From: a virus
Lineage: Duplodnaviria; Heunggongvirae; Uroviricota; Caudoviricetes
Virus record (IMG/VR): IMGVR_UViG_3300020577_007233
Coordinates: 1 to 64,000 of that record
Length of the DNA stretch: 64,000 nucleotides
Strand: one strand, 5' to 3'
A program made the translations under genes and the position numbers. The first letter of the stretch is position 1; each line of letters opens with the position of its first letter. The notes beneath the pieces are model-generated. The model was not told the origin of the DNA and did no database searches. It saw only the letters and a list, made by a program, of their open reading frames with translations. Of the stretch, positions 1 to 64,000 are shown piece after piece.

Positions 1-575
1 CCAGGCCCAACTCCAACCTTTATGCACTTCGCTCCTGCATCCGCAAGATCGGCTGCCCCATCGCCAGTGGCAACATTGCCAGCTATAACGAAGACATTTT
101 CAATTTGACTAAGAGCTTCAACGGTTTCTATGCTTTGTTCCATATGACCGTGAGCAACATCCAAGCAGACAATCATTTGTGATGCTTCTGTTGGCTGATA
201 GTCTCGGGCGAGATTTCTTACAAACTCGACCCACTTATCCCCGCATCCGACACTAAAGGCAACTCTAGAGCAAAGCTTGTAAACCTCGTCTATCTCACCA
301 GCGAGTTCCGTAGGCGACTTGTAAAACCTGTGAAGTATCCCAAGGCCCCCTAGCCTAAACATAGCAGATGCCATATCCTTGCCGGTAACAGTATCCATAT
401 TGGAACTGATAATCGGGATATCAAGGCTAAGACCCTCGCCAAGACTAGTGTTCAATGAAATCTCTTCGTCATTTCGAGATTTGAACCTAGACCTTTGAGG
501 CTTAAGCAAAACGTCATTGAAAGTTAGCCACCGAGTTGGTTCGTACTCGTTGTTTGAAGAGTCAATGAATATCAT
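1..575 (-). CDS. IMP dehydrogenase/GMP reductase family protein without CBS domains (partial, runs off window start)
   Basis: Not in ORF track. Manual translation from ATG 575: LTFNDVLLKP...IPIISSNMDTVT...GGLGILHRF...CLDVAHGH...IAGNVATG...KVGVGPG, the hallmark GuaB/GuaC motifs. Confidence 0.9.
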   Translation of the reverse strand, partial: MIFIDSSNNEYEPTRWLTFNDVLLKPQRSRFKSRNDEEISLNTSLGEGLSLDIPIISSNMDTVTGKDMASAMFRLGGLGILHRFYKSPTELAGEIDEVYKLCSRVAFSVGCGDKWVEFVRNLARDYQPTEASQMIVCLDVAHGHMEQSIETVEALSQIENVFVIAGNVATGDGAADLADAGAKCIKVGVGP

Positions 576-588
576 TGATCAAAGCCTT

Positions 589-1026
589 TCACTCAGAAAC
601 AAGCTTGAGCTTGTTGATGGCTTCAGACTGCGCTGCGTTAGGAACGATAATGCCAGGCTGACTTGCGGCTTTTGCTCTCTCTTCTTGCTTCTTCTTGAGT
701 TCAACAAGAACTTCATTTGCCTTTTCCGCAAACTTCGCACAAGCTTCCGTTCGAGTTTTTGCTTCAATATCAAAGCGGATATCTTGCTGTCTAACGTCGA
801 TCAACATGGGCTTGCCATCAGGTCCAGGAGCATGAATGCCCACAGGAATCTGAAATACTCCAACAAACAAGAGTGTTGGACCTGTCTCTTGCATTTCTGC
901 CAATTGTTCAGCACTCGGAGCGGCAAGAGTTTCCGCATCAACAAGCCTCAACTCTTCTACTTTGTGGCCTTCTGGGGTGAAAAACTGTGTAACGGTCGTA
1001 ATCAGCATGATTGTATTTCCTTTCAT
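589..1026 (-). CDS. hypothetical protein
   Basis: 145-aa ORF fitting the minus-strand gene tiling. Confidence 0.7.
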   Translation of the reverse strand: MKGNTIMLITTVTQFFTPEGHKVEELRLVDAETLAAPSAEQLAEMQETGPTLLFVGVFQIPVGIHAPGPDGKPMLIDVRQQDIRFDIEAKTRTEACAKFAEKANEVLVELKKKQEERAKAASQPGIIVPNAAQSEAINKLKLVSE

Positions 1027-1038
1027 GGGAATATCGGT

Positions 1039-1992
1039 TCATCCAAGAGCAGCAAGATCTGAATCCACCATAAGCTTGCATAACTCTTTCATCGTTGTCT
1101 TTGGTTGCCACTTCAAATCGGCATACGCCTTTGATGAATCACCCAAAAGAAAATTCACTTCGGAAGGTCTGTAATACTTTGGGTCAATCACAACGTATTC
1201 TTCCCAGTTCAGCCCAACATACGAAAAAGCTTCTTCAAGGAATTCTCTTACACTGTGGCTTTTTCCTGTTGAAATGACGTAATCTTCTGGTTGATTTTTT
1301 TGAAGCATCATCCACATGGCTTCAACATACTCTTTTGCGTAGCCCCAATCTCTTTTGGCATCAAGATTTCCGAGCCTTAGTTCTTTCTGAAGACCCTTTT
1401 TGATGCGAGCAACAGCCTTGGTTATCTTTCTTGTAACAAACGTTTCGCCTCTTCTAGGGCTTTCATGATTAAAGAGGATACCGCTACAAGCAAACATACC
1501 ATATGACTCTCTGTAATTTCGAGTAAGATAGTGAGCGCATACCTTGCCGCAAGCGTATGGGCTTTGTGGAAGGAAAGCTGTTGTTTCAAGTTGCGGAGGC
1601 TCTGCTGCTCCAAACATCTCACTTGATGAAGCGTTGTAAATCTTCGAGTGAAGTCCCTGAGAACGAACTGACTCTAAAACATTGAGCGTACCCAATGCTG
1701 TTGACTCTACCGTATAAAGAGGGATCTCAAAACTTACCTTAACATGACTCATGGCCGCTAAGTGATAAATCTCATCTGGCTTGACTTGATACAAAACAGA
1801 CGAAATGCTAGTCTGATCAAGCAGATCTGCGAAATGAAGATTTGTCTTATCAAAGATGTGGTTTATGCGGTCTGTATTTATAGAACTTGACCGTCTTACT
1901 GTTCCGTGTACTTCGTAGCCTTTGGATAACAGCAGTTCTGCAAGATATGAACCATCTTGCCCGGTTATTCCGGTTATTAGGGCCTTTTTCAT
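1039..1992 (-). CDS. gmd: GDP-mannose 4,6-dehydratase
   Basis: [59 protein letters not shown]; AAGGAG SD upstream of ATG 1992. Confidence 0.97.
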
Positions 1993-2002
1993 TGGTTGCT
2001 CC

Positions 2003-2350
2003 TTAAAGGCAGAAATCATCGTCCCTGAGTTCGTCTTCTAGTTCTTCTGGAAAGATAAAAGCCTCGTCTGGAATTTTGCGTTCCGGCGGAGGCTGCATAG
2101 TGTAATGATGACCGTCAGGTTTGATATCTACTGTAAACTTGATTTGACAGTCTTTCAAGATGTTTTCTATCATTGGAGCGCTTATGGGTTCGATGATAAT
2201 TTCTTGTTCGATCCTCTTTACCTGAGTAACGTTTATGATAGCATAGATTTGTTCCATTTCCATGCCAATTAACTTCTGCGGCTTAACCTTCTTCTTTCTG
2301 CGCGTTACCTTCTTCGTTTTAGCTTCTGTCTTTTTGGTGGTCTTTTTCAT
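2003..2350 (-). CDS. hypothetical protein, Lys-rich N-terminus
   Basis: 115-aa ORF with AGGAG SD. Confidence 0.7.
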
Positions 2351-2425
2351 GTACGCTTCTCTCCTGAACGAGGTTATTACAAGTTTCGGAGATATGTAAG
2401 TCTAAGAAGCGCGTTTCACCAAATA

Positions 2426-3106
2426 CTAAGGAAGTCTGGGATTGAATCCAGAGCGCTTTCTGCGCTCATAGGTTCTACCATCCGTCGTATAGAAGGACTC
2501 GTTACGAATATGAAGAGGGTCTTTTCCTGTATAGTTGACCCAATCATGCCGTATAATGACGTTATCTATGTAAACAGCCTTGTTCAAGGCATAAACAGAG
2601 TCATGGAACTCATTATCGCAATATAAGCTAACGTAGCTCGGATGGTAAATGTATCCAAAATGGTCATACATAGGCTTTCCCATTATAGAAAGGGTTATCA
2701 GTCTCTGCCCAACCCTTCCATCATTGTAATGCAAAGCGCCGTTAAGATCCGGATAAAATCTCATCATATCGTTGAAGATAATCTTGTCATAGCCATTCTG
2801 AACCGGAGTCATATCGTCGCTAGCCAAAAGAAGAATCTTCCAATCGCTATGATGGTGCATATCCGCATTTATGGCTTCAACCTTACTTTTGGAGTTGCCA
2901 TAATAGAAAAAGACGTTATGATGCCCATTTGCAGGACCAAGCCACCACTTCATGTCATCATTGTTCATTGTACTATCATCAGCATCCATAGACACAACAA
3001 ACTTGACTTTCAATTCGCCTGAAAGCATAGTGTAATATCTGTCAAACTGATTACGGAACTTATCAGGTCTTCCTCTGGTTGGTATTTTGATTAAAAGATC
3101 AAACAT
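2426..3106 (-). CDS. GT-A fold glycosyltransferase (GT2-like)
   Basis: IKIPTRGRP N-terminus, SDD (DxD-like) motif, YCDNE. Confidence 0.75.
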   Translation of the reverse strand: MFDLLIKIPTRGRPDKFRNQFDRYYTMLSGELKVKFVVSMDADDSTMNNDDMKWWLGPANGHHNVFFYYGNSKSKVEAINADMHHHSDWKILLLASDDMTPVQNGYDKIIFNDMMRFYPDLNGALHYNDGRVGQRLITLSIMGKPMYDHFGYIYHPSYVSLYCDNEFHDSVYALNKAVYIDNVIIRHDWVNYTGKDPLHIRNESFYTTDGRTYERRKRSGFNPRLP

Positions 3107-3107
3107 T

Positions 3108-3560
3108 TTACACCCCTGCTACGCCAAAATGAGCAACAAAATCTGAACATACTGCATAAACTGGTTTTTGCTTCCAATTTATGATATCGTCTAAGGATAA
3201 CAATGGAATAACAGATCTTATTGTTGCTTCTTGTAAATTATGAGACCAGACCAACTTGGTATTAGCTATTGCAACGTGGTTCTCTTTTTCATGATAGAAA
3301 AGCCTCAAATCACTATCAATAAGATTGTCCATAGCAGCAAAGTTCTTTGTGTGAATCCAAAGTCTATCTTTGCGATCCAACAACCATTGCTTATCAACAG
3401 GATACTGAGGCCCATCATGACCTAGATAAAGTTGGTCCGTAAACCAAACATCAATTTCCACATCATACCCGGCATCAATAGCTTTTTGTATGTATTCGGT
3501 CTTGTTTTCTTCAGAAGGGTTTAGCCCCCTGATATTGCCTCTGTGAGAAATGATTACCAT
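3108..3560 (-). CDS. GDPD/PI-PLC-like phosphodiesterase-fold protein of the type seen in capsule loci
   Basis: ISHRGN...EN...GYDVEIDVW...LYLGHD...LWIHTKN. Confidence 0.8.
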   Translation of the reverse strand: MVIISHRGNIRGLNPSEENKTEYIQKAIDAGYDVEIDVWFTDQLYLGHDGPQYPVDKQWLLDRKDRLWIHTKNFAAMDNLIDSDLRLFYHEKENHVAIANTKLVWSHNLQEATIRSVIPLLSLDDIINWKQKPVYAVCSDFVAHFGVAGV

Positions 3561-3571
3561 AAATGTCCTTT

Positions 3572-3919
3572 CTAGATTTCTTCAATACGCTTAGCTTTAT
3601 CGTCAATTATCAGATCATATAACGGCTTCTTGTCGCCCATTTCAAGTTTATGAAACTTAGCGCCCCATCTCTGTAGCTGAGAAATAGTAAGCTCCCTCAA
3701 ATAAGTAAGCCTTTCTTTATTGTTCGGCTGAGAACTTCCTCTGGCCGTCCAATAAACGACTATCCAACCATCATCATATAGCTTGTTGATTTTTGCAATA
3801 TTAGCATAACTTGGAACGGCGTTTTCATACACTCTTTCGCCGTCAAAAAAGCATATTGTTTCGTCTATGTCAACAAACGCCGTTGGAACCTCATTGTTTT
3901 TTTGATGCGCTTCTAGCAT
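3572..3919 (-). CDS. minimal HAD-superfamily phosphatase (capsule biosynthesis type)
   Basis: VDIDETIC motif I, WTARG, KP...IDDK. Confidence 0.85.
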   Translation of the reverse strand: MLEAHQKNNEVPTAFVDIDETICFFDGERVYENAVPSYANIAKINKLYDDGWIVVYWTARGSSQPNNKERLTYLRELTISQLQRWGAKFHKLEMGDKKPLYDLIIDDKAKRIEEI

Positions 3920-4736
3920 TATAAGCCGTCCAGTAATCAAAACTCCTGACAAGATCATGATGATTCCGAATCTTTTGAGGAGATCTCATAATCATTTGCC
4001 AAGCTTCAAATGTTTGCACTTCTTCTGGTGTTCCAAAAACAGTTACAAAGTCAGTTGGATATGCATGAACGTTTAATCCATCCTTGATAAGGAGATTGTA
4101 GACAAGCGTAACGTAAAACTCGCCTTTGTAATTGATGTCAAGATCCATTAACTTTTGAAAGTATTCACGAACGTACCTGCCCTTTTTGAAGTAGTAAGTC
4201 CCTGTTGAACCATGTTCGTTCCAAAAGTTATCAGAATACGGCTCTTTCTCTTTGATTTCTAGAACTTTCTGATTCTCGTCTTTGATATGAGCCATAAACG
4301 TTGGACTCAAACGATGAGGATGAAATCCAATATGACTTAGTATGCACCCATCGCTATCATTGTCTTTGACCCACTTTTTGAAATGCTCGTAATCCCAAAG
4401 ATAGGGGTTATCGCAGTAAGAGATAATAACCTCTTCATCATCTTTGACTGTGTTCATTACGCCAGAATCAAGAACTGTAAATACCGGACCTTTTTTGTGA
4501 GGAGCAATAGTAAGTATTTCGCAGTTAGGGGAAAGCTCCTTGAGAACTTGCCTCATTTCCGTAGTTTCTAAGTGAGTCGCATTGCATATGAACACAAAGT
4601 CGTCTTTAGGATCAAACATCTCGTAGATATACTCAATGATCCTTTTGCCGTTGACTCGAATAAGAGGTTTAGGATCTGCATAGCCCGCTCTTACGAAACG
4701 GTCGCCAGTGCCAGCCATAGGAATGATTACTTTCAT
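3891..4736 (-). CDS. sugar-phosphate nucleotidyltransferase (NTP_transferase family)
   Basis: IIPMAGTGDRF...PKPLI, YCD, GEFYV, FGTPEE. Confidence 0.88.
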   Translation of the reverse strand: MKVIIPMAGTGDRFVRAGYADPKPLIRVNGKRIIEYIYEMFDPKDDFVFICNATHLETTEMRQVLKELSPNCEILTIAPHKKGPVFTVLDSGVMNTVKDDEEVIISYCDNPYLWDYEHFKKWVKDNDSDGCILSHIGFHPHRLSPTFMAHIKDENQKVLEIKEKEPYSDNFWNEHGSTGTYYFKKGRYVREYFQKLMDLDINYKGEFYVTLVYNLLIKDGLNVHAYPTDFVTVFGTPEEVQTFEAWQMIMRSPQKIRNHHDLVRSFDYWTAYNARSASKKQ

Positions 4737-6214
4737 AGTGTTTGCCTGTGTTTTTCTGATTCAAGACCAAGAATCATCTTAATTTGAGTATCGGTCAAAT
4801 ATCTGATTTTGCCAAGCTTAGAACCAACAATATTGATATAGTTGTGAGCAGCAATGGTCTCTTTTTTGTTGACATTGTTGAAAAAAACAGCAGCATCTGG
4901 AAAGGCAAATCCGGTATTAGATTCTCTTCCAGCAAAGAGAATGTCAAACTCTTCAGTTCCCTCTTGATTTTTGATATACTTCTTTGCAATATCATTGATT
5001 TCATTTACAAGAGAAATCGCTTCGTCAAGAGAGTCGCTTGATACTACTATGCCATGATTCTCAAGGAAATAGACGTTCTTATTCAAATCACTCTTTCGAA
5101 ACACTTCAAACAGATCATAACCAGGAGTTACATACGGTATGTACTCGTACTTCATGTGTCCCCAAAGGGTATCTGCAATTTGTTTCGAGTTTTCAAGGCA
5201 AAGCAAAGTGGTTGGATAAATAGAGTGAACATGAATAACGTACTTCTTTAGAAGCAAATGGAATCCAACCTCCATCGAAGGTATCTTATGTTTCATTCCA
5301 ATTCTCTTCAAGATAAGACTTAGCTGAACTTCGCTCAAGGAGTTGAGGATTTGTCTTGAGTCTGTTGGATGAATTATGGAATAGCCATTAAGACAATTGA
5401 TGTCTTTGATGTCGTATCCTGAAGCTTTTATGATCATGAAATCGCCAGTCTTGACGGAGATGTTACCTCCTCCGTTCTGACACATTTCAATGCTTTGCCC
5501 AATGACCTCCGAAGCCTTTGTGAAATCTTTGAAATCGCAAAGATACGTTCGTATAAACTCCAATAGACCTCTTGGAACAGTCTTGTTAGTGTTTCGTTTT
5601 ATTGAAACAGAAATGTCTACAGATTCGTGCTTATCTCCAAGATTCTTGATCTGAGAAATGGCATCTATTTTGACGACTATATCAGCAAGACTAATCTGCT
5701 TCTCTTTCAGCATGGCGGTATCGTGACTACGCTTCTTGATTATTTCAAGAACGTCATTGTACTTATAGCCTCTTTGCTCCGTATCTCTAATAAGCTTCCA
5801 ATGAGTTACTATGTTCTTGTCAACATCAACAAAGATTTTCAGATCTATAAGAGCATTGCTAATGTCTGTATAGAAAGCGTGAAGTCCTTCAACAACAATG
5901 ATTGGCTTGGCCTCTAGTTTTACGGGAGCATTAAACCATCCGCTCTTGTGGTTATAGCTGGACCTCCATATAGGCCTACCGTTTGCAAGAGTTTCTAAAT
6001 GACTATCTCCAAGTTCTAGATTATTAGCGATGGGATTTAGATGAGTAACGCCGCTCCACATTGGATTATGTCTTTCCCATTTATGAAGATCGTCCGTACT
6101 AATTGCTAGTATGTTTTCCTCACCAAAGAACAAAGAGATAATGTTAGCCATTGTGGACTTGCCCACACCGGACTCGCCTGATATACCAATAATGAAGGGC
6201 TTTTGTTGTGTCAT
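4733..6214 (-). CDS. phosphoribulokinase/uridine-kinase-like domain fused to class II aldolase/epimerase domain
   Basis: N-term IGISGESGVGKST, DDLH, VEGLH; C-term GGGNISVK, KASG, PSME..FH, HVH, LENHG. Confidence 0.85.
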   Translation of the reverse strand: MTQQKPFIIGISGESGVGKSTMANIISLFFGEENILAISTDDLHKWERHNPMWSGVTHLNPIANNLELGDSHLETLANGRPIWRSSYNHKSGWFNAPVKLEAKPIIVVEGLHAFYTDISNALIDLKIFVDVDKNIVTHWKLIRDTEQRGYKYNDVLEIIKKRSHDTAMLKEKQISLADIVVKIDAISQIKNLGDKHESVDISVSIKRNTNKTVPRGLLEFIRTYLCDFKDFTKASEVIGQSIEMCQNGGGNISVKTGDFMIIKASGYDIKDINCLNGYSIIHPTDSRQILNSLSEVQLSLILKRIGMKHKIPSMEVGFHLLLKKYVIHVHSIYPTTLLCLENSKQIADTLWGHMKYEYIPYVTPGYDLFEVFRKSDLNKNVYFLENHGIVVSSDSLDEAISLVNEINDIAKKYIKNQEGTEEFDILFAGRESNTGFAFPDAAVFFNNVNKKETIAAHNYINIVGSKLGKIRYLTDTQIKMILGLESEKHRQTL

Positions 6215-7113
6215 TCTAGCATACCTGTTTCTCTGAGTAACTTTTCTGTTGCTTCCATTCGTCGCTTACAGTCGTCTTCGCCCAAGAAATGCTTAAATGG
6301 CCTTACGGCATGCAGGTTCTTGTATTGACCTGCTTTTAGCCTTTCTTCATCAACAGTATATGCGACTCTTTCATCATCATACATTGACGAGTGTACATGA
6401 TTCCCGTCAGTCCTTCCAACTCCGCTCTTAAGGAAGAATCCTCTAAAGTTAACTCTGCCCTCAAAGATACCCTTTCTCAGCGCTCTTGTTGACCTAAGCT
6501 CTTCTGCGCACCATAGATTGTGTTGTTCTATAGGATCGCATTGTCTATAGCCTCTTGTTCCGTTGTATTGCTTACTCTCAACAATATGACGTATGCTCGC
6601 CTCGAATGAATCTTCTATAGAGAGAGCATTCTTCATCATATGGCCTTTTGCAACATGATACTGAGCAGGTAGATTAGTGTCATGTCCCAGGTCTTTTTGA
6701 TTTTGTGGCGTAATGATCTTATTTGCCCAACCGTAAACAGTACCATTTAGTTGAGTTATACCATCTGCGTCAAGGTGGAGATAGTAGTCTTCAGGATAAC
6801 TGGCGATATCAGTTGTAAGCCAATCAGTAGCCAATGGGTACATATCCATGTCCCCAATAATCCAAGTTGTATCTGGCTCCGTCGTTGTATGGAAAAACTT
6901 ACTCCAAGTGATCTGTATAAGCAAAGGCCACTGCTCCATGATTGGCATTTCGATAACCTTGCCATACTCTTCGCTCATATCAACTTTGTTTCTGTCTCCA
7001 AAAAAGAGACAAACTGGTTCTATGCCCAGTTTCGTCTTCCATACCTTTGCGTTCAGATTCCAGAAAACACTAAAAGTCTCAGAGCTTGAAAAGACAACCT
7101 TATTTATCTTCAT
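6211..7113 (-). CDS. uncharacterised putative glycosyltransferase, paralog of 7996-8898
   Basis: KVVFS, EPDTTWIIGDMDMYPL (DxD), LPAQYHVAKG shared with the neighbouring paralog. Confidence 0.6.
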   Translation of the reverse strand: MKINKVVFSSSETFSVFWNLNAKVWKTKLGIEPVCLFFGDRNKVDMSEEYGKVIEMPIMEQWPLLIQITWSKFFHTTTEPDTTWIIGDMDMYPLATDWLTTDIASYPEDYYLHLDADGITQLNGTVYGWANKIITPQNQKDLGHDTNLPAQYHVAKGHMMKNALSIEDSFEASIRHIVESKQYNGTRGYRQCDPIEQHNLWCAEELRSTRALRKGIFEGRVNFRGFFLKSGVGRTDGNHVHSSMYDDERVAYTVDEERLKAGQYKNLHAVRPFKHFLGEDDCKRRMEATEKLLRETGMLE

Positions 7114-7999
7114 CGTATTCCTCCTCTTCTAACTGGAATACACTCTTATACTTTCTGTTTCCTATCATGGCAGGGAAACGGCTAAAAGCGGAATACCTGT
7201 TCGATGTAACGTTTATAGCGCTTTTTGTCATTGTCGCAATGTCAAAGTATGTTTGCTGCCACTTCTCAAGACCATTAGGAATTGTTACCAAATTCTTGCC
7301 TTTTGAAAGCAGATAGTCTACGAATTCTTGTTTCTTTTCGTCTTGGTCTCCGCAAAGGAAAAAGTGATCGTACCTATCGCAAAAAACGTCAAGACACTTA
7401 TATGTTAGAGCGTTTAACTCTTCAATTTCGTTAGCATGAATGTGCATGCCGTCTATTTCTCCGCCCCTAACCTTGTCCCCTCTGCGAATATGAAAAGATG
7501 CAAACCTATCAGGAAGCTTAGAAAGATGTTCGTTAATCTCGTCGCAAAAACCAAACTCACCAGCAATGGAGTCAACCACTTTTTGAAACTCATTGAATGT
7601 TGAAATCTTGTCTTTGCAATAAGACATCCAGAATCTCTTAGGATCAGTTCCGCCTCCCAAGGCCCACTCAAACGTCGAATAATTCAAACGAATCAAACGA
7701 AGTTCTTCTTGATTAATGATCCAGTCCTTTGTTTTGTAGCCCTCGACTACAACATAAGGCTCAACCCTTACATTGCTAGGAAACTTTATGTACCTCTTAA
7801 CATTCTCAAGTTGAGAATCAACGTAACGGAACGAAGGGTCTAGGCTTCTTGTTTCTTGCTTTTCGTGTCCCCTGTAAATGGTCCAAGTCAATAGCAAATT
7901 CGACTCATGCAATCTAGCATAAGCCGCCATAAACAGTATATCAGAAAGCCTATCACCAAGACCGCTTTCTGTTGGTTTTGTCCAATAGATTGTTCTCAT
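7100..7999 (-). CDS. fucosyltransferase-like GT-B protein (GT11/GT23-like)
   Basis: SGLGDRL, FHIRRGDK GDP-fucose-binding motif, SAFS. Confidence 0.75.
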   Translation of the reverse strand: MRTIYWTKPTESGLGDRLSDILFMAAYARLHESNLLLTWTIYRGHEKQETRSLDPSFRYVDSQLENVKRYIKFPSNVRVEPYVVVEGYKTKDWIINQEELRLIRLNYSTFEWALGGGTDPKRFWMSYCKDKISTFNEFQKVVDSIAGEFGFCDEINEHLSKLPDRFASFHIRRGDKVRGGEIDGMHIHANEIEELNALTYKCLDVFCDRYDHFFLCGDQDEKKQEFVDYLLSKGKNLVTIPNGLEKWQQTYFDIATMTKSAINVTSNRYSAFSRFPAMIGNRKYKSVFQLEEEEYDEDK

Positions 8000-8898
8000 C
8001 TAAGCATCCCGGAGAGATCAATTATCCTTTCAAGAGCCGCAGCTTGCAGTGCATAAGGGCGAACTTGACAACAGTGAATGTCAACTATTTTCCCCTCTGC
8101 TACAAAGTTGGGACGGTAATGATAGTCGTTTCTGCCCTTATCCCATTCCCAAATACGCTCCGCCATAGTGAAGTTAATGCCATCATAGAACACCTTGTTG
8201 GCTTTTATGGCGTTATACATACACTCAGAAGTATAGTTTTCTTCAGCTAACCAGTACCACCAGAACTGTCCACAACCCTGGAATGGAGGAAGAACTTCGG
8301 TCTTCTTTTCTATAGGCCAATTTGAACCAAAGCCCATCCCGTATTTATCAGCTTGATAGATGCTTCTAACAACATCTTCAAACGATCTATTCTGAAAGTA
8401 AAGATTGTTGAAGCTATATCCCTTAGCAACATGATAGTGGGCAGGTAAGTCGCAACCGATATAGCCGCCCTGTCTGCCATGAACTTCTGAACCAAGCGCC
8501 GTAAAAGCGTCTGGTCGTCCGCACCTTGGCATAGCAATACCGCTGTTATTCAAACAGAGATAGTGGTCATCAGGATAGGGAGCTATCTTGGTTGTGAAAT
8601 GATGCTTCTGCAACGGAAGCAAGTCAATATCACCAATCATCCAGGTTGTTTCTGGTTCTGATATGGTGTGATAGAACTTGCTCATTGTTAACTGAATAGC
8701 CCAAGGAACATCAGGCAAAAGATCCATCTCAATGATCTTACCATATTCCTCATTCATGTCAGTATTTGCCTTCTTGCCAAAAAGAAGACATACTGGCTCG
8801 GCACCAAGGCCTAATCTACAGAGTTTGGAATGCATATTCCAATAAGAACTGTACAACGGAGGTTCCGACACCGAAAAAACCACTTTTTGTATACGCAT
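7996..8898 (-). CDS. uncharacterised putative glycosyltransferase, paralog of 6211-7113
   Basis: KVVFS, EPETTWMIGDIDLLPL, LPAHYHVAKG. Confidence 0.6.
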   Translation of the reverse strand: MRIQKVVFSVSEPPLYSSYWNMHSKLCRLGLGAEPVCLLFGKKANTDMNEEYGKIIEMDLLPDVPWAIQLTMSKFYHTISEPETTWMIGDIDLLPLQKHHFTTKIAPYPDDHYLCLNNSGIAMPRCGRPDAFTALGSEVHGRQGGYIGCDLPAHYHVAKGYSFNNLYFQNRSFEDVVRSIYQADKYGMGFGSNWPIEKKTEVLPPFQGCGQFWWYWLAEENYTSECMYNAIKANKVFYDGINFTMAERIWEWDKGRNDYHYRPNFVAEGKIVDIHCCQVRPYALQAAALERIIDLSGMLR

Positions 8899-8906
8899 GG
8901 ACTTCC

Positions 8907-9581
8907 TTACTTGATTTGATACCAATGAACTTCTTTGTCTTGTGGTCTTACAGGAATGAGTTCATAATTCAATCCATGTTTATCCCAATACTCATGCAAC
9001 GCTTTTCTAGCACCAGCAAGAGCGTAGTCGTCAACAATTACGAAGCCGCCTTTCTGTACCTTTGGGTGCAGGTATTCAAGACATACTCTTGTTGATTCAT
9101 ATAGGTCTCCGTCAAGTCTCAATAGAGAAATCTTCTCTATATTGTTGAACGGAAGCGTATCCTGGAACCATCCTTCAACAAAATGGTATCTACTCATATC
9201 AAGTCGCCATCTTGTTCCGATGTTATACTTGACTGACTCCAAAGAATGCGAAGTAACTCCGCTAGACTTGAGCAATTCTCTCAAGTCTCCTGGAACAGGC
9301 CTATTAGGGTCTAGTGGGCCGACACCTGGCTGATCCGTGTCATTGGGTCCAGCAAGAGGAATACCCCTATAACTGTCATAAGCGTAAATCTTCTTGTTTG
9401 AGCCAGTTGCCTGGCAGATATAGCCCATAACTCCGATTTGGGCACCAGCAGCCACGCCACACTCAACGAAATCTCCTTCGATGTTATTTCTAACGGCTCT
9501 TAGAGCCAAATCGTGAGTGTTTTGTATTGTGTCTTCATTAGAATAGGCTAAACTGGCATAAGGCTTCAATTCTGGTTGCAT
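8907..9581 (-). CDS. TylF/MycF-family SAM-dependent sugar O-methyltransferase
   Basis: EGDFVECGV, YDSYRG, GWFQDTLP, LLRLDGDLYEST, VDDY. Confidence 0.92.
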   Translation of the reverse strand: MQPELKPYASLAYSNEDTIQNTHDLALRAVRNNIEGDFVECGVAAGAQIGVMGYICQATGSNKKIYAYDSYRGIPLAGPNDTDQPGVGPLDPNRPVPGDLRELLKSSGVTSHSLESVKYNIGTRWRLDMSRYHFVEGWFQDTLPFNNIEKISLLRLDGDLYESTRVCLEYLHPKVQKGGFVIVDDYALAGARKALHEYWDKHGLNYELIPVRPQDKEVHWYQIK

Positions 9582-9594
9582 AAACTCTCCTTTG

Positions 9595-10469
9595 TTATCT
9601 CCATCCACAACTTTCTTCTATCTTTGTTATGATGGAACACTTTTCTTTGTTACCGTACTCATTATAGAAATCGGATATTTCTCGACTGGAAAAATAACCC
9701 CTAGAGGTACTACAGCCAGCGGCTCCGATGTAGTTTGTAAAATTGTCCCCCTTTTCTCTTACCATTTGAGGAATATCCTCCATATAAGCGTCAGTAACAA
9801 CTTTGTTGGCTGAACGATCATTTGGACCACCTAAGTGATTGATCAATACTGAATTCTGAAAGAGAGGCCAAACAGCATTCATAAGAAAGTCTTGATCATA
9901 GCCATATCTAGTATAGCCAGATTCCGTGTACATTCCTGTCATAAACGCATCAAGAGAGGGAGATCTTATCACCTCCAAAAACTTAGGAGAGTGGAAACCG
10001 CACATACCTCCCATAAGAGGGATACAGTGGCTAACATTGTCGGTTATGCCATGAACGGCTTTACGGCTTGATATAAACGACCTAACACACTGAAGCTGTC
10101 GAGGAGTTAAAATTGAATCAGCATCTCTACAAAAAACGTATTCGGTGTTTTCCCATACAGGAAGCATTCGCCACAGCATCATAGTGCATCTAAGTCTTTT
10201 TTGATAGAGTTTTCCTTCGTCAGGAACAACAATAACTCTAATAAGACCTTCATCTGCAAGCTTCTTTAGAACAGGACAGTAACCTTCGTTATTTAGTTCA
10301 TGATCGGTGTATATCCAAAAAGCCCAAGAATCATCCCAATACAAAGTAAAATGCTGTCGTATGTTGGCAAATCATCCCAATACAAAGTAAAATGCTGTCG
10401 TATGTTGGCAGCAAAGCCAGACGACCATTTCGCCTTGTCACCAAACATGGAGAAGCTATTAACTTTCAT
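9595..10469 (-). pseudogene. putative glycosyltransferase frameshifted by a 41-bp tandem duplication; paralog of 10466-11350
   Basis: Removing one repeat copy gives MKVNSFSMFGDKAKW...LYWDDSWAFWIYTD...WRMLP...RDADS...MGGMCG...DQDFL, colinear with the neighbour. Confidence 0.8.
10329..10410. repeat. perfect 41-bp direct tandem duplication
   Basis: aatcatcccaatacaaagtaaaatgctgtcgtatgttggca at 10329-10369 and 10370-10410. Confidence 0.97.
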
Positions 10470-11350
10470 TCGATGATTTCTCCAACATGGCTTCCGTGCT
10501 TCATTGGTTGATGAGCAGGGAAGGGTCGAACATCATGAATCCCAAAAAACTTGATAGGATCATACTTGTAATCAAAGACCACCTGATCCTTGTCGTTTCT
10601 CTTGATGGGCGGTACTTCTGGAATTTCCGGAAAAAGTTCATCAAGAACTGATTGCGGTATTGTTATTCCTTGTATCTTTGCGTTTGCAATGTATTCTTCC
10701 TTGCCTTTGAGGGTTTTCTCTCGATATTCAGATTGTTCTGCTCTCTGCTTATGATATTCTTCTAGGTTTCCAACAACTTGCTCAACAACAAACCCCTTGT
10801 TGAACTTATCATGAACTATAGCCTTGTCTCTGAACTTTTCCCAAACGCATTCCTTGAGGAAATCTTGGTCACTTCCCTTGTAGTCATATTTGCCCCAAGT
10901 GTTCATTTTGAGTCCAATGTTTTCAATAAGACCGGCCTTGACTCCCCACATACCTCCAAGCATAGGAACGTTATGTTCCATATGGTCTCGCATGCAATGC
11001 AATGGCTTGCCTGACTCTAGCCATTCATCAACAGCCGCCTTCTCTCTCTCATTGATTCTAGAATCAATGTCTCTGAAAATAACAGTATCTATACCGCTTT
11101 CTGAAGCAGGCAAGAATCTCCAGAAAAGACCCTCCCACTTGCTCTTAATTGCCTTCATTACAAAAACTTCAGCATTGAGCTTTCTAAGCAAATCCATGAA
11201 GTTTGCGTCAACATCAGAGTCGCAGTAGAAACGAGGAATCCATCCAGGATAAATCTCGTCAATCAACTTGATATTTTCTATGCAACCGTTTAGATACTTA
11301 GGACTGTTACCCCAAACGCTGAATGATATTAGATTAGTTGTGTGCGCCAT
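10466..11350 (-). CDS. conserved putative glycosyltransferase
   Basis: ISFSVWG..PKY, FWRFLP, RDIDSR, MRDH, MLGGMWG, DQDFL. Confidence 0.7.
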   Translation of the reverse strand: MAHTTNLISFSVWGNSPKYLNGCIENIKLIDEIYPGWIPRFYCDSDVDANFMDLLRKLNAEVFVMKAIKSKWEGLFWRFLPASESGIDTVIFRDIDSRINEREKAAVDEWLESGKPLHCMRDHMEHNVPMLGGMWGVKAGLIENIGLKMNTWGKYDYKGSDQDFLKECVWEKFRDKAIVHDKFNKGFVVEQVVGNLEEYHKQRAEQSEYREKTLKGKEEYIANAKIQGITIPQSVLDELFPEIPEVPPIKRNDKDQVVFDYKYDPIKFFGIHDVRPFPAHQPMKHGSHVGEIIE

Positions 11351-12140
11351 AGCTCCATCCTGTTCTTTTCTGTAAATCACGCCTTAAAGATTCAAGCCTT
11401 TGTTCCATCGGAGTCGCCATTATTTCGTCGTAAATACCACCATTTACGCTATAAGCGTTCGTCCTTTTGTGGTTGATATGAAGAAAAGAGGTATCCCTTA
11501 CTTCATGCATCTTAGTCAAAGTTGTTATTCTGCCCCAAAACTCACAATCTTCGCTTCCGTATCCACAGAACCTTTCGCACATGCCTCCTGCTTTCGCAAA
11601 GGCCTTTTTGGTAAATGCGATACTGCCCCCGGAAAAGTAATCTACTCGTTTTGACCCATTCCAAAGCAAGCCTGTTTTCAGCAATGTAACATTGTATATC
11701 TCTTTGCCAAAGAAACAGGATTCGTACTCATTTAGCGTAGCATCTATCCTTGCAAAATACCCCTTGGGAGGTATAATGTCAGCATCGTTCATAAGTAGTT
11801 TGTTGTAAGTAGCAACCGCAAATCCAGCATTGATTGCTATTGATTTATTGAACGGTGTTGGACCGCTCTGCGTAAAGATTTTCCTTACTCTTGAGTCGTT
11901 TATGAAGTGGTTTATGTTGACTCTTTCAACTTGGTCCTCTTCAGATACGATAATTTCAATAGGCTCAACATTTTGCAATAGAAGCCTTGTTATGCAGTAG
12001 TTTAAGTTGTTCTGTCTGTCTGGTCCTCTGGCTGGAATAATAACAGACAAACCAGAAATGGGTTGAACAGACATGACTGAAAACTCAAACTCCTTTCGTA
12101 TGTTAGGAGGCAAGTTTGCTATGGCTCTTGGAAATATCAT
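11334..12140 (-). CDS. glycosyltransferase, GT2 with GT7-like C-terminal motif
   Basis: SVIIPARG, FNKSIAIN, DAD, GYGSED. Confidence 0.85.
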   Translation of the reverse strand: MIFPRAIANLPPNIRKEFEFSVMSVQPISGLSVIIPARGPDRQNNLNYCITRLLLQNVEPIEIIVSEEDQVERVNINHFINDSRVRKIFTQSGPTPFNKSIAINAGFAVATYNKLLMNDADIIPPKGYFARIDATLNEYESCFFGKEIYNVTLLKTGLLWNGSKRVDYFSGGSIAFTKKAFAKAGGMCERFCGYGSEDCEFWGRITTLTKMHEVRDTSFLHINHKRTNAYSVNGGIYDEIMATPMEQRLESLRRDLQKRTGWSYGAHN

Positions 12141-12751
12141 CCTCCCCAACTCCTTATTCTAGGGTGAATATGAGGAGGCTTATTGACATGAGGAGCAGGA
12201 TTAGGAGGTCCGCCCTTCTCGTATAGATAGTGATATAGAACGCCTGGAATAAACTTCTCATTCTTCAATAAAGGCAACAGTCTTGTTGAAAAATCCTTGT
12301 CTTCGCCAAAATTGCTTTCTGGGAATTTGGTCGCAACCGCAAGTTCTCTCTTGATAGGATTGAGATGGTTAGGGCAACGATAGTAAATTCCATTTTGTTC
12401 AAACCATTCTTTGTATTTCAATGAATGGATAAACATTCTTGGATCTTGGCCTTGAAAGGTTATGATACCCTGTATTCCGCAACAATCAGGGCGATTTTCT
12501 GTTGCTTCCATAATCTTCCGAACATAGTCATTTGAAACAATATCGTCGTCGTCAACAAAGGCTACATAATCACCCTTAGCCTCGTCAAGTAGCATGTTTC
12601 TTTTCCTACCGATGACTAGCTCACCAGAATCAGTCTTAACCAAAACCTCTACATCATTATGCAACTGAGGCTCAAGAACCTTTTGGAGCCTTTGTAGTTT
12701 GTCCAATCTTGAAGCGAGCGAACAAACAAGGATAGATAGTCTTTTGCTCAT
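12137..12751 (-). CDS. glycosyltransferase family 2
   Basis: LSILV, GRKRN, AKGDYVAFVDDDD, GED. Confidence 0.9.
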   Translation of the reverse strand: MSKRLSILVCSLASRLDKLQRLQKVLEPQLHNDVEVLVKTDSGELVIGRKRNMLLDEAKGDYVAFVDDDDIVSNDYVRKIMEATENRPDCCGIQGIITFQGQDPRMFIHSLKYKEWFEQNGIYYRCPNHLNPIKRELAVATKFPESNFGEDKDFSTRLLPLLKNEKFIPGVLYHYLYEKGGPPNPAPHVNKPPHIHPRIRSWGG

Positions 12752-13572
12752 ACGATTTTTCCTCTTCTTGAGAGCTTGATAGCTCTTTGCTTTTCATAGT
12801 TCTTTGACCAACGATTCATGGCTTGCAATTTCTTGTTATTAGGATCCTGAATCATGCTAATCGGTATTTGCCCATTTTGGTCTGCTAACCTTTGAATACC
12901 CTTACCTTCTTCTCTAATGAGCCATTGTGTAAAGTTCCTATCTCCCCTGTTATACCCTTTGTCTCTCATCCAAGTTCTTCCCAAGTCTTTCAGAACAACG
13001 GTCTTGGGATCAAATGGGAAATACAAAAAGCTTTCTCTTCGATATGAAGCTTTCAAATTCCTAATTTGAACTTCAGGATTATCGGCTATTACCATCTTTT
13101 CTGCCATTTCTCGGCAAAAGGTTCCTCTAAGGAAGGAAGGCGATAGCCAGAAATCAGATTTAACATTCTTCCATGCCCTCAAAGCAACCTGTTGAACATG
13201 AGGAGGGATAAAGAACTGGTTGAATGACGAAACCTTGAAAGGAATAAGTAGCTCCCAATCATCTTCTAGATGGAAATTGTAGTATGTTTCTATCTTCGAA
13301 AAACACCACTTAATGGCAGATGCGAAGTTTGGAGTATGAGGCATATTGACAATAACATTGCCAAAATACTGCCTTGCAATACTGGCAACCTCTTCTCTTT
13401 TATGGTCTTCTTGCTTGTCCGGGAAGCTATCAATATTGATGTAAAGGGTTGCTCTTCTAAAGTTGAAGTCCTGTAGGTTCTTGGTAAAAGACTCGTAGGT
13501 TGCTTTAATTAGCTCCGGTCTTGGCATCGCTGTTGTTGTGAACGATAAAGTAGTCTCATCAATTGGATACAT
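12748..13572 (-). CDS. GT-A fold glycosyltransferase, paralog of 13559-14332
   Basis: FTTTAMPRPEL, HLEDDW. Confidence 0.7.
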   Translation of the reverse strand: MYPIDETTLSFTTTAMPRPELIKATYESFTKNLQDFNFRRATLYINIDSFPDKQEDHKREEVASIARQYFGNVIVNMPHTPNFASAIKWCFSKIETYYNFHLEDDWELLIPFKVSSFNQFFIPPHVQQVALRAWKNVKSDFWLSPSFLRGTFCREMAEKMVIADNPEVQIRNLKASYRRESFLYFPFDPKTVVLKDLGRTWMRDKGYNRGDRNFTQWLIREEGKGIQRLADQNGQIPISMIQDPNNKKLQAMNRWSKNYEKQRAIKLSRRGKIV

Positions 13573-14332
13573 TGGGGCCTCTGAAATTTCCATCAAGCTT
13601 AGAAAGGTCAATATCTAAACTTTGATCTTGACATTGCTGATCCCTCCAACGAGTTGTTGAATTTGGAAGGAATCTCCATTGCGTAAAGTCGTCCAAACCT
13701 CGACCGTAACAAGAAGTCTTTATCCAGGATCTTCCCAAATCTCTAAGAATTACCTTGTCATCCTCAAAGGGCCAATACACAAAAGATTTACTAGGGTTGT
13801 AAGGGTTTAGGTTCCTGATTTGCTCTTCAGGATTTTTGGCCGTATGCATCTTACTTGCCGCAAAGTTGCAAAATGAAGTCTTGATTATAGAGGGGCTTAG
13901 AACGAATCTTGGGTCCGACCTTTTCCATGCGCGAAAGCCAACTTGCAAGACATCGGGATTGTCAAAAAACTCAGTAACATACGAGGGAATATCACAAAGC
14001 AATTCCCAGTCATCTTCTAGATTGAAGACATATTCTGTGTTGGCTTGTGAAAAAACCCACTTAACAGCTTGCGGAAAGCATGAAAAACCAATGTTGACCA
14101 CAACGTTAGAGAAATAGCTTGAAGCTATTTCCTTTATTCGATCAATGTTGGCGTCTTGTTCCTTGTAGTCTGTTGAATAAGGGAACTTGTCTATGTTCAA
14201 GAACAACGGAATGCTCTTGAAGTCCAGCCACTTGATTCTGTCTCGGAAAGATGAGTATGTTTTCTCAAGCAATTCTGGACGAGGCATCGCCGTTGTCGTG
14301 AAACATATGTTACTAGAATTAGGTCTACTCAT
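13559..14332 (-). CDS. GT-A fold glycosyltransferase, paralog of 12748-13572
   Basis: FTTTAMPRPEL, NLEDDW. Confidence 0.7.
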   Translation of the reverse strand: MSRPNSSNICFTTTAMPRPELLEKTYSSFRDRIKWLDFKSIPLFLNIDKFPYSTDYKEQDANIDRIKEIASSYFSNVVVNIGFSCFPQAVKWVFSQANTEYVFNLEDDWELLCDIPSYVTEFFDNPDVLQVGFRAWKRSDPRFVLSPSIIKTSFCNFAASKMHTAKNPEEQIRNLNPYNPSKSFVYWPFEDDKVILRDLGRSWIKTSCYGRGLDDFTQWRFLPNSTTRWRDQQCQDQSLDIDLSKLDGNFRGPNVSN

Positions 14333-15309
14333 AATTTGATTATCGTACAACCACAGCAGGAGCCTTTATTGAATTTTGTCAGAAGCGATTCCCTTGATGC
14401 TAGAAGAGATTTACATGAAGGGCAAAAAGTGTTTTGATGACCCTCGTAGTAAGTGTTCTGAATGTAAACGAACTTCGAAGCGCTATAAAGGTCTCGAATC
14501 CTAAGAAGAAGGCTATCTGAGGTAACTTGAGTTCCTACATCCTTGTAGGCTGGATAGATTTTGAGAAGATGAACGGGAGTATGGGGGAAAGCTGACATAA
14601 GATCAGCAAAAGAACGATGCTCTTCTATTCGTGAATCATAATAAACAGGAACACTAACCTCAACATGAGTGTTGCCAATAGCGTAAACTAAGCAGTCAAT
14701 AATGGGAGAAAAATCAGGAACACCAAAAGAAGAGTACCGCTCCTTACTCCCTTTCCAGTCTATGTTCATCGCAGAAGAAACACTGCAAAGTTTTTTCCAA
14801 ACATCAAGATTGGCGTATGCGTTTGTTTTTAAGATAAGATCAAGGCCATGTTCCTGACACTGTTTTGCTAGGTCCATAACAAATTCGAAATACACAATAG
14901 GCTCATTGTATGTAAAACAAACAGCCCCGCATGACTTTTTGACTGCGAGGCTGCAAATGTCAATAGGAGACAAGTTTTGCGACGAATCTAGCTTATTTTC
15001 TTGACTAACCATCCAATTCTGACAATAGGAACAAGACATAGAACAGCCATAACCCCCAACAGATAAAGTCTTTAGGTTTGGCTTGTAATGATAGATAGGC
15101 TTCTTTTCTATTGGTTCAACCGCTGCATGCGTTATCTTGCCATAGGCCTCAAGCATTACGCCGTTGTCGGCGATTCTTGCCTGACAAACACCTCTTTGTC
15201 CGTTCCTTAACTTACATGCATGTGGACAGATGAGGCACTCAAAGCGGCCATCTTCAATCTGCCTAGATATCAATGTTTGATCATCTTGGATGGTTTGATG
15301 AGCAGCCAT
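14329..15309 (-). CDS. radical SAM enzyme, AmmeMemoRadiSam (AmrS)-like
   Basis: CLICPHAC...G.C..R, EPIEKKPIYH, CSMSCSYCQNW (CxxxCxxC), FTYNEP, NTFCPSC. Confidence 0.88.
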   Translation of the reverse strand: MAAHQTIQDDQTLISRQIEDGRFECLICPHACKLRNGQRGVCQARIADNGVMLEAYGKITHAAVEPIEKKPIYHYKPNLKTLSVGGYGCSMSCSYCQNWMVSQENKLDSSQNLSPIDICSLAVKKSCGAVCFTYNEPIVYFEFVMDLAKQCQEHGLDLILKTNAYANLDVWKKLCSVSSAMNIDWKGSKERYSSFGVPDFSPIIDCLVYAIGNTHVEVSVPVYYDSRIEEHRSFADLMSAFPHTPVHLLKIYPAYKDVGTQVTSDSLLLRIRDLYSASKFVYIQNTYYEGHQNTFCPSCKSLLASRESLLTKFNKGSCCGCTIIKL

Positions 15310-15575
15310 ATTTCGTCTTGCCCTTTAACATCGCTTTCAATTTTAGAGCTTGGCGGATCTTTGACTTCGGAATAGAACAAGTTCTCTGCACAAATACCTT
15401 GACACAAAGACAGGCTATCTTTGTGAATGGTTACATACTGATCTTTCACCTTGTTATCTTTGTAGAACTCAATGAGAGAAACTCGTATCTTCTCAACAAC
15501 ACAAGCCGCATCATAGCCAAAGCGAAATTCAGGGCCGTATTGGTCAAGATATATTAGTTTGATGTGCTTGGTCAT
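15270..15575 (-). CDS. hypothetical protein
   Basis: ORF with AGGAGG SD before ATG 15575. Confidence 0.65.
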   Translation of the reverse strand: MTKHIKLIYLDQYGPEFRFGYDAACVVEKIRVSLIEFYKDNKVKDQYVTIHKDSLSLCQGICAENLFYSEVKDPPSSKIESDVKGQDEIWLLIKPSKMIKH

Positions 15576-15624
15576 GGCTCTCCTCCTGCTCAGGAATACA
15601 GAAAGAGACCAAACAATCCTCTGA

Positions 15625-16032
15625 TTACTCTCGCACTGTAAGTCTAATGGTTGTAACACCACTATTATCAGTAGACTGCCCATCCCACTGATACGGTCCT
15701 GATTGAACTATCTTGTGGACAACATCAGTGGTGTAATGCTTGACAAGTTCAGGGAACTTTTCATCCCATTTTCTCTTATCAAAGGCAGAAACATGAACAG
15801 TATAGGTTCCGTCTGTTTCTCGAAAGAAGCCAATATCATTACTGGCTGCTCCGACCTGACCCCTTGGAATAACTATGTGAGCTTTTTGACTACGGGCGTC
15901 TCCCTGATAACCAGAAAGTGCCACGGCGTTGTCGTGAACTTTTGGACGAAAACCAATCTTCTTGAGCGCCTCCAACAAAGACGCTTCGTACTGTACCCTA
16001 AGTTCACATTTTACGGAATGAAATTCAGAAAT
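15625..16032 (-). CDS. DUF1257 (Ycf35-like) protein, probable ATT start
   Basis: In-frame (I/M)SEFHSVKCEL...LLEALKKIG...GYQG...NDIGF; AAGGAG SD just upstream of ATT at 16032. Confidence 0.75.
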   Translation of the reverse strand: MSEFHSVKCELRVQYEASLLEALKKIGFRPKVHDNAVALSGYQGDARSQKAHIVIPRGQVGAASNDIGFFRETDGTYTVHVSAFDKRKWDEKFPELVKHYTTDVVHKIVQSGPYQWDGQSTDNSGVTTIRLTVRE

Positions 16033-16918
16033 GGGAATCTCCTTATTAATCTAAAGCATGAAACTTATAGTATTTACGATCTAAGAATACAGTTGCGTTT
16101 CGATAGAAATATCTTTCGACTTTCTTTGCTAATTGATTACCATGAAAACACATTTCCCAACCATTTTTCTTTTTTCTATAATGAGAAAGTGCTTCGGTAT
16201 CAAATTCTTTTCTAAAATGATCAGAAATAAATTCCATCACCTGCTTGTTCCCAAAAATACTTCCACATATATTATTGGTTGATTCTACTATTGAAACACT
16301 TCCATCTCCGTCAAAGTATCCTCTGATCCAATGTCTAATCAAACTTTTTCTAATCACCGGAGGTTGAAGTGTTTTGCTTTTTCTGGGAGTAACACCAAGA
16401 TTTATGAAATCTTTAACCAATTCTCGATGATTTATCTGAAGCATATCACAAAGAAAAATATCAGTTTTGCCGTTATGGGTAAGGTGGTGCTTCCGATCAT
16501 AGTGAATTGGTCCATCGTATTTTATTGCAGATTTAAGCTTTTCAAGATGACCTCTATCTTTTGAGGACAGCTCTATTTGTAAGCATTTTTTACTTTTAGA
16601 ATCAACAATACATCCATCTGCCGCAATAAATCCCAGCCAATATGCTTTTTCTTCGGTATCAATCTTTTTGAAGAATGATTCATCAAATGAATAGCAACTT
16701 TTTGGCCTTGTCCTTTCTAGTCTTGGTCTTGTAAGACCAAATTTTGCAGCTAAATACTGAACCTGATGAGGCTTAATGCCCAAATCTTCAGCTATTTCGT
16801 GTCTTCTTTTTCGTTGTACAACATACAATACTTCAATCTGATTTTTGGTTATGTTTGTTTTCATAAAGTATTCTACTTATAAAGAGTGAAGAATACCTTC
16901 TTAGCTTTCAAATTCAGA
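16030..16918 (-). mobile_element. 889-bp homing-endonuclease insertion flanked by a duplicated TCTGAATTT
   Basis: aaattcaga at 16021-16029 and 16910-16918; removing the segment restores ATG TCT GAA TTT CAT TCC of the DUF1257 gene. Confidence 0.75.
16046..16864 (-). CDS. LAGLIDADG homing endonuclease with N-terminal HTH
   Basis: EEKAYWLGFIAADG and HWIRGYFDGDG motifs, LDRK C-terminus; AT-rich relative to flanks. Confidence 0.93.
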   Translation of the reverse strand: MKTNITKNQIEVLYVVQRKRRHEIAEDLGIKPHQVQYLAAKFGLTRPRLERTRPKSCYSFDESFFKKIDTEEKAYWLGFIAADGCIVDSKSKKCLQIELSSKDRGHLEKLKSAIKYDGPIHYDRKHHLTHNGKTDIFLCDMLQINHRELVKDFINLGVTPRKSKTLQPPVIRKSLIRHWIRGYFDGDGSVSIVESTNNICGSIFGNKQVMEFISDHFRKEFDTEALSHYRKKKNGWEMCFHGNQLAKKVERYFYRNATVFLDRKYYKFHALD

Positions 16919-16940
16919 CATGATAAAACTCCAATTTTGA

Positions 16941-17426
16941 TTACATCGGCCAAGGCATTTTACGAAGCTTATAGATGTACCTGATGATTTCATATACCGC
17001 CCCTTTACCTCCTGAGGCGTTAGCAACATATGCAGAATGCTCTACAACTTCTGGTACTGCATCAGATGGACATGAGGGAAAGCCTGCTTCTAAAATGCAT
17101 CTATAATCATTTTCAGCATCTCCAATGTATGCCACATCTTCCCAAGTCATATTGTTTGCTTGAAGGTATTTACTAAGGTCTACAAGCTTGTCTCGACTTC
17201 CGCTAATAACATCGTATTTGTAGCCAAATTTCTCTCGATGAATGTCGTCTGTAGCGCCAGTAATGATCAAGATTTTGAACCCATCATTTTTGGCTTGATT
17301 TAGAGCATAGCTATCTCTTGTGTGAAAGTTTTTATGAATCTTGCCATTTTCGCCAACGTAATAGTTACCGTCCGTCAGCGTTCCATCAACATCTACTGCA
17401 ATAAGTTTTAGCGATTCTATGCTCAT
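16941..17426 (-). CDS. kdsC: KdsC-like HAD phosphatase (KDO-8-P/KDN-9-P phosphatase family)
   Basis: DVDGTLTDG, K.F..RD, AYIGDAEND, GGKGAV. Confidence 0.88.
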   Translation of the reverse strand: MSIESLKLIAVDVDGTLTDGNYYVGENGKIHKNFHTRDSYALNQAKNDGFKILIITGATDDIHREKFGYKYDVISGSRDKLVDLSKYLQANNMTWEDVAYIGDAENDYRCILEAGFPSCPSDAVPEVVEHSAYVANASGGKGAVYEIIRYIYKLRKMPWPM

Positions 17427-18268
17427 TGTTCTTTCCTTAGCTTTGCCCTCTCGGTAAGCTCTTTTTCGTCAGGATACGGCGGGGCATAGTCTATTGCACA
17501 GGAAACGTTCTTCAAATCCCTACAAAGTTTCCTGAGACCCTCTGGTTCAAGACTTGCAGCGGCATCAGTATGTCTCAAAGTTCGGTCATCAACAAAATGT
17601 CTTTCTATGTATTCTGAACCAAGCATCATTGCCGCTATGTCGGCTGCAATGCCATATCCATGATTTGAAAATCCAACTCTAAAGCCTGAATCAACAAGAC
17701 GACCTATTTCCAGCAAATGCAACTTATCGAAAGGACACGGATAAATGCTGGTACAATGATAAATCACAAAACGATCAATAACAAAAGACTTCATGAACTT
17801 GATTAGGTCTTCTTTTTCTTCTTTCGAGGACATTCCTGTAGATATATGAATATCTCCGTCGAAACGGCCTAGTAGGTATTTTATCATCTCTCTGTTATGA
17901 TTGCATGGACTTGGAATCTTGATGAAATCAGGATTGAGAGAAGCAATTTGGGCAGCAGAAGTCATATCCCATACGGAACATGAGTAGCCGATGCCAAGCT
18001 GTTTACAGTACGAATAAAGCTCTTTATGCTGTTCAATGTCAAATTCTAGAGCCTTTCTATGCTCAAGGTAAGTTTCTCCGTAAGCAAAGGTCTTGTTTGG
18101 ATGAGGCTTGTTCTTTATGTTCTCTGGAACGCTTTCATCAGGATTCCTTTTTTGGAATTTGACATAATCGGCTTCGCATAAGGTTGCCAACTGTATAAGC
18201 TTCTTGGCTCTTTCCATAGAACCGAGATGTACGCATCCAATCTCCGCTATAACTGTAGGGGGAATCAT
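17423..18268 (-). CDS. neuB: N-acetylneuraminate/nonulosonate synthase family (lacks C-terminal AFP domain)
   Basis: VIAEIG..H.G, VKFQKR, KIPS, ISTGMS, HCTSIYP, GFSNH, IERHF. Confidence 0.92.
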   Translation of the reverse strand: MIPPTVIAEIGCVHLGSMERAKKLIQLATLCEADYVKFQKRNPDESVPENIKNKPHPNKTFAYGETYLEHRKALEFDIEQHKELYSYCKQLGIGYSCSVWDMTSAAQIASLNPDFIKIPSPCNHNREMIKYLLGRFDGDIHISTGMSSKEEKEDLIKFMKSFVIDRFVIYHCTSIYPCPFDKLHLLEIGRLVDSGFRVGFSNHGYGIAADIAAMMLGSEYIERHFVDDRTLRHTDAAASLEPEGLRKLCRDLKNVSCAIDYAPPYPDEKELTERAKLRKEQ

Positions 18269-18975
18269 AGAAATCCTCCGAAGGTTTTGAAAAGACTGCT
18301 CATCATGTCGAAGTCTTCTTGATCGTCAATCTGCATACTCTCAAACTCTGGTGTTTCATATAAACAAGTTCTTCCAGAAACTCTTAATCCAGATTTGCGA
18401 AAACTTTCAGTCTTTGTTATGTAGATGTTTCCGTTGTCAAAGAACTGATAATCGGATTCCAACAATTCCTGTCTCATTGGTCTGTCTTTAAGGGAATAGG
18501 ACGGAAAAGCTTCGCCTGTTATGCGGTCTTTGCGCCAGAAAAAAGGCGTAGTCTTTTTGACAGTTATTAGACTGTCGTAGTTTCCTCGCACTAACGTTTC
18601 GATGCACTTGTCTATTAGCTGCATTCTCCTGCAAGGAGATGTTCCTTGAAGCATAATCAAATAGTCATAGTCACCATAAAAAGTCAACAAGTGCTTAATG
18701 GCTTCTTCGGTTTTTGAAACGGGTGAACAAAGCTCATCCGGTCGCTGAAGAAACTCACAACGTTCTCTATTGCTTGAGAACGATTCTACAGCCTCTTTGA
18801 TTCGAGGATCGTTAGACGAAGTAACTACCTTGTCAATATAGCGACTGTGCATCGCAGCCAACAAAGTCCATTCAAGGAGCGAATAATCACCAATGGTCTT
18901 AAACAATTTGTTTGGAAGACCAACAGATCCGGTTTTGCCTGGAACGAAAGCTAGTATGCTTTTATCGTTTATCAT
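18265..18975 (-). CDS. neuA: CMP-nonulosonate synthetase (acylneuraminate cytidylyltransferase)
   Basis: PGKTGSVGLPNK, RPDEL, LQGTSPCR, RPMRQE, NGNIY, IDDQEDF. Confidence 0.88.
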   Translation of the reverse strand: MINDKSILAFVPGKTGSVGLPNKLFKTIGDYSLLEWTLLAAMHSRYIDKVVTSSNDPRIKEAVESFSSNRERCEFLQRPDELCSPVSKTEEAIKHLLTFYGDYDYLIMLQGTSPCRRMQLIDKCIETLVRGNYDSLITVKKTTPFFWRKDRITGEAFPSYSLKDRPMRQELLESDYQFFDNGNIYITKTESFRKSGLRVSGRTCLYETPEFESMQIDDQEDFDMMSSLFKTFGGFL

Positions 18976-19771
18976 TCCTTTGTTTCCTGCTTGACTTCTT
19001 AGAAGTTTTCTTGGCCTTTTTAGCTTTCCGCTTTGTTAGAGAAGATTGCATATCTATCAGTCTGCTTGTAAGAGTCTTTTCATCAATATGACCTGCCTCT
19101 TCATTATAGCTTGTCGTTTCGTTTGGATAAAAAAGATGCATTGCTCCTACAAGATTGTTTTCAACAGCAAGATCCCGCAGCTTCTCTTCGTCGGTTACTT
19201 CTGAAGAAACATCAATCTCATTAGGTTTATGAGACGAATCCGAACCATTAGCAATCCTCGAAGCGTTGTAAACTTCCTTGCTAATCATTGCATAAAGGTT
19301 TCTAACTTTGTTTTGAAAGCTAATATCCGAATTGATGATCTTATGTATGTTATTGACAAGCCCCTGTTCAGACGGAGAAACAACCTTTTCTTTCTTAGTA
19401 GTTGCCTCCTTAACGGCAACAGTAACAGCATCATTGATAAGCTTCTTTAGAAGACTTTCAATAGAGTTTGAAGATTGCAAGTTGTTAGATAAAGACAAGG
19501 GCTTTTCAAATGGATTGACTGCTTCAATAGATTTGCGAAATTCAACTATGTTATCAGGAGAACTTCTTGGCTTCAATGCAGTCTTTTCATTACTGATTTT
19601 TTTGATGCTTTCAATTTCTTCTTTCGAAGGCGCAAATGTTGTAAACTTGAAGAACTCTTTCATAAGGTTCGTCTTTTCTTCGGATGTTTTAGCCTTACCC
19701 ATCAACTTAGTTTTGTCTCGGTTTGACAAACCAACCAAAAGACTTGCTTTTTTCTTACTCTTGTTTTTCAT
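18962..19771 (-). CDS. hypothetical protein with Lys-rich termini
   Basis: 269-aa ORF in tiling. Confidence 0.65.
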   Translation of the reverse strand: MKNKSKKKASLLVGLSNRDKTKLMGKAKTSEEKTNLMKEFFKFTTFAPSKEEIESIKKISNEKTALKPRSSPDNIVEFRKSIEAVNPFEKPLSLSNNLQSSNSIESLLKKLINDAVTVAVKEATTKKEKVVSPSEQGLVNNIHKIINSDISFQNKVRNLYAMISKEVYNASRIANGSDSSHKPNEIDVSSEVTDEEKLRDLAVENNLVGAMHLFYPNETTSYNEEAGHIDEKTLTSRLIDMQSSLTKRKAKKAKKTSKKSSRKQRNDKR

Positions 19772-20531
19772 ATTTCGTCCTTTCCTTGTATTGCTCTAAT
19801 ACCTCTTCCAGCGTTCTCTTAGGAAATACATCCAAGATGCCGTTTGGAGATACATAAATAATTCGACCTTTCGCTGCATCTGGATTTACTTCGGCAAAAT
19901 GCTGCCAGTACAAATCGTATGCCACACAATGTTTATCTACAGGCTTGTCTTTGATAAAACCTCGATTAGGATTAGACTCAACAAAACCTTGATATTGAAT
20001 AGCTCTTGTTTCGCCAGGAAATTGCCAAAAGTATCTATTTCTACCCTCATAACAGCAATCATGTCCAAGCAAAACAATAGGATCGCAACCCATGATATAT
20101 GCCCAATGAAGCGCGGTTGCTTGAGAAGAACGAGAACCTATAATGGGAAACTCGGCATCCTCCGTAAGCTTGAGATTCTCTTTGTGATACACAAGTTCGC
20201 CTCTATTGTTCGGAGTCGCCCACTGCCTGTGGTCGAAAAGAACAACTTCCTCGGGTCGAAGATGGTCAACTCTGTCTTTGAGTTTCTTTTCATACAACAA
20301 CTTAGTGCATCTGCTGTTTTTTACAGTATGTATCCAATAGTTCCATGTACAAACGCCTTCGTCGTCTGTAACGAAATAATCACAATCAGGGAACTTTAGA
20401 ATGGCTGAGTTGGCGGTAAAGACAACGTAATCTTTCAAGAGTTTTGGATCAACAAGTCGCAGCGATGGACCGGCTCCTGCAACAAAAGCCATCTGTCCCT
20501 TGTGTTTGTTTTGCAATTCTTTTAGGTTCAT
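19755..20531 (-). CDS. DUF115/Maf (MptE-like) putative nonulosonate glycosyltransferase
   Basis: AFVAGAGPSL, YFVTD, AYIMGCDPIVLLGHD. Confidence 0.8.
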   Translation of the reverse strand: MNLKELQNKHKGQMAFVAGAGPSLRLVDPKLLKDYVVFTANSAILKFPDCDYFVTDDEGVCTWNYWIHTVKNSRCTKLLYEKKLKDRVDHLRPEEVVLFDHRQWATPNNRGELVYHKENLKLTEDAEFPIIGSRSSQATALHWAYIMGCDPIVLLGHDCCYEGRNRYFWQFPGETRAIQYQGFVESNPNRGFIKDKPVDKHCVAYDLYWQHFAEVNPDAAKGRIIYVSPNGILDVFPKRTLEEVLEQYKERTKYEKQE

Positions 20532-20938
20532 GACAGGTCCAGCATGTTAAATCTATTCGGCTCGATAGGCGGCAATTCAAAGTCCTGCGAATCTGACAAA
20601 ATCGTTTCCTTTTCCTTTGGATCTTGGAAGTCCTGTTCAAAGGAGCATTGGTACTTGTTCTTGGTAGAGTTGTAAACAAAATGCAAGAATCTTGCCGGGT
20701 AATTGGCTCCATTTGCATAAATCGTACACTGTCTTCCAAGAACAACCTTGTCGAAGATGATCGAGCCTTTTCTGAATTCATCCTCAACAAACATTCCTTG
20801 CAAAACAGTATCAACATATACCTCATAGGTAATGATTCTTCTCTCAAAATTGATAATAACTTTTCCTAATCCCTTGAGAGGAATTGAGTTACCTCTATAG
20901 CTAACGAAATCTTTGTGATTTGCAATTGGCAATGACAT
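20528..20938 (-). CDS. hypothetical protein
   Basis: 136-aa ORF in tiling. Confidence 0.6.
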   Translation of the reverse strand: MSLPIANHKDFVSYRGNSIPLKGLGKVIINFERRIITYEVYVDTVLQGMFVEDEFRKGSIIFDKVVLGRQCTIYANGANYPARFLHFVYNSTKNKYQCSFEQDFQDPKEKETILSDSQDFELPPIEPNRFNMLDLS

Positions 20939-21906
20939 TAGAAAATAGTCCTTACTCCACTTAGCCTTTGATCGGCTATCTTGAGATACTCTTCCTTACC
21001 GTCTATCCCAATAAAATCTCTGCCATGCTTCATTGAAACAAGACCAGTTGTTCCAACTCCGCAAAATATATCAAGAACAACACAAGGCTTAACTTCAGCG
21101 GTCTCGCAACCACAATTCTTTAGCCAGCCTTTTGTCTTTGTTTCTGTTAAGTGTCTTCCATAATCTCGGTTTGCAAAACCAGTTTTATCAACCTTGTTGT
21201 TTCTACCAGGCCTTGTAGAATACCTATGCCTCTCTACGTCTCTGATATAGGGAGAACCGCAACTAAGACAACAACCATGCTCGCTTGTTGAAGCAAGTAT
21301 GCATGGTTCTATTAGTGCCTGCGGGAAAACAGCAAAATGCGAACCCTTAAAAGAAGCAATAGGCACGTTCCAAACGTCCCTTTTCAATCTCTTCTTAAAG
21401 GTTCCATCTTTGTTCTTTTCTACTGAATTTTCTTTGGTCGCTTCTTTGTCATAGTAGTATTCCGAAGACTTGGAAAATAGGAAGAAATACTCATGTGATG
21501 CAACTGGCTTATTAGAAGAACCACCAGGCAGTGGGTTGGGCTTTGCCCATATAACATCGCTTTTAAGAAACCACCCATCTTTTCTCATCGCAAAAGCAAA
21601 CATCCAGGGAATGCCTATAAGATCGCTCTTTTTGATTGACTCATAGCTTGATGAAGCGTATGTGTCCCCAAGATTGACCCAAACGGTGCCATCATCTCTA
21701 AGGACTTTACGAACTCCCCTGAATGTATCAACAAGTTTTTCTATGTACTCTTCGGGAGTAGATTCCAAACCAATTTGTCCATCGTAGCCATAGTCTCTCA
21801 TTTGAAAATATGGAGGAGAAGTTACAACTGTTTGAACCGATTTGGTTTCTAACGTTTCAAGAGTTTGATCGGCTTTCCCGCAAAGAAGTTTGTATGACAT
21901 TGACAC
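20938..21906 (-). CDS. beta-class N4/N6 DNA methyltransferase with Cys-rich insertion
   Basis: TSPPY, WAKPN, HFAVFP, LDIFCGVGTT. Confidence 0.92.
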   Translation of the reverse strand: MSMSYKLLCGKADQTLETLETKSVQTVVTSPPYFQMRDYGYDGQIGLESTPEEYIEKLVDTFRGVRKVLRDDGTVWVNLGDTYASSSYESIKKSDLIGIPWMFAFAMRKDGWFLKSDVIWAKPNPLPGGSSNKPVASHEYFFLFSKSSEYYYDKEATKENSVEKNKDGTFKKRLKRDVWNVPIASFKGSHFAVFPQALIEPCILASTSEHGCCLSCGSPYIRDVERHRYSTRPGRNNKVDKTGFANRDYGRHLTETKTKGWLKNCGCETAEVKPCVVLDIFCGVGTTGLVSMKHGRDFIGIDGKEEYLKIADQRLSGVRTIF

Positions 21907-21932
21907 CTCGCTACAGAGGTATCGTCAAAAAG

Positions 21933-23897
21933 TCATGACGTTCTTGCGCCTAGCAATTGAGAGCCAGCGGAAGCGCCTGATTCAGCCAAGAATCTGCTAC
22001 AAGTTGTTCTTTCGAATTTGACGCCGCCATTCTTGTATCGCATCATTCTGTGTGCCGGGAACGTAAGTATAAGCTGTTTCTCTGCTCTGGTCATTCCTAC
22101 ATAGCAAAGCCTACGCTCTTCATCAAGACCATCTCTCTCAACTATAGCTCTCTTATGAGGGAATTGCCCCTCTTCCATGCAGGGCATAAACACAACAGGA
22201 AACTCTAGTCCCTTACTCGCATGCAAACTCATAAGCGAAACGGAGTTTTCCTTGCTCTCCTTATCCGAAGAAGATTGAAGAGCGATGTTAGACAAGTAAG
22301 CCGCAATATCATTGCCTCGCTTTTCGCTATACAATGCACAGGCATTTACAAGTTCTTGAACATTGTCTTTCCTGTCGTCGAGATCTTTGCTTTCATAATG
22401 AGATTCAAGATACTTGACATAACTCATTCTAGCGAGAAGTTCAGCAAGAGTTTCTCCAATAGAACGATTGGTTCTATCGAAATCAAATGCGTCTACAATT
22501 TCCTTACACCCTTTGATAATAGCTGCTTTATCTCTACCTGATATGTATTCTTCCGCTCTCTTAAGGGATTCAAGCAAATTGATACCATTGTCATTGGCGA
22601 AGTTCTCGATCTTGCCAAGAGTTACTTCGCCGATTTTACGAGTTGGCTTGTTGATAAAACGAGATAAAGCCATACCGTCCATTGGATTGATAGCAAAGCG
22701 AAGCATTGCCATACAATCTTTAACTTCTGATCTATCAAAGAAACTAAAACCACCGATTACTTGATACGGAACTCCCGCATTCATTAGGCCTTGTTCAAGA
22801 GAACGAGACATAGAGTTGATTCTATACAAAATAGCAATCTCATGAGGCTTGTATTCTTTGTTTATCACCATTTCCCTAATACGATTAGCGATATATGCCG
22901 CTTCCTGCTCAGGATTTGGAAGACATAAACACTCCACAGGCTTACCGCTAGGATTGGAAGTCTTAAACTCCATCTGTTGTTGACGGTTAGGATTCTTTTT
23001 GATCAGATTTGAAGCAATCTTGACGATTTCAGGTGTCGAACGGTAGTTCTGCGGCAAAGAAACGACTTTAGCCTTGTTTATCTTGATGAAGTCTTCGATG
23101 TTCTGATATCTAGCCCCTCGCCAGCCGTACACACTCTGGTCCGGATCGCCAACAACGAAAACATTGTTATGAGCGCCTAATAACTGAACAATTCGGAACT
23201 GCGCCAAGTTAGTGTCTTGAGCCTCGTCTACTTGAATATAGTCAAAACGAGCTTGAAGTTTACTGAGAACTTCCGAATCCTTTTCGAGCAACCTTACTGT
23301 TTCAGAAAGAAGACCGCTAAAATCAATCTGATTGTTCTTCCTCATTCGAGCAAGGTAATCAAGAGCGATATTAGCTTCTTGTTCATCTTTGAAATTGTCT
23401 TTGAACTCAGATTCTGGAATAAGCTTTTCTCGTAGATCGTTTGCCTTCCAAATCAAGCTCTTTATATGAGGTGAAGTCAACTCAAGTCCAGCTTGCCTAG
23501 CGGCCTGCGACATCAAGCCTTCTTGATCGTCATCATCGAGAATAGTGGTGTTAATACCATACCCAATATAAGATCCAAACTTACGAATTATGGTTGCGCA
23601 TAAAGAGTGAAAGGTGCTAATGTAGATCTCGTTGGCGGTTTCGCCAAGCTTCTTTACAATACGCTCCTTCATTTCATTTGCAGCTTTGTTTGTAAACGTA
23701 ATACAGAGAATGGCGCGAGGAGAGCTACCCTTTTCGATAAGACGAATGGTTCTTTCAACAATTACTCTTGTTTTACCGGAACCAGGACAAGCGCAAACGA
23801 AACAAGGACCATTAACATGCTCTACAGCCTGCTCTTGTTCAGTGTTTAGGCTTATTCTTTTTTGCGCAGGTTGTGCAAGGTCTTGAGGCTGATTCAT
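21933..23897 (-). CDS. uvrD: UvrD/PcrA SF1 helicase
   Basis: PGSGKT, TFTNKAA, VDEAQD, VGDPDQS, NYRST, SKGLEF, EERRL. Confidence 0.95.
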   Translation of the reverse strand: MNQPQDLAQPAQKRISLNTEQEQAVEHVNGPCFVCACPGSGKTRVIVERTIRLIEKGSSPRAILCITFTNKAANEMKERIVKKLGETANEIYISTFHSLCATIIRKFGSYIGYGINTTILDDDDQEGLMSQAARQAGLELTSPHIKSLIWKANDLREKLIPESEFKDNFKDEQEANIALDYLARMRKNNQIDFSGLLSETVRLLEKDSEVLSKLQARFDYIQVDEAQDTNLAQFRIVQLLGAHNNVFVVGDPDQSVYGWRGARYQNIEDFIKINKAKVVSLPQNYRSTPEIVKIASNLIKKNPNRQQQMEFKTSNPSGKPVECLCLPNPEQEAAYIANRIREMVINKEYKPHEIAILYRINSMSRSLEQGLMNAGVPYQVIGGFSFFDRSEVKDCMAMLRFAINPMDGMALSRFINKPTRKIGEVTLGKIENFANDNGINLLESLKRAEEYISGRDKAAIIKGCKEIVDAFDFDRTNRSIGETLAELLARMSYVKYLESHYESKDLDDRKDNVQELVNACALYSEKRGNDIAAYLSNIALQSSSDKESKENSVSLMSLHASKGLEFPVVFMPCMEEGQFPHKRAIVERDGLDEERRLCYVGMTRAEKQLILTFPAHRMMRYKNGGVKFERTTCSRFLAESGASAGSQLLGARTS

Positions 23898-24243
23898 GTA
23901 CGGCTCTCTTTATGCTTTCTAGGTCAATTCTCTGCTGAGCAATGCTCTTATTAGCCTTGAAAAACTCTTCCAGGGCAGCAGTATGTTCTTTCATCTTTTC
24001 CACAAAAACTGTTGGACTAATGTAGCCTATGTGAGTATGAAAAGGTTTATGATTATCGTTGTAAATGGCTTGTATGTGAGGCAATTCATCTACATTATAC
24101 TTATCGCAGATAGCTTCATTCTCAGGAGCATCTGCGTCGAAATACTGAAAAGGAATAGAATGATGCTCAAAAGCCTTAACCAAAGAATTACATCTTTCAC
24201 AGTCCTTAGAACCAAAAACTTGTATCGTTATCCCTTCCATCAA
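23839..24243 (-). CDS. thioredoxin/glutaredoxin-like protein
   Basis: CERC motif, ELP (cis-Pro loop). Confidence 0.75.
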   Translation of the reverse strand: MMEGITIQVFGSKDCERCNSLVKAFEHHSIPFQYFDADAPENEAICDKYNVDELPHIQAIYNDNHKPFHTHIGYISPTVFVEKMKEHTAALEEFFKANKSIAQQRIDLESIKRAVHESASRPCTTCAKKNKPKH

Positions 24244-24596
24244 AGCTCCTCTTCGACACTTTTCTTGAACGTGTCAAAATGGTCACGAAGCTTGTTTTGC
24301 AAATCATCCGCCTGTTCCTGTGTTATTTCGGGAGATGGCAAATCAGGTTCTTCGTCTATTACAAAATTGATTTCCTTATTGGTTATGTCTCTGCAAAATT
24401 TGTGCAATACACTTGGATCAACTTCTGTTCTTGTTATATTCAGTAGCTTGAGTAAATCAACGCTAGGCCAAACATAAATCTGATCCATTCCGTTATCCAG
24501 GAACAGAAGTTTCCACTGTATAAGATCGCTTCCCTCGATATAGTGACTTTCAACTATTCTGACTCTTCTCGGAGGTAGCATTTTCCTTTGGTTCAT
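24240..24596 (-). CDS. hypothetical protein
   Basis: 118-aa ORF in tiling. Confidence 0.6.
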   Translation of the reverse strand: MNQRKMLPPRRVRIVESHYIEGSDLIQWKLLFLDNGMDQIYVWPSVDLLKLLNITRTEVDPSVLHKFCRDITNKEINFVIDEEPDLPSPEITQEQADDLQNKLRDHFDTFKKSVEEEL

Positions 24597-25317
24597 TTGA
24601 TTTCTCCCTAAAAAGCTTTACAGCTTTCATAACCCTAATGATTGTGTGTTCTTTCTCATTTGGGCTGCCTTTCTCTCTAAGAAGGCTCAGTTGTTCCATA
24701 CCCTTGTCTCCAAGAATATGAATCAAAATATGGTCGTGATATGTTCGATAACATCCACCAGGCTCGTCTGTAATGGCTTCTTTCTTAATACCAACACTCA
24801 TCTCAATAGAGTTGAGTTCAAGCCACCAATTGTTTGTATCTCTGGTTGTGATTGGCTTATCATCTACTGTTGAAACAAGATGACATTGATCTCTAGTGTC
24901 TGGATAGATCACTTTGAGTCTTTCGTACCTTGGCTTAAACTCTTCTTCAGGAATTATGCCATAAATTCTACAGTTAAAAGGACGAGTTTCATGCTGTAAG
25001 CACTTGTTTGTTTGCATGTCAATGAAAACGCAAGACTTATCTTTGTTTGGAAAAAGATACTTACGAAGACATTTTTCTATCAACTTCTCGAAACTACTAT
25101 CATCCCAGTCTTTTGTAATACTCTTCCATGTATTCAAGAACTCTGTATACAAGACTTGAGGAGTCTGTGTTTTGCAGCACCAAGCCCCACAACCACCCTC
25201 AGATTCGGGTCTGTTATTCTGCATACAGCCTTTAGTGTCTGGAATTTTGCTGTACAAAACGTTAAGACGTTCTCTTGCTTCTTTGAGCTTTCTTTTATTG
25301 TCAGTTATGCCGTACAT
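24550..25317 (-). CDS. YkgJ-family cysteine-cluster protein
   Basis: C...CGAWCC, CVF...CLQHETRPFNCR. Confidence 0.8.
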   Translation of the reverse strand: MYGITDNKRKLKEARERLNVLYSKIPDTKGCMQNNRPESEGGCGAWCCKTQTPQVLYTEFLNTWKSITKDWDDSSFEKLIEKCLRKYLFPNKDKSCVFIDMQTNKCLQHETRPFNCRIYGIIPEEEFKPRYERLKVIYPDTRDQCHLVSTVDDKPITTRDTNNWWLELNSIEMSVGIKKEAITDEPGGCYRTYHDHILIHILGDKGMEQLSLLREKGSPNEKEHTIIRVMKAVKLFREKSNEPKENATSEKSQNS

Positions 25318-25955
25318 TATTGCATCTCCCGTTTATGATTGAAGGTTGGCTCAATAAAAGCAACAGCAGAATCTATAACATCATGCGAGGGCTTTTCAAG
25401 ACCTTCAAAACAAAAATCAGCTACTCTACCTATGACCTCTCTTGTATTTGAGGTTAGTTCGTTGTAATCAACATCAATATTGGGCATTGAATATCGTTCA
25501 ATCAATTCAAGCCTTCTAACTCTAATCAAGTTATGCATATACTCGATTGTATCCCTTGTAAGAGAGGGATACTTGACCATTGAACTCTTTATACAAGCTT
25601 CTGCTGGTCTGTCAATAGAAACCATGCGGCATTCATCAACAAACGGAACAATAAAAGGGACAAAGCTAATCATAAGGGGCATTTTAAGACCCCAAACTCC
25701 TTCTTTGTTTCTTGCAAGAACATATTCTCTAAAAGCCTCCTGTACCTGAGACAAATTAGAGGCAATTTCTTCTTCCTTTTCATTCCATCTCAAAGCCAGT
25801 TTTTCAAATACTAGACATTCAAAATGTCCTTTCGGATTCAAAGCACTTGCGCCTTTTAGGTTTGCGCCCATACTAATGCCAAGAGAATGCATCGCGCCTG
25901 CAATAGCCGACGATCCCGAACCTTGAGGCCCAATTACAAGAATCGCTCTTGACAT
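25317..25955 (-). CDS. sulfotransferase-family P-loop protein
   Basis: VIGPQGSGSSA, NPKGHFE, WGLKMP, DYNEL. Confidence 0.75.
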   Translation of the reverse strand: MSRAILVIGPQGSGSSAIAGAMHSLGISMGANLKGASALNPKGHFECLVFEKLALRWNEKEEEIASNLSQVQEAFREYVLARNKEGVWGLKMPLMISFVPFIVPFVDECRMVSIDRPAEACIKSSMVKYPSLTRDTIEYMHNLIRVRRLELIERYSMPNIDVDYNELTSNTREVIGRVADFCFEGLEKPSHDVIDSAVAFIEPTFNHKREMQ

Positions 25956-26560
25956 TAGATTTCTAGCTTATCATAAGTCCCGGCAGGAGGTGAAACAGAA
26001 ACAAGAGGAGCAGGAGGAGCAGAAGTTGTTACCGTCACAGGAGTGACTTCTTCCTTTGGATACGAAACAGACAAAGAAACTCTGTCAGGCTCTTTAGTTA
26101 CAAAGGTTGATGTGTTGTTATTAGCCTGCAACTCGTCAAGAAGTTTGTTGAGATCTTTCTTCTTGAATCGCCAGCTTTCTTCAGATACTTCATCAAACTT
26201 GCCCAACGATTCAAGATGAGCCTTGAGGCCGTTTTCGTCACTAATCGTCCATGTTCCCTTTGTGTTACGAAGGGCAACCTTTCCGACTCCTGGGAAGTCG
26301 AGAGATTTGGCTTTGTTTGCTGCCATGCAATTTTTGATTGACTCTTCGAGTTTTTCAATATTGACCTGTTCAGCAGCAATCTGCTCGTCAATCAAAGCAA
26401 CTCGTCTTCTCTTTAGTTCTTTCAAAAACTCAACTTTGCGCTCCATTTGTTGCATAGCGCTAAGAACTTGCTCAATTTCATACTTATCCGACAAAACTTC
26501 TGTACCATTGAGCAGCCCATTCAATTTCAGAAACGACATTCCTACTTCTTCATCTAACAT
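25955..26560 (-). CDS. Gam/Gp157-like coiled-coil phage protein
   Basis: long coiled coil then KSLDFPGVGKVALR...KKKDL. Confidence 0.6.
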   Translation of the reverse strand: MLDEEVGMSFLKLNGLLNGTEVLSDKYEIEQVLSAMQQMERKVEFLKELKRRRVALIDEQIAAEQVNIEKLEESIKNCMAANKAKSLDFPGVGKVALRNTKGTWTISDENGLKAHLESLGKFDEVSEESWRFKKKDLNKLLDELQANNNTSTFVTKEPDRVSLSVSYPKEEVTPVTVTTSAPPAPLVSVSPPAGTYDKLEI

Positions 26561-26571
26561 TTGACATCTCC

Positions 26572-26886
26572 TTATCGTGGTCCAACTTTTAGAACAATTG
26601 CGGTCTTATCTCCACCATCGAATGATGCGGTATCAAATGATGGCTCAACCACAAGATTTGTTCCCTTTTTTGCAGCTTCGCCTCTGGCAATGATAATTGC
26701 TTTCCATGCATTGTTACCAGAAGATGCTCCAACAGTTTTCAGCTTAGCATGTCCGTGTTTAGAAATTACAGTCATAACTGCTGACGCAAGACTTTTGACA
26801 TACTCTTTACGAGAAGCATCATCCTGAAAAGCTCCCTCGCCTTTAACCTTGAGAATTGTTACATCATCATGGTTATTCGTAGTCAT
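26572..26886 (-). CDS. spoVS: SpoVS-family (Alba-like) protein
   Basis: ILKV...KSLASAV...TVGASSGNNAWKAIIIARG...PSF...KTAIVL. Confidence 0.8.
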   Translation of the reverse strand: MTTNNHDDVTILKVKGEGAFQDDASRKEYVKSLASAVMTVISKHGHAKLKTVGASSGNNAWKAIIIARGEAAKKGTNLVVEPSFDTASFDGGDKTAIVLKVGPR

Positions 26887-26897
26887 AATAGAACCCC

Positions 26898-27902
26898 TTA
26901 TTCAAGTACACCATAAAACTTCAGCCTTTTTCTTAGGAGGTCTGGATCGTCCCAGATCTTTCCCCTATGACACATCGACTGAAATTCGCAATACCTACAC
27001 TCATAATCATCCTTGGAAAGAGGACGAGGAGGGGGAACTAACTGATCAGGAACCATGTCGTTCATATGCTCCGCTTGTCTCTTGATGATGCTCCACATAT
27101 CTGGATTACGATCAACTTTGTATATCTTGGTTGAAGAATCGTCTTTGTTTTCGTATATCAAAACTCCATATTCTAAGTCAAGAATATTGCAGTAAATAAC
27201 AAGCTGAGTCCTATAGACTAGCGAAGGACCATGCTCAAGCTTGCTCTTGAAGCCAAAAGAGTTGATACTCTTCATATCAAGCACAATAGGTTTCTTTGGA
27301 AGGTCTTCCGTTCGGAAGAGAACATCAACAGGATTTCCTTTGCTAAACATGGACGGATCAAAATTGGAGAAATCAAGAATCTGATCGCAATGACCTCGGA
27401 AATTAAGCTCTTTGTCCTCAACGGTTATTTCGTGATAATGAAAATTAGCATTACCGCATGCGCACTTTTCTGGTTTGAAACATCCAAGCTTATTATCTTT
27501 GCCATATTTCCTTGGTTTATCATGGCTGTGAATGCTGGCATAACTAGGTTCATGAGCTAGAAATTGCCCTTGATCATCACACTGCCAGCATGAAGGGTTT
27601 GTGCATTCCCATACTCCGCGAAGAATTCCAATCTTCTCAAAGTAACCAGCCCAACGAGCGTGCATACTATGACCTGTATCAAAGATACGAAGAGTCTTTG
27701 GGTCCATTTCTTCCTTATGGGGATGAACAAGACCCATATCAGCGTATCGCTGGTATTGAACCTTCCTCAAGCAGCCGCCAAAAGACGACGGGTGATAATG
27801 CTCATAACCTCTTGGAGGACCGTTAAGGTTGCTCCATTTTAGATATGTATTGAGTACATTGAGTACGTTGACTACTTCAGGTGATTGTGCAACAGGAGGC
27901 AT
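26898..27902 (-). CDS. Cas4-like PD-(D/E)XK exonuclease with Fe-S cysteines
   Basis: HPSSFGGC, GHSMH, GHCD, DMKS, QLVIY, CRYCEFQSMC. Confidence 0.85.
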   Translation of the reverse strand: MPPVAQSPEVVNVLNVLNTYLKWSNLNGPPRGYEHYHPSSFGGCLRKVQYQRYADMGLVHPHKEEMDPKTLRIFDTGHSMHARWAGYFEKIGILRGVWECTNPSCWQCDDQGQFLAHEPSYASIHSHDKPRKYGKDNKLGCFKPEKCACGNANFHYHEITVEDKELNFRGHCDQILDFSNFDPSMFSKGNPVDVLFRTEDLPKKPIVLDMKSINSFGFKSKLEHGPSLVYRTQLVIYCNILDLEYGVLIYENKDDSSTKIYKVDRNPDMWSIIKRQAEHMNDMVPDQLVPPPRPLSKDDYECRYCEFQSMCHRGKIWDDPDLLRKRLKFYGVLE

Positions 27903-27910
27903 TTGTTTCC

Positions 27911-28696
27911 TTATCTCTTTGCTTCTATTCGTATCTGAGGGTTGCTCTTGCAAAGTTCAATGTAATATGCAGAAGAACCCAGTTTAATTGTTTTTTGTTT
28001 CGCTTCCACTAACAGTTTGCGATATTCGGTCGGTCCAATTTTTCGTAAGAACTCATCAGGATCTTTAAGAGATGGAAGAAGAACTGGGATAAATCGTATT
28101 CCCATTCCTTCTAAACCATAAGTCTTGTACATTGCCATTGAACGGGATAGGTTCTGAAAACCAGAGCTATCCATATCAAAAACAAGAAAGATATCACTAC
28201 AGTATCTCGACAAAACGCTAAGATGGTACATGCTAAAAGCACTACCCAAAATCCCAACAGTTATATCAAAACCAAAAGTATGAGAGCAAGCCGTATCAAA
28301 CTGCCCTTCAACAACAATAGTTTTCTGATGTTTGATGATGTTAGGTTTCGCTACATCCATGCCAAACATATAGAACTTTTTGTCAAATTCCTCATGTAAA
28401 TGAGGCATTCCTGGTCCATCTTTGTAGCGAAAATCTCTTGACGTAAGTACAATGAGATTGTTATTTTGGTCGTATAATGGCATGATGAGCCTTCCGGCCC
28501 AATCATGCCCTTGCTTCTTCAAACGTTGCGGATAATACCCGAATCTAAAGCCCTTGATTGTTTCATCTGAAAGACCCCGTGTTTCTCTCAAATACTTGAG
28601 AGCCTCAGCAACATCTTCCGTGTTTTCTTCCCACAAGGTTCGCTGGGCAAGTTCAGCGATTGCTTTACGTTCGACTTCGGGGAAATGAACTATCAT
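27911..28696 (-). CDS. dnaG: DnaG primase catalytic/TOPRIM half (no zinc-binding domain)
   Basis: YLRETRGL, GRLIMP, VVEGQFD, FDMDSSG, KDPDE. Confidence 0.88.
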   Translation of the reverse strand: MIVHFPEVERKAIAELAQRTLWEENTEDVAEALKYLRETRGLSDETIKGFRFGYYPQRLKKQGHDWAGRLIMPLYDQNNNLIVLTSRDFRYKDGPGMPHLHEEFDKKFYMFGMDVAKPNIIKHQKTIVVEGQFDTACSHTFGFDITVGILGSAFSMYHLSVLSRYCSDIFLVFDMDSSGFQNLSRSMAMYKTYGLEGMGIRFIPVLLPSLKDPDEFLRKIGPTEYRKLLVEAKQKTIKLGSSAYYIELCKSNPQIRIEAKR

Positions 28697-29985
28697 AACT
28701 CAACGTTATCGGCGACTTCGACTTCTCCTTCGCTTTCATTCACCTTGCTATCTGCATCTGATTCTTCACCTATAACTTCAGCAACTTCTTCAGCCTTACT
28801 CTTCTTGCCCTGAGCAGACTTCTTGCCCTTTTCCAGCTTTTCTTTGTGCTGCTGAGCAAAGGCAATATGCTTCTCATAGTTCAACATTGCTGCTGGCAGA
28901 ACAACATCAGTTTCATCTGCTGCTTCCTTGATCGCCATAACCAATTCATCAACTTTTCCTTGCTTCACAAGCTCAGCAACAAACGCTTTCTTACCCTCAA
29001 CCTTGATACCGCCCCAACTATAGACCTTATTGCGAATGCTAATAAGTTTAGTCTGACGACCGCACTCAAATGCTGTTTCTTCAACTTGAGGGAAGTAGTG
29101 TTCGTAATAAATCGGAATACGAATACCACCAAAGTGAGGAGGAGCGAAACGGTTCTTCTCGATGAATGCATTGGCAGCGCCTGCAATCATTTTCTGCTCA
29201 CCATTGTCATCTTCAATGTAAGTATAAGCATCTTTTGCGTTTACCTTATTGAGTTTCAGAATAACTGAACATGCATGAGCGATAGCCTTGCCACCAGGAT
29301 AGCCTTCTGGATTCTTGAACATTGCTCCAGGATTAATGCGAAGCTGATTGATAAAGATCACAAGCGTGTTGTTTGCGGCAGCAAGGCTACAAATCTTGTT
29401 GACAGTCTTACCTAGCAGTCGAGCAAGAGCGGCCATCGTGTCTTTATCAGCATCATTTTCCATAACATATCTAGGAACTAGCGCTCCAATAGAATCCAAG
29501 ACAACAACGCCTGCCCCCTTACGACAAGCATCCATAACTGCATCTAGAGCAAATTCACCATCGCCTATGATGTCGGCAGTCGTTGCTGATTCTTTCGTAT
29601 TTTTCTTTGGATCAATTGCTTTCCTTGAGAACATATTCTTTCGGCCAATCTTAGCAAGGTCAACACCGTTGATTTTTGCCAAAGACTCGCTAAAGGAATT
29701 CTCAACGTCAACCCAAATCGGGATTTTTCCCATTCTCTGCGCTGCTCCGCAAACAGCATAGGCCAACGAAGATTTACCTGCTCCTTCGCCTCCATAAAAC
29801 ATAACAAGCTTACCCGTTGGTAGTCCGCCTGTCTTTATTTCGTTTTCATCTCCGCTAAGAAGCCCGCTTGAGATGATATAGTCAAGTTCCGCATGACCAG
29901 TTGGAATGAACTCAGTTGGATTGCCTTCGCTACCAAATTCAAAACCCTCAAAATTCGAAATTGCTGTATCTCTTTTCTTTGTCAT
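28693..29985 (-). CDS. recA: RecA recombinase
   Basis: IPTG, GGLPTG, GEGAGKS, VLDSIGAL, FINQLR, PGGKA, KNRFAPP. Confidence 0.93.
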   Translation of the reverse strand: MTKKRDTAISNFEGFEFGSEGNPTEFIPTGHAELDYIISSGLLSGDENEIKTGGLPTGKLVMFYGGEGAGKSSLAYAVCGAAQRMGKIPIWVDVENSFSESLAKINGVDLAKIGRKNMFSRKAIDPKKNTKESATTADIIGDGEFALDAVMDACRKGAGVVVLDSIGALVPRYVMENDADKDTMAALARLLGKTVNKICSLAAANNTLVIFINQLRINPGAMFKNPEGYPGGKAIAHACSVILKLNKVNAKDAYTYIEDDNGEQKMIAGAANAFIEKNRFAPPHFGGIRIPIYYEHYFPQVEETAFECGRQTKLISIRNKVYSWGGIKVEGKKAFVAELVKQGKVDELVMAIKEAADETDVVLPAAMLNYEKHIAFAQQHKEKLEKGKKSAQGKKSKAEEVAEVIGEESDADSKVNESEGEVEVADNVEL

Positions 29986-30013
29986 TTGTATCTCCTTTAC
30001 ACTTTAAGTGTCG

Positions 30014-30056
30014 GAATGAAAACGCCGTGGCTACGGTCAACCACGGCGTGTCATTC
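30014..30056 (-). terminator. intrinsic terminator-like hairpin after SSB gene
   Basis: ACGCCGTGG/CCACGGCGT 9-bp stem (30022-30049), extendable by GAATGA/TCATTC, followed by TTTCATT on the minus strand. Confidence 0.8.
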
Positions 30057-30073
30057 AGTGACTATTACATTGT

Positions 30074-30760
30074 TTAGAAGCCAAGGTCGCTAGTGTCGTT
30101 TGTGGGACGCCTAGCTGCTGGGGCTGCTGTAGTAACGGCTGCTGCAACGGCTGCTACTGGGGCGGCTGTTGCGGTCTTAGTAGGACCGTAAAGCTTAGCC
30201 TCAATCTCAGACTGAGGAGTTGCCTTATAAATCTCTTCGAGATCATAAAGACCCTTTTCCTTCAGCATTGCTCGCTCAGCATCAGTGAACGGAGTCTGAA
30301 GCATTGGAGTCGTCTTGTACTCCGTGCGCTTCCTATCTCCGCCAGGCGGAACTACAACCGAGATTTGGAAGTCAGCGCCAGCCCTAGCTCCCGGATCTTG
30401 TCCGACAGCCTTTGCCCATGCCTTGATAGCATCGAAAACGGAGCTTGGAGCTTCCATTACCTTCAGCTTACCATCGGCGCGGTCAATAACATTGACGGCG
30501 TAACGAGTCTTCGCCTCTTGGTTATACTTCTGCCTAATAATGCAGTTTTGTGGGTCGTCCGTAATCGCTCTGTTGAAGCGCTTTGGATTTTCTGGGGACG
30601 CTACCCAATATGCGTGAAACGTACAGGGGTTTCCGACCGGCCTAACCTGATAGGTCTTGCCCGGCTCAAGTTTCAAGAACTTGTCATTACCTCCACCCGC
30701 TCCGCCCTTACCACCCGCTCTAGAACCTGTCTCAACGTCATTCCATTCAATCAATCCCAT
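30074..30760 (-). CDS. phage single-stranded DNA-binding protein (gp32-like)
   Basis: KFLKLEPG...VRP, YAVNVIDRADG, DP..GADF, TEY, acidic DLGF tail; strong AAGGAG SD; next to recA. Confidence 0.75.
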   Translation of the reverse strand: MGLIEWNDVETGSRAGGKGGAGGGNDKFLKLEPGKTYQVRPVGNPCTFHAYWVASPENPKRFNRAITDDPQNCIIRQKYNQEAKTRYAVNVIDRADGKLKVMEAPSSVFDAIKAWAKAVGQDPGARAGADFQISVVVPPGGDRKRTEYKTTPMLQTPFTDAERAMLKEKGLYDLEEIYKATPQSEIEAKLYGPTKTATAAPVAAVAAAVTTAAPAARRPTNDTSDLGF

Positions 30761-30916
30761 TGGATATCTCCTTAACTCTGAACTCTAAAAACTATTGGAG
30801 TTCGTCTTGTTTATTGCTACGTCTTCTTCGAAAAATCTCTGAAACGCTCAGAAACTCTCATTCTCTCAACACTCTGTCTAATAACACATTAAAAACCTAA
30901 AATCAAACCATTCTTT

Positions 30917-30955
30917 TCAATAATTGCTGTTGTTTATTCGTTTACTGTTTGTCAT
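30917..30955 (-). other. 12-aa upstream mini-ORF (MTNSKRINNSNY) in SSB leader
   Basis: AAAGGAG SD at 30960-30966, ATG 30955, TGA 30917. Confidence 0.45.
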
Positions 30956-31020
30956 TATGCTCCTTTCTCTAAAACTCTGTTTTGGGATACTTATATTTCG
31001 GCTATTTGCGCCGAATTCCT

Positions 31021-32211
31021 TCAATCTAACCACGGAAGTTGTCCAGATTTTTTTGGTGCATCTTTTGGCTTTGAGGCCGCAGTTTTTACCGCCTCCTGAA
31101 CTTCAAGTCTGTCATAACCTTCATTTGCTAGACGACTTGGAGTTGAAGAGGCTTGAACAACTGCTTTCTTAGCACTTTCCGGCAAACTATTGAACTTACT
31201 CTCAAGCCCTTCTGTTCTATTCTGTTCCTTAACAAGCTCAAGAGCAATACTAATTTTGCGGCTCAAAATTTCTTTAGCCTCAAGAAGATTGTGGTAAACA
31301 TCTTTAGCGTTTTGTTCAAGAGACTCAAGACGAGATGCATACATCTCAATGTCTTTCATATGGTCGTAAATAACGCCATCTTGCCTTGCTGCTGGCTTTT
31401 CATATGTCACTTTAGCGAGTACGCCTCTGAGTAATTCAACTCCTCGCTTAGCAGCAGCGCATTGACTTGTTGCTTGTATCTTGATATGAACAACTCGATC
31501 AAGAAGATCTTGAATACGAGTAAGCTTATCCGCCATACCCCTCATATCAGTAAGCTCTACATTTGTACTTACCGTGGAAGATGTTAGTTCAGCAGTGAGC
31601 TTATCAATATCAATAGGACGACCATTCTTCGTTATATGACGAATGAAAGAAGATTTCTCTTCATAGAAGCGATTGAACATCGGAGATGGAGCCGTAAGAC
31701 ACCATCCATCAGAATCTGGTTTCTGGTCATACAAAACTGACGAAGTTATATGATCGCCATTCTGGACAGTAACCTTTTCTTCCTCGATATGCTCTGAATC
31801 GAGATCAGCATTATTCGGTTGCGACACCACGGGTTGTACCTCTTCAGGGACAGTGAATTCAGGACGAATTGACTGTGTGAGTATTTTTTCGAATTCGTCT
31901 TTGGGGGCTGGGGTTGGGGCTGCTGGGACTGGGATTGGTGAGGCTGGTTGGGATTGAACATTGACCTTTTCCTCCGTCTTAGAAGCGTATACCACATTAA
32001 CTGGAGGTGCGTCTTTTGCCAATTGTTCTTTAACCTTCTGTGCCTTTTGCTCAAAGGCAACTTTTTCATCAGCCACTATAACTTCTGCATAAGAAGTTTC
32101 TTGGCTGTCGTCTGCTTCTTCCTTGATGTTTGAACCATCTTTAGGAATAGCGAATATTGCATCTAGTTGGTCTTGAATTGGCAATGTCATTACTTCATCC
32201 TTATATTTCAA
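31021..32211 (-). CDS. hypothetical protein (disordered N-terminus, coiled-coil C-terminus)
   Basis: 396-aa ORF. Confidence 0.7.
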   Translation of the reverse strand: MKYKDEVMTLPIQDQLDAIFAIPKDGSNIKEEADDSQETSYAEVIVADEKVAFEQKAQKVKEQLAKDAPPVNVVYASKTEEKVNVQSQPASPIPVPAAPTPAPKDEFEKILTQSIRPEFTVPEEVQPVVSQPNNADLDSEHIEEEKVTVQNGDHITSSVLYDQKPDSDGWCLTAPSPMFNRFYEEKSSFIRHITKNGRPIDIDKLTAELTSSTVSTNVELTDMRGMADKLTRIQDLLDRVVHIKIQATSQCAAAKRGVELLRGVLAKVTYEKPAARQDGVIYDHMKDIEMYASRLESLEQNAKDVYHNLLEAKEILSRKISIALELVKEQNRTEGLESKFNSLPESAKKAVVQASSTPSRLANEGYDRLEVQEAVKTAASKPKDAPKKSGQLPWLD

Positions 32212-32531
32212 CCCAACTTGTCAAAGTCTTGCTTTTCTTCAGCAGATAATCCACGACGAGATGGTTCAGCAGAATTCATCGTTGCTGCAAAACTTGTCAT
32301 TTTGAGTTCCTCGAAGACCTTCTTCGCTGTTTCATCAAAATCTTGAGTAACAAGCGTAGTCAAATTATCGCTCTTCTTTCTAAGGGTATCAATAGAATCC
32401 CACTCAATCTCATGCTGATGATCGACAGTGATATCCATTGTCTCATATTTTGCAGTATTGTACTTCCGCATGATAACTTTGCGGATTGTTGATTTTCTTG
32501 TTTTCGCTACTTCATTTGCTTTATCTGACAT
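32208..32531 (-). CDS. hypothetical protein
   Basis: 107-aa ORF with GGAG SD. Confidence 0.65.
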   Translation of the reverse strand: MSDKANEVAKTRKSTIRKVIMRKYNTAKYETMDITVDHQHEIEWDSIDTLRKKSDNLTTLVTQDFDETAKKVFEELKMTSFAATMNSAEPSRRGLSAEEKQDFDKLG

Positions 32532-32587
32532 GATTATGCTCCATTTGTATCTTGAGATCGACTACTACATTTAATCTGTCTACTGAT

Positions 32588-34564
32588 TCACCCAAACATA
32601 TCGCCGGCTTCAACGCCTTTTTTCCTAGCTCTCTTGAGGTCTTCTCGAATGATGGTAAACTCTTTCATGATATCATCCTTTGATTTACCTCTTCCCTGCT
32701 TTGGCTTAAAGAAACCAGCAGCCAGTAAAGATTCTACAGCTTTCGTATCAACAACCTTCGTATCTGTCTTTTCTGCAAAGTCTTTCAAACTCGTATAAGG
32801 CTGATTCTTTTCGATATTCTCAACAGCCGCATCACTAAGGCCTTTACACTTCAAAGAAGGCATAATTTGCGATTTAGGAACTCCATTGGACGGATCTGCC
32901 TTAGATGCAATGTAATATCTAGCCTTACAATCGTTGATATGTCTCTGAAGAATCTCTACATTCATTTCCTTAGCCATCTTTTCCAACGATTCTACCTTTT
33001 CATACTTTGACCTACCGATTTCAACATTGAGATAAGCAGTAAGAAATTCTTCTGGATAATTGGCCTTCAGGTATGCTGTAATGTAAGAATTGTACGCATA
33101 GCAACAAGCGTGAGCCTTATTGAAGCCGTAATCCGCAAACGGCATGATGACTCTATCCCAATAGTCTTGGGCAACTTTACCATCTATACCGTTTTCTTGC
33201 GCGCCAGAAATGAATCTAGCTCGATACTTTGCAAGCAGTTCTGGCTTCTTCTTACCAATAGCTTTGATAACAACGTAACCTTCAGGGATCGAAAAGCCTG
33301 CAACAGCGTTGCATATCTGCATGACCTGTTCTTGATAAACAAGCAGTCCATACGTCTTCTTGAGATATGGCTCAATATGCTTCCTCAAAGAAGAATGGAA
33401 GTAATCTATTGGTTCGACACCGTGCTTACGATTGCAGTAAGTAGGAACTGACTCCATAGGGCCGGGACGGTACAAAGCTATACCTGCCATGATATCATCA
33501 AGAGAGTCAACTCCCATGTTTACCATTGTCTTTTGCATTCCATGCTCTTCGCACTGGAACACTCCGACAAGCTGACCGCTCTTATAGAGATCAAACGTCT
33601 TTCGATCATCTAGAGGCAAATCGTAAACGTCAATATCTATACCATAGTTCTCTTTTACAAGCCTGCAACAATGGTTGATAACAGAAAGGGTACTAAGAGC
33701 AAGAATATCGAACTTGATAAGACCAAGCAATTCAAGATCGTTGTACTCAAACTGAGTAGCAAATGTATACTTAGGCCCATCATTTTCTTCGCCGTCTTCG
33801 CTGACAATCTTGGTCTGGCGAAGCGGCGCTATGCTTGATAGAGGCTCATTCGAAATAACAATACCGGCAGCATGCACTCCGAAAGTAGAAAGTAATCCCT
33901 CGATATTGCGAGAGTGAGTGAGGATATCTGGGTATTTGTCAACGTAGTAACGAAAATTCTTGCACCACTTGTAAGCGTCCTCGACAGTTTTGATTGCATG
34001 TTCATTGCCATCCTGATCCTTAACCTTCAAAAAGGCTCCATATTGCTCAGGGAGTGAGTCAAGAATCTCATTTCCCAACTCATTTGTTTCAACTTTCCAC
34101 TGATCATGACCTTTGAAGAAAGTTCTTTCTGGATCAACAGCCTTGATGACCCTTCTAACGAAGCTCTTCATCTTGAGGCCAGAATACGTTCCTATGTTTC
34201 CAACGTGTTCTCTTCCGTATGTATCAATAATGTACTTATAGATTTCGTTTCGATGCTCATAATCGAAATCTGAATCAATATCGGGAAAGCCCTTACGGGC
34301 AAAAGCTCGACGCTTCTGCAAGAACGAAGAACCTTCGTCTGGCTTTTTGTCAGTCATTCCAAGAGCATAAGCGGTCCATGAGTTGATCTCATTTCTCTTG
34401 CCCTTTTTGCCAGCAGAGTTTTTCCATAGTCCATGAAACTTCTGAAGAATAGGCTTTTCATCAAGCCCTTCAGTTTTTTCCATCTTTTCAAGCTCTTCTT
34501 GAACAAGAGGAAGTAACGACTTATCTTGAATAGCTTCTAGAATTTCTTCTTTAATTGTTGACAT
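32588..34564 (-). CDS. dnaE: DNA polymerase III alpha, C-terminal part (palm catalytic Asp, thumb, fingers, HhH)
   Basis: FPDIDSDF, HAAGIVI, KFDILAL, GVFQCE, ALYRPGP, YQEQVM, YGFNKAHA, YLKANYP. Confidence 0.93.
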   Translation of the reverse strand: MSTIKEEILEAIQDKSLLPLVQEELEKMEKTEGLDEKPILQKFHGLWKNSAGKKGKRNEINSWTAYALGMTDKKPDEGSSFLQKRRAFARKGFPDIDSDFDYEHRNEIYKYIIDTYGREHVGNIGTYSGLKMKSFVRRVIKAVDPERTFFKGHDQWKVETNELGNEILDSLPEQYGAFLKVKDQDGNEHAIKTVEDAYKWCKNFRYYVDKYPDILTHSRNIEGLLSTFGVHAAGIVISNEPLSSIAPLRQTKIVSEDGEENDGPKYTFATQFEYNDLELLGLIKFDILALSTLSVINHCCRLVKENYGIDIDVYDLPLDDRKTFDLYKSGQLVGVFQCEEHGMQKTMVNMGVDSLDDIMAGIALYRPGPMESVPTYCNRKHGVEPIDYFHSSLRKHIEPYLKKTYGLLVYQEQVMQICNAVAGFSIPEGYVVIKAIGKKKPELLAKYRARFISGAQENGIDGKVAQDYWDRVIMPFADYGFNKAHACCYAYNSYITAYLKANYPEEFLTAYLNVEIGRSKYEKVESLEKMAKEMNVEILQRHINDCKARYYIASKADPSNGVPKSQIMPSLKCKGLSDAAVENIEKNQPYTSLKDFAEKTDTKVVDTKAVESLLAAGFFKPKQGRGKSKDDIMKEFTIIREDLKRARKKGVEAGDMFG

Positions 34565-35201
34565 TTACATTCTCCGTTGTTATTCTGGGCAAAACAACGC
34601 CAGGGCCGTACACCCAATACCCAATTTGATTATTTTGATTAGAACATCTTTTTTGTTGATTACTATATTTTAGACTATAAGAACCTAGTTTGAAATTCTT
34701 TTCCGATATTTCTAAATCACAAGAATATTCTGTTCCAGAATTATGGTAAAGTTCATTATCTATGTTTTTAACAAGCTGAATGTTTTCATTACGATAATTT
34801 TGCATAAAACTTCTACATAAATTAGCCATTTCTTCCACAAAGAAAAGCCTTCTTAAGTCAAACGAATGCTGACCCAATTCATAATAGCTTATGAGTTCTA
34901 CTTTGAAATAGTCTAGAAAATACAATCCATCTTTCGAATTAACACTAGAAGGAAAACACGGAACTGCGCAGCAATATTTACCTTCATGAAGTTTGTCATC
35001 TAAAATCATTTCAAGAAATGACTGCTCGCCAGATGTTACAAACATGCTTGGATTGCATTCAAGAACATCCTTTTCAGTAAAAAGCTTAGGACAGGTAATC
35101 AACATCGCTTCCTTAGAAACACTCCAAGGAACATCTATGTATTTATATCCATGTTTTTCATAAAATGAAATTGCTTCGACAACTATTTTGTAGTCAATCA
35201 T
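34551..35201 (-). CDS. class II aaRS-like catalytic core, degenerate paralog
   Basis: YIDVPW, SGEQSFL, YFKVEL, GVVLPR; motif-2 Arg absent (PCFP). Confidence 0.65.
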   Translation of the reverse strand: MIDYKIVVEAISFYEKHGYKYIDVPWSVSKEAMLITCPKLFTEKDVLECNPSMFVTSGEQSFLEMILDDKLHEGKYCCAVPCFPSSVNSKDGLYFLDYFKVELISYYELGQHSFDLRRLFFVEEMANLCRSFMQNYRNENIQLVKNIDNELYHNSGTEYSCDLEISEKNFKLGSYSLKYSNQQKRCSNQNNQIGYWVYGPGVVLPRITTENVNVNN

Positions 35202-35213
35202 TTAGCCCGCCAT

Positions 35214-35801
35214 TTAGTGAAACAATCTCGGAAGAGCAACTCCTGTTCCGTACATCCATCTGCCGCAACTAGGATGAGATCTCAGTCCATAAGAACCCAA
35301 TTCGACACCTTTGCTAGTGACAACATCGTAGTTCACAAACGTATCGCACTCATGTCTTGGATCATCTTCTGTTTGAACAAAGTCAAGCTCATCAGTAATA
35401 ACGCTACCCATAAACGCCATAGCATCATGTATCATGTCGCCAAGACCAAACTCGCTAAAATCTTGAGCAAGCGTATTGATTAACTCAACCTTGAAGAATT
35501 GAGAAAAATGCAAGCCATCTTTCTTGAGTCCGTCAAACTTTCGATAACATGGAGTTGCGCAACAGTATTTGCCCGGAGGCAGTTCTTGATTAAGAATCAT
35601 CTGCAAAAACGATTGTTCACCAGAAGCAACCATTTCTTCTTCTCGAATCGAATTTGGTTCTATACAGGTTGGAAGAGTAACTAATAAGGCTCTTTTGGAA
35701 ACAACCCAAGGAACTTCAATGTACTTGTATTCCGCAATATCTTCGTAGTAACGAATAGCCATATTGACGGCATCATAATCAATCAAGGGAAATCTACTCA
35801 T
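35214..35801 (-). CDS. stand-alone class II aminoacyl-tRNA-synthetase-like catalytic core
   Basis: YIEVPW, SGEQSFL, TPCYR (motif 2), FFKVEL, ELGSYG, GTGVALPR (motif 3); no anticodon domain. Confidence 0.75.
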   Translation of the reverse strand: MSRFPLIDYDAVNMAIRYYEDIAEYKYIEVPWVVSKRALLVTLPTCIEPNSIREEEMVASGEQSFLQMILNQELPPGKYCCATPCYRKFDGLKKDGLHFSQFFKVELINTLAQDFSEFGLGDMIHDAMAFMGSVITDELDFVQTEDDPRHECDTFVNYDVVTSKGVELGSYGLRSHPSCGRWMYGTGVALPRLFH

Positions 35802-36046
35802 TGTCTACTCCCGTCCATAAACGCAGATCTCGTTGCATTAGACATCTTAATAAGGTCTTCGATAGTGAAAGCAGGAAGTCTAAAACTCAAATAACCCTGT
35901 ATGGCTCCGACTAAATCAGAAAGCTCAACGAGAGCCATAATCTTATTGCCCTGTTCTTCTGCGTCCTGAAGCTCTTGAAGCTCTTCTACAATCTTAGATA
36001 TCTCGCCATACTTGCCCTTTGTGATATGTCTACGATGATAGCCCAT
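35798..36046 (-). CDS. small MazG-like all-alpha NTP pyrophosphohydrolase
   Basis: KIVEELQEL...VELSDL (EExxE...ExxD pattern). Confidence 0.55.
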   Translation of the reverse strand: MGYHRRHITKGKYGEISKIVEELQELQDAEEQGNKIMALVELSDLVGAIQGYLSFRLPAFTIEDLIKMSNATRSAFMDGSRQ

Positions 36047-36047
36047 A

Positions 36048-36899
36048 TTATTCTCCAAAACACATTGATTCAACCCCGTGCCTTTCGGCATAGGAACTTT
36101 TCTTAACAATGAGCAATTCAATCTCTCTGTCTTTCTCTTCTTCTGTTTGCATGCTTTTTGCTACAGACTTTTTATAGTAAGCAAAACCTTCCTTTTCAGG
36201 ATAAAGCTGCCTAATAGCTTCGCTGTCGTAATACGAGATTGCACAACTGCCTTTGACTGATTTTACAACACCAGCCATCTCTTTATGATCAAATCCCTTT
36301 TTCTTGTTTACATGATAGAAGTTCTTTTCAACATTTTTGTAAGGAGGGTCAAGATAAAAAAGAGCTTCTGGACAATCCCATTTTCTCATACAATCTTCGT
36401 AGTCAAGATTCTCTATGTAAACATGGCGAAGAAAAGCTGCGCATTGTTCAATAAGAGGAGGCAATCTTGCCCAAGTTAGACAAATGTTCTCGCCAGTTCT
36501 AGAAACACACCATGAACCATCTTCCTTACCAAACATGCACTGTCTGTTATAGATGAGATAGTTTCTGGCCCATTCAACAGGGTTTTCTTTCAAGAAATCT
36601 TTATCGCCTTCAATATACTCGTTGGCAAGATCAAAGTCTCTTCTACTATAAGGGGTCGTAACAACTGCGCTTAAGAACTCGTCCCTATGATCTCTAATAA
36701 CTCTAAATAGATTCCATACATGACCATCCAGGTCGTTATAGATCATTCTGTATTTGTCGTCGGGTTTAGGCATGCCATACCCAACCGCAAAACTTCCGCC
36801 AAATGGCTCGCAGTATACGGTATGAGCAGGCAAGTGTTTGATTATCCATTTACGAATTTTCACTTTACCGCCTATTCTTTTTATGATAGTGTCTGCCAT
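36048..36899 (-). CDS. Dam/D12-class N6-adenine DNA methyltransferase
   Basis: GGK, YCEPFGGS, YND, IENLDY, YLDPPY. Confidence 0.92.
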   Translation of the reverse strand: MADTIIKRIGGKVKIRKWIIKHLPAHTVYCEPFGGSFAVGYGMPKPDDKYRMIYNDLDGHVWNLFRVIRDHRDEFLSAVVTTPYSRRDFDLANEYIEGDKDFLKENPVEWARNYLIYNRQCMFGKEDGSWCVSRTGENICLTWARLPPLIEQCAAFLRHVYIENLDYEDCMRKWDCPEALFYLDPPYKNVEKNFYHVNKKKGFDHKEMAGVVKSVKGSCAISYYDSEAIRQLYPEKEGFAYYKKSVAKSMQTEEEKDREIELLIVKKSSYAERHGVESMCFGE

Positions 36900-37420
36900 T
36901 CTCTCCCCTCGCCAAGGATCTCCCAAGTGTTTTTTCTGTAATCCACAAGTCGATAAAACTTAGCATCGGAAATGGGAACTTTTCGAACATAATCCGGTCC
37001 TCTTCTTGTATTTTCAAGAACAGGATTCAGCGGGTCATAAGCTTCATACTTTATGATAGCGATTCCCTTAAGATCTTCGCTGCAAAGAGCAAAGGTTGTA
37101 AACCTATTTCTTGAGTTCGCTTCCTTACTCTTCCTGTTAAGTACATTAACTGTATCAAACGGGAAGTACCCATTACCAAACGCCCAGTTATGCTTTATCT
37201 CTGCGCTTATGATAAGGTGTTTGCCGCCTAAATCGCATTCAATATCCCTATGATAGGGTAAATCTCTTTCTGAACCTGCCTCTGCTATCAGATTCTTGGC
37301 TCCAAGTCTGTGAAGAAGACTAAATACAGCCATCTTAGCAAGAACATCGCACTCGAAGTCTTCCTCTCGGAAGCGAGAAGCCTCTTTTCCTTTGATGCTT
37401 TTGTCAACTTGAATCATCAT
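36881..37420 (-). CDS. putative PD-(D/E)XK nuclease
   Basis: RDIECD...SAEIKHNW spacing resembles the D...E-x-K motif. Confidence 0.45.
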   Translation of the reverse strand: MMIQVDKSIKGKEASRFREEDFECDVLAKMAVFSLLHRLGAKNLIAEAGSERDLPYHRDIECDLGGKHLIISAEIKHNWAFGNGYFPFDTVNVLNRKSKEANSRNRFTTFALCSEDLKGIAIIKYEAYDPLNPVLENTRRGPDYVRKVPISDAKFYRLVDYRKNTWEILGEGREWQTLS

Positions 37421-37421
37421 T

Positions 37422-38831
37422 TCAATACCTATCAACTCCGCCAGCATCCTCAGTAACATCTCGGTCTTCAAACAACTCGGTATTAACAACCTCTTCAATA
37501 GCTGGAACTGCTACTTCTTCGCCAAAGAAATCTTGTTCTTGAACGAAATACTTATCATCAAAACCAAGGAATCGTTCCCAAATCAAGTCATACTTCAAAG
37601 GATCTGGTCCGTAAGAAATGCCTATAGCTCTAAGAAGAACGCTAGCATAACCAGAACCTCGACCACACCCTGTTAGGATGTTCTGATCCTTAGCTTTCTG
37701 TATGTAGTCTCTAACGATCAAGAAATAAGTCGCAAAGTCATACTTGTTATTTTCCCAAGCAACTCTTACGTCCTCAAGTTCTCGCTTAAGTCTTTCAACA
37801 TGCGGAGGGCTTCTATCCCATCCCAATTTCTTCATTCCCTCCCATGAAAGGTGAGAAAGATAGTCAAACGGAGAAGCAAACCCTTCCGGCATTTTGTACC
37901 TAGGCAAACGCATGCCTGAATTCATATTGGTCCAAATGTCCTTTGCGTCAACCTTGTCAGCAACAGTTACGGTATTCAGCAAGAACTCTGGATGAGAACC
38001 AAACATAACAGCCATCTCAGCGGCTGACTTCATGTAAAATTCATGGTAAGGGAAATGCAAGTGCTTTGGATCGTGCAAGCATCTACTTGTAGACATGCAC
38101 ATAAGAATTTCTTGCGAGAGTCCGTGTTCTTTCTTGCAGTAGTGACAGTCATTGGTAGCAATAATCGGAACGTTCATGTCCTTTCCGATTTTAATGATAT
38201 CTGGAATGATCATAGCTTCTGCATCAATGCCATGATACATAACTTCCAAATGGAAGTCTTCCTTGAAGATGTCCTTGAAGATGCCAACAGCTTTCCTTGC
38301 CTCTTCAACTCTACCATGAAGAATGTTTGCGTTGATTACGCTGCTCAAGCAAGCTGAGTTGCACATAAGACCTTCGCTATGCTTGGCAAGAAGCGGAAGG
38401 TCAATACGAGGGTCAATATACCATCCCTCTGTCCAAGACTGCTGAGAAAGGGCGCAAAGATTCTGCCACCCCTTCCAGTTTTTGGCTATCAACACAAGGT
38501 GTCTATTACCCTTGCGACCCTCTGTTTGGCCTTTGATAACTTTAGTACCTTCTCTTTTTTCAGTAAAGCGAAGGTTTCTGTCTTTGGATAAGTAGAATTC
38601 GCATCCAACAATAGGCTTGATGTCAAAGTTCTTTTCTTTGTCATTCCAGCAAGATTGAATGAACTTGACTGCTCCACCGATATTTCCGTGGTCAGTTAAG
38701 GCTAGGGCTTTGAATCCCATCTCTTTTGCAGATTTAGCAAATCCTGAAAGCTTATTCAGCCCGTCAAAAGACGAGTATTCCGAGTGGTTGTGAAGATGCA
38801 CAAAATCCGCATTGGTTATCGTTCTGCTCAT
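37422..38831 (-). CDS. dnaE: DNA polymerase III alpha, N-terminal part (PHP domain plus first part of palm)
   Basis: FVHLHNHSEYS, ALTDHG, KPIVGCE, TNDCHY, YFLIVRD, GRGS, WERFL. Confidence 0.93.
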   Translation of the reverse strand: MSRTITNADFVHLHNHSEYSSFDGLNKLSGFAKSAKEMGFKALALTDHGNIGGAVKFIQSCWNDKEKNFDIKPIVGCEFYLSKDRNLRFTEKREGTKVIKGQTEGRKGNRHLVLIAKNWKGWQNLCALSQQSWTEGWYIDPRIDLPLLAKHSEGLMCNSACLSSVINANILHGRVEEARKAVGIFKDIFKEDFHLEVMYHGIDAEAMIIPDIIKIGKDMNVPIIATNDCHYCKKEHGLSQEILMCMSTSRCLHDPKHLHFPYHEFYMKSAAEMAVMFGSHPEFLLNTVTVADKVDAKDIWTNMNSGMRLPRYKMPEGFASPFDYLSHLSWEGMKKLGWDRSPPHVERLKRELEDVRVAWENNKYDFATYFLIVRDYIQKAKDQNILTGCGRGSGYASVLLRAIGISYGPDPLKYDLIWERFLGFDDKYFVQEQDFFGEEVAVPAIEEVVNTELFEDRDVTEDAGGVDRY

Positions 38832-38875
38832 AGTACCAATTCGTCATTGTACCGAACAGCCTTTTGCGAAACACT

Positions 38876-39223
38876 CTACGACAAATCCAGAGTGTCTCCC
38901 TTGTTGACTGTCTCTTTCTTCATAAAGATTTCAGATGGAGAAACCGTTGAGCTTATATAGTCAATATTCTCAATAGGAACTTTCTTAACAACCAAGCTGT
39001 GAGTTGAATTGATAACAGTCAGATCAAAGGTATCTTCGGATACAAGGTTTATCCTGACCCTTTCGTGAGATGTAGGCATAGAATGGGCATCTCGCCTGTA
39101 CGAGATAGAAATATCAGTTCTTGCCTTATGGAAGTTTTGAAGCAAAGTTCTAATGGCTTCTTTGTCTTCAACTTGCTCATCAGCAATAACCTGAATTGTC
39201 ATTTGCTTACGAACGTATCTCAT
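38876..39223 (-). CDS. hypothetical protein
   Basis: 115-aa ORF. Confidence 0.6.
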   Translation of the reverse strand: MRYVRKQMTIQVIADEQVEDKEAIRTLLQNFHKARTDISISYRRDAHSMPTSHERVRINLVSEDTFDLTVINSTHSLVVKKVPIENIDYISSTVSPSEIFMKKETVNKGDTLDLS

Positions 39224-39225
39224 GG

Positions 39226-39504
39226 TTAGCCATGCTTTCTCGGATCGAATCTTTCTCGAATGCCTTTGGTTTTGTCGCTAACCCACTTTGGCTTAGTCTT
39301 GCGTATATGATCTCGAACATCAGAGCATCTTTCCCAAGCTGGTCTGCCATCTCTAACCGATGGGGCCGAAATAGCACGCCTAACAGCCTTGCCTGTTTCA
39401 GGGTGCTTTACTAGAGCTTCATCGCTCATTTTCTGCAAAATCTCAAAGCGTTCACCAGTTGGCTCGCCTTTGTCATCGAGGATTTCATACTCATAGAATG
39501 GCAT
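39226..39504 (-). CDS. FmdB-family protein (cysteine-less variant)
   Basis: MPFYEYE...ERFEILQKMSD...HPETGKAVRRAIS. Confidence 0.8.
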   Translation of the reverse strand: MPFYEYEILDDKGEPTGERFEILQKMSDEALVKHPETGKAVRRAISAPSVRDGRPAWERCSDVRDHIRKTKPKWVSDKTKGIRERFDPRKHG

Positions 39505-39722
39505 TATCTACTATAACCTTCACACTGAGCAACTATTGATGCTCCGCCTTTTTTCTTGTAAACCTTCCAGTTTACCTTTGAGCCAAATACGGTGACACTA
39601 ACTGGCTCTATTGGATTAGAGCAATCTTTTGTTTCGCAGTTATTACAAAGAGGAACAATTGGACCCATTGGGCCAATTGGCAGTCTATCAAGCGGGATTA
39701 GTTTGCACTTATAGTTGTTCAT
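39504..39722 (-). CDS. small Cys-rich hypothetical protein
   Basis: CNNC...C. Confidence 0.6.
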   Translation of the reverse strand: MNNYKCKLIPLDRLPIGPMGPIVPLCNNCETKDCSNPIEPVSVTVFGSKVNWKVYKKKGGASIVAQCEGYSR

Positions 39723-40342
39723 TTCTTACGAATGACTTTTTCCTGCGGCTTGGCTTTTGAAAGAGCTTTCTGTCTTTCAGACAGGATTGACTGAGCCTCT
39801 TCTTCTGTAAGCTGCACTTGATTTGCTGTATTAGAAAGAGTTTGCATAGGAATAGCTCCTTCTATGCTATCTTGAATGCCTTGAATTCGCTCTTGTTCCT
39901 GTTTTAATAGGTCTTGCATATCTTCGGGAGCATCTTCAAAATCTTCGCCGCTATCTTCCTCAAGATCTACTTCTACAACATTTTTGATTTGCTTGTTGCC
40001 AACTTTCAGTGGATTCACTTTGGGTTTAGCAACAGCAATATTGGGTCTAGGAAGGGGAGTGCGAGAGACTGGTGCTGCTGTTGTTTTTGGAAGCCTTTGC
40101 GGAGCAGCAGGCGCTGGCAGAGAACGTCTTCCTTCAATGATTCCTTGTTCAACAAGAAAATCTGAAACTTCGGAGAACATTCCAGCAGGAAAACTGATTG
40201 CAGGTTCCCCTTCTTCGGAAAGGACCGTTATGGTTGGACCATACTCCTCGCTGCTATGAAAGCGAAGAGTAATAGAATACGGGTGATCGTTAGACTCAAA
40301 TTCGTATTCGAAGTCAATCTTTTTGTTCGACTTTATTGCCAT
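39719..40342 (-). CDS. hypothetical protein
   Basis: 207-aa ORF. Confidence 0.65.
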   Translation of the reverse strand: MAIKSNKKIDFEYEFESNDHPYSITLRFHSSEEYGPTITVLSEEGEPAISFPAGMFSEVSDFLVEQGIIEGRRSLPAPAAPQRLPKTTAAPVSRTPLPRPNIAVAKPKVNPLKVGNKQIKNVVEVDLEEDSGEDFEDAPEDMQDLLKQEQERIQGIQDSIEGAIPMQTLSNTANQVQLTEEEAQSILSERQKALSKAKPQEKVIRKK

Positions 40343-40538
40343 GTGTTTCCCCTAATATCTTTCTTCGCAAATACTCTCTTATGATGTTTTGCGCTACAAC
40401 GAGTTTTTCTTCATGTTCCCTGACAAACTTGGGCTTAGTTTCTGGAGGAATGTATTTTTCGCAACCATAACAAATGGTTCCATAAACATTGTCTCTTTCA
40501 GCATTCTGAGAACCGCAAAATGGACAAGAAAAACCCAT
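40314..40538 (-). CDS. zinc-ribbon protein
   Basis: CPFC...CYGC. Confidence 0.6.
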   Translation of the reverse strand: MGFSCPFCGSQNAERDNVYGTICYGCEKYIPPETKPKFVREHEEKLVVAQNIIREYLRRKILGETHGNKVEQKD

Positions 40539-40539
40539 A

Positions 40540-41007
40540 TCAACTGTTATCGTCATTATCGTCGCTAGTGGCTGAATCAAACTCTCTATCCAGTCTAGTT
40601 CCAAACTTCTTATCTAAATGATCAGAATCAACAATATAGGTTTCCCACTCTTTCTTCCAAAAGGGAAGCCAAGCATCAACAACCGAAGGCAAAGGCTCTG
40701 GCGTTTTCCAACCATATTCGTTTGCCCAGTAGGTCAGAAACCGTATATCTTGATTGTGAAGATCTCTAGTAGACGGGTAGTATTCAGCAATATATACTTT
40801 GCCAGTATTGTAGAAATGACAAATCATACCAACATAGCCAAATGGACTCATAATAGTGACTGTTGACCTAATCATCCAGTCTTTTTTCTTGCCTTCAGCG
40901 CCCGTTTTAGCTATATCAGAAGACATTATTTCACAAACTTTGTCGAAGCGACCATTCGCTTCAAGCATAGTTAAATCATTGAACTGAACATCAAACTCAA
41001 CTTCCAT
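40540..41007 (-). CDS. hypothetical protein
   Basis: ORF in tiling. Confidence 0.6.
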   Translation of the reverse strand: MEVEFDVQFNDLTMLEANGRFDKVCEIMSSDIAKTGAEGKKKDWMIRSTVTIMSPFGYVGMICHFYNTGKVYIAEYYPSTRDLHNQDIRFLTYWANEYGWKTPEPLPSVVDAWLPFWKKEWETYIVDSDHLDKKFGTRLDREFDSATSDDNDDNS

Positions 41008-41866
41008 TAAGAATGTCCTCTTGCGGCAGTTCTTCCTTATTACCATTTCGCTCTTTTACCTGAGCGATTCTCTGAGAACGAGGAACATAGTCGCTAGCAA
41101 GTATATCGTCAAAAGAGTTAATCCGTTCAATAGCGTACTTAACATCTTTCTCAGAATTATCTATTCCAATGTAGTTTCTGCCAAGCATCTTGGCTACAAA
41201 ACCAGTTGTTCCTGTTCCCATAAAGGGGTCAACAACCGTGTTACCTCTATATGAGAAAAGTTTGATAATTCTTGTGGCAAGCTCTTCAGGAAATGGAGCG
41301 GGATGATCGTTGTGATTTTTTGTTTCTGGCTGAATAAACCATGTACTGAAAGTCCATTCTTGAAACTCTTCAGGAGTCATGTCTGAAAGCTCTTGATCTC
41401 CCTCAAGCTTCCAGTCGCCTTTTGACCAAACAAGAACGTATTCATGATTTCTTCTAATTGCAGGGTTAGAACAAGACATATAGGAACCGAAAGCTGTAGC
41501 TCTACCAGACCAGTTCTGCTTGTACCAACAAATTTCGGTCCTAAACTTCAGCCCAATTTCTCTTGCAATATTAACCAGATCGCCGTATATTGGCCTCATA
41601 TACTCATCATCATCTTGCCTATTCCTAACTGAATCTATGTTGATAACAAGCCTGCCTCCATTGACAAGTATTCTTTCGCTCTCTACGAATATCTTTTTCA
41701 ACCAATCAACATAAACCTTGTATGGATCATCATCATTACGATTACGATAACCTTCAAGCTGAATGTTATAAGGCGGAGAAGAAAAAACAAGGTGAACGCT
41801 ATTGCTTGGTATTTTAGCAAGACCATCAAGAACATCATCAAGCATTACTGTATTCAAAACGCTCAT
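40997..41866 (-). CDS. beta-class N4/N6 DNA methyltransferase
   Basis: SSPPY, HPAPFP, DPFMGTGTT. Confidence 0.92.
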   Translation of the reverse strand: MSVLNTVMLDDVLDGLAKIPSNSVHLVFSSPPYNIQLEGYRNRNDDDPYKVYVDWLKKIFVESERILVNGGRLVINIDSVRNRQDDDEYMRPIYGDLVNIAREIGLKFRTEICWYKQNWSGRATAFGSYMSCSNPAIRRNHEYVLVWSKGDWKLEGDQELSDMTPEEFQEWTFSTWFIQPETKNHNDHPAPFPEELATRIIKLFSYRGNTVVDPFMGTGTTGFVAKMLGRNYIGIDNSEKDVKYAIERINSFDDILASDYVPRSQRIAQVKERNGNKEELPQEDILNGS

Positions 41867-41868
41867 AT

Positions 41869-42636
41869 TTACTCCAAAAGAATATCAACTTTTACTGCAT
41901 CAAGCCGTGATCTAGTTATTTCGATTGCTTTTGAGTTTTTGTCGCTTCCAACCACGAATCTATCTAAGCTCAATCCTGCTTCTAGAAAAGAACCACTGCC
42001 ACAAAAGGGGTCGAGTATTCTGTCTTTAGGATTGCTCCAGGTTTCAACAATTCGCTGCATCAGTTTTAACGGCTTCTGTGTCGCATACCCAGTTTTCTCT
42101 GGCTCGTTTCGACATATCGCAGGAATGTCAATCCACCAATCCTCAAGCAATTTTCCCCTCTTTTCGTAATGCTCCCAAGGAATCTTGTCCTTGGACCAGG
42201 CAGCATCACCGCCAACATGCATTTTGGTCTTATACGGAATTCTTGGCTGATTGAAGACGTAGTTTCCTGTTCCATACCATAAGATCGTATTATGCTTGCG
42301 AGGGAGCCATCTTTTAGCGCTTGCAGGATTACTAAAGCACCATATGATTTCGTTCCTGTAATTATCCCGTCCAAAAAGTTCATCCATTATCACCTTTATG
42401 TAGTGAATTGCTTTCCCGTCCATATGCACAAGTATATTGGCATCTGGATTCATAAGTTTCTTGATATTGAATAGCCTGTCCTTCATGTAAGCAAGAAAAC
42501 CCTCAAAAGTATCACCAACACCATAGTAAATATCCTCAGACTCGCAACTATAGGGAGGGTCAAGATATACCAAGGAAACTGGATCAGTGAGCAGTTCCTT
42601 GCAGTCAACATTATGAAGCTCATAATTACTTTTCAT
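41869..42636 (-). CDS. beta-class N6-adenine DNA methyltransferase
   Basis: LDPPY, NEIIW, YATQKP, DPFCGSG. Confidence 0.92.
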   Translation of the reverse strand: MKSNYELHNVDCKELLTDPVSLVYLDPPYSCESEDIYYGVGDTFEGFLAYMKDRLFNIKKLMNPDANILVHMDGKAIHYIKVIMDELFGRDNYRNEIIWCFSNPASAKRWLPRKHNTILWYGTGNYVFNQPRIPYKTKMHVGGDAAWSKDKIPWEHYEKRGKLLEDWWIDIPAICRNEPEKTGYATQKPLKLMQRIVETWSNPKDRILDPFCGSGSFLEAGLSLDRFVVGSDKNSKAIEITRSRLDAVKVDILLE

Positions 42637-43261
42637 AAGCCCTCAAGTTACGAATGTTTTGTATCTCTTCCTGCTTCATTTTTTCAATATACATAAGATA
42701 CCTTTGCTTAGTTCTCTTAGGCAATGCATTAGACAATTGCTCAAGCTCTTCAAGATTCTGTATTAGAACCAAACTATCAGTTAAAGAAAAGACCTTTTCG
42801 GCTATGTCTAGTTCCTCTTTATCAAAATTCACTCTAACCAGAAAGTCATGCATATGAACTCCGATGAAAAGAGACGCAGCGAGTATAGACTCGCTCTTAT
42901 CTGTCTTTTCGTCAGAATTGATAGTGATGATTATTTCCCTAAGCAATGAATCGAGAACATCGTCGATGTTGATATTCAAGCCAGCGGAAAGTTTCTTGAT
43001 TGAATCTTTTATTGATATCTGTTCATATGCAGCAACAAGCTGAATAATGCTGCCAGCGTGTTTGCATCCATAACAATAAAAATCCTGCCTATCAGGCTTG
43101 TCATAGACAAAGAATGATGGAGTGTTGTCATTGTTATGTCCTGGCAAAGGACAACGATATCTCAGTCTATCACCATCTTGACTCGCGCAGCGTATGCCCT
43201 TAGACGTTAGATAGTCTGTAATTTTTGCTGACTTAGCTATAGTGTCAAGAATAAAGCTCAT
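42626..43261 (-). CDS. CHC2 primase zinc-finger protein (separate N-terminal half of DnaG) plus helical extension
   Basis: CPLPGH.....PSF...FYCYGC. Confidence 0.85.
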   Translation of the reverse strand: MSFILDTIAKSAKITDYLTSKGIRCASQDGDRLRYRCPLPGHNNDNTPSFFVYDKPDRQDFYCYGCKHAGSIIQLVAAYEQISIKDSIKKLSAGLNINIDDVLDSLLREIIITINSDEKTDKSESILAASLFIGVHMHDFLVRVNFDKEELDIAEKVFSLTDSLVLIQNLEELEQLSNALPKRTKQRYLMYIEKMKQEEIQNIRNLRAYEK

Positions 43262-43269
43262 CTATAGTT

Positions 43270-44835
43270 TCAGAAGAAGTCTTCTGCCTTTTGGGATGAT
43301 TTAGGCTTCTTTGTTAGCGGCGCTGGAGGGGGTGTCGGATCGAAAGACAAATCTAAGTCTGGATTTTTTGGTATGCCGTCATCCGCTTTCTTGATGAACT
43401 CCGAAACTTCTGGATCTATACCATAGGCAGAGATATTCAAATCAATAGGTGCCGAAACTTTTCCAATGCTCGCATGAACCTCAAGAGTTGCCTTTGTTTC
43501 GTTACGGAACTTGCCAAACATGGTTGAGCCGTATCTTGACTTGACACAGAACAAGTAAAGCTTTTCTTTAGGTTGATCTGGATGAGGAAACTGAACATAG
43601 ATGTTATCTGCATCAGCAGAGAAGTCGTGAGAACCCCTCAGCGCATCCGAACCAACAGTTTGTTTGCCGTCCTTTTGGTTGCGAAGAGACTTAATCGCTT
43701 CTCTGTTCAACTGAACAGCCGAAACAACGCCAAAACCCATTTTGCGCCCAAGCTGTCGAAGATCCTTGCACATCTGACCATACCAACTGTGTTCAGCGAG
43801 CTTCTGATACCAAGTCTCTGGACTAAGAATAGAGATATAGTCAACAATAACAACGCGAGGCTTGAAGAAATGCTTACGCTTCTCTAGCTCGGCTCTAATC
43901 TTTGATACTGTCATTCTTTCTTGAGCATCAAGAATAGCAAACTTGGAGCTTATCATCTTGAACGACTCGGCAGCCGTTTTGATCTTCATCTTATCTTCTG
44001 GTTTCAACAAATCTGGCTTGCTTATTCTTTCTGAATCAACGCCAGATTCTCTTGAAATCAATCTCTGCATAAGTCTGTTTTTGGGCATTTCAAGAGAAAC
44101 ATAAAGTACATTTTCATTGTTAAGCTTACATACGTTCAGTCCTATGTTAATCATAGTCGCAGACTTAAAACCACCAACATCTGCAACAATAAGAGTAAGA
44201 GAACCTGGATCTAATCCCATTGGCATAGTTTCATCAAAAGGCTTGATACCTGTTGGCAGAACTTTCTTGGGGTTCTTGATCTCTTCCTCAACGGAATTGT
44301 ACCATTCGTCTGCAAATTCATCTACATTAACCCAAGAAGCGGCTGATGTATCGCTTGAACTTGATATAAGAAGGCTAAGGTTTTCGGAGAAATTCTGTAC
44401 AGCCGAAAGATAGTTCTGAGACTGTTCCTTTTGGAACTTGTCAAACAAAATACTACTTTCAACCTTGATAAATTGTTCTCTAACCTTGCGGCATATTAGC
44501 TGAAAGTCTGCCGAATCAACCTTGTCTAAATTGACAACAAGCTGAAAGACTCTCTTCTCGTTTGTATGAGCAATAATAGTGCTTTCAATATCAGTTCCGG
44601 TCCACTTTCGATAGTCGCCGTTAGAAGCTGCCCTGTTTACAAAGTCTAGATAGTAGTTTTCGGTAAACTGCTGAGAGTTCTTATGAGCATCTTCAATAGC
44701 ATAAACAAGAGGTCTAAACTTGTGAGCAAAATACTCTGGACCTAGTTCAAGTGATAGAAACTCTGGAATGAATTTCTGATCGTTAATAAGAAGATTTAGC
44801 AGTTTTTCTTGCGATTCTGATTCAGTTATTGCCAT
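43270..44835 (-). CDS. dnaB: DnaB-like replicative helicase
   Basis: PTG, ADVGGFKS (Walker A variant), SLEM, VDY, AVQLNR, DAD, KSRYG. Confidence 0.88.
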   Translation of the reverse strand: MAITESESQEKLLNLLINDQKFIPEFLSLELGPEYFAHKFRPLVYAIEDAHKNSQQFTENYYLDFVNRAASNGDYRKWTGTDIESTIIAHTNEKRVFQLVVNLDKVDSADFQLICRKVREQFIKVESSILFDKFQKEQSQNYLSAVQNFSENLSLLISSSSDTSAASWVNVDEFADEWYNSVEEEIKNPKKVLPTGIKPFDETMPMGLDPGSLTLIVADVGGFKSATMINIGLNVCKLNNENVLYVSLEMPKNRLMQRLISRESGVDSERISKPDLLKPEDKMKIKTAAESFKMISSKFAILDAQERMTVSKIRAELEKRKHFFKPRVVIVDYISILSPETWYQKLAEHSWYGQMCKDLRQLGRKMGFGVVSAVQLNREAIKSLRNQKDGKQTVGSDALRGSHDFSADADNIYVQFPHPDQPKEKLYLFCVKSRYGSTMFGKFRNETKATLEVHASIGKVSAPIDLNISAYGIDPEVSEFIKKADDGIPKNPDLDLSFDPTPPPAPLTKKPKSSQKAEDFF

Positions 44836-45691
44836 TTTGTACTCCCACAGGTATCAACCAAGTATCTTTGGCAGTAACCATTTTCTGAAAACTGTAACCA
44901 AGCGACGTAGTATAGTCTTTATCGAAAGCATCAAATTCACAAATCAATATTGTAGGAAGTTTCGCCTCCATCCTTGACATCAAGAAATCATCAAAAGTCG
45001 TCAGGAAATTCTGATGATTAAAGTCGTTTGATGTTGCTGTTTCGCTGATATCGTCAATACACAACCAATCGCATTCTTTGAGGTCACTGCCTCGTTCCGT
45101 CTTAAGCCTAAGATCTTGCTTTAGTGTTTGATATGAAACTAGAGCGTATGTATCTGCTCTATTCGTATTGTATAGTCTGCGCCAAATTGCTTCTTTCAAA
45201 ACCAAGCAACCAATAAGAGTCTTGCCAGTAGGCATTGACTTTAGCGGTAATCCGCCTTTCTTGGCTTTTACAGGCGAACCATGAATAACCATATTAGCTC
45301 CCTCAAGGAACCTGTTATCCATTTTGGATGCTCTATTGTAGTCTTCTCTTGATACAAACAAGCTTGGGTCTGCATCGCCAAACAAGAACTCGCCAAGAAT
45401 CTTTTGGATTGTTAGCTTATTCTCTTTCCAAACGTCTATTTCTGAACCATCTTTTGATATGATGGCTCCTCTAGCATTATGAAAATTCAGATCCCTATAC
45501 TGCTCAGGAATGATATGGTCAATCAGTCCTCTAACCTCAGCAAATCTGCGACAGAAACACCCGCCCGCTCTGCTGCACTCATCGTTTCCTTTGTAATACT
45601 GACAAACATCAGGCGTACCATCAGCCTTTTTACCTGCTGTTCTGTAAAAGTTGAAACGATAATACTTGATAAGTGTACTAAGGTCTAGCAT
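44822..45691 (-). CDS. DnaC/IstB-like helicase loader ATPase
   Basis: Cys cluster, IPEQY, PTGKT, LCIDD, SR...LPTI; adjacent to dnaB. Confidence 0.65.
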   Translation of the reverse strand: MLDLSTLIKYYRFNFYRTAGKKADGTPDVCQYYKGNDECSRAGGCFCRRFAEVRGLIDHIIPEQYRDLNFHNARGAIISKDGSEIDVWKENKLTIQKILGEFLFGDADPSLFVSREDYNRASKMDNRFLEGANMVIHGSPVKAKKGGLPLKSMPTGKTLIGCLVLKEAIWRRLYNTNRADTYALVSYQTLKQDLRLKTERGSDLKECDWLCIDDISETATSNDFNHQNFLTTFDDFLMSRMEAKLPTILICEFDAFDKDYTTSLGYSFQKMVTAKDTWLIPVGVQNGNN

Positions 45692-45737
45692 AAATGACTT
45701 TTCGGCTTACTAAAGAATGAGCTAACAACAAAGCACG

Positions 45738-48725
45738 TTAATTGCTCAAATCAAGATTGATAGCATCTTTTTTCAGGTTTGACTCTGATGCTTCTTCTAT
45801 TGTGTTTGCAAACTTACATCTACCCTTTGCCCACTCTCTCATTTGTTCAAATTCTTTGTCTCTCGTTTTTGACAAAGGAGAAATAGTAGAACAGGATTTG
45901 AGTATGTCTTTGGAAGTTATCTTTCTTTTGCCGTCGCAAAAACACTCAAACATTGAATCTTCAATGGCTTTTTCAATTTCAGCACCGCTAAAGCCTTTTG
46001 TATGAGAAGCAAGGGCGTCAAGATTGAACTCAGAAGAATCATGCTTGAATCTCTTAAGCAGAACATCAAAAATCTGTCGTCTACCAGCTTCGCCAGGCAA
46101 ATCAACAAAAAATACTTCATCAAACCTGCCTGCTCGCATAAACTCAGGAGGAATGTCTTGAACATTGTTAGCCGTGCAAATAACGAAAACAGGAGCCGTC
46201 TTTTCTTGAAGCCATGTCAAAAACGTTCCGATGACTCGCTTTGTTGTTCCGCTATCACCAGAACCTGCCCCTACACCACCAGCAAGACCTTTCTCAATTT
46301 CATCTGCCCAAAGTATGCAATTGTGACAGAGAAAACCGTTAGCAAAGAAATTGTTATTGCCTTCGCAGGAAAGATCGTATGCAAACTGCATACCAACAGA
46401 CTCGATTTTCTGTATCTTGACAGAAATAACATCTGACTCAACAAGCTTAGTTATTGGGCAAGATGAATCACTCTTGAACTTCTTCTTCAAGAACATATTC
46501 AACATAGAAGCCGCCCCATGCTGCATCATTACAGCATCTTCTTCAAATCCGCAGATTTGACTGTACTTGCTTTCGGTAACTCCAAAATTAGACTTAAGGT
46601 AAGCCAAAGATTTACCAAATTTATAGCCAACCATATCAATCAAAAGCGGACGATTGAGTTCGATATGATTCATAAAACCTGCCACGCTAGTAACGGAGGT
46701 TTTTGACAAGTATGGCAACTCAGCAAGAAGCGTTCTAATGAATAGCGGGTCAAGAATAATAGCTGTTCTCAAAGACTTAGAAGCGATAATACCATAAACC
46801 AGAAGCGATTTGCGCAATCTATCAAACGAAGCTTCTGTCTGTATTGGAAATGAAACATAAGGCTTACGAGGGGTTTCTTCGTCCCTATCTACAAAACCAA
46901 TTTGGCCGCCAGCATGAAAGAACCCTCCAAGATACGACTGCAAGGCGTCCATATCTTGAGAGCCAAGATCCCGCAAGAAGGCGCTAATAGCCTCGGCAAC
47001 AACCTTGTTCTTCAACCTTACAAAGCTATCGCCTATCTCCGGTTCAGTAAGGAAAGTCTGGCTCATATAGAAAGCAAAGATATGTCTCGTTGATGAGTTG
47101 TTGCTCGAAAAGAGAATATCGCCAGTTTCTGTGTTACAGTTTCCATTGGAATCTATCATTCCAGCTATGGTTGCCACTCCTTCAAGGCTCGTCATGGGTA
47201 CGGAAATATCAGCGCAATGCAAATTACCGCCAACTCTCGAAACCGCCTTCGTCCCCTTTGCGGTAGGGAATAGTTCTTGAATTTGGAAGCTCTTTACATC
47301 TCTCTTGAGATATTTAGGCATAACAAGAGCATCATTAGCGGCAAGCTTACTTGCCTCAACCCAAATTAAGTCGCCATCTCGGTTCACCATCATCTTATGA
47401 TTGCGAGTAACTTCAATAGAACCAGCAGAAGTTGTGATTTTCAGCATGCTCTTCTTTCGGGCATGCTTAATAACGGCCTTGACCTTTGTTTTCTCTATCT
47501 TCCAGGTCTTTTCATTCAAGGCATAGATATACATTGGTTTATCGCCATTGCCTGCGTCAATAAGATCTTTGATCTTAAAACTCTTGCCTTCGTGATCGTA
47601 AACAATGGAATCACCGCTAACGCATGGAGCAATCGTTTCGGACAGCTTAATAGCATGGCGAGCAATCTTTTCGCTTTCTCCAACAAGGGAATTGAACATC
47701 TTGCCAAAGTCAAGCCTAAGCAAAGGCATCTCATACATTGTTGATGCGGCCTTAGCGGTCAAGCTTTTACCACAACCTGGTAATCCAAGCAAAAGTACAC
47801 CCTTTGGCGGCTTAAGACCATAAGATGCAGCGTCCTTTGAAAAGGAAACTCTTCTAATGTTCATCCAACGAGCAAGGTTATCAAGACCTCCAACATCGTT
47901 CATATTTACTTGCGAGTCAACGTATTCAAGAACATCGGTTTTCTTGATGATCTGTTTCTTTTCCTGAAGAATCATTCCGATATCTAAGGGCTTTAGTCCA
48001 AGTTGATTCGCCATAACAATAGACTTGGAATAAGCTTGATTTGCCTCTGTTAACGTAAGACCCTTAACAGCGTTGACAAGCTCTTCTTCTTGTTTGTTGA
48101 TAATCTTCGATATCGTTGGCATACTGGCAATGATTTTATCTGCGCTTGTAAGAGAATGCAAAACGGATTTGATTTCCTGTTCGTTAGGGAACGGGAAGTC
48201 AAGAATTGCAACCTCTTTCTCAAGGGCTGGATTGCCAATGAAACTTGGACCAGTAAAGATCACATGAGAGTTAGAAACAAGCCTATTCAGGTACTTGATT
48301 TGTCTCTCAATCTGAGGGTTACATCTATCTGGACTCAGATAGCGGTAGAAATCACAAAGAATAAAGATAGAGCCATTGCCTTCGATCTTTTTCTTTTCTT
48401 CGTTCTCAAGTTCGTCAATAATGAAAGCGAGTATCTGTTCTGGATATCTCAAATCAAGCGTTGAATTCGTCTGTAAAGGAGCCTTCTTGCCAAGACTACG
48501 AAGAAGCTTGAAGCAATCCCATTCAAAAGCCTGGTAGCCTCGGTCTTTCGAAACGCTATCAAGATATTCCAGCAATCGTTTCTCATCGCTGCTTGAGATA
48601 TAGATTACTTTGGTTCTTGTTCTAAGTAGAGCAATAAGACTGTTGGCAAAATCAACAGTCGCCATTCCAAGATACTTCTTCCTGAAATCCTGACTATCAG
48701 TTGGTAGGCTCGTTTCTTTCGGCAT
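45738..48725 (-). CDS. Ycf46-like AAA+ ATPase containing an intein
   Basis: DVGGLDNL, GLPGCGKS, VGESE, AP|C...N|CILWADEIEK, TANN, PPEFMRAGRFDE. Confidence 0.9.
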   Translation of the reverse strand: MPKETSLPTDSQDFRKKYLGMATVDFANSLIALLRTRTKVIYISSSDEKRLLEYLDSVSKDRGYQAFEWDCFKLLRSLGKKAPLQTNSTLDLRYPEQILAFIIDELENEEKKKIEGNGSIFILCDFYRYLSPDRCNPQIERQIKYLNRLVSNSHVIFTGPSFIGNPALEKEVAILDFPFPNEQEIKSVLHSLTSADKIIASMPTISKIINKQEEELVNAVKGLTLTEANQAYSKSIVMANQLGLKPLDIGMILQEKKQIIKKTDVLEYVDSQVNMNDVGGLDNLARWMNIRRVSFSKDAASYGLKPPKGVLLLGLPGCGKSLTAKAASTMYEMPLLRLDFGKMFNSLVGESEKIARHAIKLSETIAPCVSGDSIVYDHEGKSFKIKDLIDAGNGDKPMYIYALNEKTWKIEKTKVKAVIKHARKKSMLKITTSAGSIEVTRNHKMMVNRDGDLIWVEASKLAANDALVMPKYLKRDVKSFQIQELFPTAKGTKAVSRVGGNLHCADISVPMTSLEGVATIAGMIDSNGNCNTETGDILFSSNNSSTRHIFAFYMSQTFLTEPEIGDSFVRLKNKVVAEAISAFLRDLGSQDMDALQSYLGGFFHAGGQIGFVDRDEETPRKPYVSFPIQTEASFDRLRKSLLVYGIIASKSLRTAIILDPLFIRTLLAELPYLSKTSVTSVAGFMNHIELNRPLLIDMVGYKFGKSLAYLKSNFGVTESKYSQICGFEEDAVMMQHGAASMLNMFLKKKFKSDSSCPITKLVESDVISVKIQKIESVGMQFAYDLSCEGNNNFFANGFLCHNCILWADEIEKGLAGGVGAGSGDSGTTKRVIGTFLTWLQEKTAPVFVICTANNVQDIPPEFMRAGRFDEVFFVDLPGEAGRRQIFDVLLKRFKHDSSEFNLDALASHTKGFSGAEIEKAIEDSMFECFCDGKRKITSKDILKSCSTISPLSKTRDKEFEQMREWAKGRCKFANTIEEASESNLKKDAINLDLSN
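46320..47624 (-). mobile_element. 435-aa intein with degenerate LAGLIDADG domain
   Basis: starts CVSGDS, block B VTRNH, ends YDLSC...NFFANGFLCHN followed by extein Cys. Confidence 0.93.
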
Positions 48726-49227
48726 TAGCAGATTCTCTCAAGGGTTTTAGCACAACGAAAACAACGTTGTCCATAACCTTCAAATCGTCCCATTTGGCAA
48801 TATCAGAGAAGTCTGCCACGCTTTGTTTAAGCAGGTCTTTGGCTGTGTTCATAAACGCCCTTTCCCTGCCTTTTAGTTGTATTCCGAACTTGACTATGCA
48901 CTTCTTTTCAAGCATGCCTCGGATCTTGTTCTTCTTCACTTTGATGTCGTTAGAACCAGTAGTTAGGTGAAACATCATTTCTTTTGTCTCTACAGGTTTA
49001 CTGGTCACTTTTTTTGAAGCTTCAAACTTCATCTTACCAACATCAGCAAACTTACAGATAGGAATACCATTGTTATGCTTAGCGACTTGAACAAGATCGA
49101 GACCCTTTTCTTTTGCCGTAGAAATGGCAAATCTCTTATTAGTCTCACCCTTGTTGACTCCATTTTCGTCAATAAGAATAACAACCGCTCCATAAATCTC
49201 TTCGTTCGCAAAAATTCTAGTGTTCAC
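48697..49227 (-). CDS. infC: translation initiation factor IF-3
   Basis: NEEI, LIDENG..G, GLDLVQV, PICK..D.GK, KEM, D..VK, KGRE; GAGGAG SD before GTG 49227. Confidence 0.88.
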   Translation of the reverse strand: MNTRIFANEEIYGAVVILIDENGVNKGETNKRFAISTAKEKGLDLVQVAKHNNGIPICKFADVGKMKFEASKKVTSKPVETKEMMFHLTTGSNDIKVKKNKIRGMLEKKCIVKFGIQLKGRERAFMNTAKDLLKQSVADFSDIAKWDDLKVMDNVVFVVLKPLRESANAERNEPTN

Positions 49228-49237
49228 TTCATTCTCC

Positions 49238-50149
49238 TCAGATGCGCAGTTGAGCGCTCTCTGAAAAAATAACATCGGTTGCTTTAACCTTTAGAGAATC
49301 CAATACACTCGTAAGCTCTCTCTTACAATAATCAACCGGATAAGGCGAAAATCTCTTTGTAGAAGACACAATTCTATCTACACTTTGTTCGCCCTCTTTC
49401 ATGGTATCTTTTAGTATAGCCATGACAATATTCTTGGCCTCTGTTTCGTTCTTACCTTTCTTTGTCATAAGCCAATTGAAAGCTATGACAACTCCATATG
49501 TCATCATAAAACAAATACGACTTGCGGCAAAGGCGGTATCCATTCCATCAAAAGAAACCTCATCAGGAACTTCCTCTTGAATCAAAACAGCTTTCTTGTA
49601 TTGGCTAAGGAAGTTTTTGACAATTCGTTTTTGCAAAATAGCGTGAACATAAAAGTCGCCATCTTCCTTTTCCATTCTTGTAGACTCATGCGAAAAGAAC
49701 CAGTCAATATAGTCTTTAACCATTAGTGGATTCAGTGGTTTTTCTTTGAAGTCGTTAGCAAATCTATTCTTGAGCGACTTCATCATAGTTACGCCAGCCC
49801 TCAGCGTAAGATCATAAGCAGAGTTCTTGTATTTATTCTGAAAACACTTTTTGAAGTAATAGAAAAAATGAGTTGCATCCCAAACATCAACAGGATCGGT
49901 TAAGTATTCCGACATTCCAGATGCTCTGGTTTTTAGCCAGTTACGAGTGCCTTTCTTCTCGTATTTACTTTTAGTCTTCTTAGTTTTCGTTTCTTCGCCA
50001 TATACTTCCAGTTCGTTTTCTCCAAGTATGTCATACAAAGACGCTTGCGGTCTTTTGTCTTTAGGACCAATACCTCTCAATGCATCTTTCTGACTAGCAG
50101 AGATAACATCAAACATTTCATCAATCTTCATTTTGTTCTTTCTTGGCAT
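49238..50149 (-). CDS. hypothetical protein
   Basis: ~300-aa ORF. Confidence 0.65.
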   Translation of the reverse strand: MPRKNKMKIDEMFDVISASQKDALRGIGPKDKRPQASLYDILGENELEVYGEETKTKKTKSKYEKKGTRNWLKTRASGMSEYLTDPVDVWDATHFFYYFKKCFQNKYKNSAYDLTLRAGVTMMKSLKNRFANDFKEKPLNPLMVKDYIDWFFSHESTRMEKEDGDFYVHAILQKRIVKNFLSQYKKAVLIQEEVPDEVSFDGMDTAFAASRICFMMTYGVVIAFNWLMTKKGKNETEAKNIVMAILKDTMKEGEQSVDRIVSSTKRFSPYPVDYCKRELTSVLDSLKVKATDVIFSESAQLRI

Positions 50150-50150
50150 C

Positions 50151-51260
50151 TTAATGCCCAATCAATAGATATTCAACCCCGGTAACATTCTCAGAAGAAC
50201 GGTATTTATACTCATACTCTATCTCTTTGACAACGGTGTTGGGTTTGTGCTTTTTTACCATGTCTGCTATGACACCAATATCAGCCCAGCTACTGTTATT
50301 GTAGCTGATAACCCATGAAGATTCCTTTGGCAAAGCCTCTAGCAAATTTGCAAATGACTCTTTATATGTTTTGGTTTTTGAAAACTTAGCAGAAGCTTCC
50401 TTAAGATACGCTATGTTTTCAAAACTCTGTCTCGACAGATACTCCTCAAAAAACTTGTACATATAGGCATAATCGCTCTGGTCTCCACCATATGGAGGAT
50501 CTATATAGAACAAATCAATCTTTCCGTTCTTGTTCTTGAGAAAATCGAAAACATCTCCTTGATAGAACGTTGATGATGCCTTTCCAGAATCAAAGTAGAA
50601 AGGCTCCATCTTTGAAAAGTTCATCTCGTTGTTGTTGTTCCTTTGGTGAGCAAGCCTATGCTCAAGGGAAGCAATAACTTGACCGCTATTTAGCCTACCA
50701 CCAACAAAACAGTGAGACATAATGTATTGCATCAGCGTAGACTGAGCAACAGCATATCGTACATAGTTAGCGTCATTAGGAGAGCCAAACAACTCAACGC
50801 AGTTAGCATGGAAGTTATCAATGAACTTCGCTTCTTTCTTTGTTAGGCGAGAGCCTTCATGGTTCTTTTCCATAAAGCCATCACTACTGTTGTTTGCATG
50901 ATTTAGAAGAAGGTTCCAATCGCTTTTGCTAATGGGATACTCATTGCTTCGATGTAACGAAACTCCATTCAAGTACGAAGAACGAAGAAGCTCATTAGAT
51001 ACAACGTTCTTGCCAAGTATCTTGAAAAAGGCTCCAACGACTGCGCTACCAGCAAAAAGATCACAAATAGTTTCAACGTTCTCAAAATCTAGTTCAGCAT
51101 AGATATGCTTACCAATATCTGCAAGCATCTTACGCTTATTACCGACATATGGATTTGAAACATTCATGAAAGATGCTTGAGCGTTTACGGCTTCAACCAG
51201 AAAAAGCTGATCGCCGCTGTCGGCAAACATATCATCATAGTGTTTTCTTTGACGAGCCAT
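50151..51260 (-). CDS. D12-class N6-adenine DNA methyltransferase
   Basis: YVGNKRK, DLFAGS, YIDPPY, SYN. Confidence 0.9.
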   Translation of the reverse strand: MARQRKHYDDMFADSGDQLFLVEAVNAQASFMNVSNPYVGNKRKMLADIGKHIYAELDFENVETICDLFAGSAVVGAFFKILGKNVVSNELLRSSYLNGVSLHRSNEYPISKSDWNLLLNHANNSSDGFMEKNHEGSRLTKKEAKFIDNFHANCVELFGSPNDANYVRYAVAQSTLMQYIMSHCFVGGRLNSGQVIASLEHRLAHQRNNNNEMNFSKMEPFYFDSGKASSTFYQGDVFDFLKNKNGKIDLFYIDPPYGGDQSDYAYMYKFFEEYLSRQSFENIAYLKEASAKFSKTKTYKESFANLLEALPKESSWVISYNNSSWADIGVIADMVKKHKPNTVVKEIEYEYKYRSSENVTGVEYLLIGH

Positions 51261-52802
51261 TTAAGTGCCCTTGAAATCTTTAATCACAAATTCTGGCTCT
51301 GTTTCATAAATACGTCTTCTTGCACGGCTGTGACCTAGCATGTACTTCATATTGTCATGAAAATCAACAATATAGGCATCTTTCTTAATGAATCCAGTTG
51401 ATGTATCTTCGAAAGACCTAATTACTCGTCCTATCCTCTGCAAAGCTCTGGTTTGCGATTTTCCGCTTCCAGCAAGAACAAGACCATCTAGTGGTTTTAC
51501 GTCAACGCCCTCGTCAAAAATACTGGTTGCTATGGTAATAGGAGCTTTCTTGATCCTCATCTGATCGATATGCTTCTGTCGGACTTTTGCTCCATGAGAA
51601 CCATTAAGGAACACGCTGTCTGAAATCATAGACTCCAAAGTATCTCCATGTTCTATGTGTTTTGCAAGAATCAGAACATGCCTTCCTTGCTTAACCATGT
51701 TCTGCGCAATGTTAGCAATCATCAAATTGCGTTCTTCATTCTGAACAATGCCTTCCTTGTAAGCAGTTGCATAAGCTATTTCATCATCACTAAATCGCTT
51801 ACGAGTATGAACAAAATAGATGGTTGGCTTTACCAATATGCCTTTTCTGATCAAGAAAGAAGCATTGATTTCAGCAATCATCTTGCCAAAACAAGCATCA
51901 ATTAATAGATCGTCTCCCATATCTCTCCACGGCGTAGCGGAAAGACCAAAACGGAAACGTGCATTGTAGGAATGATCAGCAATAACCTGACAAGTATTAG
52001 CAGCCCAGTGCTGAACTTCGTCGCATATCATGCCCTTGGCATTATGAACAAGATTAGCTATCACGCCATATCGCTCTTTCATTTCGGCGCTTATTTCTTC
52101 TGGCTCTTCTTCGTCATCGAACTTATGAAACTTTTCACCTAGGGCACGGATTGCTGTTTGAATAGTCATGATGTTAACATCACGAATATCACACTTGCCT
52201 CCGCCGATGACGCCAACTTCCATAGGAGCATTGTTGATGCTCAAGAATCGTTCAAGTTCTGATTTTGCCTGACGCAAGAGGTCTTGCGATGTAACATAGA
52301 AAATGAACGGAGAAACGCCTATCTTGGCTATGATACCAGATCCAATAGCGGTTTTTCCTCCGCCAGTCGCAACCTTGATAATACCTCTTTGGCTTTTTGC
52401 TGCCTTTTCAACAATATCGCTTTGATAATCTCGGAATTCAAGACTCGGTGTTACCCCAATAGCGATCTTGTTAGATTCGAAACTACTTCGTTCGTCAGAA
52501 ACATTTACTGGTACGCAATATGCTCTGAAAAAATCAACTGCTCTACTATAGAGACCTGTTGGAAAATGCACCCCATCCTTCTTGATAGAGCATTTGCACC
52601 ACTTTTCATTGTAACAAACGGCAGTAACATAGCCGTCCCAATCTTTTTGCTTGGTAACTCGCCATGTAGCTTCTGGATCTTTGTATCCAAGAGTCTTCTT
52701 GAACTCTTTATAGATGTCTGATGTCAACCGTCCAATAACGTATGTGGTTGAATCCGTAACCCTTAAAGTTACGGCTGGAAACTTCGTCTCTGTCTCACTC
52801 AT
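51261..52802 (-). CDS. SF2 (UvsW/XPB-like) helicase
   Basis: RDYQ, ATGGGKT, DEVQH, LSATP, EGVD, QRIGR. Confidence 0.92.
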   Translation of the reverse strand: MSETETKFPAVTLRVTDSTTYVIGRLTSDIYKEFKKTLGYKDPEATWRVTKQKDWDGYVTAVCYNEKWCKCSIKKDGVHFPTGLYSRAVDFFRAYCVPVNVSDERSSFESNKIAIGVTPSLEFRDYQSDIVEKAAKSQRGIIKVATGGGKTAIGSGIIAKIGVSPFIFYVTSQDLLRQAKSELERFLSINNAPMEVGVIGGGKCDIRDVNIMTIQTAIRALGEKFHKFDDEEEPEEISAEMKERYGVIANLVHNAKGMICDEVQHWAANTCQVIADHSYNARFRFGLSATPWRDMGDDLLIDACFGKMIAEINASFLIRKGILVKPTIYFVHTRKRFSDDEIAYATAYKEGIVQNEERNLMIANIAQNMVKQGRHVLILAKHIEHGDTLESMISDSVFLNGSHGAKVRQKHIDQMRIKKAPITIATSIFDEGVDVKPLDGLVLAGSGKSQTRALQRIGRVIRSFEDTSTGFIKKDAYIVDFHDNMKYMLGHSRARRRIYETEPEFVIKDFKGT

Positions 52803-52804
52803 AA

Positions 52805-53029
52805 TTACTTCTTTTGAACACTCGGAACATCAATACCTAACTGATATATTCTTTCCGTTGGAACTTTTCTGTTTCTTTTCCATCTTTTCAAGATAGATGC
52901 TTTGTCTCGTCTTACTTCATCAAAGATGCCTGACTGATCTACTTGATCGTCAGATGGCAAAAAAGATGGTTGCCTATTAAGGTCAACATGAGCCATTTTT
53001 TCGAAACTTAGAGAAAGAACTGTCTTCAT
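52805..53029 (-). CDS. hypothetical protein
   Basis: 74-aa ORF in tiling. Confidence 0.55.
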   Translation of the reverse strand: MKTVLSLSFEKMAHVDLNRQPSFLPSDDQVDQSGIFDEVRRDKASILKRWKRNRKVPTERIYQLGIDVPSVQKK

Positions 53030-53250
53030 TTTGACTCTTGCCTTGATGCTATTCTTTCCTCAAGAACCATCTTCATAGCGAATAGTCCCTCTTTGGAACC
53101 TGATATTCTATGAAACGCATCAATAAAATGACCGTTCCTCATCATTGCAGAAGTATTTTCAAGATTAGAAAGATGCCTCTGCACTTTAGTGAGCATGTTT
53201 CTGAGAAAATCCGCTTCGCTTACTTGGTTTAGATCAAGATTGTCAGACAT
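53026..53250 (-). CDS. hypothetical protein
   Basis: 74-aa ORF with AAGGA SD. Confidence 0.6.
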   Translation of the reverse strand: MSDNLDLNQVSEADFLRNMLTKVQRHLSNLENTSAMMRNGHFIDAFHRISGSKEGLFAMKMVLEERIASRQESK

Positions 53251-53262
53251 TGCTACTTCCTT

Positions 53263-54297
53263 TTACCAAATTCTTGTCTTCGACAAGAGCGACTGCATCG
53301 TTTGTCCAGGAGGAGTTGTCAAGTCTTCGCTTTGAACTCTCAACAACATCTCAAATGGAACTTCGGTCAATCCTCTCTTCTTTCTTTCTTCTTCCACTCT
53401 GTCCCATAGGTCTTTGCTGAAGTCTTTGAGATTCTTAGTCGTTGACCAGTCCGCCCCTCTAACAGAATCCATCATCTTTTCTGTCAAGCCAAGAAACCAA
53501 AAGTTACCGGCATAAGGGTTAGCTTGAGCGGTCTTGTATTCTTTCTTACCCAAAGAAAGGGCTGTTTCTTCGAGTTCTTGAGACTGACAAAGAATAGCAA
53601 GAGTTGCAAGAAAATTAGAAACCTCTTCATCAGAAACAAAAGCAACACCCAAGAAGTCGATCAACCTTTCCTTCATGAAGTAATTTGAGAAAAGCTCTCT
53701 AATCACAGCTTCAGCCGAATCTCCCTCCCTAAGCATTAACTTCAACGATTCGACCAAAAGAAATGCTGAACGAACAGAGTCTTTTTCAATGTCAAGATTT
53801 ACAAAAATGTAAGGGTCTTCATCATCTATTGCCAGAGCAACATCAAATTGTTCTGAAGACTTGGCAACAATCTTAGCATTTAATAGCGGAATACTCTTGT
53901 ATGGACAAAATATGTTCTTAAGCAACATCCATACTACATGGAATTGGTCCAATCGCATCGCTATAACATCGTTTTCATCAAACGAAACTGTTCTACCATA
54001 TTGGGTTTTGAAATCCCTCAATAATGACAAAAAGAATGTCATTAACGAATTGCGACACTCAATATTATCAACGTTTCTACCGCATATTGTTCCCAAGGAG
54101 TTTACATAAATCGAATAAATCGACGCCATTGTGTCAAGAAGAGTTCCTCCCTTTTTCAGACAAATACAGCCATCCTTGAAGGAAGGCTCTTCACTGTCAA
54201 AAGTTACAGGAAGATCAACAAAGTCACAGTCTAGCCGTTTGCAGAGAATCTGCAAGGCCTTACACACAATAGCAAAGTCACTTATCTTATGTTCCAT
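53263..54297 (-). CDS. hypothetical protein
   Basis: 344-aa ORF. Confidence 0.65.
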   Translation of the reverse strand: MEHKISDFAIVCKALQILCKRLDCDFVDLPVTFDSEEPSFKDGCICLKKGGTLLDTMASIYSIYVNSLGTICGRNVDNIECRNSLMTFFLSLLRDFKTQYGRTVSFDENDVIAMRLDQFHVVWMLLKNIFCPYKSIPLLNAKIVAKSSEQFDVALAIDDEDPYIFVNLDIEKDSVRSAFLLVESLKLMLREGDSAEAVIRELFSNYFMKERLIDFLGVAFVSDEEVSNFLATLAILCQSQELEETALSLGKKEYKTAQANPYAGNFWFLGLTEKMMDSVRGADWSTTKNLKDFSKDLWDRVEEERKKRGLTEVPFEMLLRVQSEDLTTPPGQTMQSLLSKTRIW

Positions 54298-54331
54298 GCC
54301 TTTGTATTCGCAAACTTTTCAGTAGATCCTT

Positions 54332-55537
54332 TCAGGATCTGTCATGCTTAAGGTTGACATTGTACGTCCATGTAATGCCAATCTTGGGGTGAATGCCAAA
54401 AAGCTTCTGTTCAGGAGAAGTTCCTGGCATATTGTTTGAAAGCGAATAAACGTCTGCTCCCACGAAAGAACCGTTCATGAGAACTCTTCCGTTATGGGTT
54501 GTATACTCAGAACAGTTATGAAAGTGCCCTGTAAGAGTGTAGTTAGGGATTTGCCTAATCATTCCTGTTATCTTCCTTTCGTAATCAAGGAACGAAGTAA
54601 CCGGAGGATTCTTGGCTTTTACATCATCTCCGTGAGTTAGCAAGAAATTATGATTCTGAATGTTCTTCATCATCCACCAAGTAGTATCAACATGGAACTT
54701 GATTCTTGGCTCATTCTTGAACTCTTGCTGAATGTACTTATAGCAGAACAAATCAAAGTTATTGTACTTCTTCTCAGCGCCATTGGGAGCAATCCGACCG
54801 TGGTTTCCGTACAAACCATAAAACTCAACTTCATCAAACAGCGTAAGCATGTAGTAAATGAAGTCTGATATGCTTCTATAGCCAATCATAACTTGATCAA
54901 AAATCGGCGTACCAATCCAAACTTGGGACCAAGCGCCAGCGGTATTAGCTCCATCAACAATATCGCCTAGCGAGAAAATATGTAGCTTTGGAATTCTATA
55001 GAGTTTTGAGTGCAGTTCTTTGATATCCGTTATTGCTGTCTTCAGATTTTCCATCCGCTTATGAAAGATATCAATGTTGTATTCTGACAAGCCACCTGTT
55101 TCTTCCAAAGTATGCTCATGACCTATGTGAAGATCGCTCAGCATCAAACCCATATCTTCGGCGGTACGATTGGTTTTGACGGATGGGGTATAAATAGGAG
55201 GAGGCGCTGGCGAAAGATTCCTAGCTGCCTTAGAAAGCTTGTCAGCAATAATGTCGGCTTGCAGTCGGTATTTGTCAAGAGCCTTGTGAATACTCAGATT
55301 TGAACGATTCAAACCAGCTTGTAGCTTTTCTTCTCTTATTTCCTCTAGCTCTTTACCTTCTGCTTCGTAGAAGTCGAACTGAGTCCAATCAGTATCTCTG
55401 TTGTATTTGTTCTCAAGAGATTTGGGAGTTCGATTTAGCATATCGGACAACACTCTGTACGGAGTACCCTTCATTCTCTCCATGTAAAGGGTCTTCATTT
55501 CTTCGTGAGTCCATTTTCTACCATCAAAATTTGACAT
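54332..55537 (-). CDS. calcineurin-like metallophosphoesterase with N-terminal HTH
   Basis: SDLHIG, LGDIVDG, GNHGR, HGD, GHFH. Confidence 0.88.
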   Translation of the reverse strand: MSNFDGRKWTHEEMKTLYMERMKGTPYRVLSDMLNRTPKSLENKYNRDTDWTQFDFYEAEGKELEEIREEKLQAGLNRSNLSIHKALDKYRLQADIIADKLSKAARNLSPAPPPIYTPSVKTNRTAEDMGLMLSDLHIGHEHTLEETGGLSEYNIDIFHKRMENLKTAITDIKELHSKLYRIPKLHIFSLGDIVDGANTAGAWSQVWIGTPIFDQVMIGYRSISDFIYYMLTLFDEVEFYGLYGNHGRIAPNGAEKKYNNFDLFCYKYIQQEFKNEPRIKFHVDTTWWMMKNIQNHNFLLTHGDDVKAKNPPVTSFLDYERKITGMIRQIPNYTLTGHFHNCSEYTTHNGRVLMNGSFVGADVYSLSNNMPGTSPEQKLFGIHPKIGITWTYNVNLKHDRS

Positions 55538-56249
55538 CTTTTATCCTTTTCTTTAGATCTGACATTACCTTATTGTGGTCAATCAGTTGGGCGTATTTAT
55601 TCTTACGACTCATGCCTAAAGGGTTTACCCTGTATTTGATGAGGTATTCTTGAATGTTCGCAAATTTCTTGCCATTCAAGACAGCTTTACACCAAAAGTC
55701 CAAGTCATGAGTGTATTTGATACTGTTATCCGGCGAATACCCGCCCAACGCTTTGTAGTCGGCTAACCTATACATTGACGTTGGATTGATAATCGGACAC
55801 TTTGAAGCAATAACCAACATCCTCACGATGTCGGCGTGTTCTTTGGGAGGAAAGTCCCAATCTCCAATAAAGCTTCCATCTACTCCGATCTTTTTTGCTC
55901 TACCGCCAACGCAAAAAACATCTGGATGAGCTTCAAGAAAACTATGTTGAACTTCTAACCTGTTTGACATACTTACATCATCTGCGTCATGAATCGCTAC
56001 ATACTTTCCTGTAGCCAACTCAATTGCTTCTTTAGAACGAGCCAAGACCCCTTTATTTTCAACATGATTCACAAAGCGAATTCTTGGATCGTCAAACTTT
56101 GCAATCAAGTTGCCTGTTTGATCGGTTGAGCCATCATTGATAATGATGAACTCGAAATTCTTGTATGTTTGCGCAAGAATAGAAGAAATGGATTCTGAAA
56201 TGAATCCTTCGCAATTATATGCGGCAGTTATAACGCTAATGTCCGTCAT
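55524..56249 (-). CDS. glycosyltransferase family 2
   Basis: SVITAAYN, NDGSTD, HDADD. Confidence 0.93.
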   Translation of the reverse strand: MTDISVITAAYNCEGFISESISSILAQTYKNFEFIIINDGSTDQTGNLIAKFDDPRIRFVNHVENKGVLARSKEAIELATGKYVAIHDADDVSMSNRLEVQHSFLEAHPDVFCVGGRAKKIGVDGSFIGDWDFPPKEHADIVRMLVIASKCPIINPTSMYRLADYKALGGYSPDNSIKYTHDLDFWCKAVLNGKKFANIQEYLIKYRVNPLGMSRKNKYAQLIDHNKVMSDLKKRIKDVKF

Positions 56250-57374
56250 TTATCTTTTGTTTCTGAAAAACTTAGCATATTCTTCAGAAACTTTCCCCCA
56301 ATTGTAAGTCTCTTCTACATTTTCCCTACCGTCTTTTCCTAACAAGGTTGATAACTCTTTATCGGAAAGCAACCTATCCATACCCTCGTAAAACTTAGAA
56401 GAAACGGTTCCGTCAAATTCCTTTAACTCTCCCTTTTTGCAAAAGGAGTTTACTCGCAAGCCACCTCTAAGCTGATCAATATGTCCAACATCCATTGCTA
56501 TCCAAGGTTTTTGAGCAGCCATTGCTTCTAAAACAACGATTGGACCGCACTCCTGTTGCGATGGAAACACAAATGCATCGGACGCAAAATAAGATTGAAC
56601 AACATGCTCTCTTGGAATATCGTTAATGAACCTAACAGGCAAACTTTTTGATTCGCAAACAGACTTTACCATAGCTCTCAATCTATTGCCCGGTTCAAAA
56701 GCTAAAGTTGAAGAAATGAAAACAAAAGAGAAGTCTTTTCTCTTTGCATATAGCTTTGAAATAATGGGAGGTAAGAATTCTTGTCCTTTGCCGGGAAAGA
56801 AATTAGAAACGCATAGCAGCATCTTTTCAGACCTAATGCCATAATGTGCCTTGAAGTCAAAACTTGAAGGCTTGAACTCATTCAAATCGACTGCATTGTG
56901 AATAATCGTTACAGGAATACCCCACCTATTACAGGTTGTGGCGTCAATGTAATTCTCTGCATGAGCTATTACTCTATAGTCTTGATGAACCTTTTTGAAC
57001 AACTCAGCAACTTGAGTGTTAGCAGGAACAGAAGATCTCATTCTGTTCATTCCCACAAGGGCAATACTCTTGTTTGCTGTTATTCTGCCTGTATTAGCTA
57101 GTATGGCAGGCCATCTAAAGAACCAATCGCTATAGACAAAAACATGGTCAGCGTTCTCTGCAAGCAGTCTTTCAATAAAGGCGTTTTCGCTATCGCCTCC
57201 AACAGGAACAACATTTACGCCGTTATGAACTCTTGGTAAGTTCCCGTGTTGACAAAAAACAGTGCATTCAAAGCCATGATCTCTTACAAGAGATTCGGTA
57301 ATCTGCTGAACAACTCTTTCCGCACCGCCCGTGTGAAATGGTTGAGCAAAATTAGTGCATACTACTAGCTTCAT
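56250..57374 (-). CDS. glycosyltransferase family 4 (GT-B)
   Basis: GGAER, NAVD, KG, FVFPS..E...VVLEAMA. Confidence 0.92.
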   Translation of the reverse strand: MKLVVCTNFAQPFHTGGAERVVQQITESLVRDHGFECTVFCQHGNLPRVHNGVNVVPVGGDSENAFIERLLAENADHVFVYSDWFFRWPAILANTGRITANKSIALVGMNRMRSSVPANTQVAELFKKVHQDYRVIAHAENYIDATTCNRWGIPVTIIHNAVDLNEFKPSSFDFKAHYGIRSEKMLLCVSNFFPGKGQEFLPPIISKLYAKRKDFSFVFISSTLAFEPGNRLRAMVKSVCESKSLPVRFINDIPREHVVQSYFASDAFVFPSQQECGPIVVLEAMAAQKPWIAMDVGHIDQLRGGLRVNSFCKKGELKEFDGTVSSKFYEGMDRLLSDKELSTLLGKDGRENVEETYNWGKVSEEYAKFFRNKR

Positions 57375-57375
57375 A

Positions 57376-58101
57376 TTAAGTAATCGGATTTTGACGCATT
57401 GGAGTCATAGCGACTCCTTGCCATTTCTTCTTGAACTTGTCATAGCTTTGCGCAAAGAGCTTCATTCTGTCTTTGTTCTTCCCTAAAGTTTGATGAGGAA
57501 GATGTTCAATTTTCGCGGCATAGTTCCAGCCAATCTTAAATCCTGACTGTCTTGCTCTAAAGTTGAAATCTGGATCTTCAAAATAAGCAGGATTGAACTG
57601 CTCATCAAACAATCCAATTTTGTCAACCACTTCTTTTTTGATCATCATTCCGCCGCAACCAACATACGAGTACGGGTCGTTAGGCTTCTTGCAGTTCATT
57701 CTCGGCATAAAAGAACCATCCATTAACCAAGCGTCTGCACCCGCAAGGTCGTATTTCCCTTTTTCCATAAAGTCGTGATACTGTTCAAGCCATCCACTCC
57801 TTACAAACTGATCATTGTCTAAGAAGCAAAGATAGTCTGTTGGCTCGGATTGATAAAGAGCATAACCCATGTTACGCCCGCTAATAACTCCCAAGTTTTC
57901 TTCATTTAGAGCAAGAGTGTGATGTTCAAATCCAGAAAGAGCATCCACCAAATACTCTTTAGTTCCATCAGTTGAACCATTATCAATCATTATAAGATGA
58001 AAAGATGACGGCTCGGTATGCTTGAAAAGCATCTCGATGAATTTTTCAGTAACTGCCTTTCCGTTGTAGGAAAGAACAACTATCGTGGTTTGCTTCATCA
58101 T
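57376..58101 (-). CDS. glycosyltransferase family 2
   Basis: VLSYN, DNGSTDGT, NLG, LDND, YFEDPD. Confidence 0.92.
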   Translation of the reverse strand: MMKQTTIVVLSYNGKAVTEKFIEMLFKHTEPSSFHLIMIDNGSTDGTKEYLVDALSGFEHHTLALNEENLGVISGRNMGYALYQSEPTDYLCFLDNDQFVRSGWLEQYHDFMEKGKYDLAGADAWLMDGSFMPRMNCKKPNDPYSYVGCGGMMIKKEVVDKIGLFDEQFNPAYFEDPDFNFRARQSGFKIGWNYAAKIEHLPHQTLGKNKDRMKLFAQSYDKFKKKWQGVAMTPMRQNPIT

Positions 58102-58116
58102 TTTAGCATTTCAGCT

Positions 58117-61100
58117 TTACAAGATTTGTACTGTATTCGATTCAGTTGCCGTACCAACGCTAATCCCATCAAACGGAATTACTTCGGCTTTCCATTTCTC
58201 GCCAGACGAGGTATTCACTGCTGGTACAATCCTCACATTTTGCAAGGAAGAAACCTCTGCAAAGTCGTCAGAACCTCTTGGTGCCCTGAGCCACCTGATA
58301 GAACTTTGATCGCTCTGAGTGCTACCCTGCTGTTGTGATTCATTGTCAACGTATGTATATGTTAGCTGAAGCGCTGACGCTGAAGAAACTGTTGGATTTG
58401 GAGATATCGTTACAAACCTGACTGATGGAGGATCGTTCTCAACAGAAACCGCAGCGCTTGTTACTGGATTTCCAATAATGTTATCCGTAGCAGGAAGTAT
58501 CGTAACTTCAAGAGTATTGCCTATCGCTATAGCAATAATGTTGTTCTTGATTTCTCCAACAAGAATTTCGTTGTTAGATATGCCACCAACAGTTACGCCA
58601 AGATCGCCTCTCTTGAATTCAACTCCATTAACATACCATATGATCTGTGATTTAGTTTCTCCATCACCATCCTGGAAGAATTCAAAGTCTGCGAAAGCTC
58701 TTGTTGCTGTCGTTACGGTATCTTGAACTGTTCCGTCATTCTTTTTACCCTTAATTGAAACAGTTGATATGAATGGAGGAGCCTCTATTATCTTAACAGA
58801 TGGAGAACGAACAATCTCGCTCAACGCAGTTCCGTCGCTCGCTCTTATTGTCGCATAAACAGTATCGTTTACCTTGAGTATGCTTTCTTGTCTCTGTCTA
58901 GCATATTGCTCAACGCTTGTTCCGTCTGGAACGTCATCTTTCTGGAATGAGAAAGCGTATATCCAAAGCGGATCATTAGTGTCTTCAAGATTATTCCATG
59001 TTCTTAGATTTCTAAGATACTCTATTTCAACACCATTGATGTACCAACGAATTTCCGTTTGTTCTGTATCTTCATCATTTTGGTTGATATCGAAATACTT
59101 GTAGCTAACGCTCAATTTTTGATAGATAGTCGCAATGGAAGGCGTTACTCTAAACTCAGAAACAACAGGCGGTCTCTGCGAAAGAGGAGGCGGCAAGAAA
59201 ACATTAGTGTTGTACATATAACCAACACCATCTATTGTTACGGGATTATTGGAATCCATATTCAAAACTCTTATACCAAGTTTCATTCTTCCCGCGTTCT
59301 CAATAGAAATGGAGAATGGACCAGACTGCTTTGAGTCAAAGATTACAAAGCCGTCTTGAGGATAAGTCTTGAATACAGCAGGATCAACTATTCCGCCATC
59401 TGCATTTCGAATCTCAACAGCAGATGTTGTATCCCATCTACCGTACTTAGCTTTCCACATGAAACCATCAATGCTCTCTAAGGGTTCATTGAGTGATGAA
59501 TCGTTTTCTTGATTGTATCTAATCGGAATGAAAACCTTACCGAAACGGTCTGATGGAGGCTGTGCGCCGCTCTTGTAATCAGACCAGTTGTATGAATTGC
59601 TCGTTGTTACCCCAACCTCAATCTGAGACAGTTCGGGTTTTGTTGCAGAAACAGAAACAGCAATTTGCTGAGGGCTGTAGTCTGTTGTTTCTGGCGTCAA
59701 GAATATGAAGCTCTCTGTCGGAACGCTATACTCGATATTTATGCCCGTCAAAGCCGGAGCGCCTGGAGTTGGAATAAGTTCGTATTCGCTTTCGATAAAT
59801 GAACTTAGACCGCTGAGCAAAGTAATCTTAAACTGCAAGAATCTTTCATTCAAGAATCTTGCATTAACATCGGTAAGTTCAATCTCTGTATTTGGGTTGA
59901 AAGAATCGCTGTAGTCTGAATAGTTAAAGCCGTCTTCGCTTGTTGCGACCTTCCAGCTTCCATCGGTATTTGGGAAAAGTTCATAGTCAAGAGTAATTGA
60001 GTTGACTATGCTATTGGCCTTCAAATCAACAACACATTCGTATAAGCCCCAACCAATAGAACCTTCAACCCTTCCAAGAGCGTTGTTCAAGACTTCATCT
60101 ATAAAAGTTGCATCCAAAACAGTTTGGCTTTCGCCGCCCGTCTCGTTAGCTATAGTCTCAAGAGAATCAAGATCTGTTCTAGCAACCAATGCTGAAAGAG
60201 TTACAGGGAAAACAACCGAGAAGTTGTTTATGACAACTGGAACTTGGGCAAAACCGTCAATAGCCTGAACGTCCTCTATCGCAGTTTGAAGAGTATTGAC
60301 AGAAAGGTTTTCTTCGTTATCTGTGTTGACATATATGACCTTTGAGTAGATATCGAGCGATTCGTCTAGAAGAATAGAAGAGTTACCAACAATAGCATCA
60401 TACAGAGGTGAGGCTCCAAATGGGATCTCGTTGCGAAGCCTTCCGAGATACTTGGTCATGTCTTCATATTCGCCATTGTTGACAAAAGTTATGATCTGAG
60501 GAATCCATTCAATGTCGCTGTAATAAGCAACTTCTGGGCTTTCCAACTGAGGAGTCTGCGGAGGAGCGAGATCGAAAACAGGATTATCACTCTCCTTGAG
60601 CGTCTGATCGATAACTTGGTTATTCTCGTTGTCTCCGTTTTGATTGCCTCCGCCTTGATTATTACTTCCTTCAACAGCCTGACTTGCTTCTATGCTGCGA
60701 CATCCTTCAAATTCAGTAGGAGGAGTTCCACCAGAATCAGAGCCTCCAGGATTCTGATTAGAGTCCCCACCCGAATTATTAGACCCGCTATCATTCGTTG
60801 TGGGTGTTGAGTCAGTATTGTCCTTGATATCAATAACGGTTTGTCCGTAGAAGAAGTCATCAATAACTGTTATTCTAACTTTGATAGAGTACGGATTTCG
60901 GGTCTCGCCCTCAACTATCTTGAGAGTGTTGCTGCCTTCGTTACCCCCTTCGCCTACAACCTGTTCCTGTATGCCAAGTTTTTCTTTGATCTCTGATATC
61001 TTCTTGAGAATATCATCAGCCCTTGGCAACATAATAGTAGAACCAACACCGTTAGTTATGTAGAAATCATTAGAACTGAAGACTACTGGATATACAAGAG

Positions 61101-64000
61101 CATCTCTTAGAGCGGAATTGTCTGACTGCTGCTGAGATTGGTCGCCTCCATCAGTTTCGCTACCAGCGTTTGAATCAGGGAACAAGAGTATACCCTGCAC
61201 AAGAACTCTTATAGAAGATGACGGATGCTCTCCAACATCATTGATAAGTTCTATAGCAACCGTTGCAGACTGCTTGCCATCAAGTCTAATAGAAGAAGGA
61301 TTGGCGCTTGCCTTAATTTGCAAAAATCCGGCAGGACGACCGCTCGTAAGACCGCCAGCGGTATAGATGTACCTCCACTGATCGCTTGTTCCACCAAACG
61401 ATGTCTTGGCTGTAGGCATCCTAGTAAGAGAATCGTATGAATAAGTAGGAGAGCCTTCTTCTATAAGATCAAAAACGCTCAGAACCTGAGACTTTGCACT
61501 TGAACCTCCAATGAAGTAGTGAGAATCATATATGCTTGCTGAAACACCTCTATACCTTGGAGCAGGTATCTGATCGTAAATGTAATCGTCAAGAGAAATA
61601 GTCAAGTCATTCAAGTTAATCTTGAATGAATCGGTTACAAACTCAAGAGGCTGTTCGCCTGTATCTTCGTTTCTTACCCCTGGAATTGCTCCGCCAAGAA
61701 CATGAATCTCTGAGGTATCGGCAGTAGCAAACGCGAAAGGAGCAACTCTCTCGTAAAGAGTTAAGTCAACTCCACTAAACGCTTCGCTATACGACCAAGT
61801 TCCTGAATCGAAATCGTAAACAAGTATTCTGTCGTTGACAGCATCAATAGAACCCTTTTGTCCTATCTTCCTAATTCCACCTATAATGTAAGCCTTGCCG
61901 TATATAACAACACAAGTTCCGAGAGCAACACCATATGTATTCTGATCGAAAGTTGGCATCACCCCAACGTTTTCCCATGCATCTGTTTCCGTGTTGTATC
62001 TTTCTATTGAGTCTGTTATGGTTAGGTTAGACCCATCAGCAACTATTCCGCCGAAGACGTAAATGTAAATGCCATCTTGGGCTGCCATATGATAGAACCT
62101 AGGAACGGACATGGCTTCCATTGTCGTCCAAGTATCTGATTCGACATCATATCTTTCGTTGTAACCAAGAATAGATTTACCATCAAGCCCACCGATTGCA
62201 TAAAGCTGTTCGCCGTATGGATTGAAAGTCCAGCTAAGAGTTAGGCAACCTCTTGGGTGACTCATTGGAGTCTTAGTTTCCCAAGTGTTGCTGAACGTAT
62301 CGTATATATCAAGAGAACCGCTAAAGACGTTGCTTATTTCGCCTTCTGGCTTTTCTTCTGTTGTGTCCTCTTTTGGCTGCGAAGGGTCGTACTTTATGGT
62401 TACGCAACAAGTCATGCTGCGCTCTACATCTCCTCGTTTATCATACTTTGTTTCTGCCTGAACCTGAGCTTCAAAAGCGCTTTCTGGTCCAAACGCAGCA
62501 ACAAAGAATGAAGCAAAACTTCTTACTGGCCCAGTTGGATTAAGTATGCTATCGTTGACCTTTTCTGTGTATACGGTATCGCTAAGCAATATGATCTTTT
62601 CTGGATTCTTACCAGCAATAGTCAAGAAAACAGGAGTACCGTTTGGTACTGGCTTTTGCTTAAAAGTTACCTCAACAACAAACTCATGTACAGATACGCC
62701 ATCGCAAAGAACTTTCTCTACACTACTACCATTCCTTCTGATATCAACAACTAATATATCAAGAGGCTCTTTTAGCTCAACAGTTGTTGGAGGAACTCCA
62801 CCTTTGATATCTCCTCCGCCTCTTAGATATCTCGTTTCTCCATTGAAGTTAATAGAGGTAGAGCCATTGATGACAAGCAAATCTTTCTTCTTTGCTGCGC
62901 CTGGAGGAATGTCTATGCAAGAACAAATGTTACCAGCTTGGTTGTTATCATCGTCGCCTCCGCTTGTTGATTTTGGTCTTCCTACAAACTTGTTGATTCT
63001 AAGATAAAATGAAGTGCTGTTTCCTGTTTGCGCAAGAGGAACTTGAGCAAATCCTATTTGCTCATTTGCTTGCGTTACTACATATTCTTCCAAATCTTCA
63101 TCATATGTAGTAACCAAATCGTCTCCGTAAAGGATTTCGAAGTCAGATCCAGATTCAACATCAATGATTTGCCCATTATCCAAAACGAATATTGGTTTTC
63201 CTGCGTTATTGGCGCATTCTCTAAAGCACTCAGCAAGGACTCCTCCTGTTATATTTGGATCATGATAAACCGTAACAGGCAAAAGCTGATAACCGTCAGC
63301 ATATAGAGTATTGACATACTGAGGAGTAGTCATTAGGAAACGAGAACCAAAGCCAAGACCCGCAAAGTTAGGCGGATAGATTAGGGCAGGCCTTTCTTCA
63401 AATGCACTTAAACCATCGTAAACAACAGATGCTTTGATTGCATAAAGCTCTGGCAAATAGATGATATTACCTGGACATGGAACGTAAAGTTCCCATGAAA
63501 CACCGCATGCTGGGCCAAAGAAGATTCTTCTTGCCGTTCCGTTTCTTGTGTATGAGAAAACGCCCGGTCCTGCGGGAACGTTGTCTGTAGAATAAAACGG
63601 ACGGTCCTTAGCGTTGCGACCTTTTCTTAATGTCCAACGAACAACCTGCTGTCCTTCAACAGGAATTTTCCTAGGACGCTCAGTATCAGGACTGTCAGGG
63701 TCTATCATATAAACCCTTGCTTGTTGCTCGGCAACGTCAATACAGTTAGAATCAGGTGGTTCTATTGTCGTTTCAACCCTAAGAATACTGTCGAATACAA
63801 TGTACATCTTCTTACGAGCGTAATATCCATTGTATCCCGCTTTACCAAAAAGCATAACAGCTTGAGGAGAATGAGGTGATCTCAACGGTATATCTGCATA
63901 TGAAACTTGCTTAGTTGTTCCATCGGTTAGCGTCTGTAGGCCAGTCCTAAGAGGAATAGAAGTTGCTGGCGGCTGCACCGCTCGACTTCTTCTATCAGAG
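58117..64000 (-). CDS. very large Kelch-propeller / vWA-like / Ig-repeat protein, probably structural (5' end outside window)
   Basis: frame open to window edge; ~6 Kelch repeats (LYAIGG, IYVFGG, YIIGG, HVLGG, YFIGG, YTAGG), SPLYDAI...TD vWA-like segment, 3 C-terminal PP..Y..D..W Ig-like repeats. Confidence 0.8.
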   Translation of the reverse strand, partial: SDRRSRAVQPPATSIPLRTGLQTLTDGTTKQVSYADIPLRSPHSPQAVMLFGKAGYNGYYARKKMYIVFDSILRVETTIEPPDSNCIDVAEQQARVYMIDPDSPDTERPRKIPVEGQQVVRWTLRKGRNAKDRPFYSTDNVPAGPGVFSYTRNGTARRIFFGPACGVSWELYVPCPGNIIYLPELYAIKASVVYDGLSAFEERPALIYPPNFAGLGFGSRFLMTTPQYVNTLYADGYQLLPVTVYHDPNITGGVLAECFRECANNAGKPIFVLDNGQIIDVESGSDFEILYGDDLVTTYDEDLEEYVVTQANEQIGFAQVPLAQTGNSTSFYLRINKFVGRPKSTSGGDDDNNQAGNICSCIDIPPGAAKKKDLLVINGSTSINFNGETRYLRGGGDIKGGVPPTTVELKEPLDILVVDIRRNGSSVEKVLCDGVSVHEFVVEVTFKQKPVPNGTPVFLTIAGKNPEKIILLSDTVYTEKVNDSILNPTGPVRSFASFFVAAFGPESAFEAQVQAETKYDKRGDVERSMTCCVTIKYDPSQPKEDTTEEKPEGEISNVFSGSLDIYDTFSNTWETKTPMSHPRGCLTLSWTFNPYGEQLYAIGGLDGKSILGYNERYDVESDTWTTMEAMSVPRFYHMAAQDGIYIYVFGGIVADGSNLTITDSIERYNTETDAWENVGVMPTFDQNTYGVALGTCVVIYGKAYIIGGIRKIGQKGSIDAVNDRILVYDFDSGTWSYSEAFSGVDLTLYERVAPFAFATADTSEIHVLGGAIPGVRNEDTGEQPLEFVTDSFKINLNDLTISLDDYIYDQIPAPRYRGVSASIYDSHYFIGGSSAKSQVLSVFDLIEEGSPTYSYDSLTRMPTAKTSFGGTSDQWRYIYTAGGLTSGRPAGFLQIKASANPSSIRLDGKQSATVAIELINDVGEHPSSSIRVLVQGILLFPDSNAGSETDGGDQSQQQSDNSALRDALVYPVVFSSNDFYITNGVGSTIMLPRADDILKKISEIKEKLGIQEQVVGEGGNEGSNTLKIVEGETRNPYSIKVRITVIDDFFYGQTVIDIKDNTDSTPTTNDSGSNNSGGDSNQNPGGSDSGGTPPTEFEGCRSIEASQAVEGSNNQGGGNQNGDNENNQVIDQTLKESDNPVFDLAPPQTPQLESPEVAYYSDIEWIPQIITFVNNGEYEDMTKYLGRLRNEIPFGASPLYDAIVGNSSILLDESLDIYSKVIYVNTDNEENLSVNTLQTAIEDVQAIDGFAQVPVVINNFSVVFPVTLSALVARTDLDSLETIANETGGESQTVLDATFIDEVLNNALGRVEGSIGWGLYECVVDLKANSIVNSITLDYELFPNTDGSWKVATSEDGFNYSDYSDSFNPNTEIELTDVNARFLNERFLQFKITLLSGLSSFIESEYELIPTPGAPALTGINIEYSVPTESFIFLTPETTDYSPQQIAVSVSATKPELSQIEVGVTTSNSYNWSDYKSGAQPPSDRFGKVFIPIRYNQENDSSLNEPLESIDGFMWKAKYGRWDTTSAVEIRNADGGIVDPAVFKTYPQDGFVIFDSKQSGPFSISIENAGRMKLGIRVLNMDSNNPVTIDGVGYMYNTNVFLPPPLSQRPPVVSEFRVTPSIATIYQKLSVSYKYFDINQNDEDTEQTEIRWYINGVEIEYLRNLRTWNNLEDTNDPLWIYAFSFQKDDVPDGTSVEQYARQRQESILKVNDTVYATIRASDGTALSEIVRSPSVKIIEAPPFISTVSIKGKKNDGTVQDTVTTATRAFADFEFFQDGDGETKSQIIWYVNGVEFKRGDLGVTVGGISNNEILVGEIKNNIIAIAIGNTLEVTILPATDNIIGNPVTSAAVSVENDPPSVRFVTISPNPTVSSASALQLTYTYVDNESQQQGSTQSDQSSIRWLRAPRGSDDFAEVSSLQNVRIVPAVNTSSGEKWKAEVIPFDGISVGTATESNTVQIL

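Follow-up and report, generated by a model that had tools for sequence, protein, structure and literature searches.

We find that, on the minus strand of a 64,000-nucleotide stretch of a Caudoviricetes genome (the window), a LAGLIDADG homing endonuclease cassette that travels with neither an intron nor an intein has very probably homed into a DUF1257-family gene at codons 4-5 and brought a replacement gene start with it. The cassette comprises a 45-nt leader, the gene for a 272-aa homing endonuclease (HEG) and the module AAGGAG-n6-ATT TCT GAA TTT. As the start that it carries joins codon 5 in frame, the 135-codon reading frame is preserved, and the six-codon stub that stands upstream of the HEG is a relic of the interrupted gene start.

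Architecture of the locus

The minus-strand architecture was checked base for base, and every coordinate of a first-pass annotation made from the sequence alone was correct, covering a 6-codon stub with its own Shine-Dalgarno sequence (SD), a LAGLIDADG ORF, and an SD-ATT in frame with the DUF1257 gene. The locus is set in a nonulosonic-acid cluster (NeuB, CMP-sugar synthetase, HAD phosphatase) of a huge phage whose record spans 256.8 kb, is estimated to be about half complete and holds the HEG in single copy. Upstream lies a HAD-type hydrolase gene (KdsC-like, 161 aa, 16941-17426; Pfam Hydrolase_3, E=1.1e-10) that forms the left homology arm; its synteny with the DUF1257 gene is kept in L001, L003, L004 and L007, and in HEG-free relatives its stop codon overlaps or shortly precedes the DUF1257 start. 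The original SD of the DUF1257 gene (GGAG, 16929-16932) is now stranded 7 nt before the stub, which reads ATG TCT GAA TTT GAA AGC TAA (16901-16921) and consists of the original ATG and codons 2-4 (TCT GAA TTT) followed by the cassette-derived GAA AGC TAA.

The insert itself (889 bp, 16021-16909) begins with the leader (16865-16909), which is conserved in L007, L197, L017 and L012, as is its motif ...AAGAAGG...TATAAGTAGAATA. No SD is found in the 45 nt ahead of the HEG ATG, and 36 nt separate the stub stop from that ATG. The HEG (16046-16864) is a free-standing gene for a single-chain enzyme, and 3' of its ORF the sequence runs TAA TAAGGAG ATTCCC and then ATT TCT GAA TTT CAT TCC, with the ATT at 16032-16030. 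This segment contains the cassette-borne replacement SD (AAGGAG, 16039-16044), located 6 nt before the ATT and also found in L007 as GGAGACTCCC ATT, and the cassette-borne replacement start with codons 2-4 (ATT TCT GAA TTT, 16021-16032). The non-coding parts of the insert, put at about 45 and 25 nt by the first-pass annotation, measure exactly that (16909-16865 and 16045-16021) and add up to 70 nt.

In its present form the DUF1257-family gene, assigned by homology, occupies 15625-16032, with 135 codons counted from ATT and a stop at 15627-15625; from 16020 downward its body is the resident gene. An in-frame TAG stands at 16053-16051, no canonical start (ATG, GTG or TTG) lies between this TAG and the ATT, and the frame is open from ATT to the stop at 15625. 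The next canonical start in the DUF1257 frame is TTG 15978, 18 codons inside the conserved domain. The score of the 12-13-nt repeat CAT[G/T]TCTGAATTT that bounds the insert was reached by 16 of 300 shuffles, so that the bare repeat is within chance; its meaning is settled by the exact gap in an insert-free allele, described below. Within the TCTGAATTT repeat the boundaries of the insert can slide by up to 9 nt.

An allele without the insert

The insert-free allele is L111, a metagenome contig of 1,977 bp whose flanks are 97-100% identical to the window (the same range as for the hydrolase arm) and whose DUF1257 DNA is 100% identical. Exactly 889 bp of the window are missing from it, the replacement SD-ATT segment included, and its junction reads ...GGAGTTTTATC ATG TCT GAA TTT CAT TCC GTA AAA, with the same GGAGTTTTATC ATG that now leads into the stub. 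Removal of the insert thus restores a normal start, as had been anticipated. The expected MSEF N-terminus is likewise present in insert-free homologs (L111, L001 and many others), and the more distant insert-free relatives (L001, L013, L014 and many others) begin MSE[FY]H, the first 18 DUF1257 residues belonging to the conserved family-wide alignment. The direction of the difference between L111 and the window is not polarisable from the sequences, and L111 could be a revertant by precise loss rather than an ancestor, as recombination between the 9-nt repeats of a window-like genome would likewise give L111. A search of IMG/VR for the exact empty-site junction gave no match, and near and distant DNA searches of 50,697 phage records gave no relative.

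The cassette in other lineages

The same arrangement is found in a second lineage (L007, L008, L009 and L011), in which the DUF1257 protein is 92.6% identical to that of the window. Between the window and L007, identity is about 96% in the cassette/HEG block compared with about 82-86% in both flanks, and the block of high identity covers the SD and the ATT and ends at ...ATT TCT GAA TTT CAT. In L007 the stub begins ATG AGC GAA TTT, whereas the copy 3' of the HEG reads ATT TCT GAA TTT, like that of the window. The serine codon of the stub is lineage-specific, being TCT in the window and L111 and AGC in L007, L197 and the HEG-free L001. As the L007 stub has AGC and its right copy has TCT, the stub is resident DNA and the SD-ATT-TCT-GAA-TTT module arrived with the HEG. 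The high identity of the cassette inside more diverged flanks, together with the lineage-specific stub, indicates horizontal movement of the cassette together with the new start. The locus thus combines two marks of a mobile element: presence or absence at one site in near-identical genomes and, when diverged genomes are compared, higher conservation of the element than of its flanks.

Stub and regenerated start recur beyond the L007 group. A third lineage, L197, has an HEG that is 71% identical to that of the window, its own left junction (ATG AGC GAG TT|GGAGGA...) and an ATA start of the DUF1257 gene that overlaps the HEG stop. In L017 the HEG (41% identity) stands between the two copies of a 52-bp duplication that takes in intergenic sequence, the SD, ATT and six codons. 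Independent left junctions fall at almost one position, after TTT (window and L007), after TT (L197) and at codon 7 (L017), and this cluster in codons 4-7 would mark the region of the double-strand break. L012 has ACG at the position of the stub ATG and thus a decayed stub. In L197 the stub ATG is overlapped by the hydrolase stop, and the HEG ATG by that of the stub (ATGA in both cases); through these signals ribosomes are probably passed on from the old initiation site to the HEG. Such coupling of stub to HEG is not general, given the 36-nt gap in the window and the ACG of L012.

Identity and start codon of the DUF1257 gene

The protein of the window has no Pfam match at E<=1, PF06868 (DUF1257) included. 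PF06868 is matched by 14 of 16 aligned sequences (the window protein and 15 homologs; best E=2.5e-17), and the window protein matches the PF06868-matching homologs with E values from 4e-13 to 5.5e-71; the DUF1257 label would accordingly hold by homology rather than by a direct Pfam match. Among the differing codons at positions 2-18, the ratio of synonymous to non-synonymous is 5:1 against L007 and 4:1 against L197, and the rest of the gene is similar, at 27:7 and 32:9, respectively; purifying selection thus acts on codons 2-18 in HEG-carrying lineages. There is no conserved internal start, since the internal GTG of L007 is GTA in the window. Because codons 2-18 are under selection and an internal start is not conserved, we infer that translation starts at or before codon 2, that is, at AUU.

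Start codons were surveyed at 71 distinct DUF1257 loci, drawn from contigs of viruses and metagenomes. At 20 of them ATT or ATC stands where the alignment places Met1, and 15 of these have no in-frame canonical start upstream; ATA starts are seen in L195, L197, L154 and L169, and ACG once. A GGTG-type SD at a distance of no more than 13 nt accompanies 16 of the 20 loci with such near-cognate (AUH) starts as against 4 of the 51 with canonical starts (p=5e-9, uncorrected for shared ancestry), and an HEG of this family lies directly upstream of 6 of the 20 as against 1 of the 51 (p=0.0015, likewise uncorrected for shared ancestry). The SD+AUH module need not originate with the HEG, as it is present in genomes free of the HEG (L003, L004, L192, L193, L195 and others) and the stub of L017 itself has an SD and ATT. 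Start type is scattered over a quick, poorly resolved DUF1257 tree (15 changes for 18 rows, no better than with shuffled labels), and the initiation module therefore does not simply track the gene body. At the third position of the start codon, T, C and A all occur in HEG-linked alleles and G occurs once, which is suggestive, though statistically weak, of counter-selection against ATG beside the HEG. Scars of the HEG 3' end upstream of HEG-free AUH alleles are mostly at shuffle level; the best case, L183 against L147, is accounted for at least in part by a promoter-like element that the intergenic regions have in common. The AUH alleles that lack the HEG may have escaped it, may be left over from its loss, or may represent the ancestral state of some lineages.

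The endonuclease and its family

The HEG product matches Pfam LAGLIDADG_3 (E=2.8e-12) and phrog_4645, 'endonuclease' (E=9e-55). It has the two LAGLIDADG motifs of a single-chain enzyme, YWLGFIAADGC and HWIRGYFDGDGS, and both motif aspartates are kept in 10 lineages; a weak match to PDB 2DCH (E=0.28) spans both motifs. The N-terminal region (residues 1 to about 55) is conserved and has no family match; by our own reading it may be a helix-turn-helix. These 10 HEG lineages share 37-97% identity, are all open and intact, and all lie directly 5' of the DUF1257 gene or a paralog. In nine of them the gene 3' of the HEG begins with ATT, ATC or ATA, preceded by a strong GAGGTG-type SD; L021 is the exception, with ATG. 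In a paralog-bearing lineage (L141, L147, L154 and L169) the tail of the HEG overlaps a consensus sigma-70-like promoter (TTGAAA or TTGACA, 16-17 nt, TATAAT), and in L141 the HEG is flanked by a 54-bp duplication of this promoter region. The stub and duplicated start recur in DUF1257-associated relatives but are not general to the wider HEG family, as a screen of 61 other loci gave no flanking duplications (the L017 contig aside) and no SD+ATH regenerated starts, which makes the architecture specific to the DUF1257-associated subfamily.

Alternative readings of the insert

If the insert were excised from RNA, as a degenerate group I or group II intron or in some other way, ATG TCT GAA TTT CAT would be restored and ATT never used. 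A cut anywhere in the repeat would regenerate the ancestral mRNA, and phage LAGLIDADG genes are often intron-borne; we nevertheless regard excision as extremely improbable. An Rfam scan of 15300-17300 at E<=10 gave chance-level matches only and no intron family, and the HEG ORF makes up 92% of the insert. Group I introns need a U just ahead of the 5' splice site and end in G, a combination that is impossible here because the repeat makes the last base of the 5' exon the same as the last base of the putative intron; with this, no Rfam match, 70 nt of non-coding sequence and a fold z-score of about 0, a group I intron was rejected. A group II intron was rejected too, as the insert has no GUGYG start or AY end and no Rfam match, and its ORF encodes a LAGLIDADG protein rather than a reverse transcriptase. 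The 52-54-bp duplications in relatives include an SD or a promoter, and introns do not make such duplications; the HEG-free relatives L003, L004, L192, L193 and L195 have the SD+AUH start with nothing to splice. The element thus appears to be non-splicing, as the first-pass annotation had proposed, and the RNA-level excision that it held in reserve fails on Rfam, fold and splice-site logic alike.

A less improbable but still unlikely reading is that the SD and ATT are native to the lineage, so that the HEG is merely intergenic and gave the gene nothing, and that L111 is the product of a deletion between repeats. Precise loss could indeed run through the 9-nt repeat, an AUH start with a strong SD is common in HEG-free relatives and is also seen in the L017 stub, and in L012 the HEG stands between the hydrolase gene and an ATT start with a decayed relic alone upstream. 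Yet an SD, ATG and 3-4 codons lie upstream of the HEG in three lineages, and the serine codon of the stub matches that of each lineage's HEG-free relatives, which indicates that an ATG-type gene was interrupted in each. The right copy of L007 (TCT) differs from its own stub (AGC) and equals the window cassette, and the SD and ATT fall inside the high-identity cassette block. It is more doubtful again that HEG-bearing genomes have a disabled DUF1257 gene, untranslated or truncated (from TTG 15978, or from GTG in L007) with an incidental ATT. AUU initiates translation weakly in model bacteria, and gene callers pick an internal GTG in HEG-bearing alleles; against this reading stand the predominance of synonymous changes in codons 2-18 across HEG-bearing lineages, a frame open from ATT in all of them, the want of a conserved internal start (GTA in the window, GTG in L007) and a strong SD that is correctly spaced from the AUH in some 20 lineages.

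Several further candidates were tried and rejected. An intein is incompatible with a stub that ends in TAA and an HEG that is read in a different frame, from an ATG to a TAA of its own, and there is no Intein_splicing or Hint match. A HEG-DUF1257 frameshift fusion is not conserved, the offset being +1 in the window and L012 and +2 in L017, and ribosomal bypass over 889 nt would be far beyond any known hop. L017 does not conserve the GUAUUCU/AGAAUAC hairpin that precedes the HEG ATG, and folding of the stub/leader RNA and of the RNA around the new start gave z-scores from -2.0 to +1.9, none of them significant. The sequence TATAAGTA in the HEG leader was considered as a late-promoter motif and discarded, as it occurs at 5 sites in the window (1.55 expected), mostly within ORFs. 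A scan of the region for sigma-70 promoters and terminators stayed at shuffle level.

Discussion

We propose that the enzyme would cut ATG-type alleles near GAA TTT|CAT, and that the break would be repaired from a HEG-bearing genome with crossovers a few bases from the insert on both sides. Repair of this kind would copy both the HEG and the gene start next to it in the donor, and poor homology on the left would leave the broken left end in place as the stub. The insertion itself severed the resident SD-ATG-Ser-Glu-Phe from the gene body, producing the 6-codon stub, and the SD, AUU and first three codons of the cassette are joined in frame to codon 5 onward. The DUF1257 gene would then be translated from AUU, aided by the strong SD. 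The non-AUG start region would be the start of the donor allele, co-converted and travelling with the HEG, and the AUH start with its strong SD probably persists since the enzyme does not cut it.

Two claims of the first-pass annotation are narrowed by these data. The element had been described as inserting into start codons: the site is indeed at the gene start, but it follows codon 4 and is not inside the start codon. It had also been credited with supplying the SD and the AUU initiator, and comparison with L007 and L111 bears out that these are cassette-borne; they are not unique to the element, however, as many HEG-free DUF1257 genes have them. We take the SD+AUH start to be that of the donor allele, carried over by co-conversion along with the HEG and possibly immune to cleavage, rather than a device invented by the element.

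A further step, which we put forward tentatively and regard as less likely than not, is that the identity of the start codon is set by conflict, with AUH blocking cleavage by the HEG product and the GAGGTG SD compensating for the weak initiator. If so, the recognition site of the enzyme would include the ATG initiation region, and a change of G to T, C or A would each block cleavage; the HEG and an immune AUH start would move as one unit, and alleles with AUH but no HEG would either have escaped by mutation or have outlived the loss of the HEG. Across a phage gene family, the identity of the start codon would then be dictated by a selfish element.

Intron-less homing is known from free-standing phage endonucleases of the T4 SegF, SegG, MobE and I-TevIII type and from cyanophage F-CphI (cited in PMC6279837). 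Like the present HEG, these are stand-alone genes between or in phage genes with presence/absence polymorphism in close relatives, and they spread by break repair with co-conversion and gain self-immunity through differences in target sequence. They are mostly GIY-YIG or HNH enzymes encoded between intact genes, whereas here a LAGLIDADG gene lies inside a coding sequence whose start has been duplicated and replaced by a non-AUG start. T4 mobA/gene 60 and the mobE-split nrdA of Aeromonas phage Aeh1 are HEG insertions in which the host product is kept functional. They resemble the present case in that an HEG sits in or beside a phage gene and a sequence device preserves the product; the device is translational bypass or a two-piece protein in those phages, and a new initiation site for a one-piece gene here. 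AUU initiates E. coli infC and an internal start of T4 gene 26, and in both, as here, a near-cognate AUH initiator follows a good SD. Unlike in those genes, AUU, AUC and AUA recur here at one orthologous start in some 25 phage lineages, with a statistical link to a homing endonuclease (uncorrected for shared ancestry).

A further parallel comes from fungi. In Allomyces, a mobile endonuclease ORF is associated with a duplicated end of atp6. Fungal mobile endonuclease ORFs of this sort share with our cassette a non-intronic HEG in a coding region, a replacement gene end and an original end that has become a relic. They differ in affecting 3' ends, often by in-frame fusion and in organelles, whereas here it is a 5' end with an SD, a start codon and 4 codons, in a phage. 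The present cassette thus has the features of gene-end replacement of the fungal type, and we regard it as analogous to those elements and not as one of them, as it replaces a 5' end without fusion to the host ORF. In fungal mitochondria, C-terminal duplications of atp6 and cob are flanked by GIY-YIG and LAGLIDADG ORFs (PMC6279837), and the suggestion that the insert represents an undescribed class of element was overstated in view of this mirror image. HEGs at exchange boundaries are described in PMC10448857. Full-text literature searches and a search for terms within that paper returned no phage cassette of this kind and none tied to a non-AUG start.

A spare gene start would constitute a third route, beside introns and inteins, by which an HEG can lie inside a phage coding sequence without destroying the gene. 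With filled and empty alleles of 100% identity, and with ten diverged lineages of the HEG at one gene family, the locus offers a clean natural system for studying how free-standing LAGLIDADG enzymes choose their targets and gain self-immunity, as well as the rewriting of translation signals by short co-conversion tracts and the reasons why AUU, AUC and AUA initiators persist. There is also a warning for annotation, as every AUH-start allele in this set is either truncated or wrongly extended by gene callers; the HEG-bearing alleles are begun at an internal GTG, giving the 123-aa proteins P0002 and P0004.

Genomic setting of DUF1257 and variation at its start

DUF1257 is a conserved component of a phage nonulosonic-acid-type cluster, which in the window spans about 13559-18975 and comprises a CTP_transf_3 cytidylyltransferase, NeuB, a HAD hydrolase, DUF1257 itself, a 101-aa ORF, a radical SAM protein and glycosyltransferases. 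The synteny of this cluster is retained in contigs of 100-550 kb (loci L001, L003, L004, L007 and L012-L014 of the viral and metagenomic contigs carrying DUF1257 relatives).

At one such locus, L197, the genes around the LAGLIDADG homing endonuclease gene (HEG) are joined by a chain of overlapping stop and start signals (L197:620-680). The TGA of the upstream hydrolase overlaps the ATG of the stub, the original DUF1257 start stranded upstream of the HEG; the stub ORF runs for 17 codons, and its own TGA overlaps the ATG of the HEG. This arrangement suggests that translation of the L197 HEG is coupled to the original start site that it captured.

A different organization is seen in some relatives (L141:2903-2965 and 3838-3900; also L154, L169, L147 and L183), where two or three DUF1257 paralogs lie in tandem with the HEG between them. 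In these paralog-bearing relatives a consensus sigma-70-like promoter (TTGAAA or TTGACA, 16-17 nt, TATAAT) overlaps the last codons of the HEG, and in L141 the HEG is flanked by a 54-bp duplication of the promoter region.

Public annotation miscalls the 5' end of every DUF1257 allele seen here that has AUU, AUC or AUA at the codon aligned to Met1 (proteins P0002, P0004, P0005, P0006 and P0011, from loci L007, L197, L003, L192 and L004). The reading frame is either shortened to an internal GTG, TTG or ATG or lengthened to an upstream TTG that lacks an SD.

Other genes in the window: an intein, a possibly split polymerase gene and a domain fusion

The window's second selfish element is an intein within a 995-aa AAA+ ATPase (45738-48725, minus strand), residues 378-802 of which match Pfam Intein_splicing (E=8.5e-23). 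A DNA polymerase III alpha (DnaE-type) gene, also on the minus strand, lies in two pieces (32588-34564 and 37422-38831), one carrying the PHP domain and the beginning of the NTPase domain and the other the remaining NTPase domain with the finger and HHH domains. Five ORFs occupy the ~2.8 kb gap, and the one at 36048-36926 encodes a D12-class adenine methyltransferase. The polymerase gene may thus have a split, or 'fractured', arrangement.

There are two further minus-strand ORFs of note. In one (4733-6214, 493 aa) a phosphoribulokinase/uridine-kinase-family domain is fused to a class II aldolase domain, and the other (58117-63978, 1,953 aa) matches Kelch-repeat beta-propellers at about residues 555-830.

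Follow-up and report, generated by a model that had tools for sequence, protein, structure and literature searches.

Family C polymerases, the replicases of bacteria, usually consist of a single chain. The family B polymerase gp43 is reportedly split in some T4-related Aeromonas phages. In the canonical DnaE1 enzymes (E. coli, Taq and M. tuberculosis (Mtb); PDB 2hnh, 3e0d and 7pu7), a single chain carries the GS and DxD motifs ~39 aa apart, together with an OB fold and a tau-binding CTD. A minimal split DNA polymerase III alpha has been described in group 2.2 (T4-like) jumbo phages, and the pair was predicted to reconstitute one enzyme (Iyer et al. 2021, Viruses 13:63; PMC7824862). This version is a minimal core with no PHP domain, encoded by distant genes beside a family B replicase (PMC7824862). 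The NrdA protein of Aeromonas phage Aeh1, an essential enzyme of nucleotide metabolism, is split into NrdA-a and NrdA-b by the homing endonuclease mobE; its composite active site assembles non-covalently and its tails are essential (Crona et al. 2011, NAR 39:1381; PMC3045599). The family B polymerase of PhiKZ consists of DNAP-N and DNAP-C, which form a 1:1 N + C complex (PMC13648687), and split-intein DnaE proteins are known from cyanobacteria, along with "fractured genes" (Dassa et al. 2009, NAR 37:2560; PMC2677866).

Here we analysed a window of 64,000 nucleotides (IMGVR_UViG_3300020577_007233:1-64000) from a freshwater phage of roughly 500 kb, whose DnaE-type DNA polymerase, the sole recognisable one, is encoded by two separate genes. 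The open reading frames proposed by a sequence-only reading, 37422-38831 and 32588-34564, proved exact and lie on the minus strand, as do all features given below. The five genes said to separate them are present, co-directional and tightly packed, placing the halves 2.86 kb apart, and Shine-Dalgarno (SD) sequences and overlapping starts in the window point to coupled expression. Only two PF07733 fragments, the dnaE halves, occur in the 256,820-bp record. In relatives of 494 and 499 kb (rated 98% and 100% complete), DnaE likewise consists of the two fragments only, and Pfam models found no family A or B polymerase there, although very divergent enzymes could escape them; PF00136 (family B) had no match in the source record or in the complete relatives. 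The same split is conserved in all eight of eight related viral contigs.

As in the minimal Pol III alpha, a phage family-C catalytic module is divided between an NTP-binding (GS) subdomain and a Mg-/DNA-binding DxD subdomain. Unlike that version, the present enzyme is near full size, with PHP, palm, thumb, fingers and HhH regions; its genes are neighbouring or overlapping and encode the only polymerase detected; and the break falls in an insert with a duplicated unit that has natural fused counterparts. The likeness to Aeh1 NrdA lies in an essential enzyme held in two genes, without splicing and with new tails at the break. However, Aeh1 has an identifiable homing endonuclease gene in the gap, whereas here none was identified, only a weak PD-(D/E)XK lead beside a Dam methylase; moreover, about a quarter of the present family has no tail, and the head is a folded module that also occurs in unsplit relatives. 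The split family B polymerases of PhiKZ and gp43 resemble the enzyme proposed here as replicative polymerases of two polypeptides in a stable complex, but the palm of family B and the Pol-beta-like palm of family C are not homologous, and the break points differ. Split-intein and fractured genes likewise divide dnaE or other replication genes into two, in some cases around a free-standing endonuclease gene, and the split-intein type occurs inside the present family too, in the C-half of relative L010. By contrast with the cyanobacterial DnaE pieces, which are ligated by protein trans-splicing, the present break has no intein parts. Domain order, fold and catalytic residues are those of canonical DnaE1, and the PHP ligands form a set of the active type seen in Mtb and Taq; unlike DnaE1, the family contains the duplicated-unit insert and stops where the internal clamp motif is located.

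The N-half (37422..38831; 469 aa) aligns to Mtb DnaE1 residues 3-413 and, as the sequence-only reading had it, comprises the PHP domain and the first palm part up to GRGSG..WERFLGFD, followed by an acidic tail. The PHP domain (residues 12-200; 38232..38798) matches Pfam PF02811 with an E-value of 4e-40, and its metal-ligand motifs (HxH, D, DHG, E, H, C and DxH) all appear intact in the alignment to Mtb DnaE1. Residues 324-425 correspond to PF07733 profile positions 2-97. They include the nucleotide-binding GRGSG (GS) motif (residues 390-394; 37650..37664), which, like WERFLGFD, shows a conservation of 1.00 over 118 N-halves. The segment from the GS helix to WERFLGFD..DF (residues 395-435; 37527..37649) forms copy 1 of a duplicated unit and has a pN of 0.03-0.12 against saturated pS. 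After the PF07733 region comes the acidic tail of ~46 aa, in which a variable acidic linker precedes a conserved C-terminal peptide, R-D-V-x-D-D-x-GGVDRY (together residues 436-469; 37425..37526), the motif ending right at the stop codon. GGVDRY is under purifying selection while the linker is relaxed. The motif is present in ~73% of split N-halves and absent from the other ~27% and from all fused forms; tail-less split N-halves terminate directly in DFV. No clean covariation signal was seen between the GGVDRY tail and residues of the C-half head.

The C-half (32588..34564; 658 aa) contains, in order, a head, a pseudo-GS copy, the catalytic strands, thumb, fingers, HhH and a C-terminal peptide. 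PF07733 positions 69-260 map to residues 61-289, the fingers to 292-459 and the HhH region to 536-620; PF17657 (E 5e-52) and PF14579 (E 8e-10) also match. Translation starts from its own GGAG Shine-Dalgarno sequence at an ATG that overlaps the end of the upstream gene. The three-helix head (residues 1-54; 34403..34564) is family-specific, moderately conserved and found within long single-chain relatives too; its helices (2-11, 15-30 and 39-49) have pLDDT values of 82-94 in a model of the isolated C-half. This accounts for the first part of the "~90 novel residues" that had been described at the start of the C-half, but residues 55-93 are not novel: they align to the DnaE stretch from the GS helix to NPER (Taq 422-460, Mtb 381-413). 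They form the pseudo-GS unit (34286..34402), a degenerate copy 2 of GRGS-helix..ERFL covering the HMMER overlap positions 69-97, and because they duplicate that unit the two halves overlap in homology by ~30 profile positions. The copy lacks the Gly-Ser of GRGS, has the invariant residues G55, N58, N61, S62, P75, R85, R86, F88, A89 and R90, and ends in an invariant RR-x-FAR. It does not occupy the canonical GS site, since the structural alignment to solved DnaE proteins begins only at residues 87-88.

Canonical DnaE resumes, as had been recognised, at PDIDSDF (34265..34285). In this catalytic strand D95 and D97 are equivalent to E. coli D401 and D403 and lie in invariant columns. The third carboxylate, D286, and K284 reside on the same chain and are both invariant; indeed, P94-D95-x-D97-x-D99-F100, K284, D286 and R90 are unchanged in 114-115 C-halves and in the fused relatives. 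The C-terminal peptide, G-x4-D-[IM]-F-x (32591..32617), is conserved (G650 0.98, F657 0.98), also in fused relatives, and sits where E. coli alpha has its internal clamp-binding motif (residue 658 ~ 924-927), which is where the structural alignment of the C-half model stops; we therefore regard it as a putative clamp-binding peptide. The OB fold and CTD are missing, in line with the sequence-only reading: PF01336 had no match in the C-half, though bacterial relatives show one. This loss is shared with unsplit relatives and is thus unrelated to the split.

N-half-length homologues number 2711 at E <= 1e-10, and the best 120 of these are all 429-601 aa long; more than 110 C-halves of 610-690 aa were also found. 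Both halves retain the catalytic invariants (>100 clusters), and the N and C genes lie together at every fetched locus that has both. The family exists in three states: one chain with an insert (~1100 aa), one chain from which the insert has been deleted (~995 aa), or two separate genes; the three are intermingled on trees, which show at least 11 changes of state. In single-chain relatives, which are 45-55% identical, one family-specific insert of ~110 aa, composed of the three-helix head and the degenerate second GS-helix unit, unites the tail-proximal and head sequences. The earlier reading placed the cut in the palm just before the catalytic aspartates. The break does lie between the GS motif and DxD, but instead of running through a canonical palm segment it falls in a flexible linker, part of a lineage-specific insert found in single-chain relatives as well. 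Purifying selection acts on both halves and on the two junction segments (pN 0.03-0.24, with pS saturated at 0.5-1.0); the linker alone is relaxed.

Five genes occupy the gap. Gap gene 1 (36881..37420; 179 aa), whose ATG lies 1 nt past the N-half stop, has no Pfam or PHROG match; a weak Atlas lead, PDDEXK_14 at 0.94, points to a PD-(D/E)XK nuclease, and homologues stand at the same place in relatives L005 and L010 only. Gap gene 2 (36048..36899) encodes a D12-class (Dam-like) N6-adenine DNA methyltransferase (PF02086, E 7e-25) and is found within the gap of seven of eight close relatives. Gap gene 3 (35798..36046) encodes a small phrog_6408 protein (E 1e-33), present in three of eight relatives (L004, L005 and L006). 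A PHROG match identifies gap gene 4 (35214..35801) as a small phrog_4806, "histidyl tRNA synthetase"-like protein, and gap gene 5 (34551..35201), also with a PHROG match, is its paralogue; the latter is missing from a ~95%-identical wastewater strain (run X7), in which 650 bp are skipped from 34548 to 35199. Like gap gene 1, gap open reading frames of relatives had no family assignment. Elsewhere the halves are separated by a 14-nt gap (L012) or overlap by 8 nt with an AAGGAG SD (L014). Because the halves abut or overlap in relatives, the five gap genes are secondary cargo, incidental to the split, and were probably inserted later.

An AlphaFold2 model of a natural fused relative, P0263 (pLDDT 93.8, pTM 0.89), matches the Pol III alpha structures of Taq, Mtb and E. 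coli at TM-scores of 0.69-0.86, and its confidence dips solely at residues 431-450 (64 and 80), the linker that holds the stop and start of the split forms. Strands 417-420 and 532-535 are formed in this model. The isolated C-half was also predicted confidently (AF2, pLDDT 90.3) and aligned to Taq Pol III alpha (3e0d) over 512 residues, 88-655 onto 454-983, with a VIA Z of 30.7 and an rmsd of 2.9. At residues 81-100, which include RR-x-FAR, confidence falls (65 and 75) and the strand is lost, a pattern that fits a requirement for the partner on the N chain.

These data are best explained by a DnaE whose two subunits would assemble without a covalent bond around a composite active site, a reading that we consider very probable. 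The invariant GRGSG is on the N chain and the invariant DxD, K284 and D286 are on the C chain, so a working active site needs both. The N subunit would supply a predicted, apparently active PHP proofreading exonuclease and the first palm part, with its invariant GRGSG loop holding the triphosphate of the incoming dNTP. The C subunit would contribute D95, D97, D286, K284, R90, the thumb and fingers, the HhH duplex-binding module and the clamp-binding-like C-terminal peptide. The break would be tolerated because it is located in the only flexible linker of the lineage-specific ~110-aa insert, which occupies the place of a short, hairpin-like connection from WERFL to DxD in trimmed relatives. DSSP strings and pLDDT differences of the single-chain models suggest an intermolecular ribbon, in which the N-chain strand after WERFL (GFD.K) pairs with RR-x-FAR of the C chain; N-half residues 395-435 would form the N-side strand of this proposed clasp, which would supplement the usual packing of the palm. 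Co-expression would follow from translational coupling and from the operon position of the genes. The sequence-only reading had suggested that the acidic tail and a basic N-extension of the C-half might join the subunits. Residues 1-50 of the C-half are net acidic, the basic patches lying at 52-57 and 84-91, and the tail is absent in ~27% of split forms and is thus not a general joint; the GGVDRY tail may be an accessory of some lineages.

Could the halves instead work independently, the N-half as a stand-alone PHP exonuclease or proofreader and the C-half as a polymerase using its pseudo-GS unit (G55..N58..N61-S62) in place of GRGS? The second GS-helix copy is conserved and under selection, the head folds confidently alone in the model, and the five intervening genes show that tight adjacency is not required. 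However, the GRGSG, WERFLGFD and ~100 aa of palm that are invariant in the N-half would be superfluous for a pure exonuclease, and the C-half is devoid of PF07733 positions 1-68, the complete N-terminal portion of the palm. The pseudo-GS unit, moreover, lacks Gly-Ser and lies off the canonical GS position, and both GS copies coexist in one folded palm in single-chain relatives, which makes independence improbable. An error or a decaying gene, whether by misassembly or as a polymerase pseudogene broken by insertions, has a negligible probability: the contig comes from the assembly of a metagenome and its completeness is rated at 51%, but independent assemblies from three other studies agree with it and bridge the N-half, the gap genes and the C-half, the split recurs in dozens of contigs from different samples, purifying selection is strong, and Pfam models found no other polymerase in complete relatives.

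Joining of the halves after transcription or translation is also poorly compatible with the locus. A cryptic split intein acting by protein trans-splicing might be expected in a family in which inteins are abundant; L010 has a true split-intein break, with an HNH gene, elsewhere in its C-half, and the DnaE lineage P0463 bears a split-intein C-fragment at GRG|S, only 3 profile positions from the start of homology of the present C-half. Nevertheless, the reported lack of split-intein motifs at the junctions was upheld: no Hint or intein Pfam model (PF14890, PF13403, PF14528) matched either half, while the same models do detect inteins in relatives. Past GRGS the N-half sequence is DnaE rather than intein, the head is helical where Hint domains are all-beta, a conserved pair of Cys/Ser/Thr nucleophiles is absent from the junction, DFV is the very end of tail-less forms, and single-chain relatives retain the head, folded, in the mature protein. 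We thus consider trans-splicing of the proteins highly improbable. Intron splicing, RNA trans-splicing, programmed frameshifting or read-through carries just as little likelihood. Fused forms do exist, and where the halves of relatives abut, with an 8-nt overlap or a 14-nt gap, the C gene is read in a frame shifted by +2, so that a single indel or slip could fuse them; yet here 2.86 kb lie between the halves and carry five intact, conserved protein genes, the C-half is equipped with an SD and a start codon of its own, and the conserved C-terminal motif finishes exactly at the N-half stop. An E-value scan of 32000-39500 gave 0 matches to group I/II introns or any Rfam family. The claim of a real, conserved, intein-free two-gene DnaE accordingly holds, as judged from eight of eight relatives, the invariant residues and the absence of intein matches.

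How the two-subunit DnaE arose is a separate matter. One possible history, which we regard as doubtful, makes the split ancestral for this DnaE family of megaphages, with a potential origin in a split-intein locus at GRG|S. The C gene would first have encoded IntC and the extein from the GS helix on, and the N gene would have regained the GS-to-ERFL unit by recombination with an intact allele, creating the overlap. Splicing would then have become dispensable, a helical head would have replaced IntC, and the halves would secondarily and repeatedly have been re-fused, giving the fused-long and fused-short enzymes. If this were true, the junction would be a natural, reused "snap-fastener" in a replicase, and the nuclease and methylase cargo in the gap might keep it mobile.

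In a widespread group of aquatic phages with genomes of roughly 500 kb, the split DnaE is apparently the sole polymerase, and the nucleotide-binding loop and the metal-binding aspartates of its active site are on different polypeptides. Natural controls are provided by close relatives in three forms: split, single-chain with the insert, and single-chain lacking it. This series bears on how a Pol-beta-like palm tolerates fission, on the roles of the duplicated GS-helix unit and the GGVDRY tail, and on how often essential genes cross the boundary between fission and fusion. For annotation, thousands of metagenome "partial" or "PHP domain-containing" calls would be halves of one enzyme, and the design of split polymerases may profit.

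The two open reading frames agree exactly with the sequence-only reading, which had described a DnaE divided between two genes in the palm. The N-half (37422-38831, minus strand; 469 aa) carries a PHP domain at residues 12-200 and, in Pfam searches, matches positions 2-97 of the PF07733 profile at residues 324-425. In the C-half (32588-34564, minus strand; 658 aa), residues 61-289 correspond to PF07733 positions 69-260, and matches to the fingers and HhH models come next. A search of the whole 256,820-bp record, which opens with the 64 kb of the window and which CheckV rates 51% complete, yielded only these two PF07733 fragments. Read against M. tuberculosis DnaE1, the PHP metal-ligand motifs all appear intact, and D286, the third catalytic carboxylate, and K284 of the C-half are also invariant.

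Several lines of evidence bear on whether the break is real. The same split is present in eight of eight related viral contigs, in which the N-halves share 64-82% and the C-halves 55-77% identity. The protein database holds 2711 N-half-length homologues (E<=1e-10), of which the best 120 are all 429-601 aa, together with more than 110 C-halves of 610-690 aa, many of them on 460-506 kb contigs. A misassembly is contradicted by Logan contigs from three other studies that span the N-half, the intervening genes and the C-half. Between the window and its relatives synonymous sites are saturated (pS 0.5-1.0), while pN is 0.13-0.29 in two core regions, 0.03-0.12 in the GS..DF segment, 0.08-0.24 in the pseudo-GS copy described below and 0-0.2 in the tail motif at the C-terminus; the acidic linker near the end of the N-half is the one relaxed stretch (0.3-0.5). 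Neither half matches intein models, as the earlier reading had held for the junction, and the same models do detect inteins elsewhere in the family, including the PHP domain of two related loci (L007 and L008) and the C-half of a third (L010). An Rfam scan of 32000-39500 for introns and ribozymes gave nothing. Against GenBank phages, megablast of the locus found nothing, and tblastn recovered only relatives of at most 39% identity; these searches identified no cultured phage carrying the split.

The two halves share PF07733 profile positions 69-97, and in alignments to M. tuberculosis DnaE1 they also overlap, the N-half covering residues 3-413 and the C-half residues 381-915. These overlaps show that C-half residues 55-93 are a second, degenerate copy of the unit formed by GRGS, a helix, a DP loop and ERFL, the first copy of which occupies N-half residues 390-425. 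GRGSG is invariant in copy 1, whereas the Gly-Ser is lost from copy 2, in which G55, N58, N61, S62, P75, R85, R86, F88, A89 and R90 are invariant and which runs straight into the invariant PDIDxDF strand. We considered an 'IN|S' motif in the head, the three-helix segment that opens the C-half, as the relic of an intein C-terminus, and rejected it: N58 aligns with the Ser of GRGS, so that the entire GRGS unit is duplicated.

A search limited to longer proteins uncovered single-chain relatives, sharing 44-58% identity with the N-half, whose junctions fall into four classes. Long fused proteins (1071-1117 aa) run in one chain from WERFLGFD..DF across a short linker into the three-helix head, and on through the pseudo-GS copy and RR-x-FAR to PDIDxDF; they correspond to an N-half without its tail joined to a C-half. 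Medium fused proteins (P0300 and P0310) carry both copies and are headless. Short fused proteins (956-998 aa) pass from WERFLAF through about six residues to KR-x-FAR-x-GFPD, and one protein, P0308, is a single canonical-looking fused form. Because the short fused proteins keep the ends of both copy 1 and copy 2, they are probably deletion derivatives of an insert-bearing ancestor and not the primitive state. The break sits in a lineage-specific insert. All fused classes end in the same C-terminal peptide and are devoid of the OB fold and CTD, and hence the missing CTD is unrelated to the split.

The AlphaFold2 model of P0263, a long fused protein (96-row alignment), has a mean pLDDT of 93.8 and a pTM of 0.89, and its fold resembles those of Pol III alpha from Taq, Mtb and E. 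coli, with TM scores of 0.69-0.75 (query) and up to 0.86 (target). Its sole low-confidence stretch, residues 431-450 (block means 64 and 80), is the linker after ..DFGF, the site of the stop and start in split forms. Elsewhere the insert is confident (86-95), with helices at 444-456, 462-477 and 486-497 and short strands at 417-420 (GFD.K) and 532-535 (x-FAR). The AlphaFold2 model of the window C-half alone (115 rows) reached a pLDDT of 90.3 with a confident head (82-94); across residues 81-100 confidence falls to 65 and 75, and no x-FAR strand forms. From the DSSP strings and this drop in confidence, we infer that the two strands would pair between chains. Alignment of the C-half model with solved DnaEs starts at residues 87-88 (Taq 454, E. 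coli 392-394), indicating that the pseudo-GS helix lies outside the canonical GS-helix site, which is left free for the N chain. The alignment ends at residue 658 (E. coli 924-927), and the protein therefore stops at the position of the internal clamp-binding motif of E. coli alpha, QADMF at 920-924. The window C-half terminates in ..GDMFG.

Trees of the N part (FastTree) and of the C part (FastTree and IQ-TREE, 62 rows) both show split and fused states interleaved, which requires a minimum of 11 changes. Branches with SH-aLRT >=95 force changes involving short-fused forms at least four times, long-fused forms at least four times and split forms at least ten times, and the forms that branch deepest are split. 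Where the two genes overlap, an indel of one or two bases in the linker would suffice to fuse or split the gene, which makes such frequent switching plausible.

In the window the halves are separated by five genes. Directly after the N-half stop, on the minus strand, lies a gene for an unassigned 179-aa protein, with a weak PD-(D/E)XK lead (Atlas) and a D..E-x-K-like motif, and immediately downstream, also on the minus strand, a Dam-type methylase; the pair spans 36048-37420 and could be an R-M-like or homing cassette. The others are a phrog_6408 protein and two paralogous phrog_4806 proteins. Pfam and PHROG searches of the gap ORFs in the window and relatives revealed no homing endonuclease at the palm break. 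Gap content differs among relatives: a ~95%-identical wastewater strain (sequencing run X7) lacks the 650-bp segment 34548-35199, that is, one phrog_4806 paralogue, and the gap in locus L009 holds three unrelated ORFs. A minor contig in run X1 shows a similar skip. Among more distant members, the halves are either separated by 14 nt (L012 and L013) or share an overlap of 8-11 nt, in which case the last part of the N gene contains a strong AAGGAG Shine-Dalgarno (L014, L015 and L018). The window junctions are all either overlapping or tight, and the C-half has a GGAG and an ATG of its own. Thus, the basic unit is a translationally coupled gene pair; the five gap genes are secondary, and the intergenic spot of the pair gathers cargo.

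Inteins recur in this polymerase. In-frame N-half inteins of ~380-400 aa occur at PHP residue 77 (a LAGLIDADG intein; L007:8633-11176 and the same in L008) and near residue 227 (L010:8117-10738), and many C-halves of 1050-1120 aa have inteins near residues 415-484. The L010 C-half (12094-15387) is broken again: a weak Hint N-fragment closes the first piece, next comes a 307-aa ORF with zinc finger and HNH-endonuclease PHROG matches, and the second piece opens with an intein-C-like peptide. This is a 'fractured gene', a split intein plus free-standing HEG, within the same polymerase.

Speculatively, two routes could have produced the overlap. Either the 38-aa GS-helix unit was tandemly duplicated internally, the head was inserted and fission then occurred in the linker, or the overlap descends from a split-intein locus. 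Three observations speak for the second route, which we rate as unlikely. P0463, a DnaE of another lineage (35% identical to the C-half), begins with a 36-aa split-intein C-fragment ending in VVHN and followed by the Ser of GRGS; its residues 2-36 match PF14890 positions 121-155 with E 3e-4, short of the gathering score. Residue 37 of P0463 corresponds to PF07733 position 66, the GRG|S site, three profile positions from the start of homology in the C-half of the window family; this true split-intein break lies ~40 aa upstream of the break in the window family. Copy 2 is closer than copy 1 to canonical bacterial DnaE, and the deepest branches are split.

Close relatives are 494-499 kb and rated 98-100% complete, one with direct terminal repeats, which indicates that the phage is a megaphage of ~500 kb; near-identical DNA is present in riverine and wastewater metagenomes. 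The genes flanking the split dnaE are all on the minus strand within a replication module that includes RecA, a UvrD-type helicase, DnaB, an SF2 helicase and an intein-bearing AAA+ ATPase (45738-48725, minus strand; 995 aa, Intein_splicing match at residues 378-802). A gene of 172-211 aa matching only Zn_ribbon_DnaG directly follows dnaB in L014, L015 and L018, and a 211-aa ORF holds the matching position in the window (42626-43261, minus strand). A very large ORF (58117-63978, minus strand; at least 1953 aa) with Kelch and beta-propeller repeats at about residues 555-830 reaches the window end. A sigma-70 promoter scan gave no signal above shuffles; terminator-like hairpins exceeded shuffles, yet they are weak and inside ORFs and were left unused.

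The evidence best supports a DnaE of two subunits. From the N subunit would come the PHP exonuclease, the opening part of the palm and the dNTP-phosphate loop; the C subunit would contribute the metal-binding aspartates, thumb, fingers, HhH and a clamp-binding-like C-terminus. Normal palm packing and a two-stranded clasp at the base of the insert would hold the two together. The sequence-only reading had suggested that they are possibly joined by an acidic tail and a basic N-extension on the C-half; residues 1-50 of the C-half are net acidic, and the tail did not hold up as a general joint. The tail, which ends in GGVDRY, is conserved where present and under selection, but it occurs in none of the fused forms and is missing from ~27% of split N-halves, whose sequence stops at ..DFV, and among 11 paired loci its presence shows no clean covariation with head residues W47 and W63. 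The tail is therefore accessory. Searches of two near-complete relatives matched neither a family A nor a family B polymerase and recovered the two DnaE fragments alone; the two-gene DnaE is probably the replicase. Pfam found no beta-clamp, clamp-loader or PolB in the record, weak evidence given its 51% completeness; with no phage beta clamp detected, the host clamp may be used.

Fragmented enzymes that assemble without splicing have been demonstrated experimentally for Aeh1 NrdA (PMC3045599) and the PhiKZ DNAP N and C polypeptides (PMC13648687). A minimal Pol III alpha of T4-like jumbo phages, reported by Iyer et al. 2021 (PMC7824862), is split between the GS and DxD subdomains; its topological break point is the same as here, but it is without PHP, its genes are distant and it stands beside a family B replicase. 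The annotations of two cultured phages, Alicyclobacillus phage MMB025 and Bacillus phage vB_BauM_KLEB27-3 (PV686781.1 and OM634661.1), divide Pol III alpha into two pieces that flank an endonuclease or HNH gene; the break is elsewhere than in the megaphage DnaE. Our incomplete coverage of the literature yielded no description of a PHP-bearing split DnaE or of a fused/split series. The principle of split assembly is already known; what is new, and testable, is the apparent status of the split enzyme as sole replicase, the insert built on a duplicated unit and the natural series of fissions and fusions.
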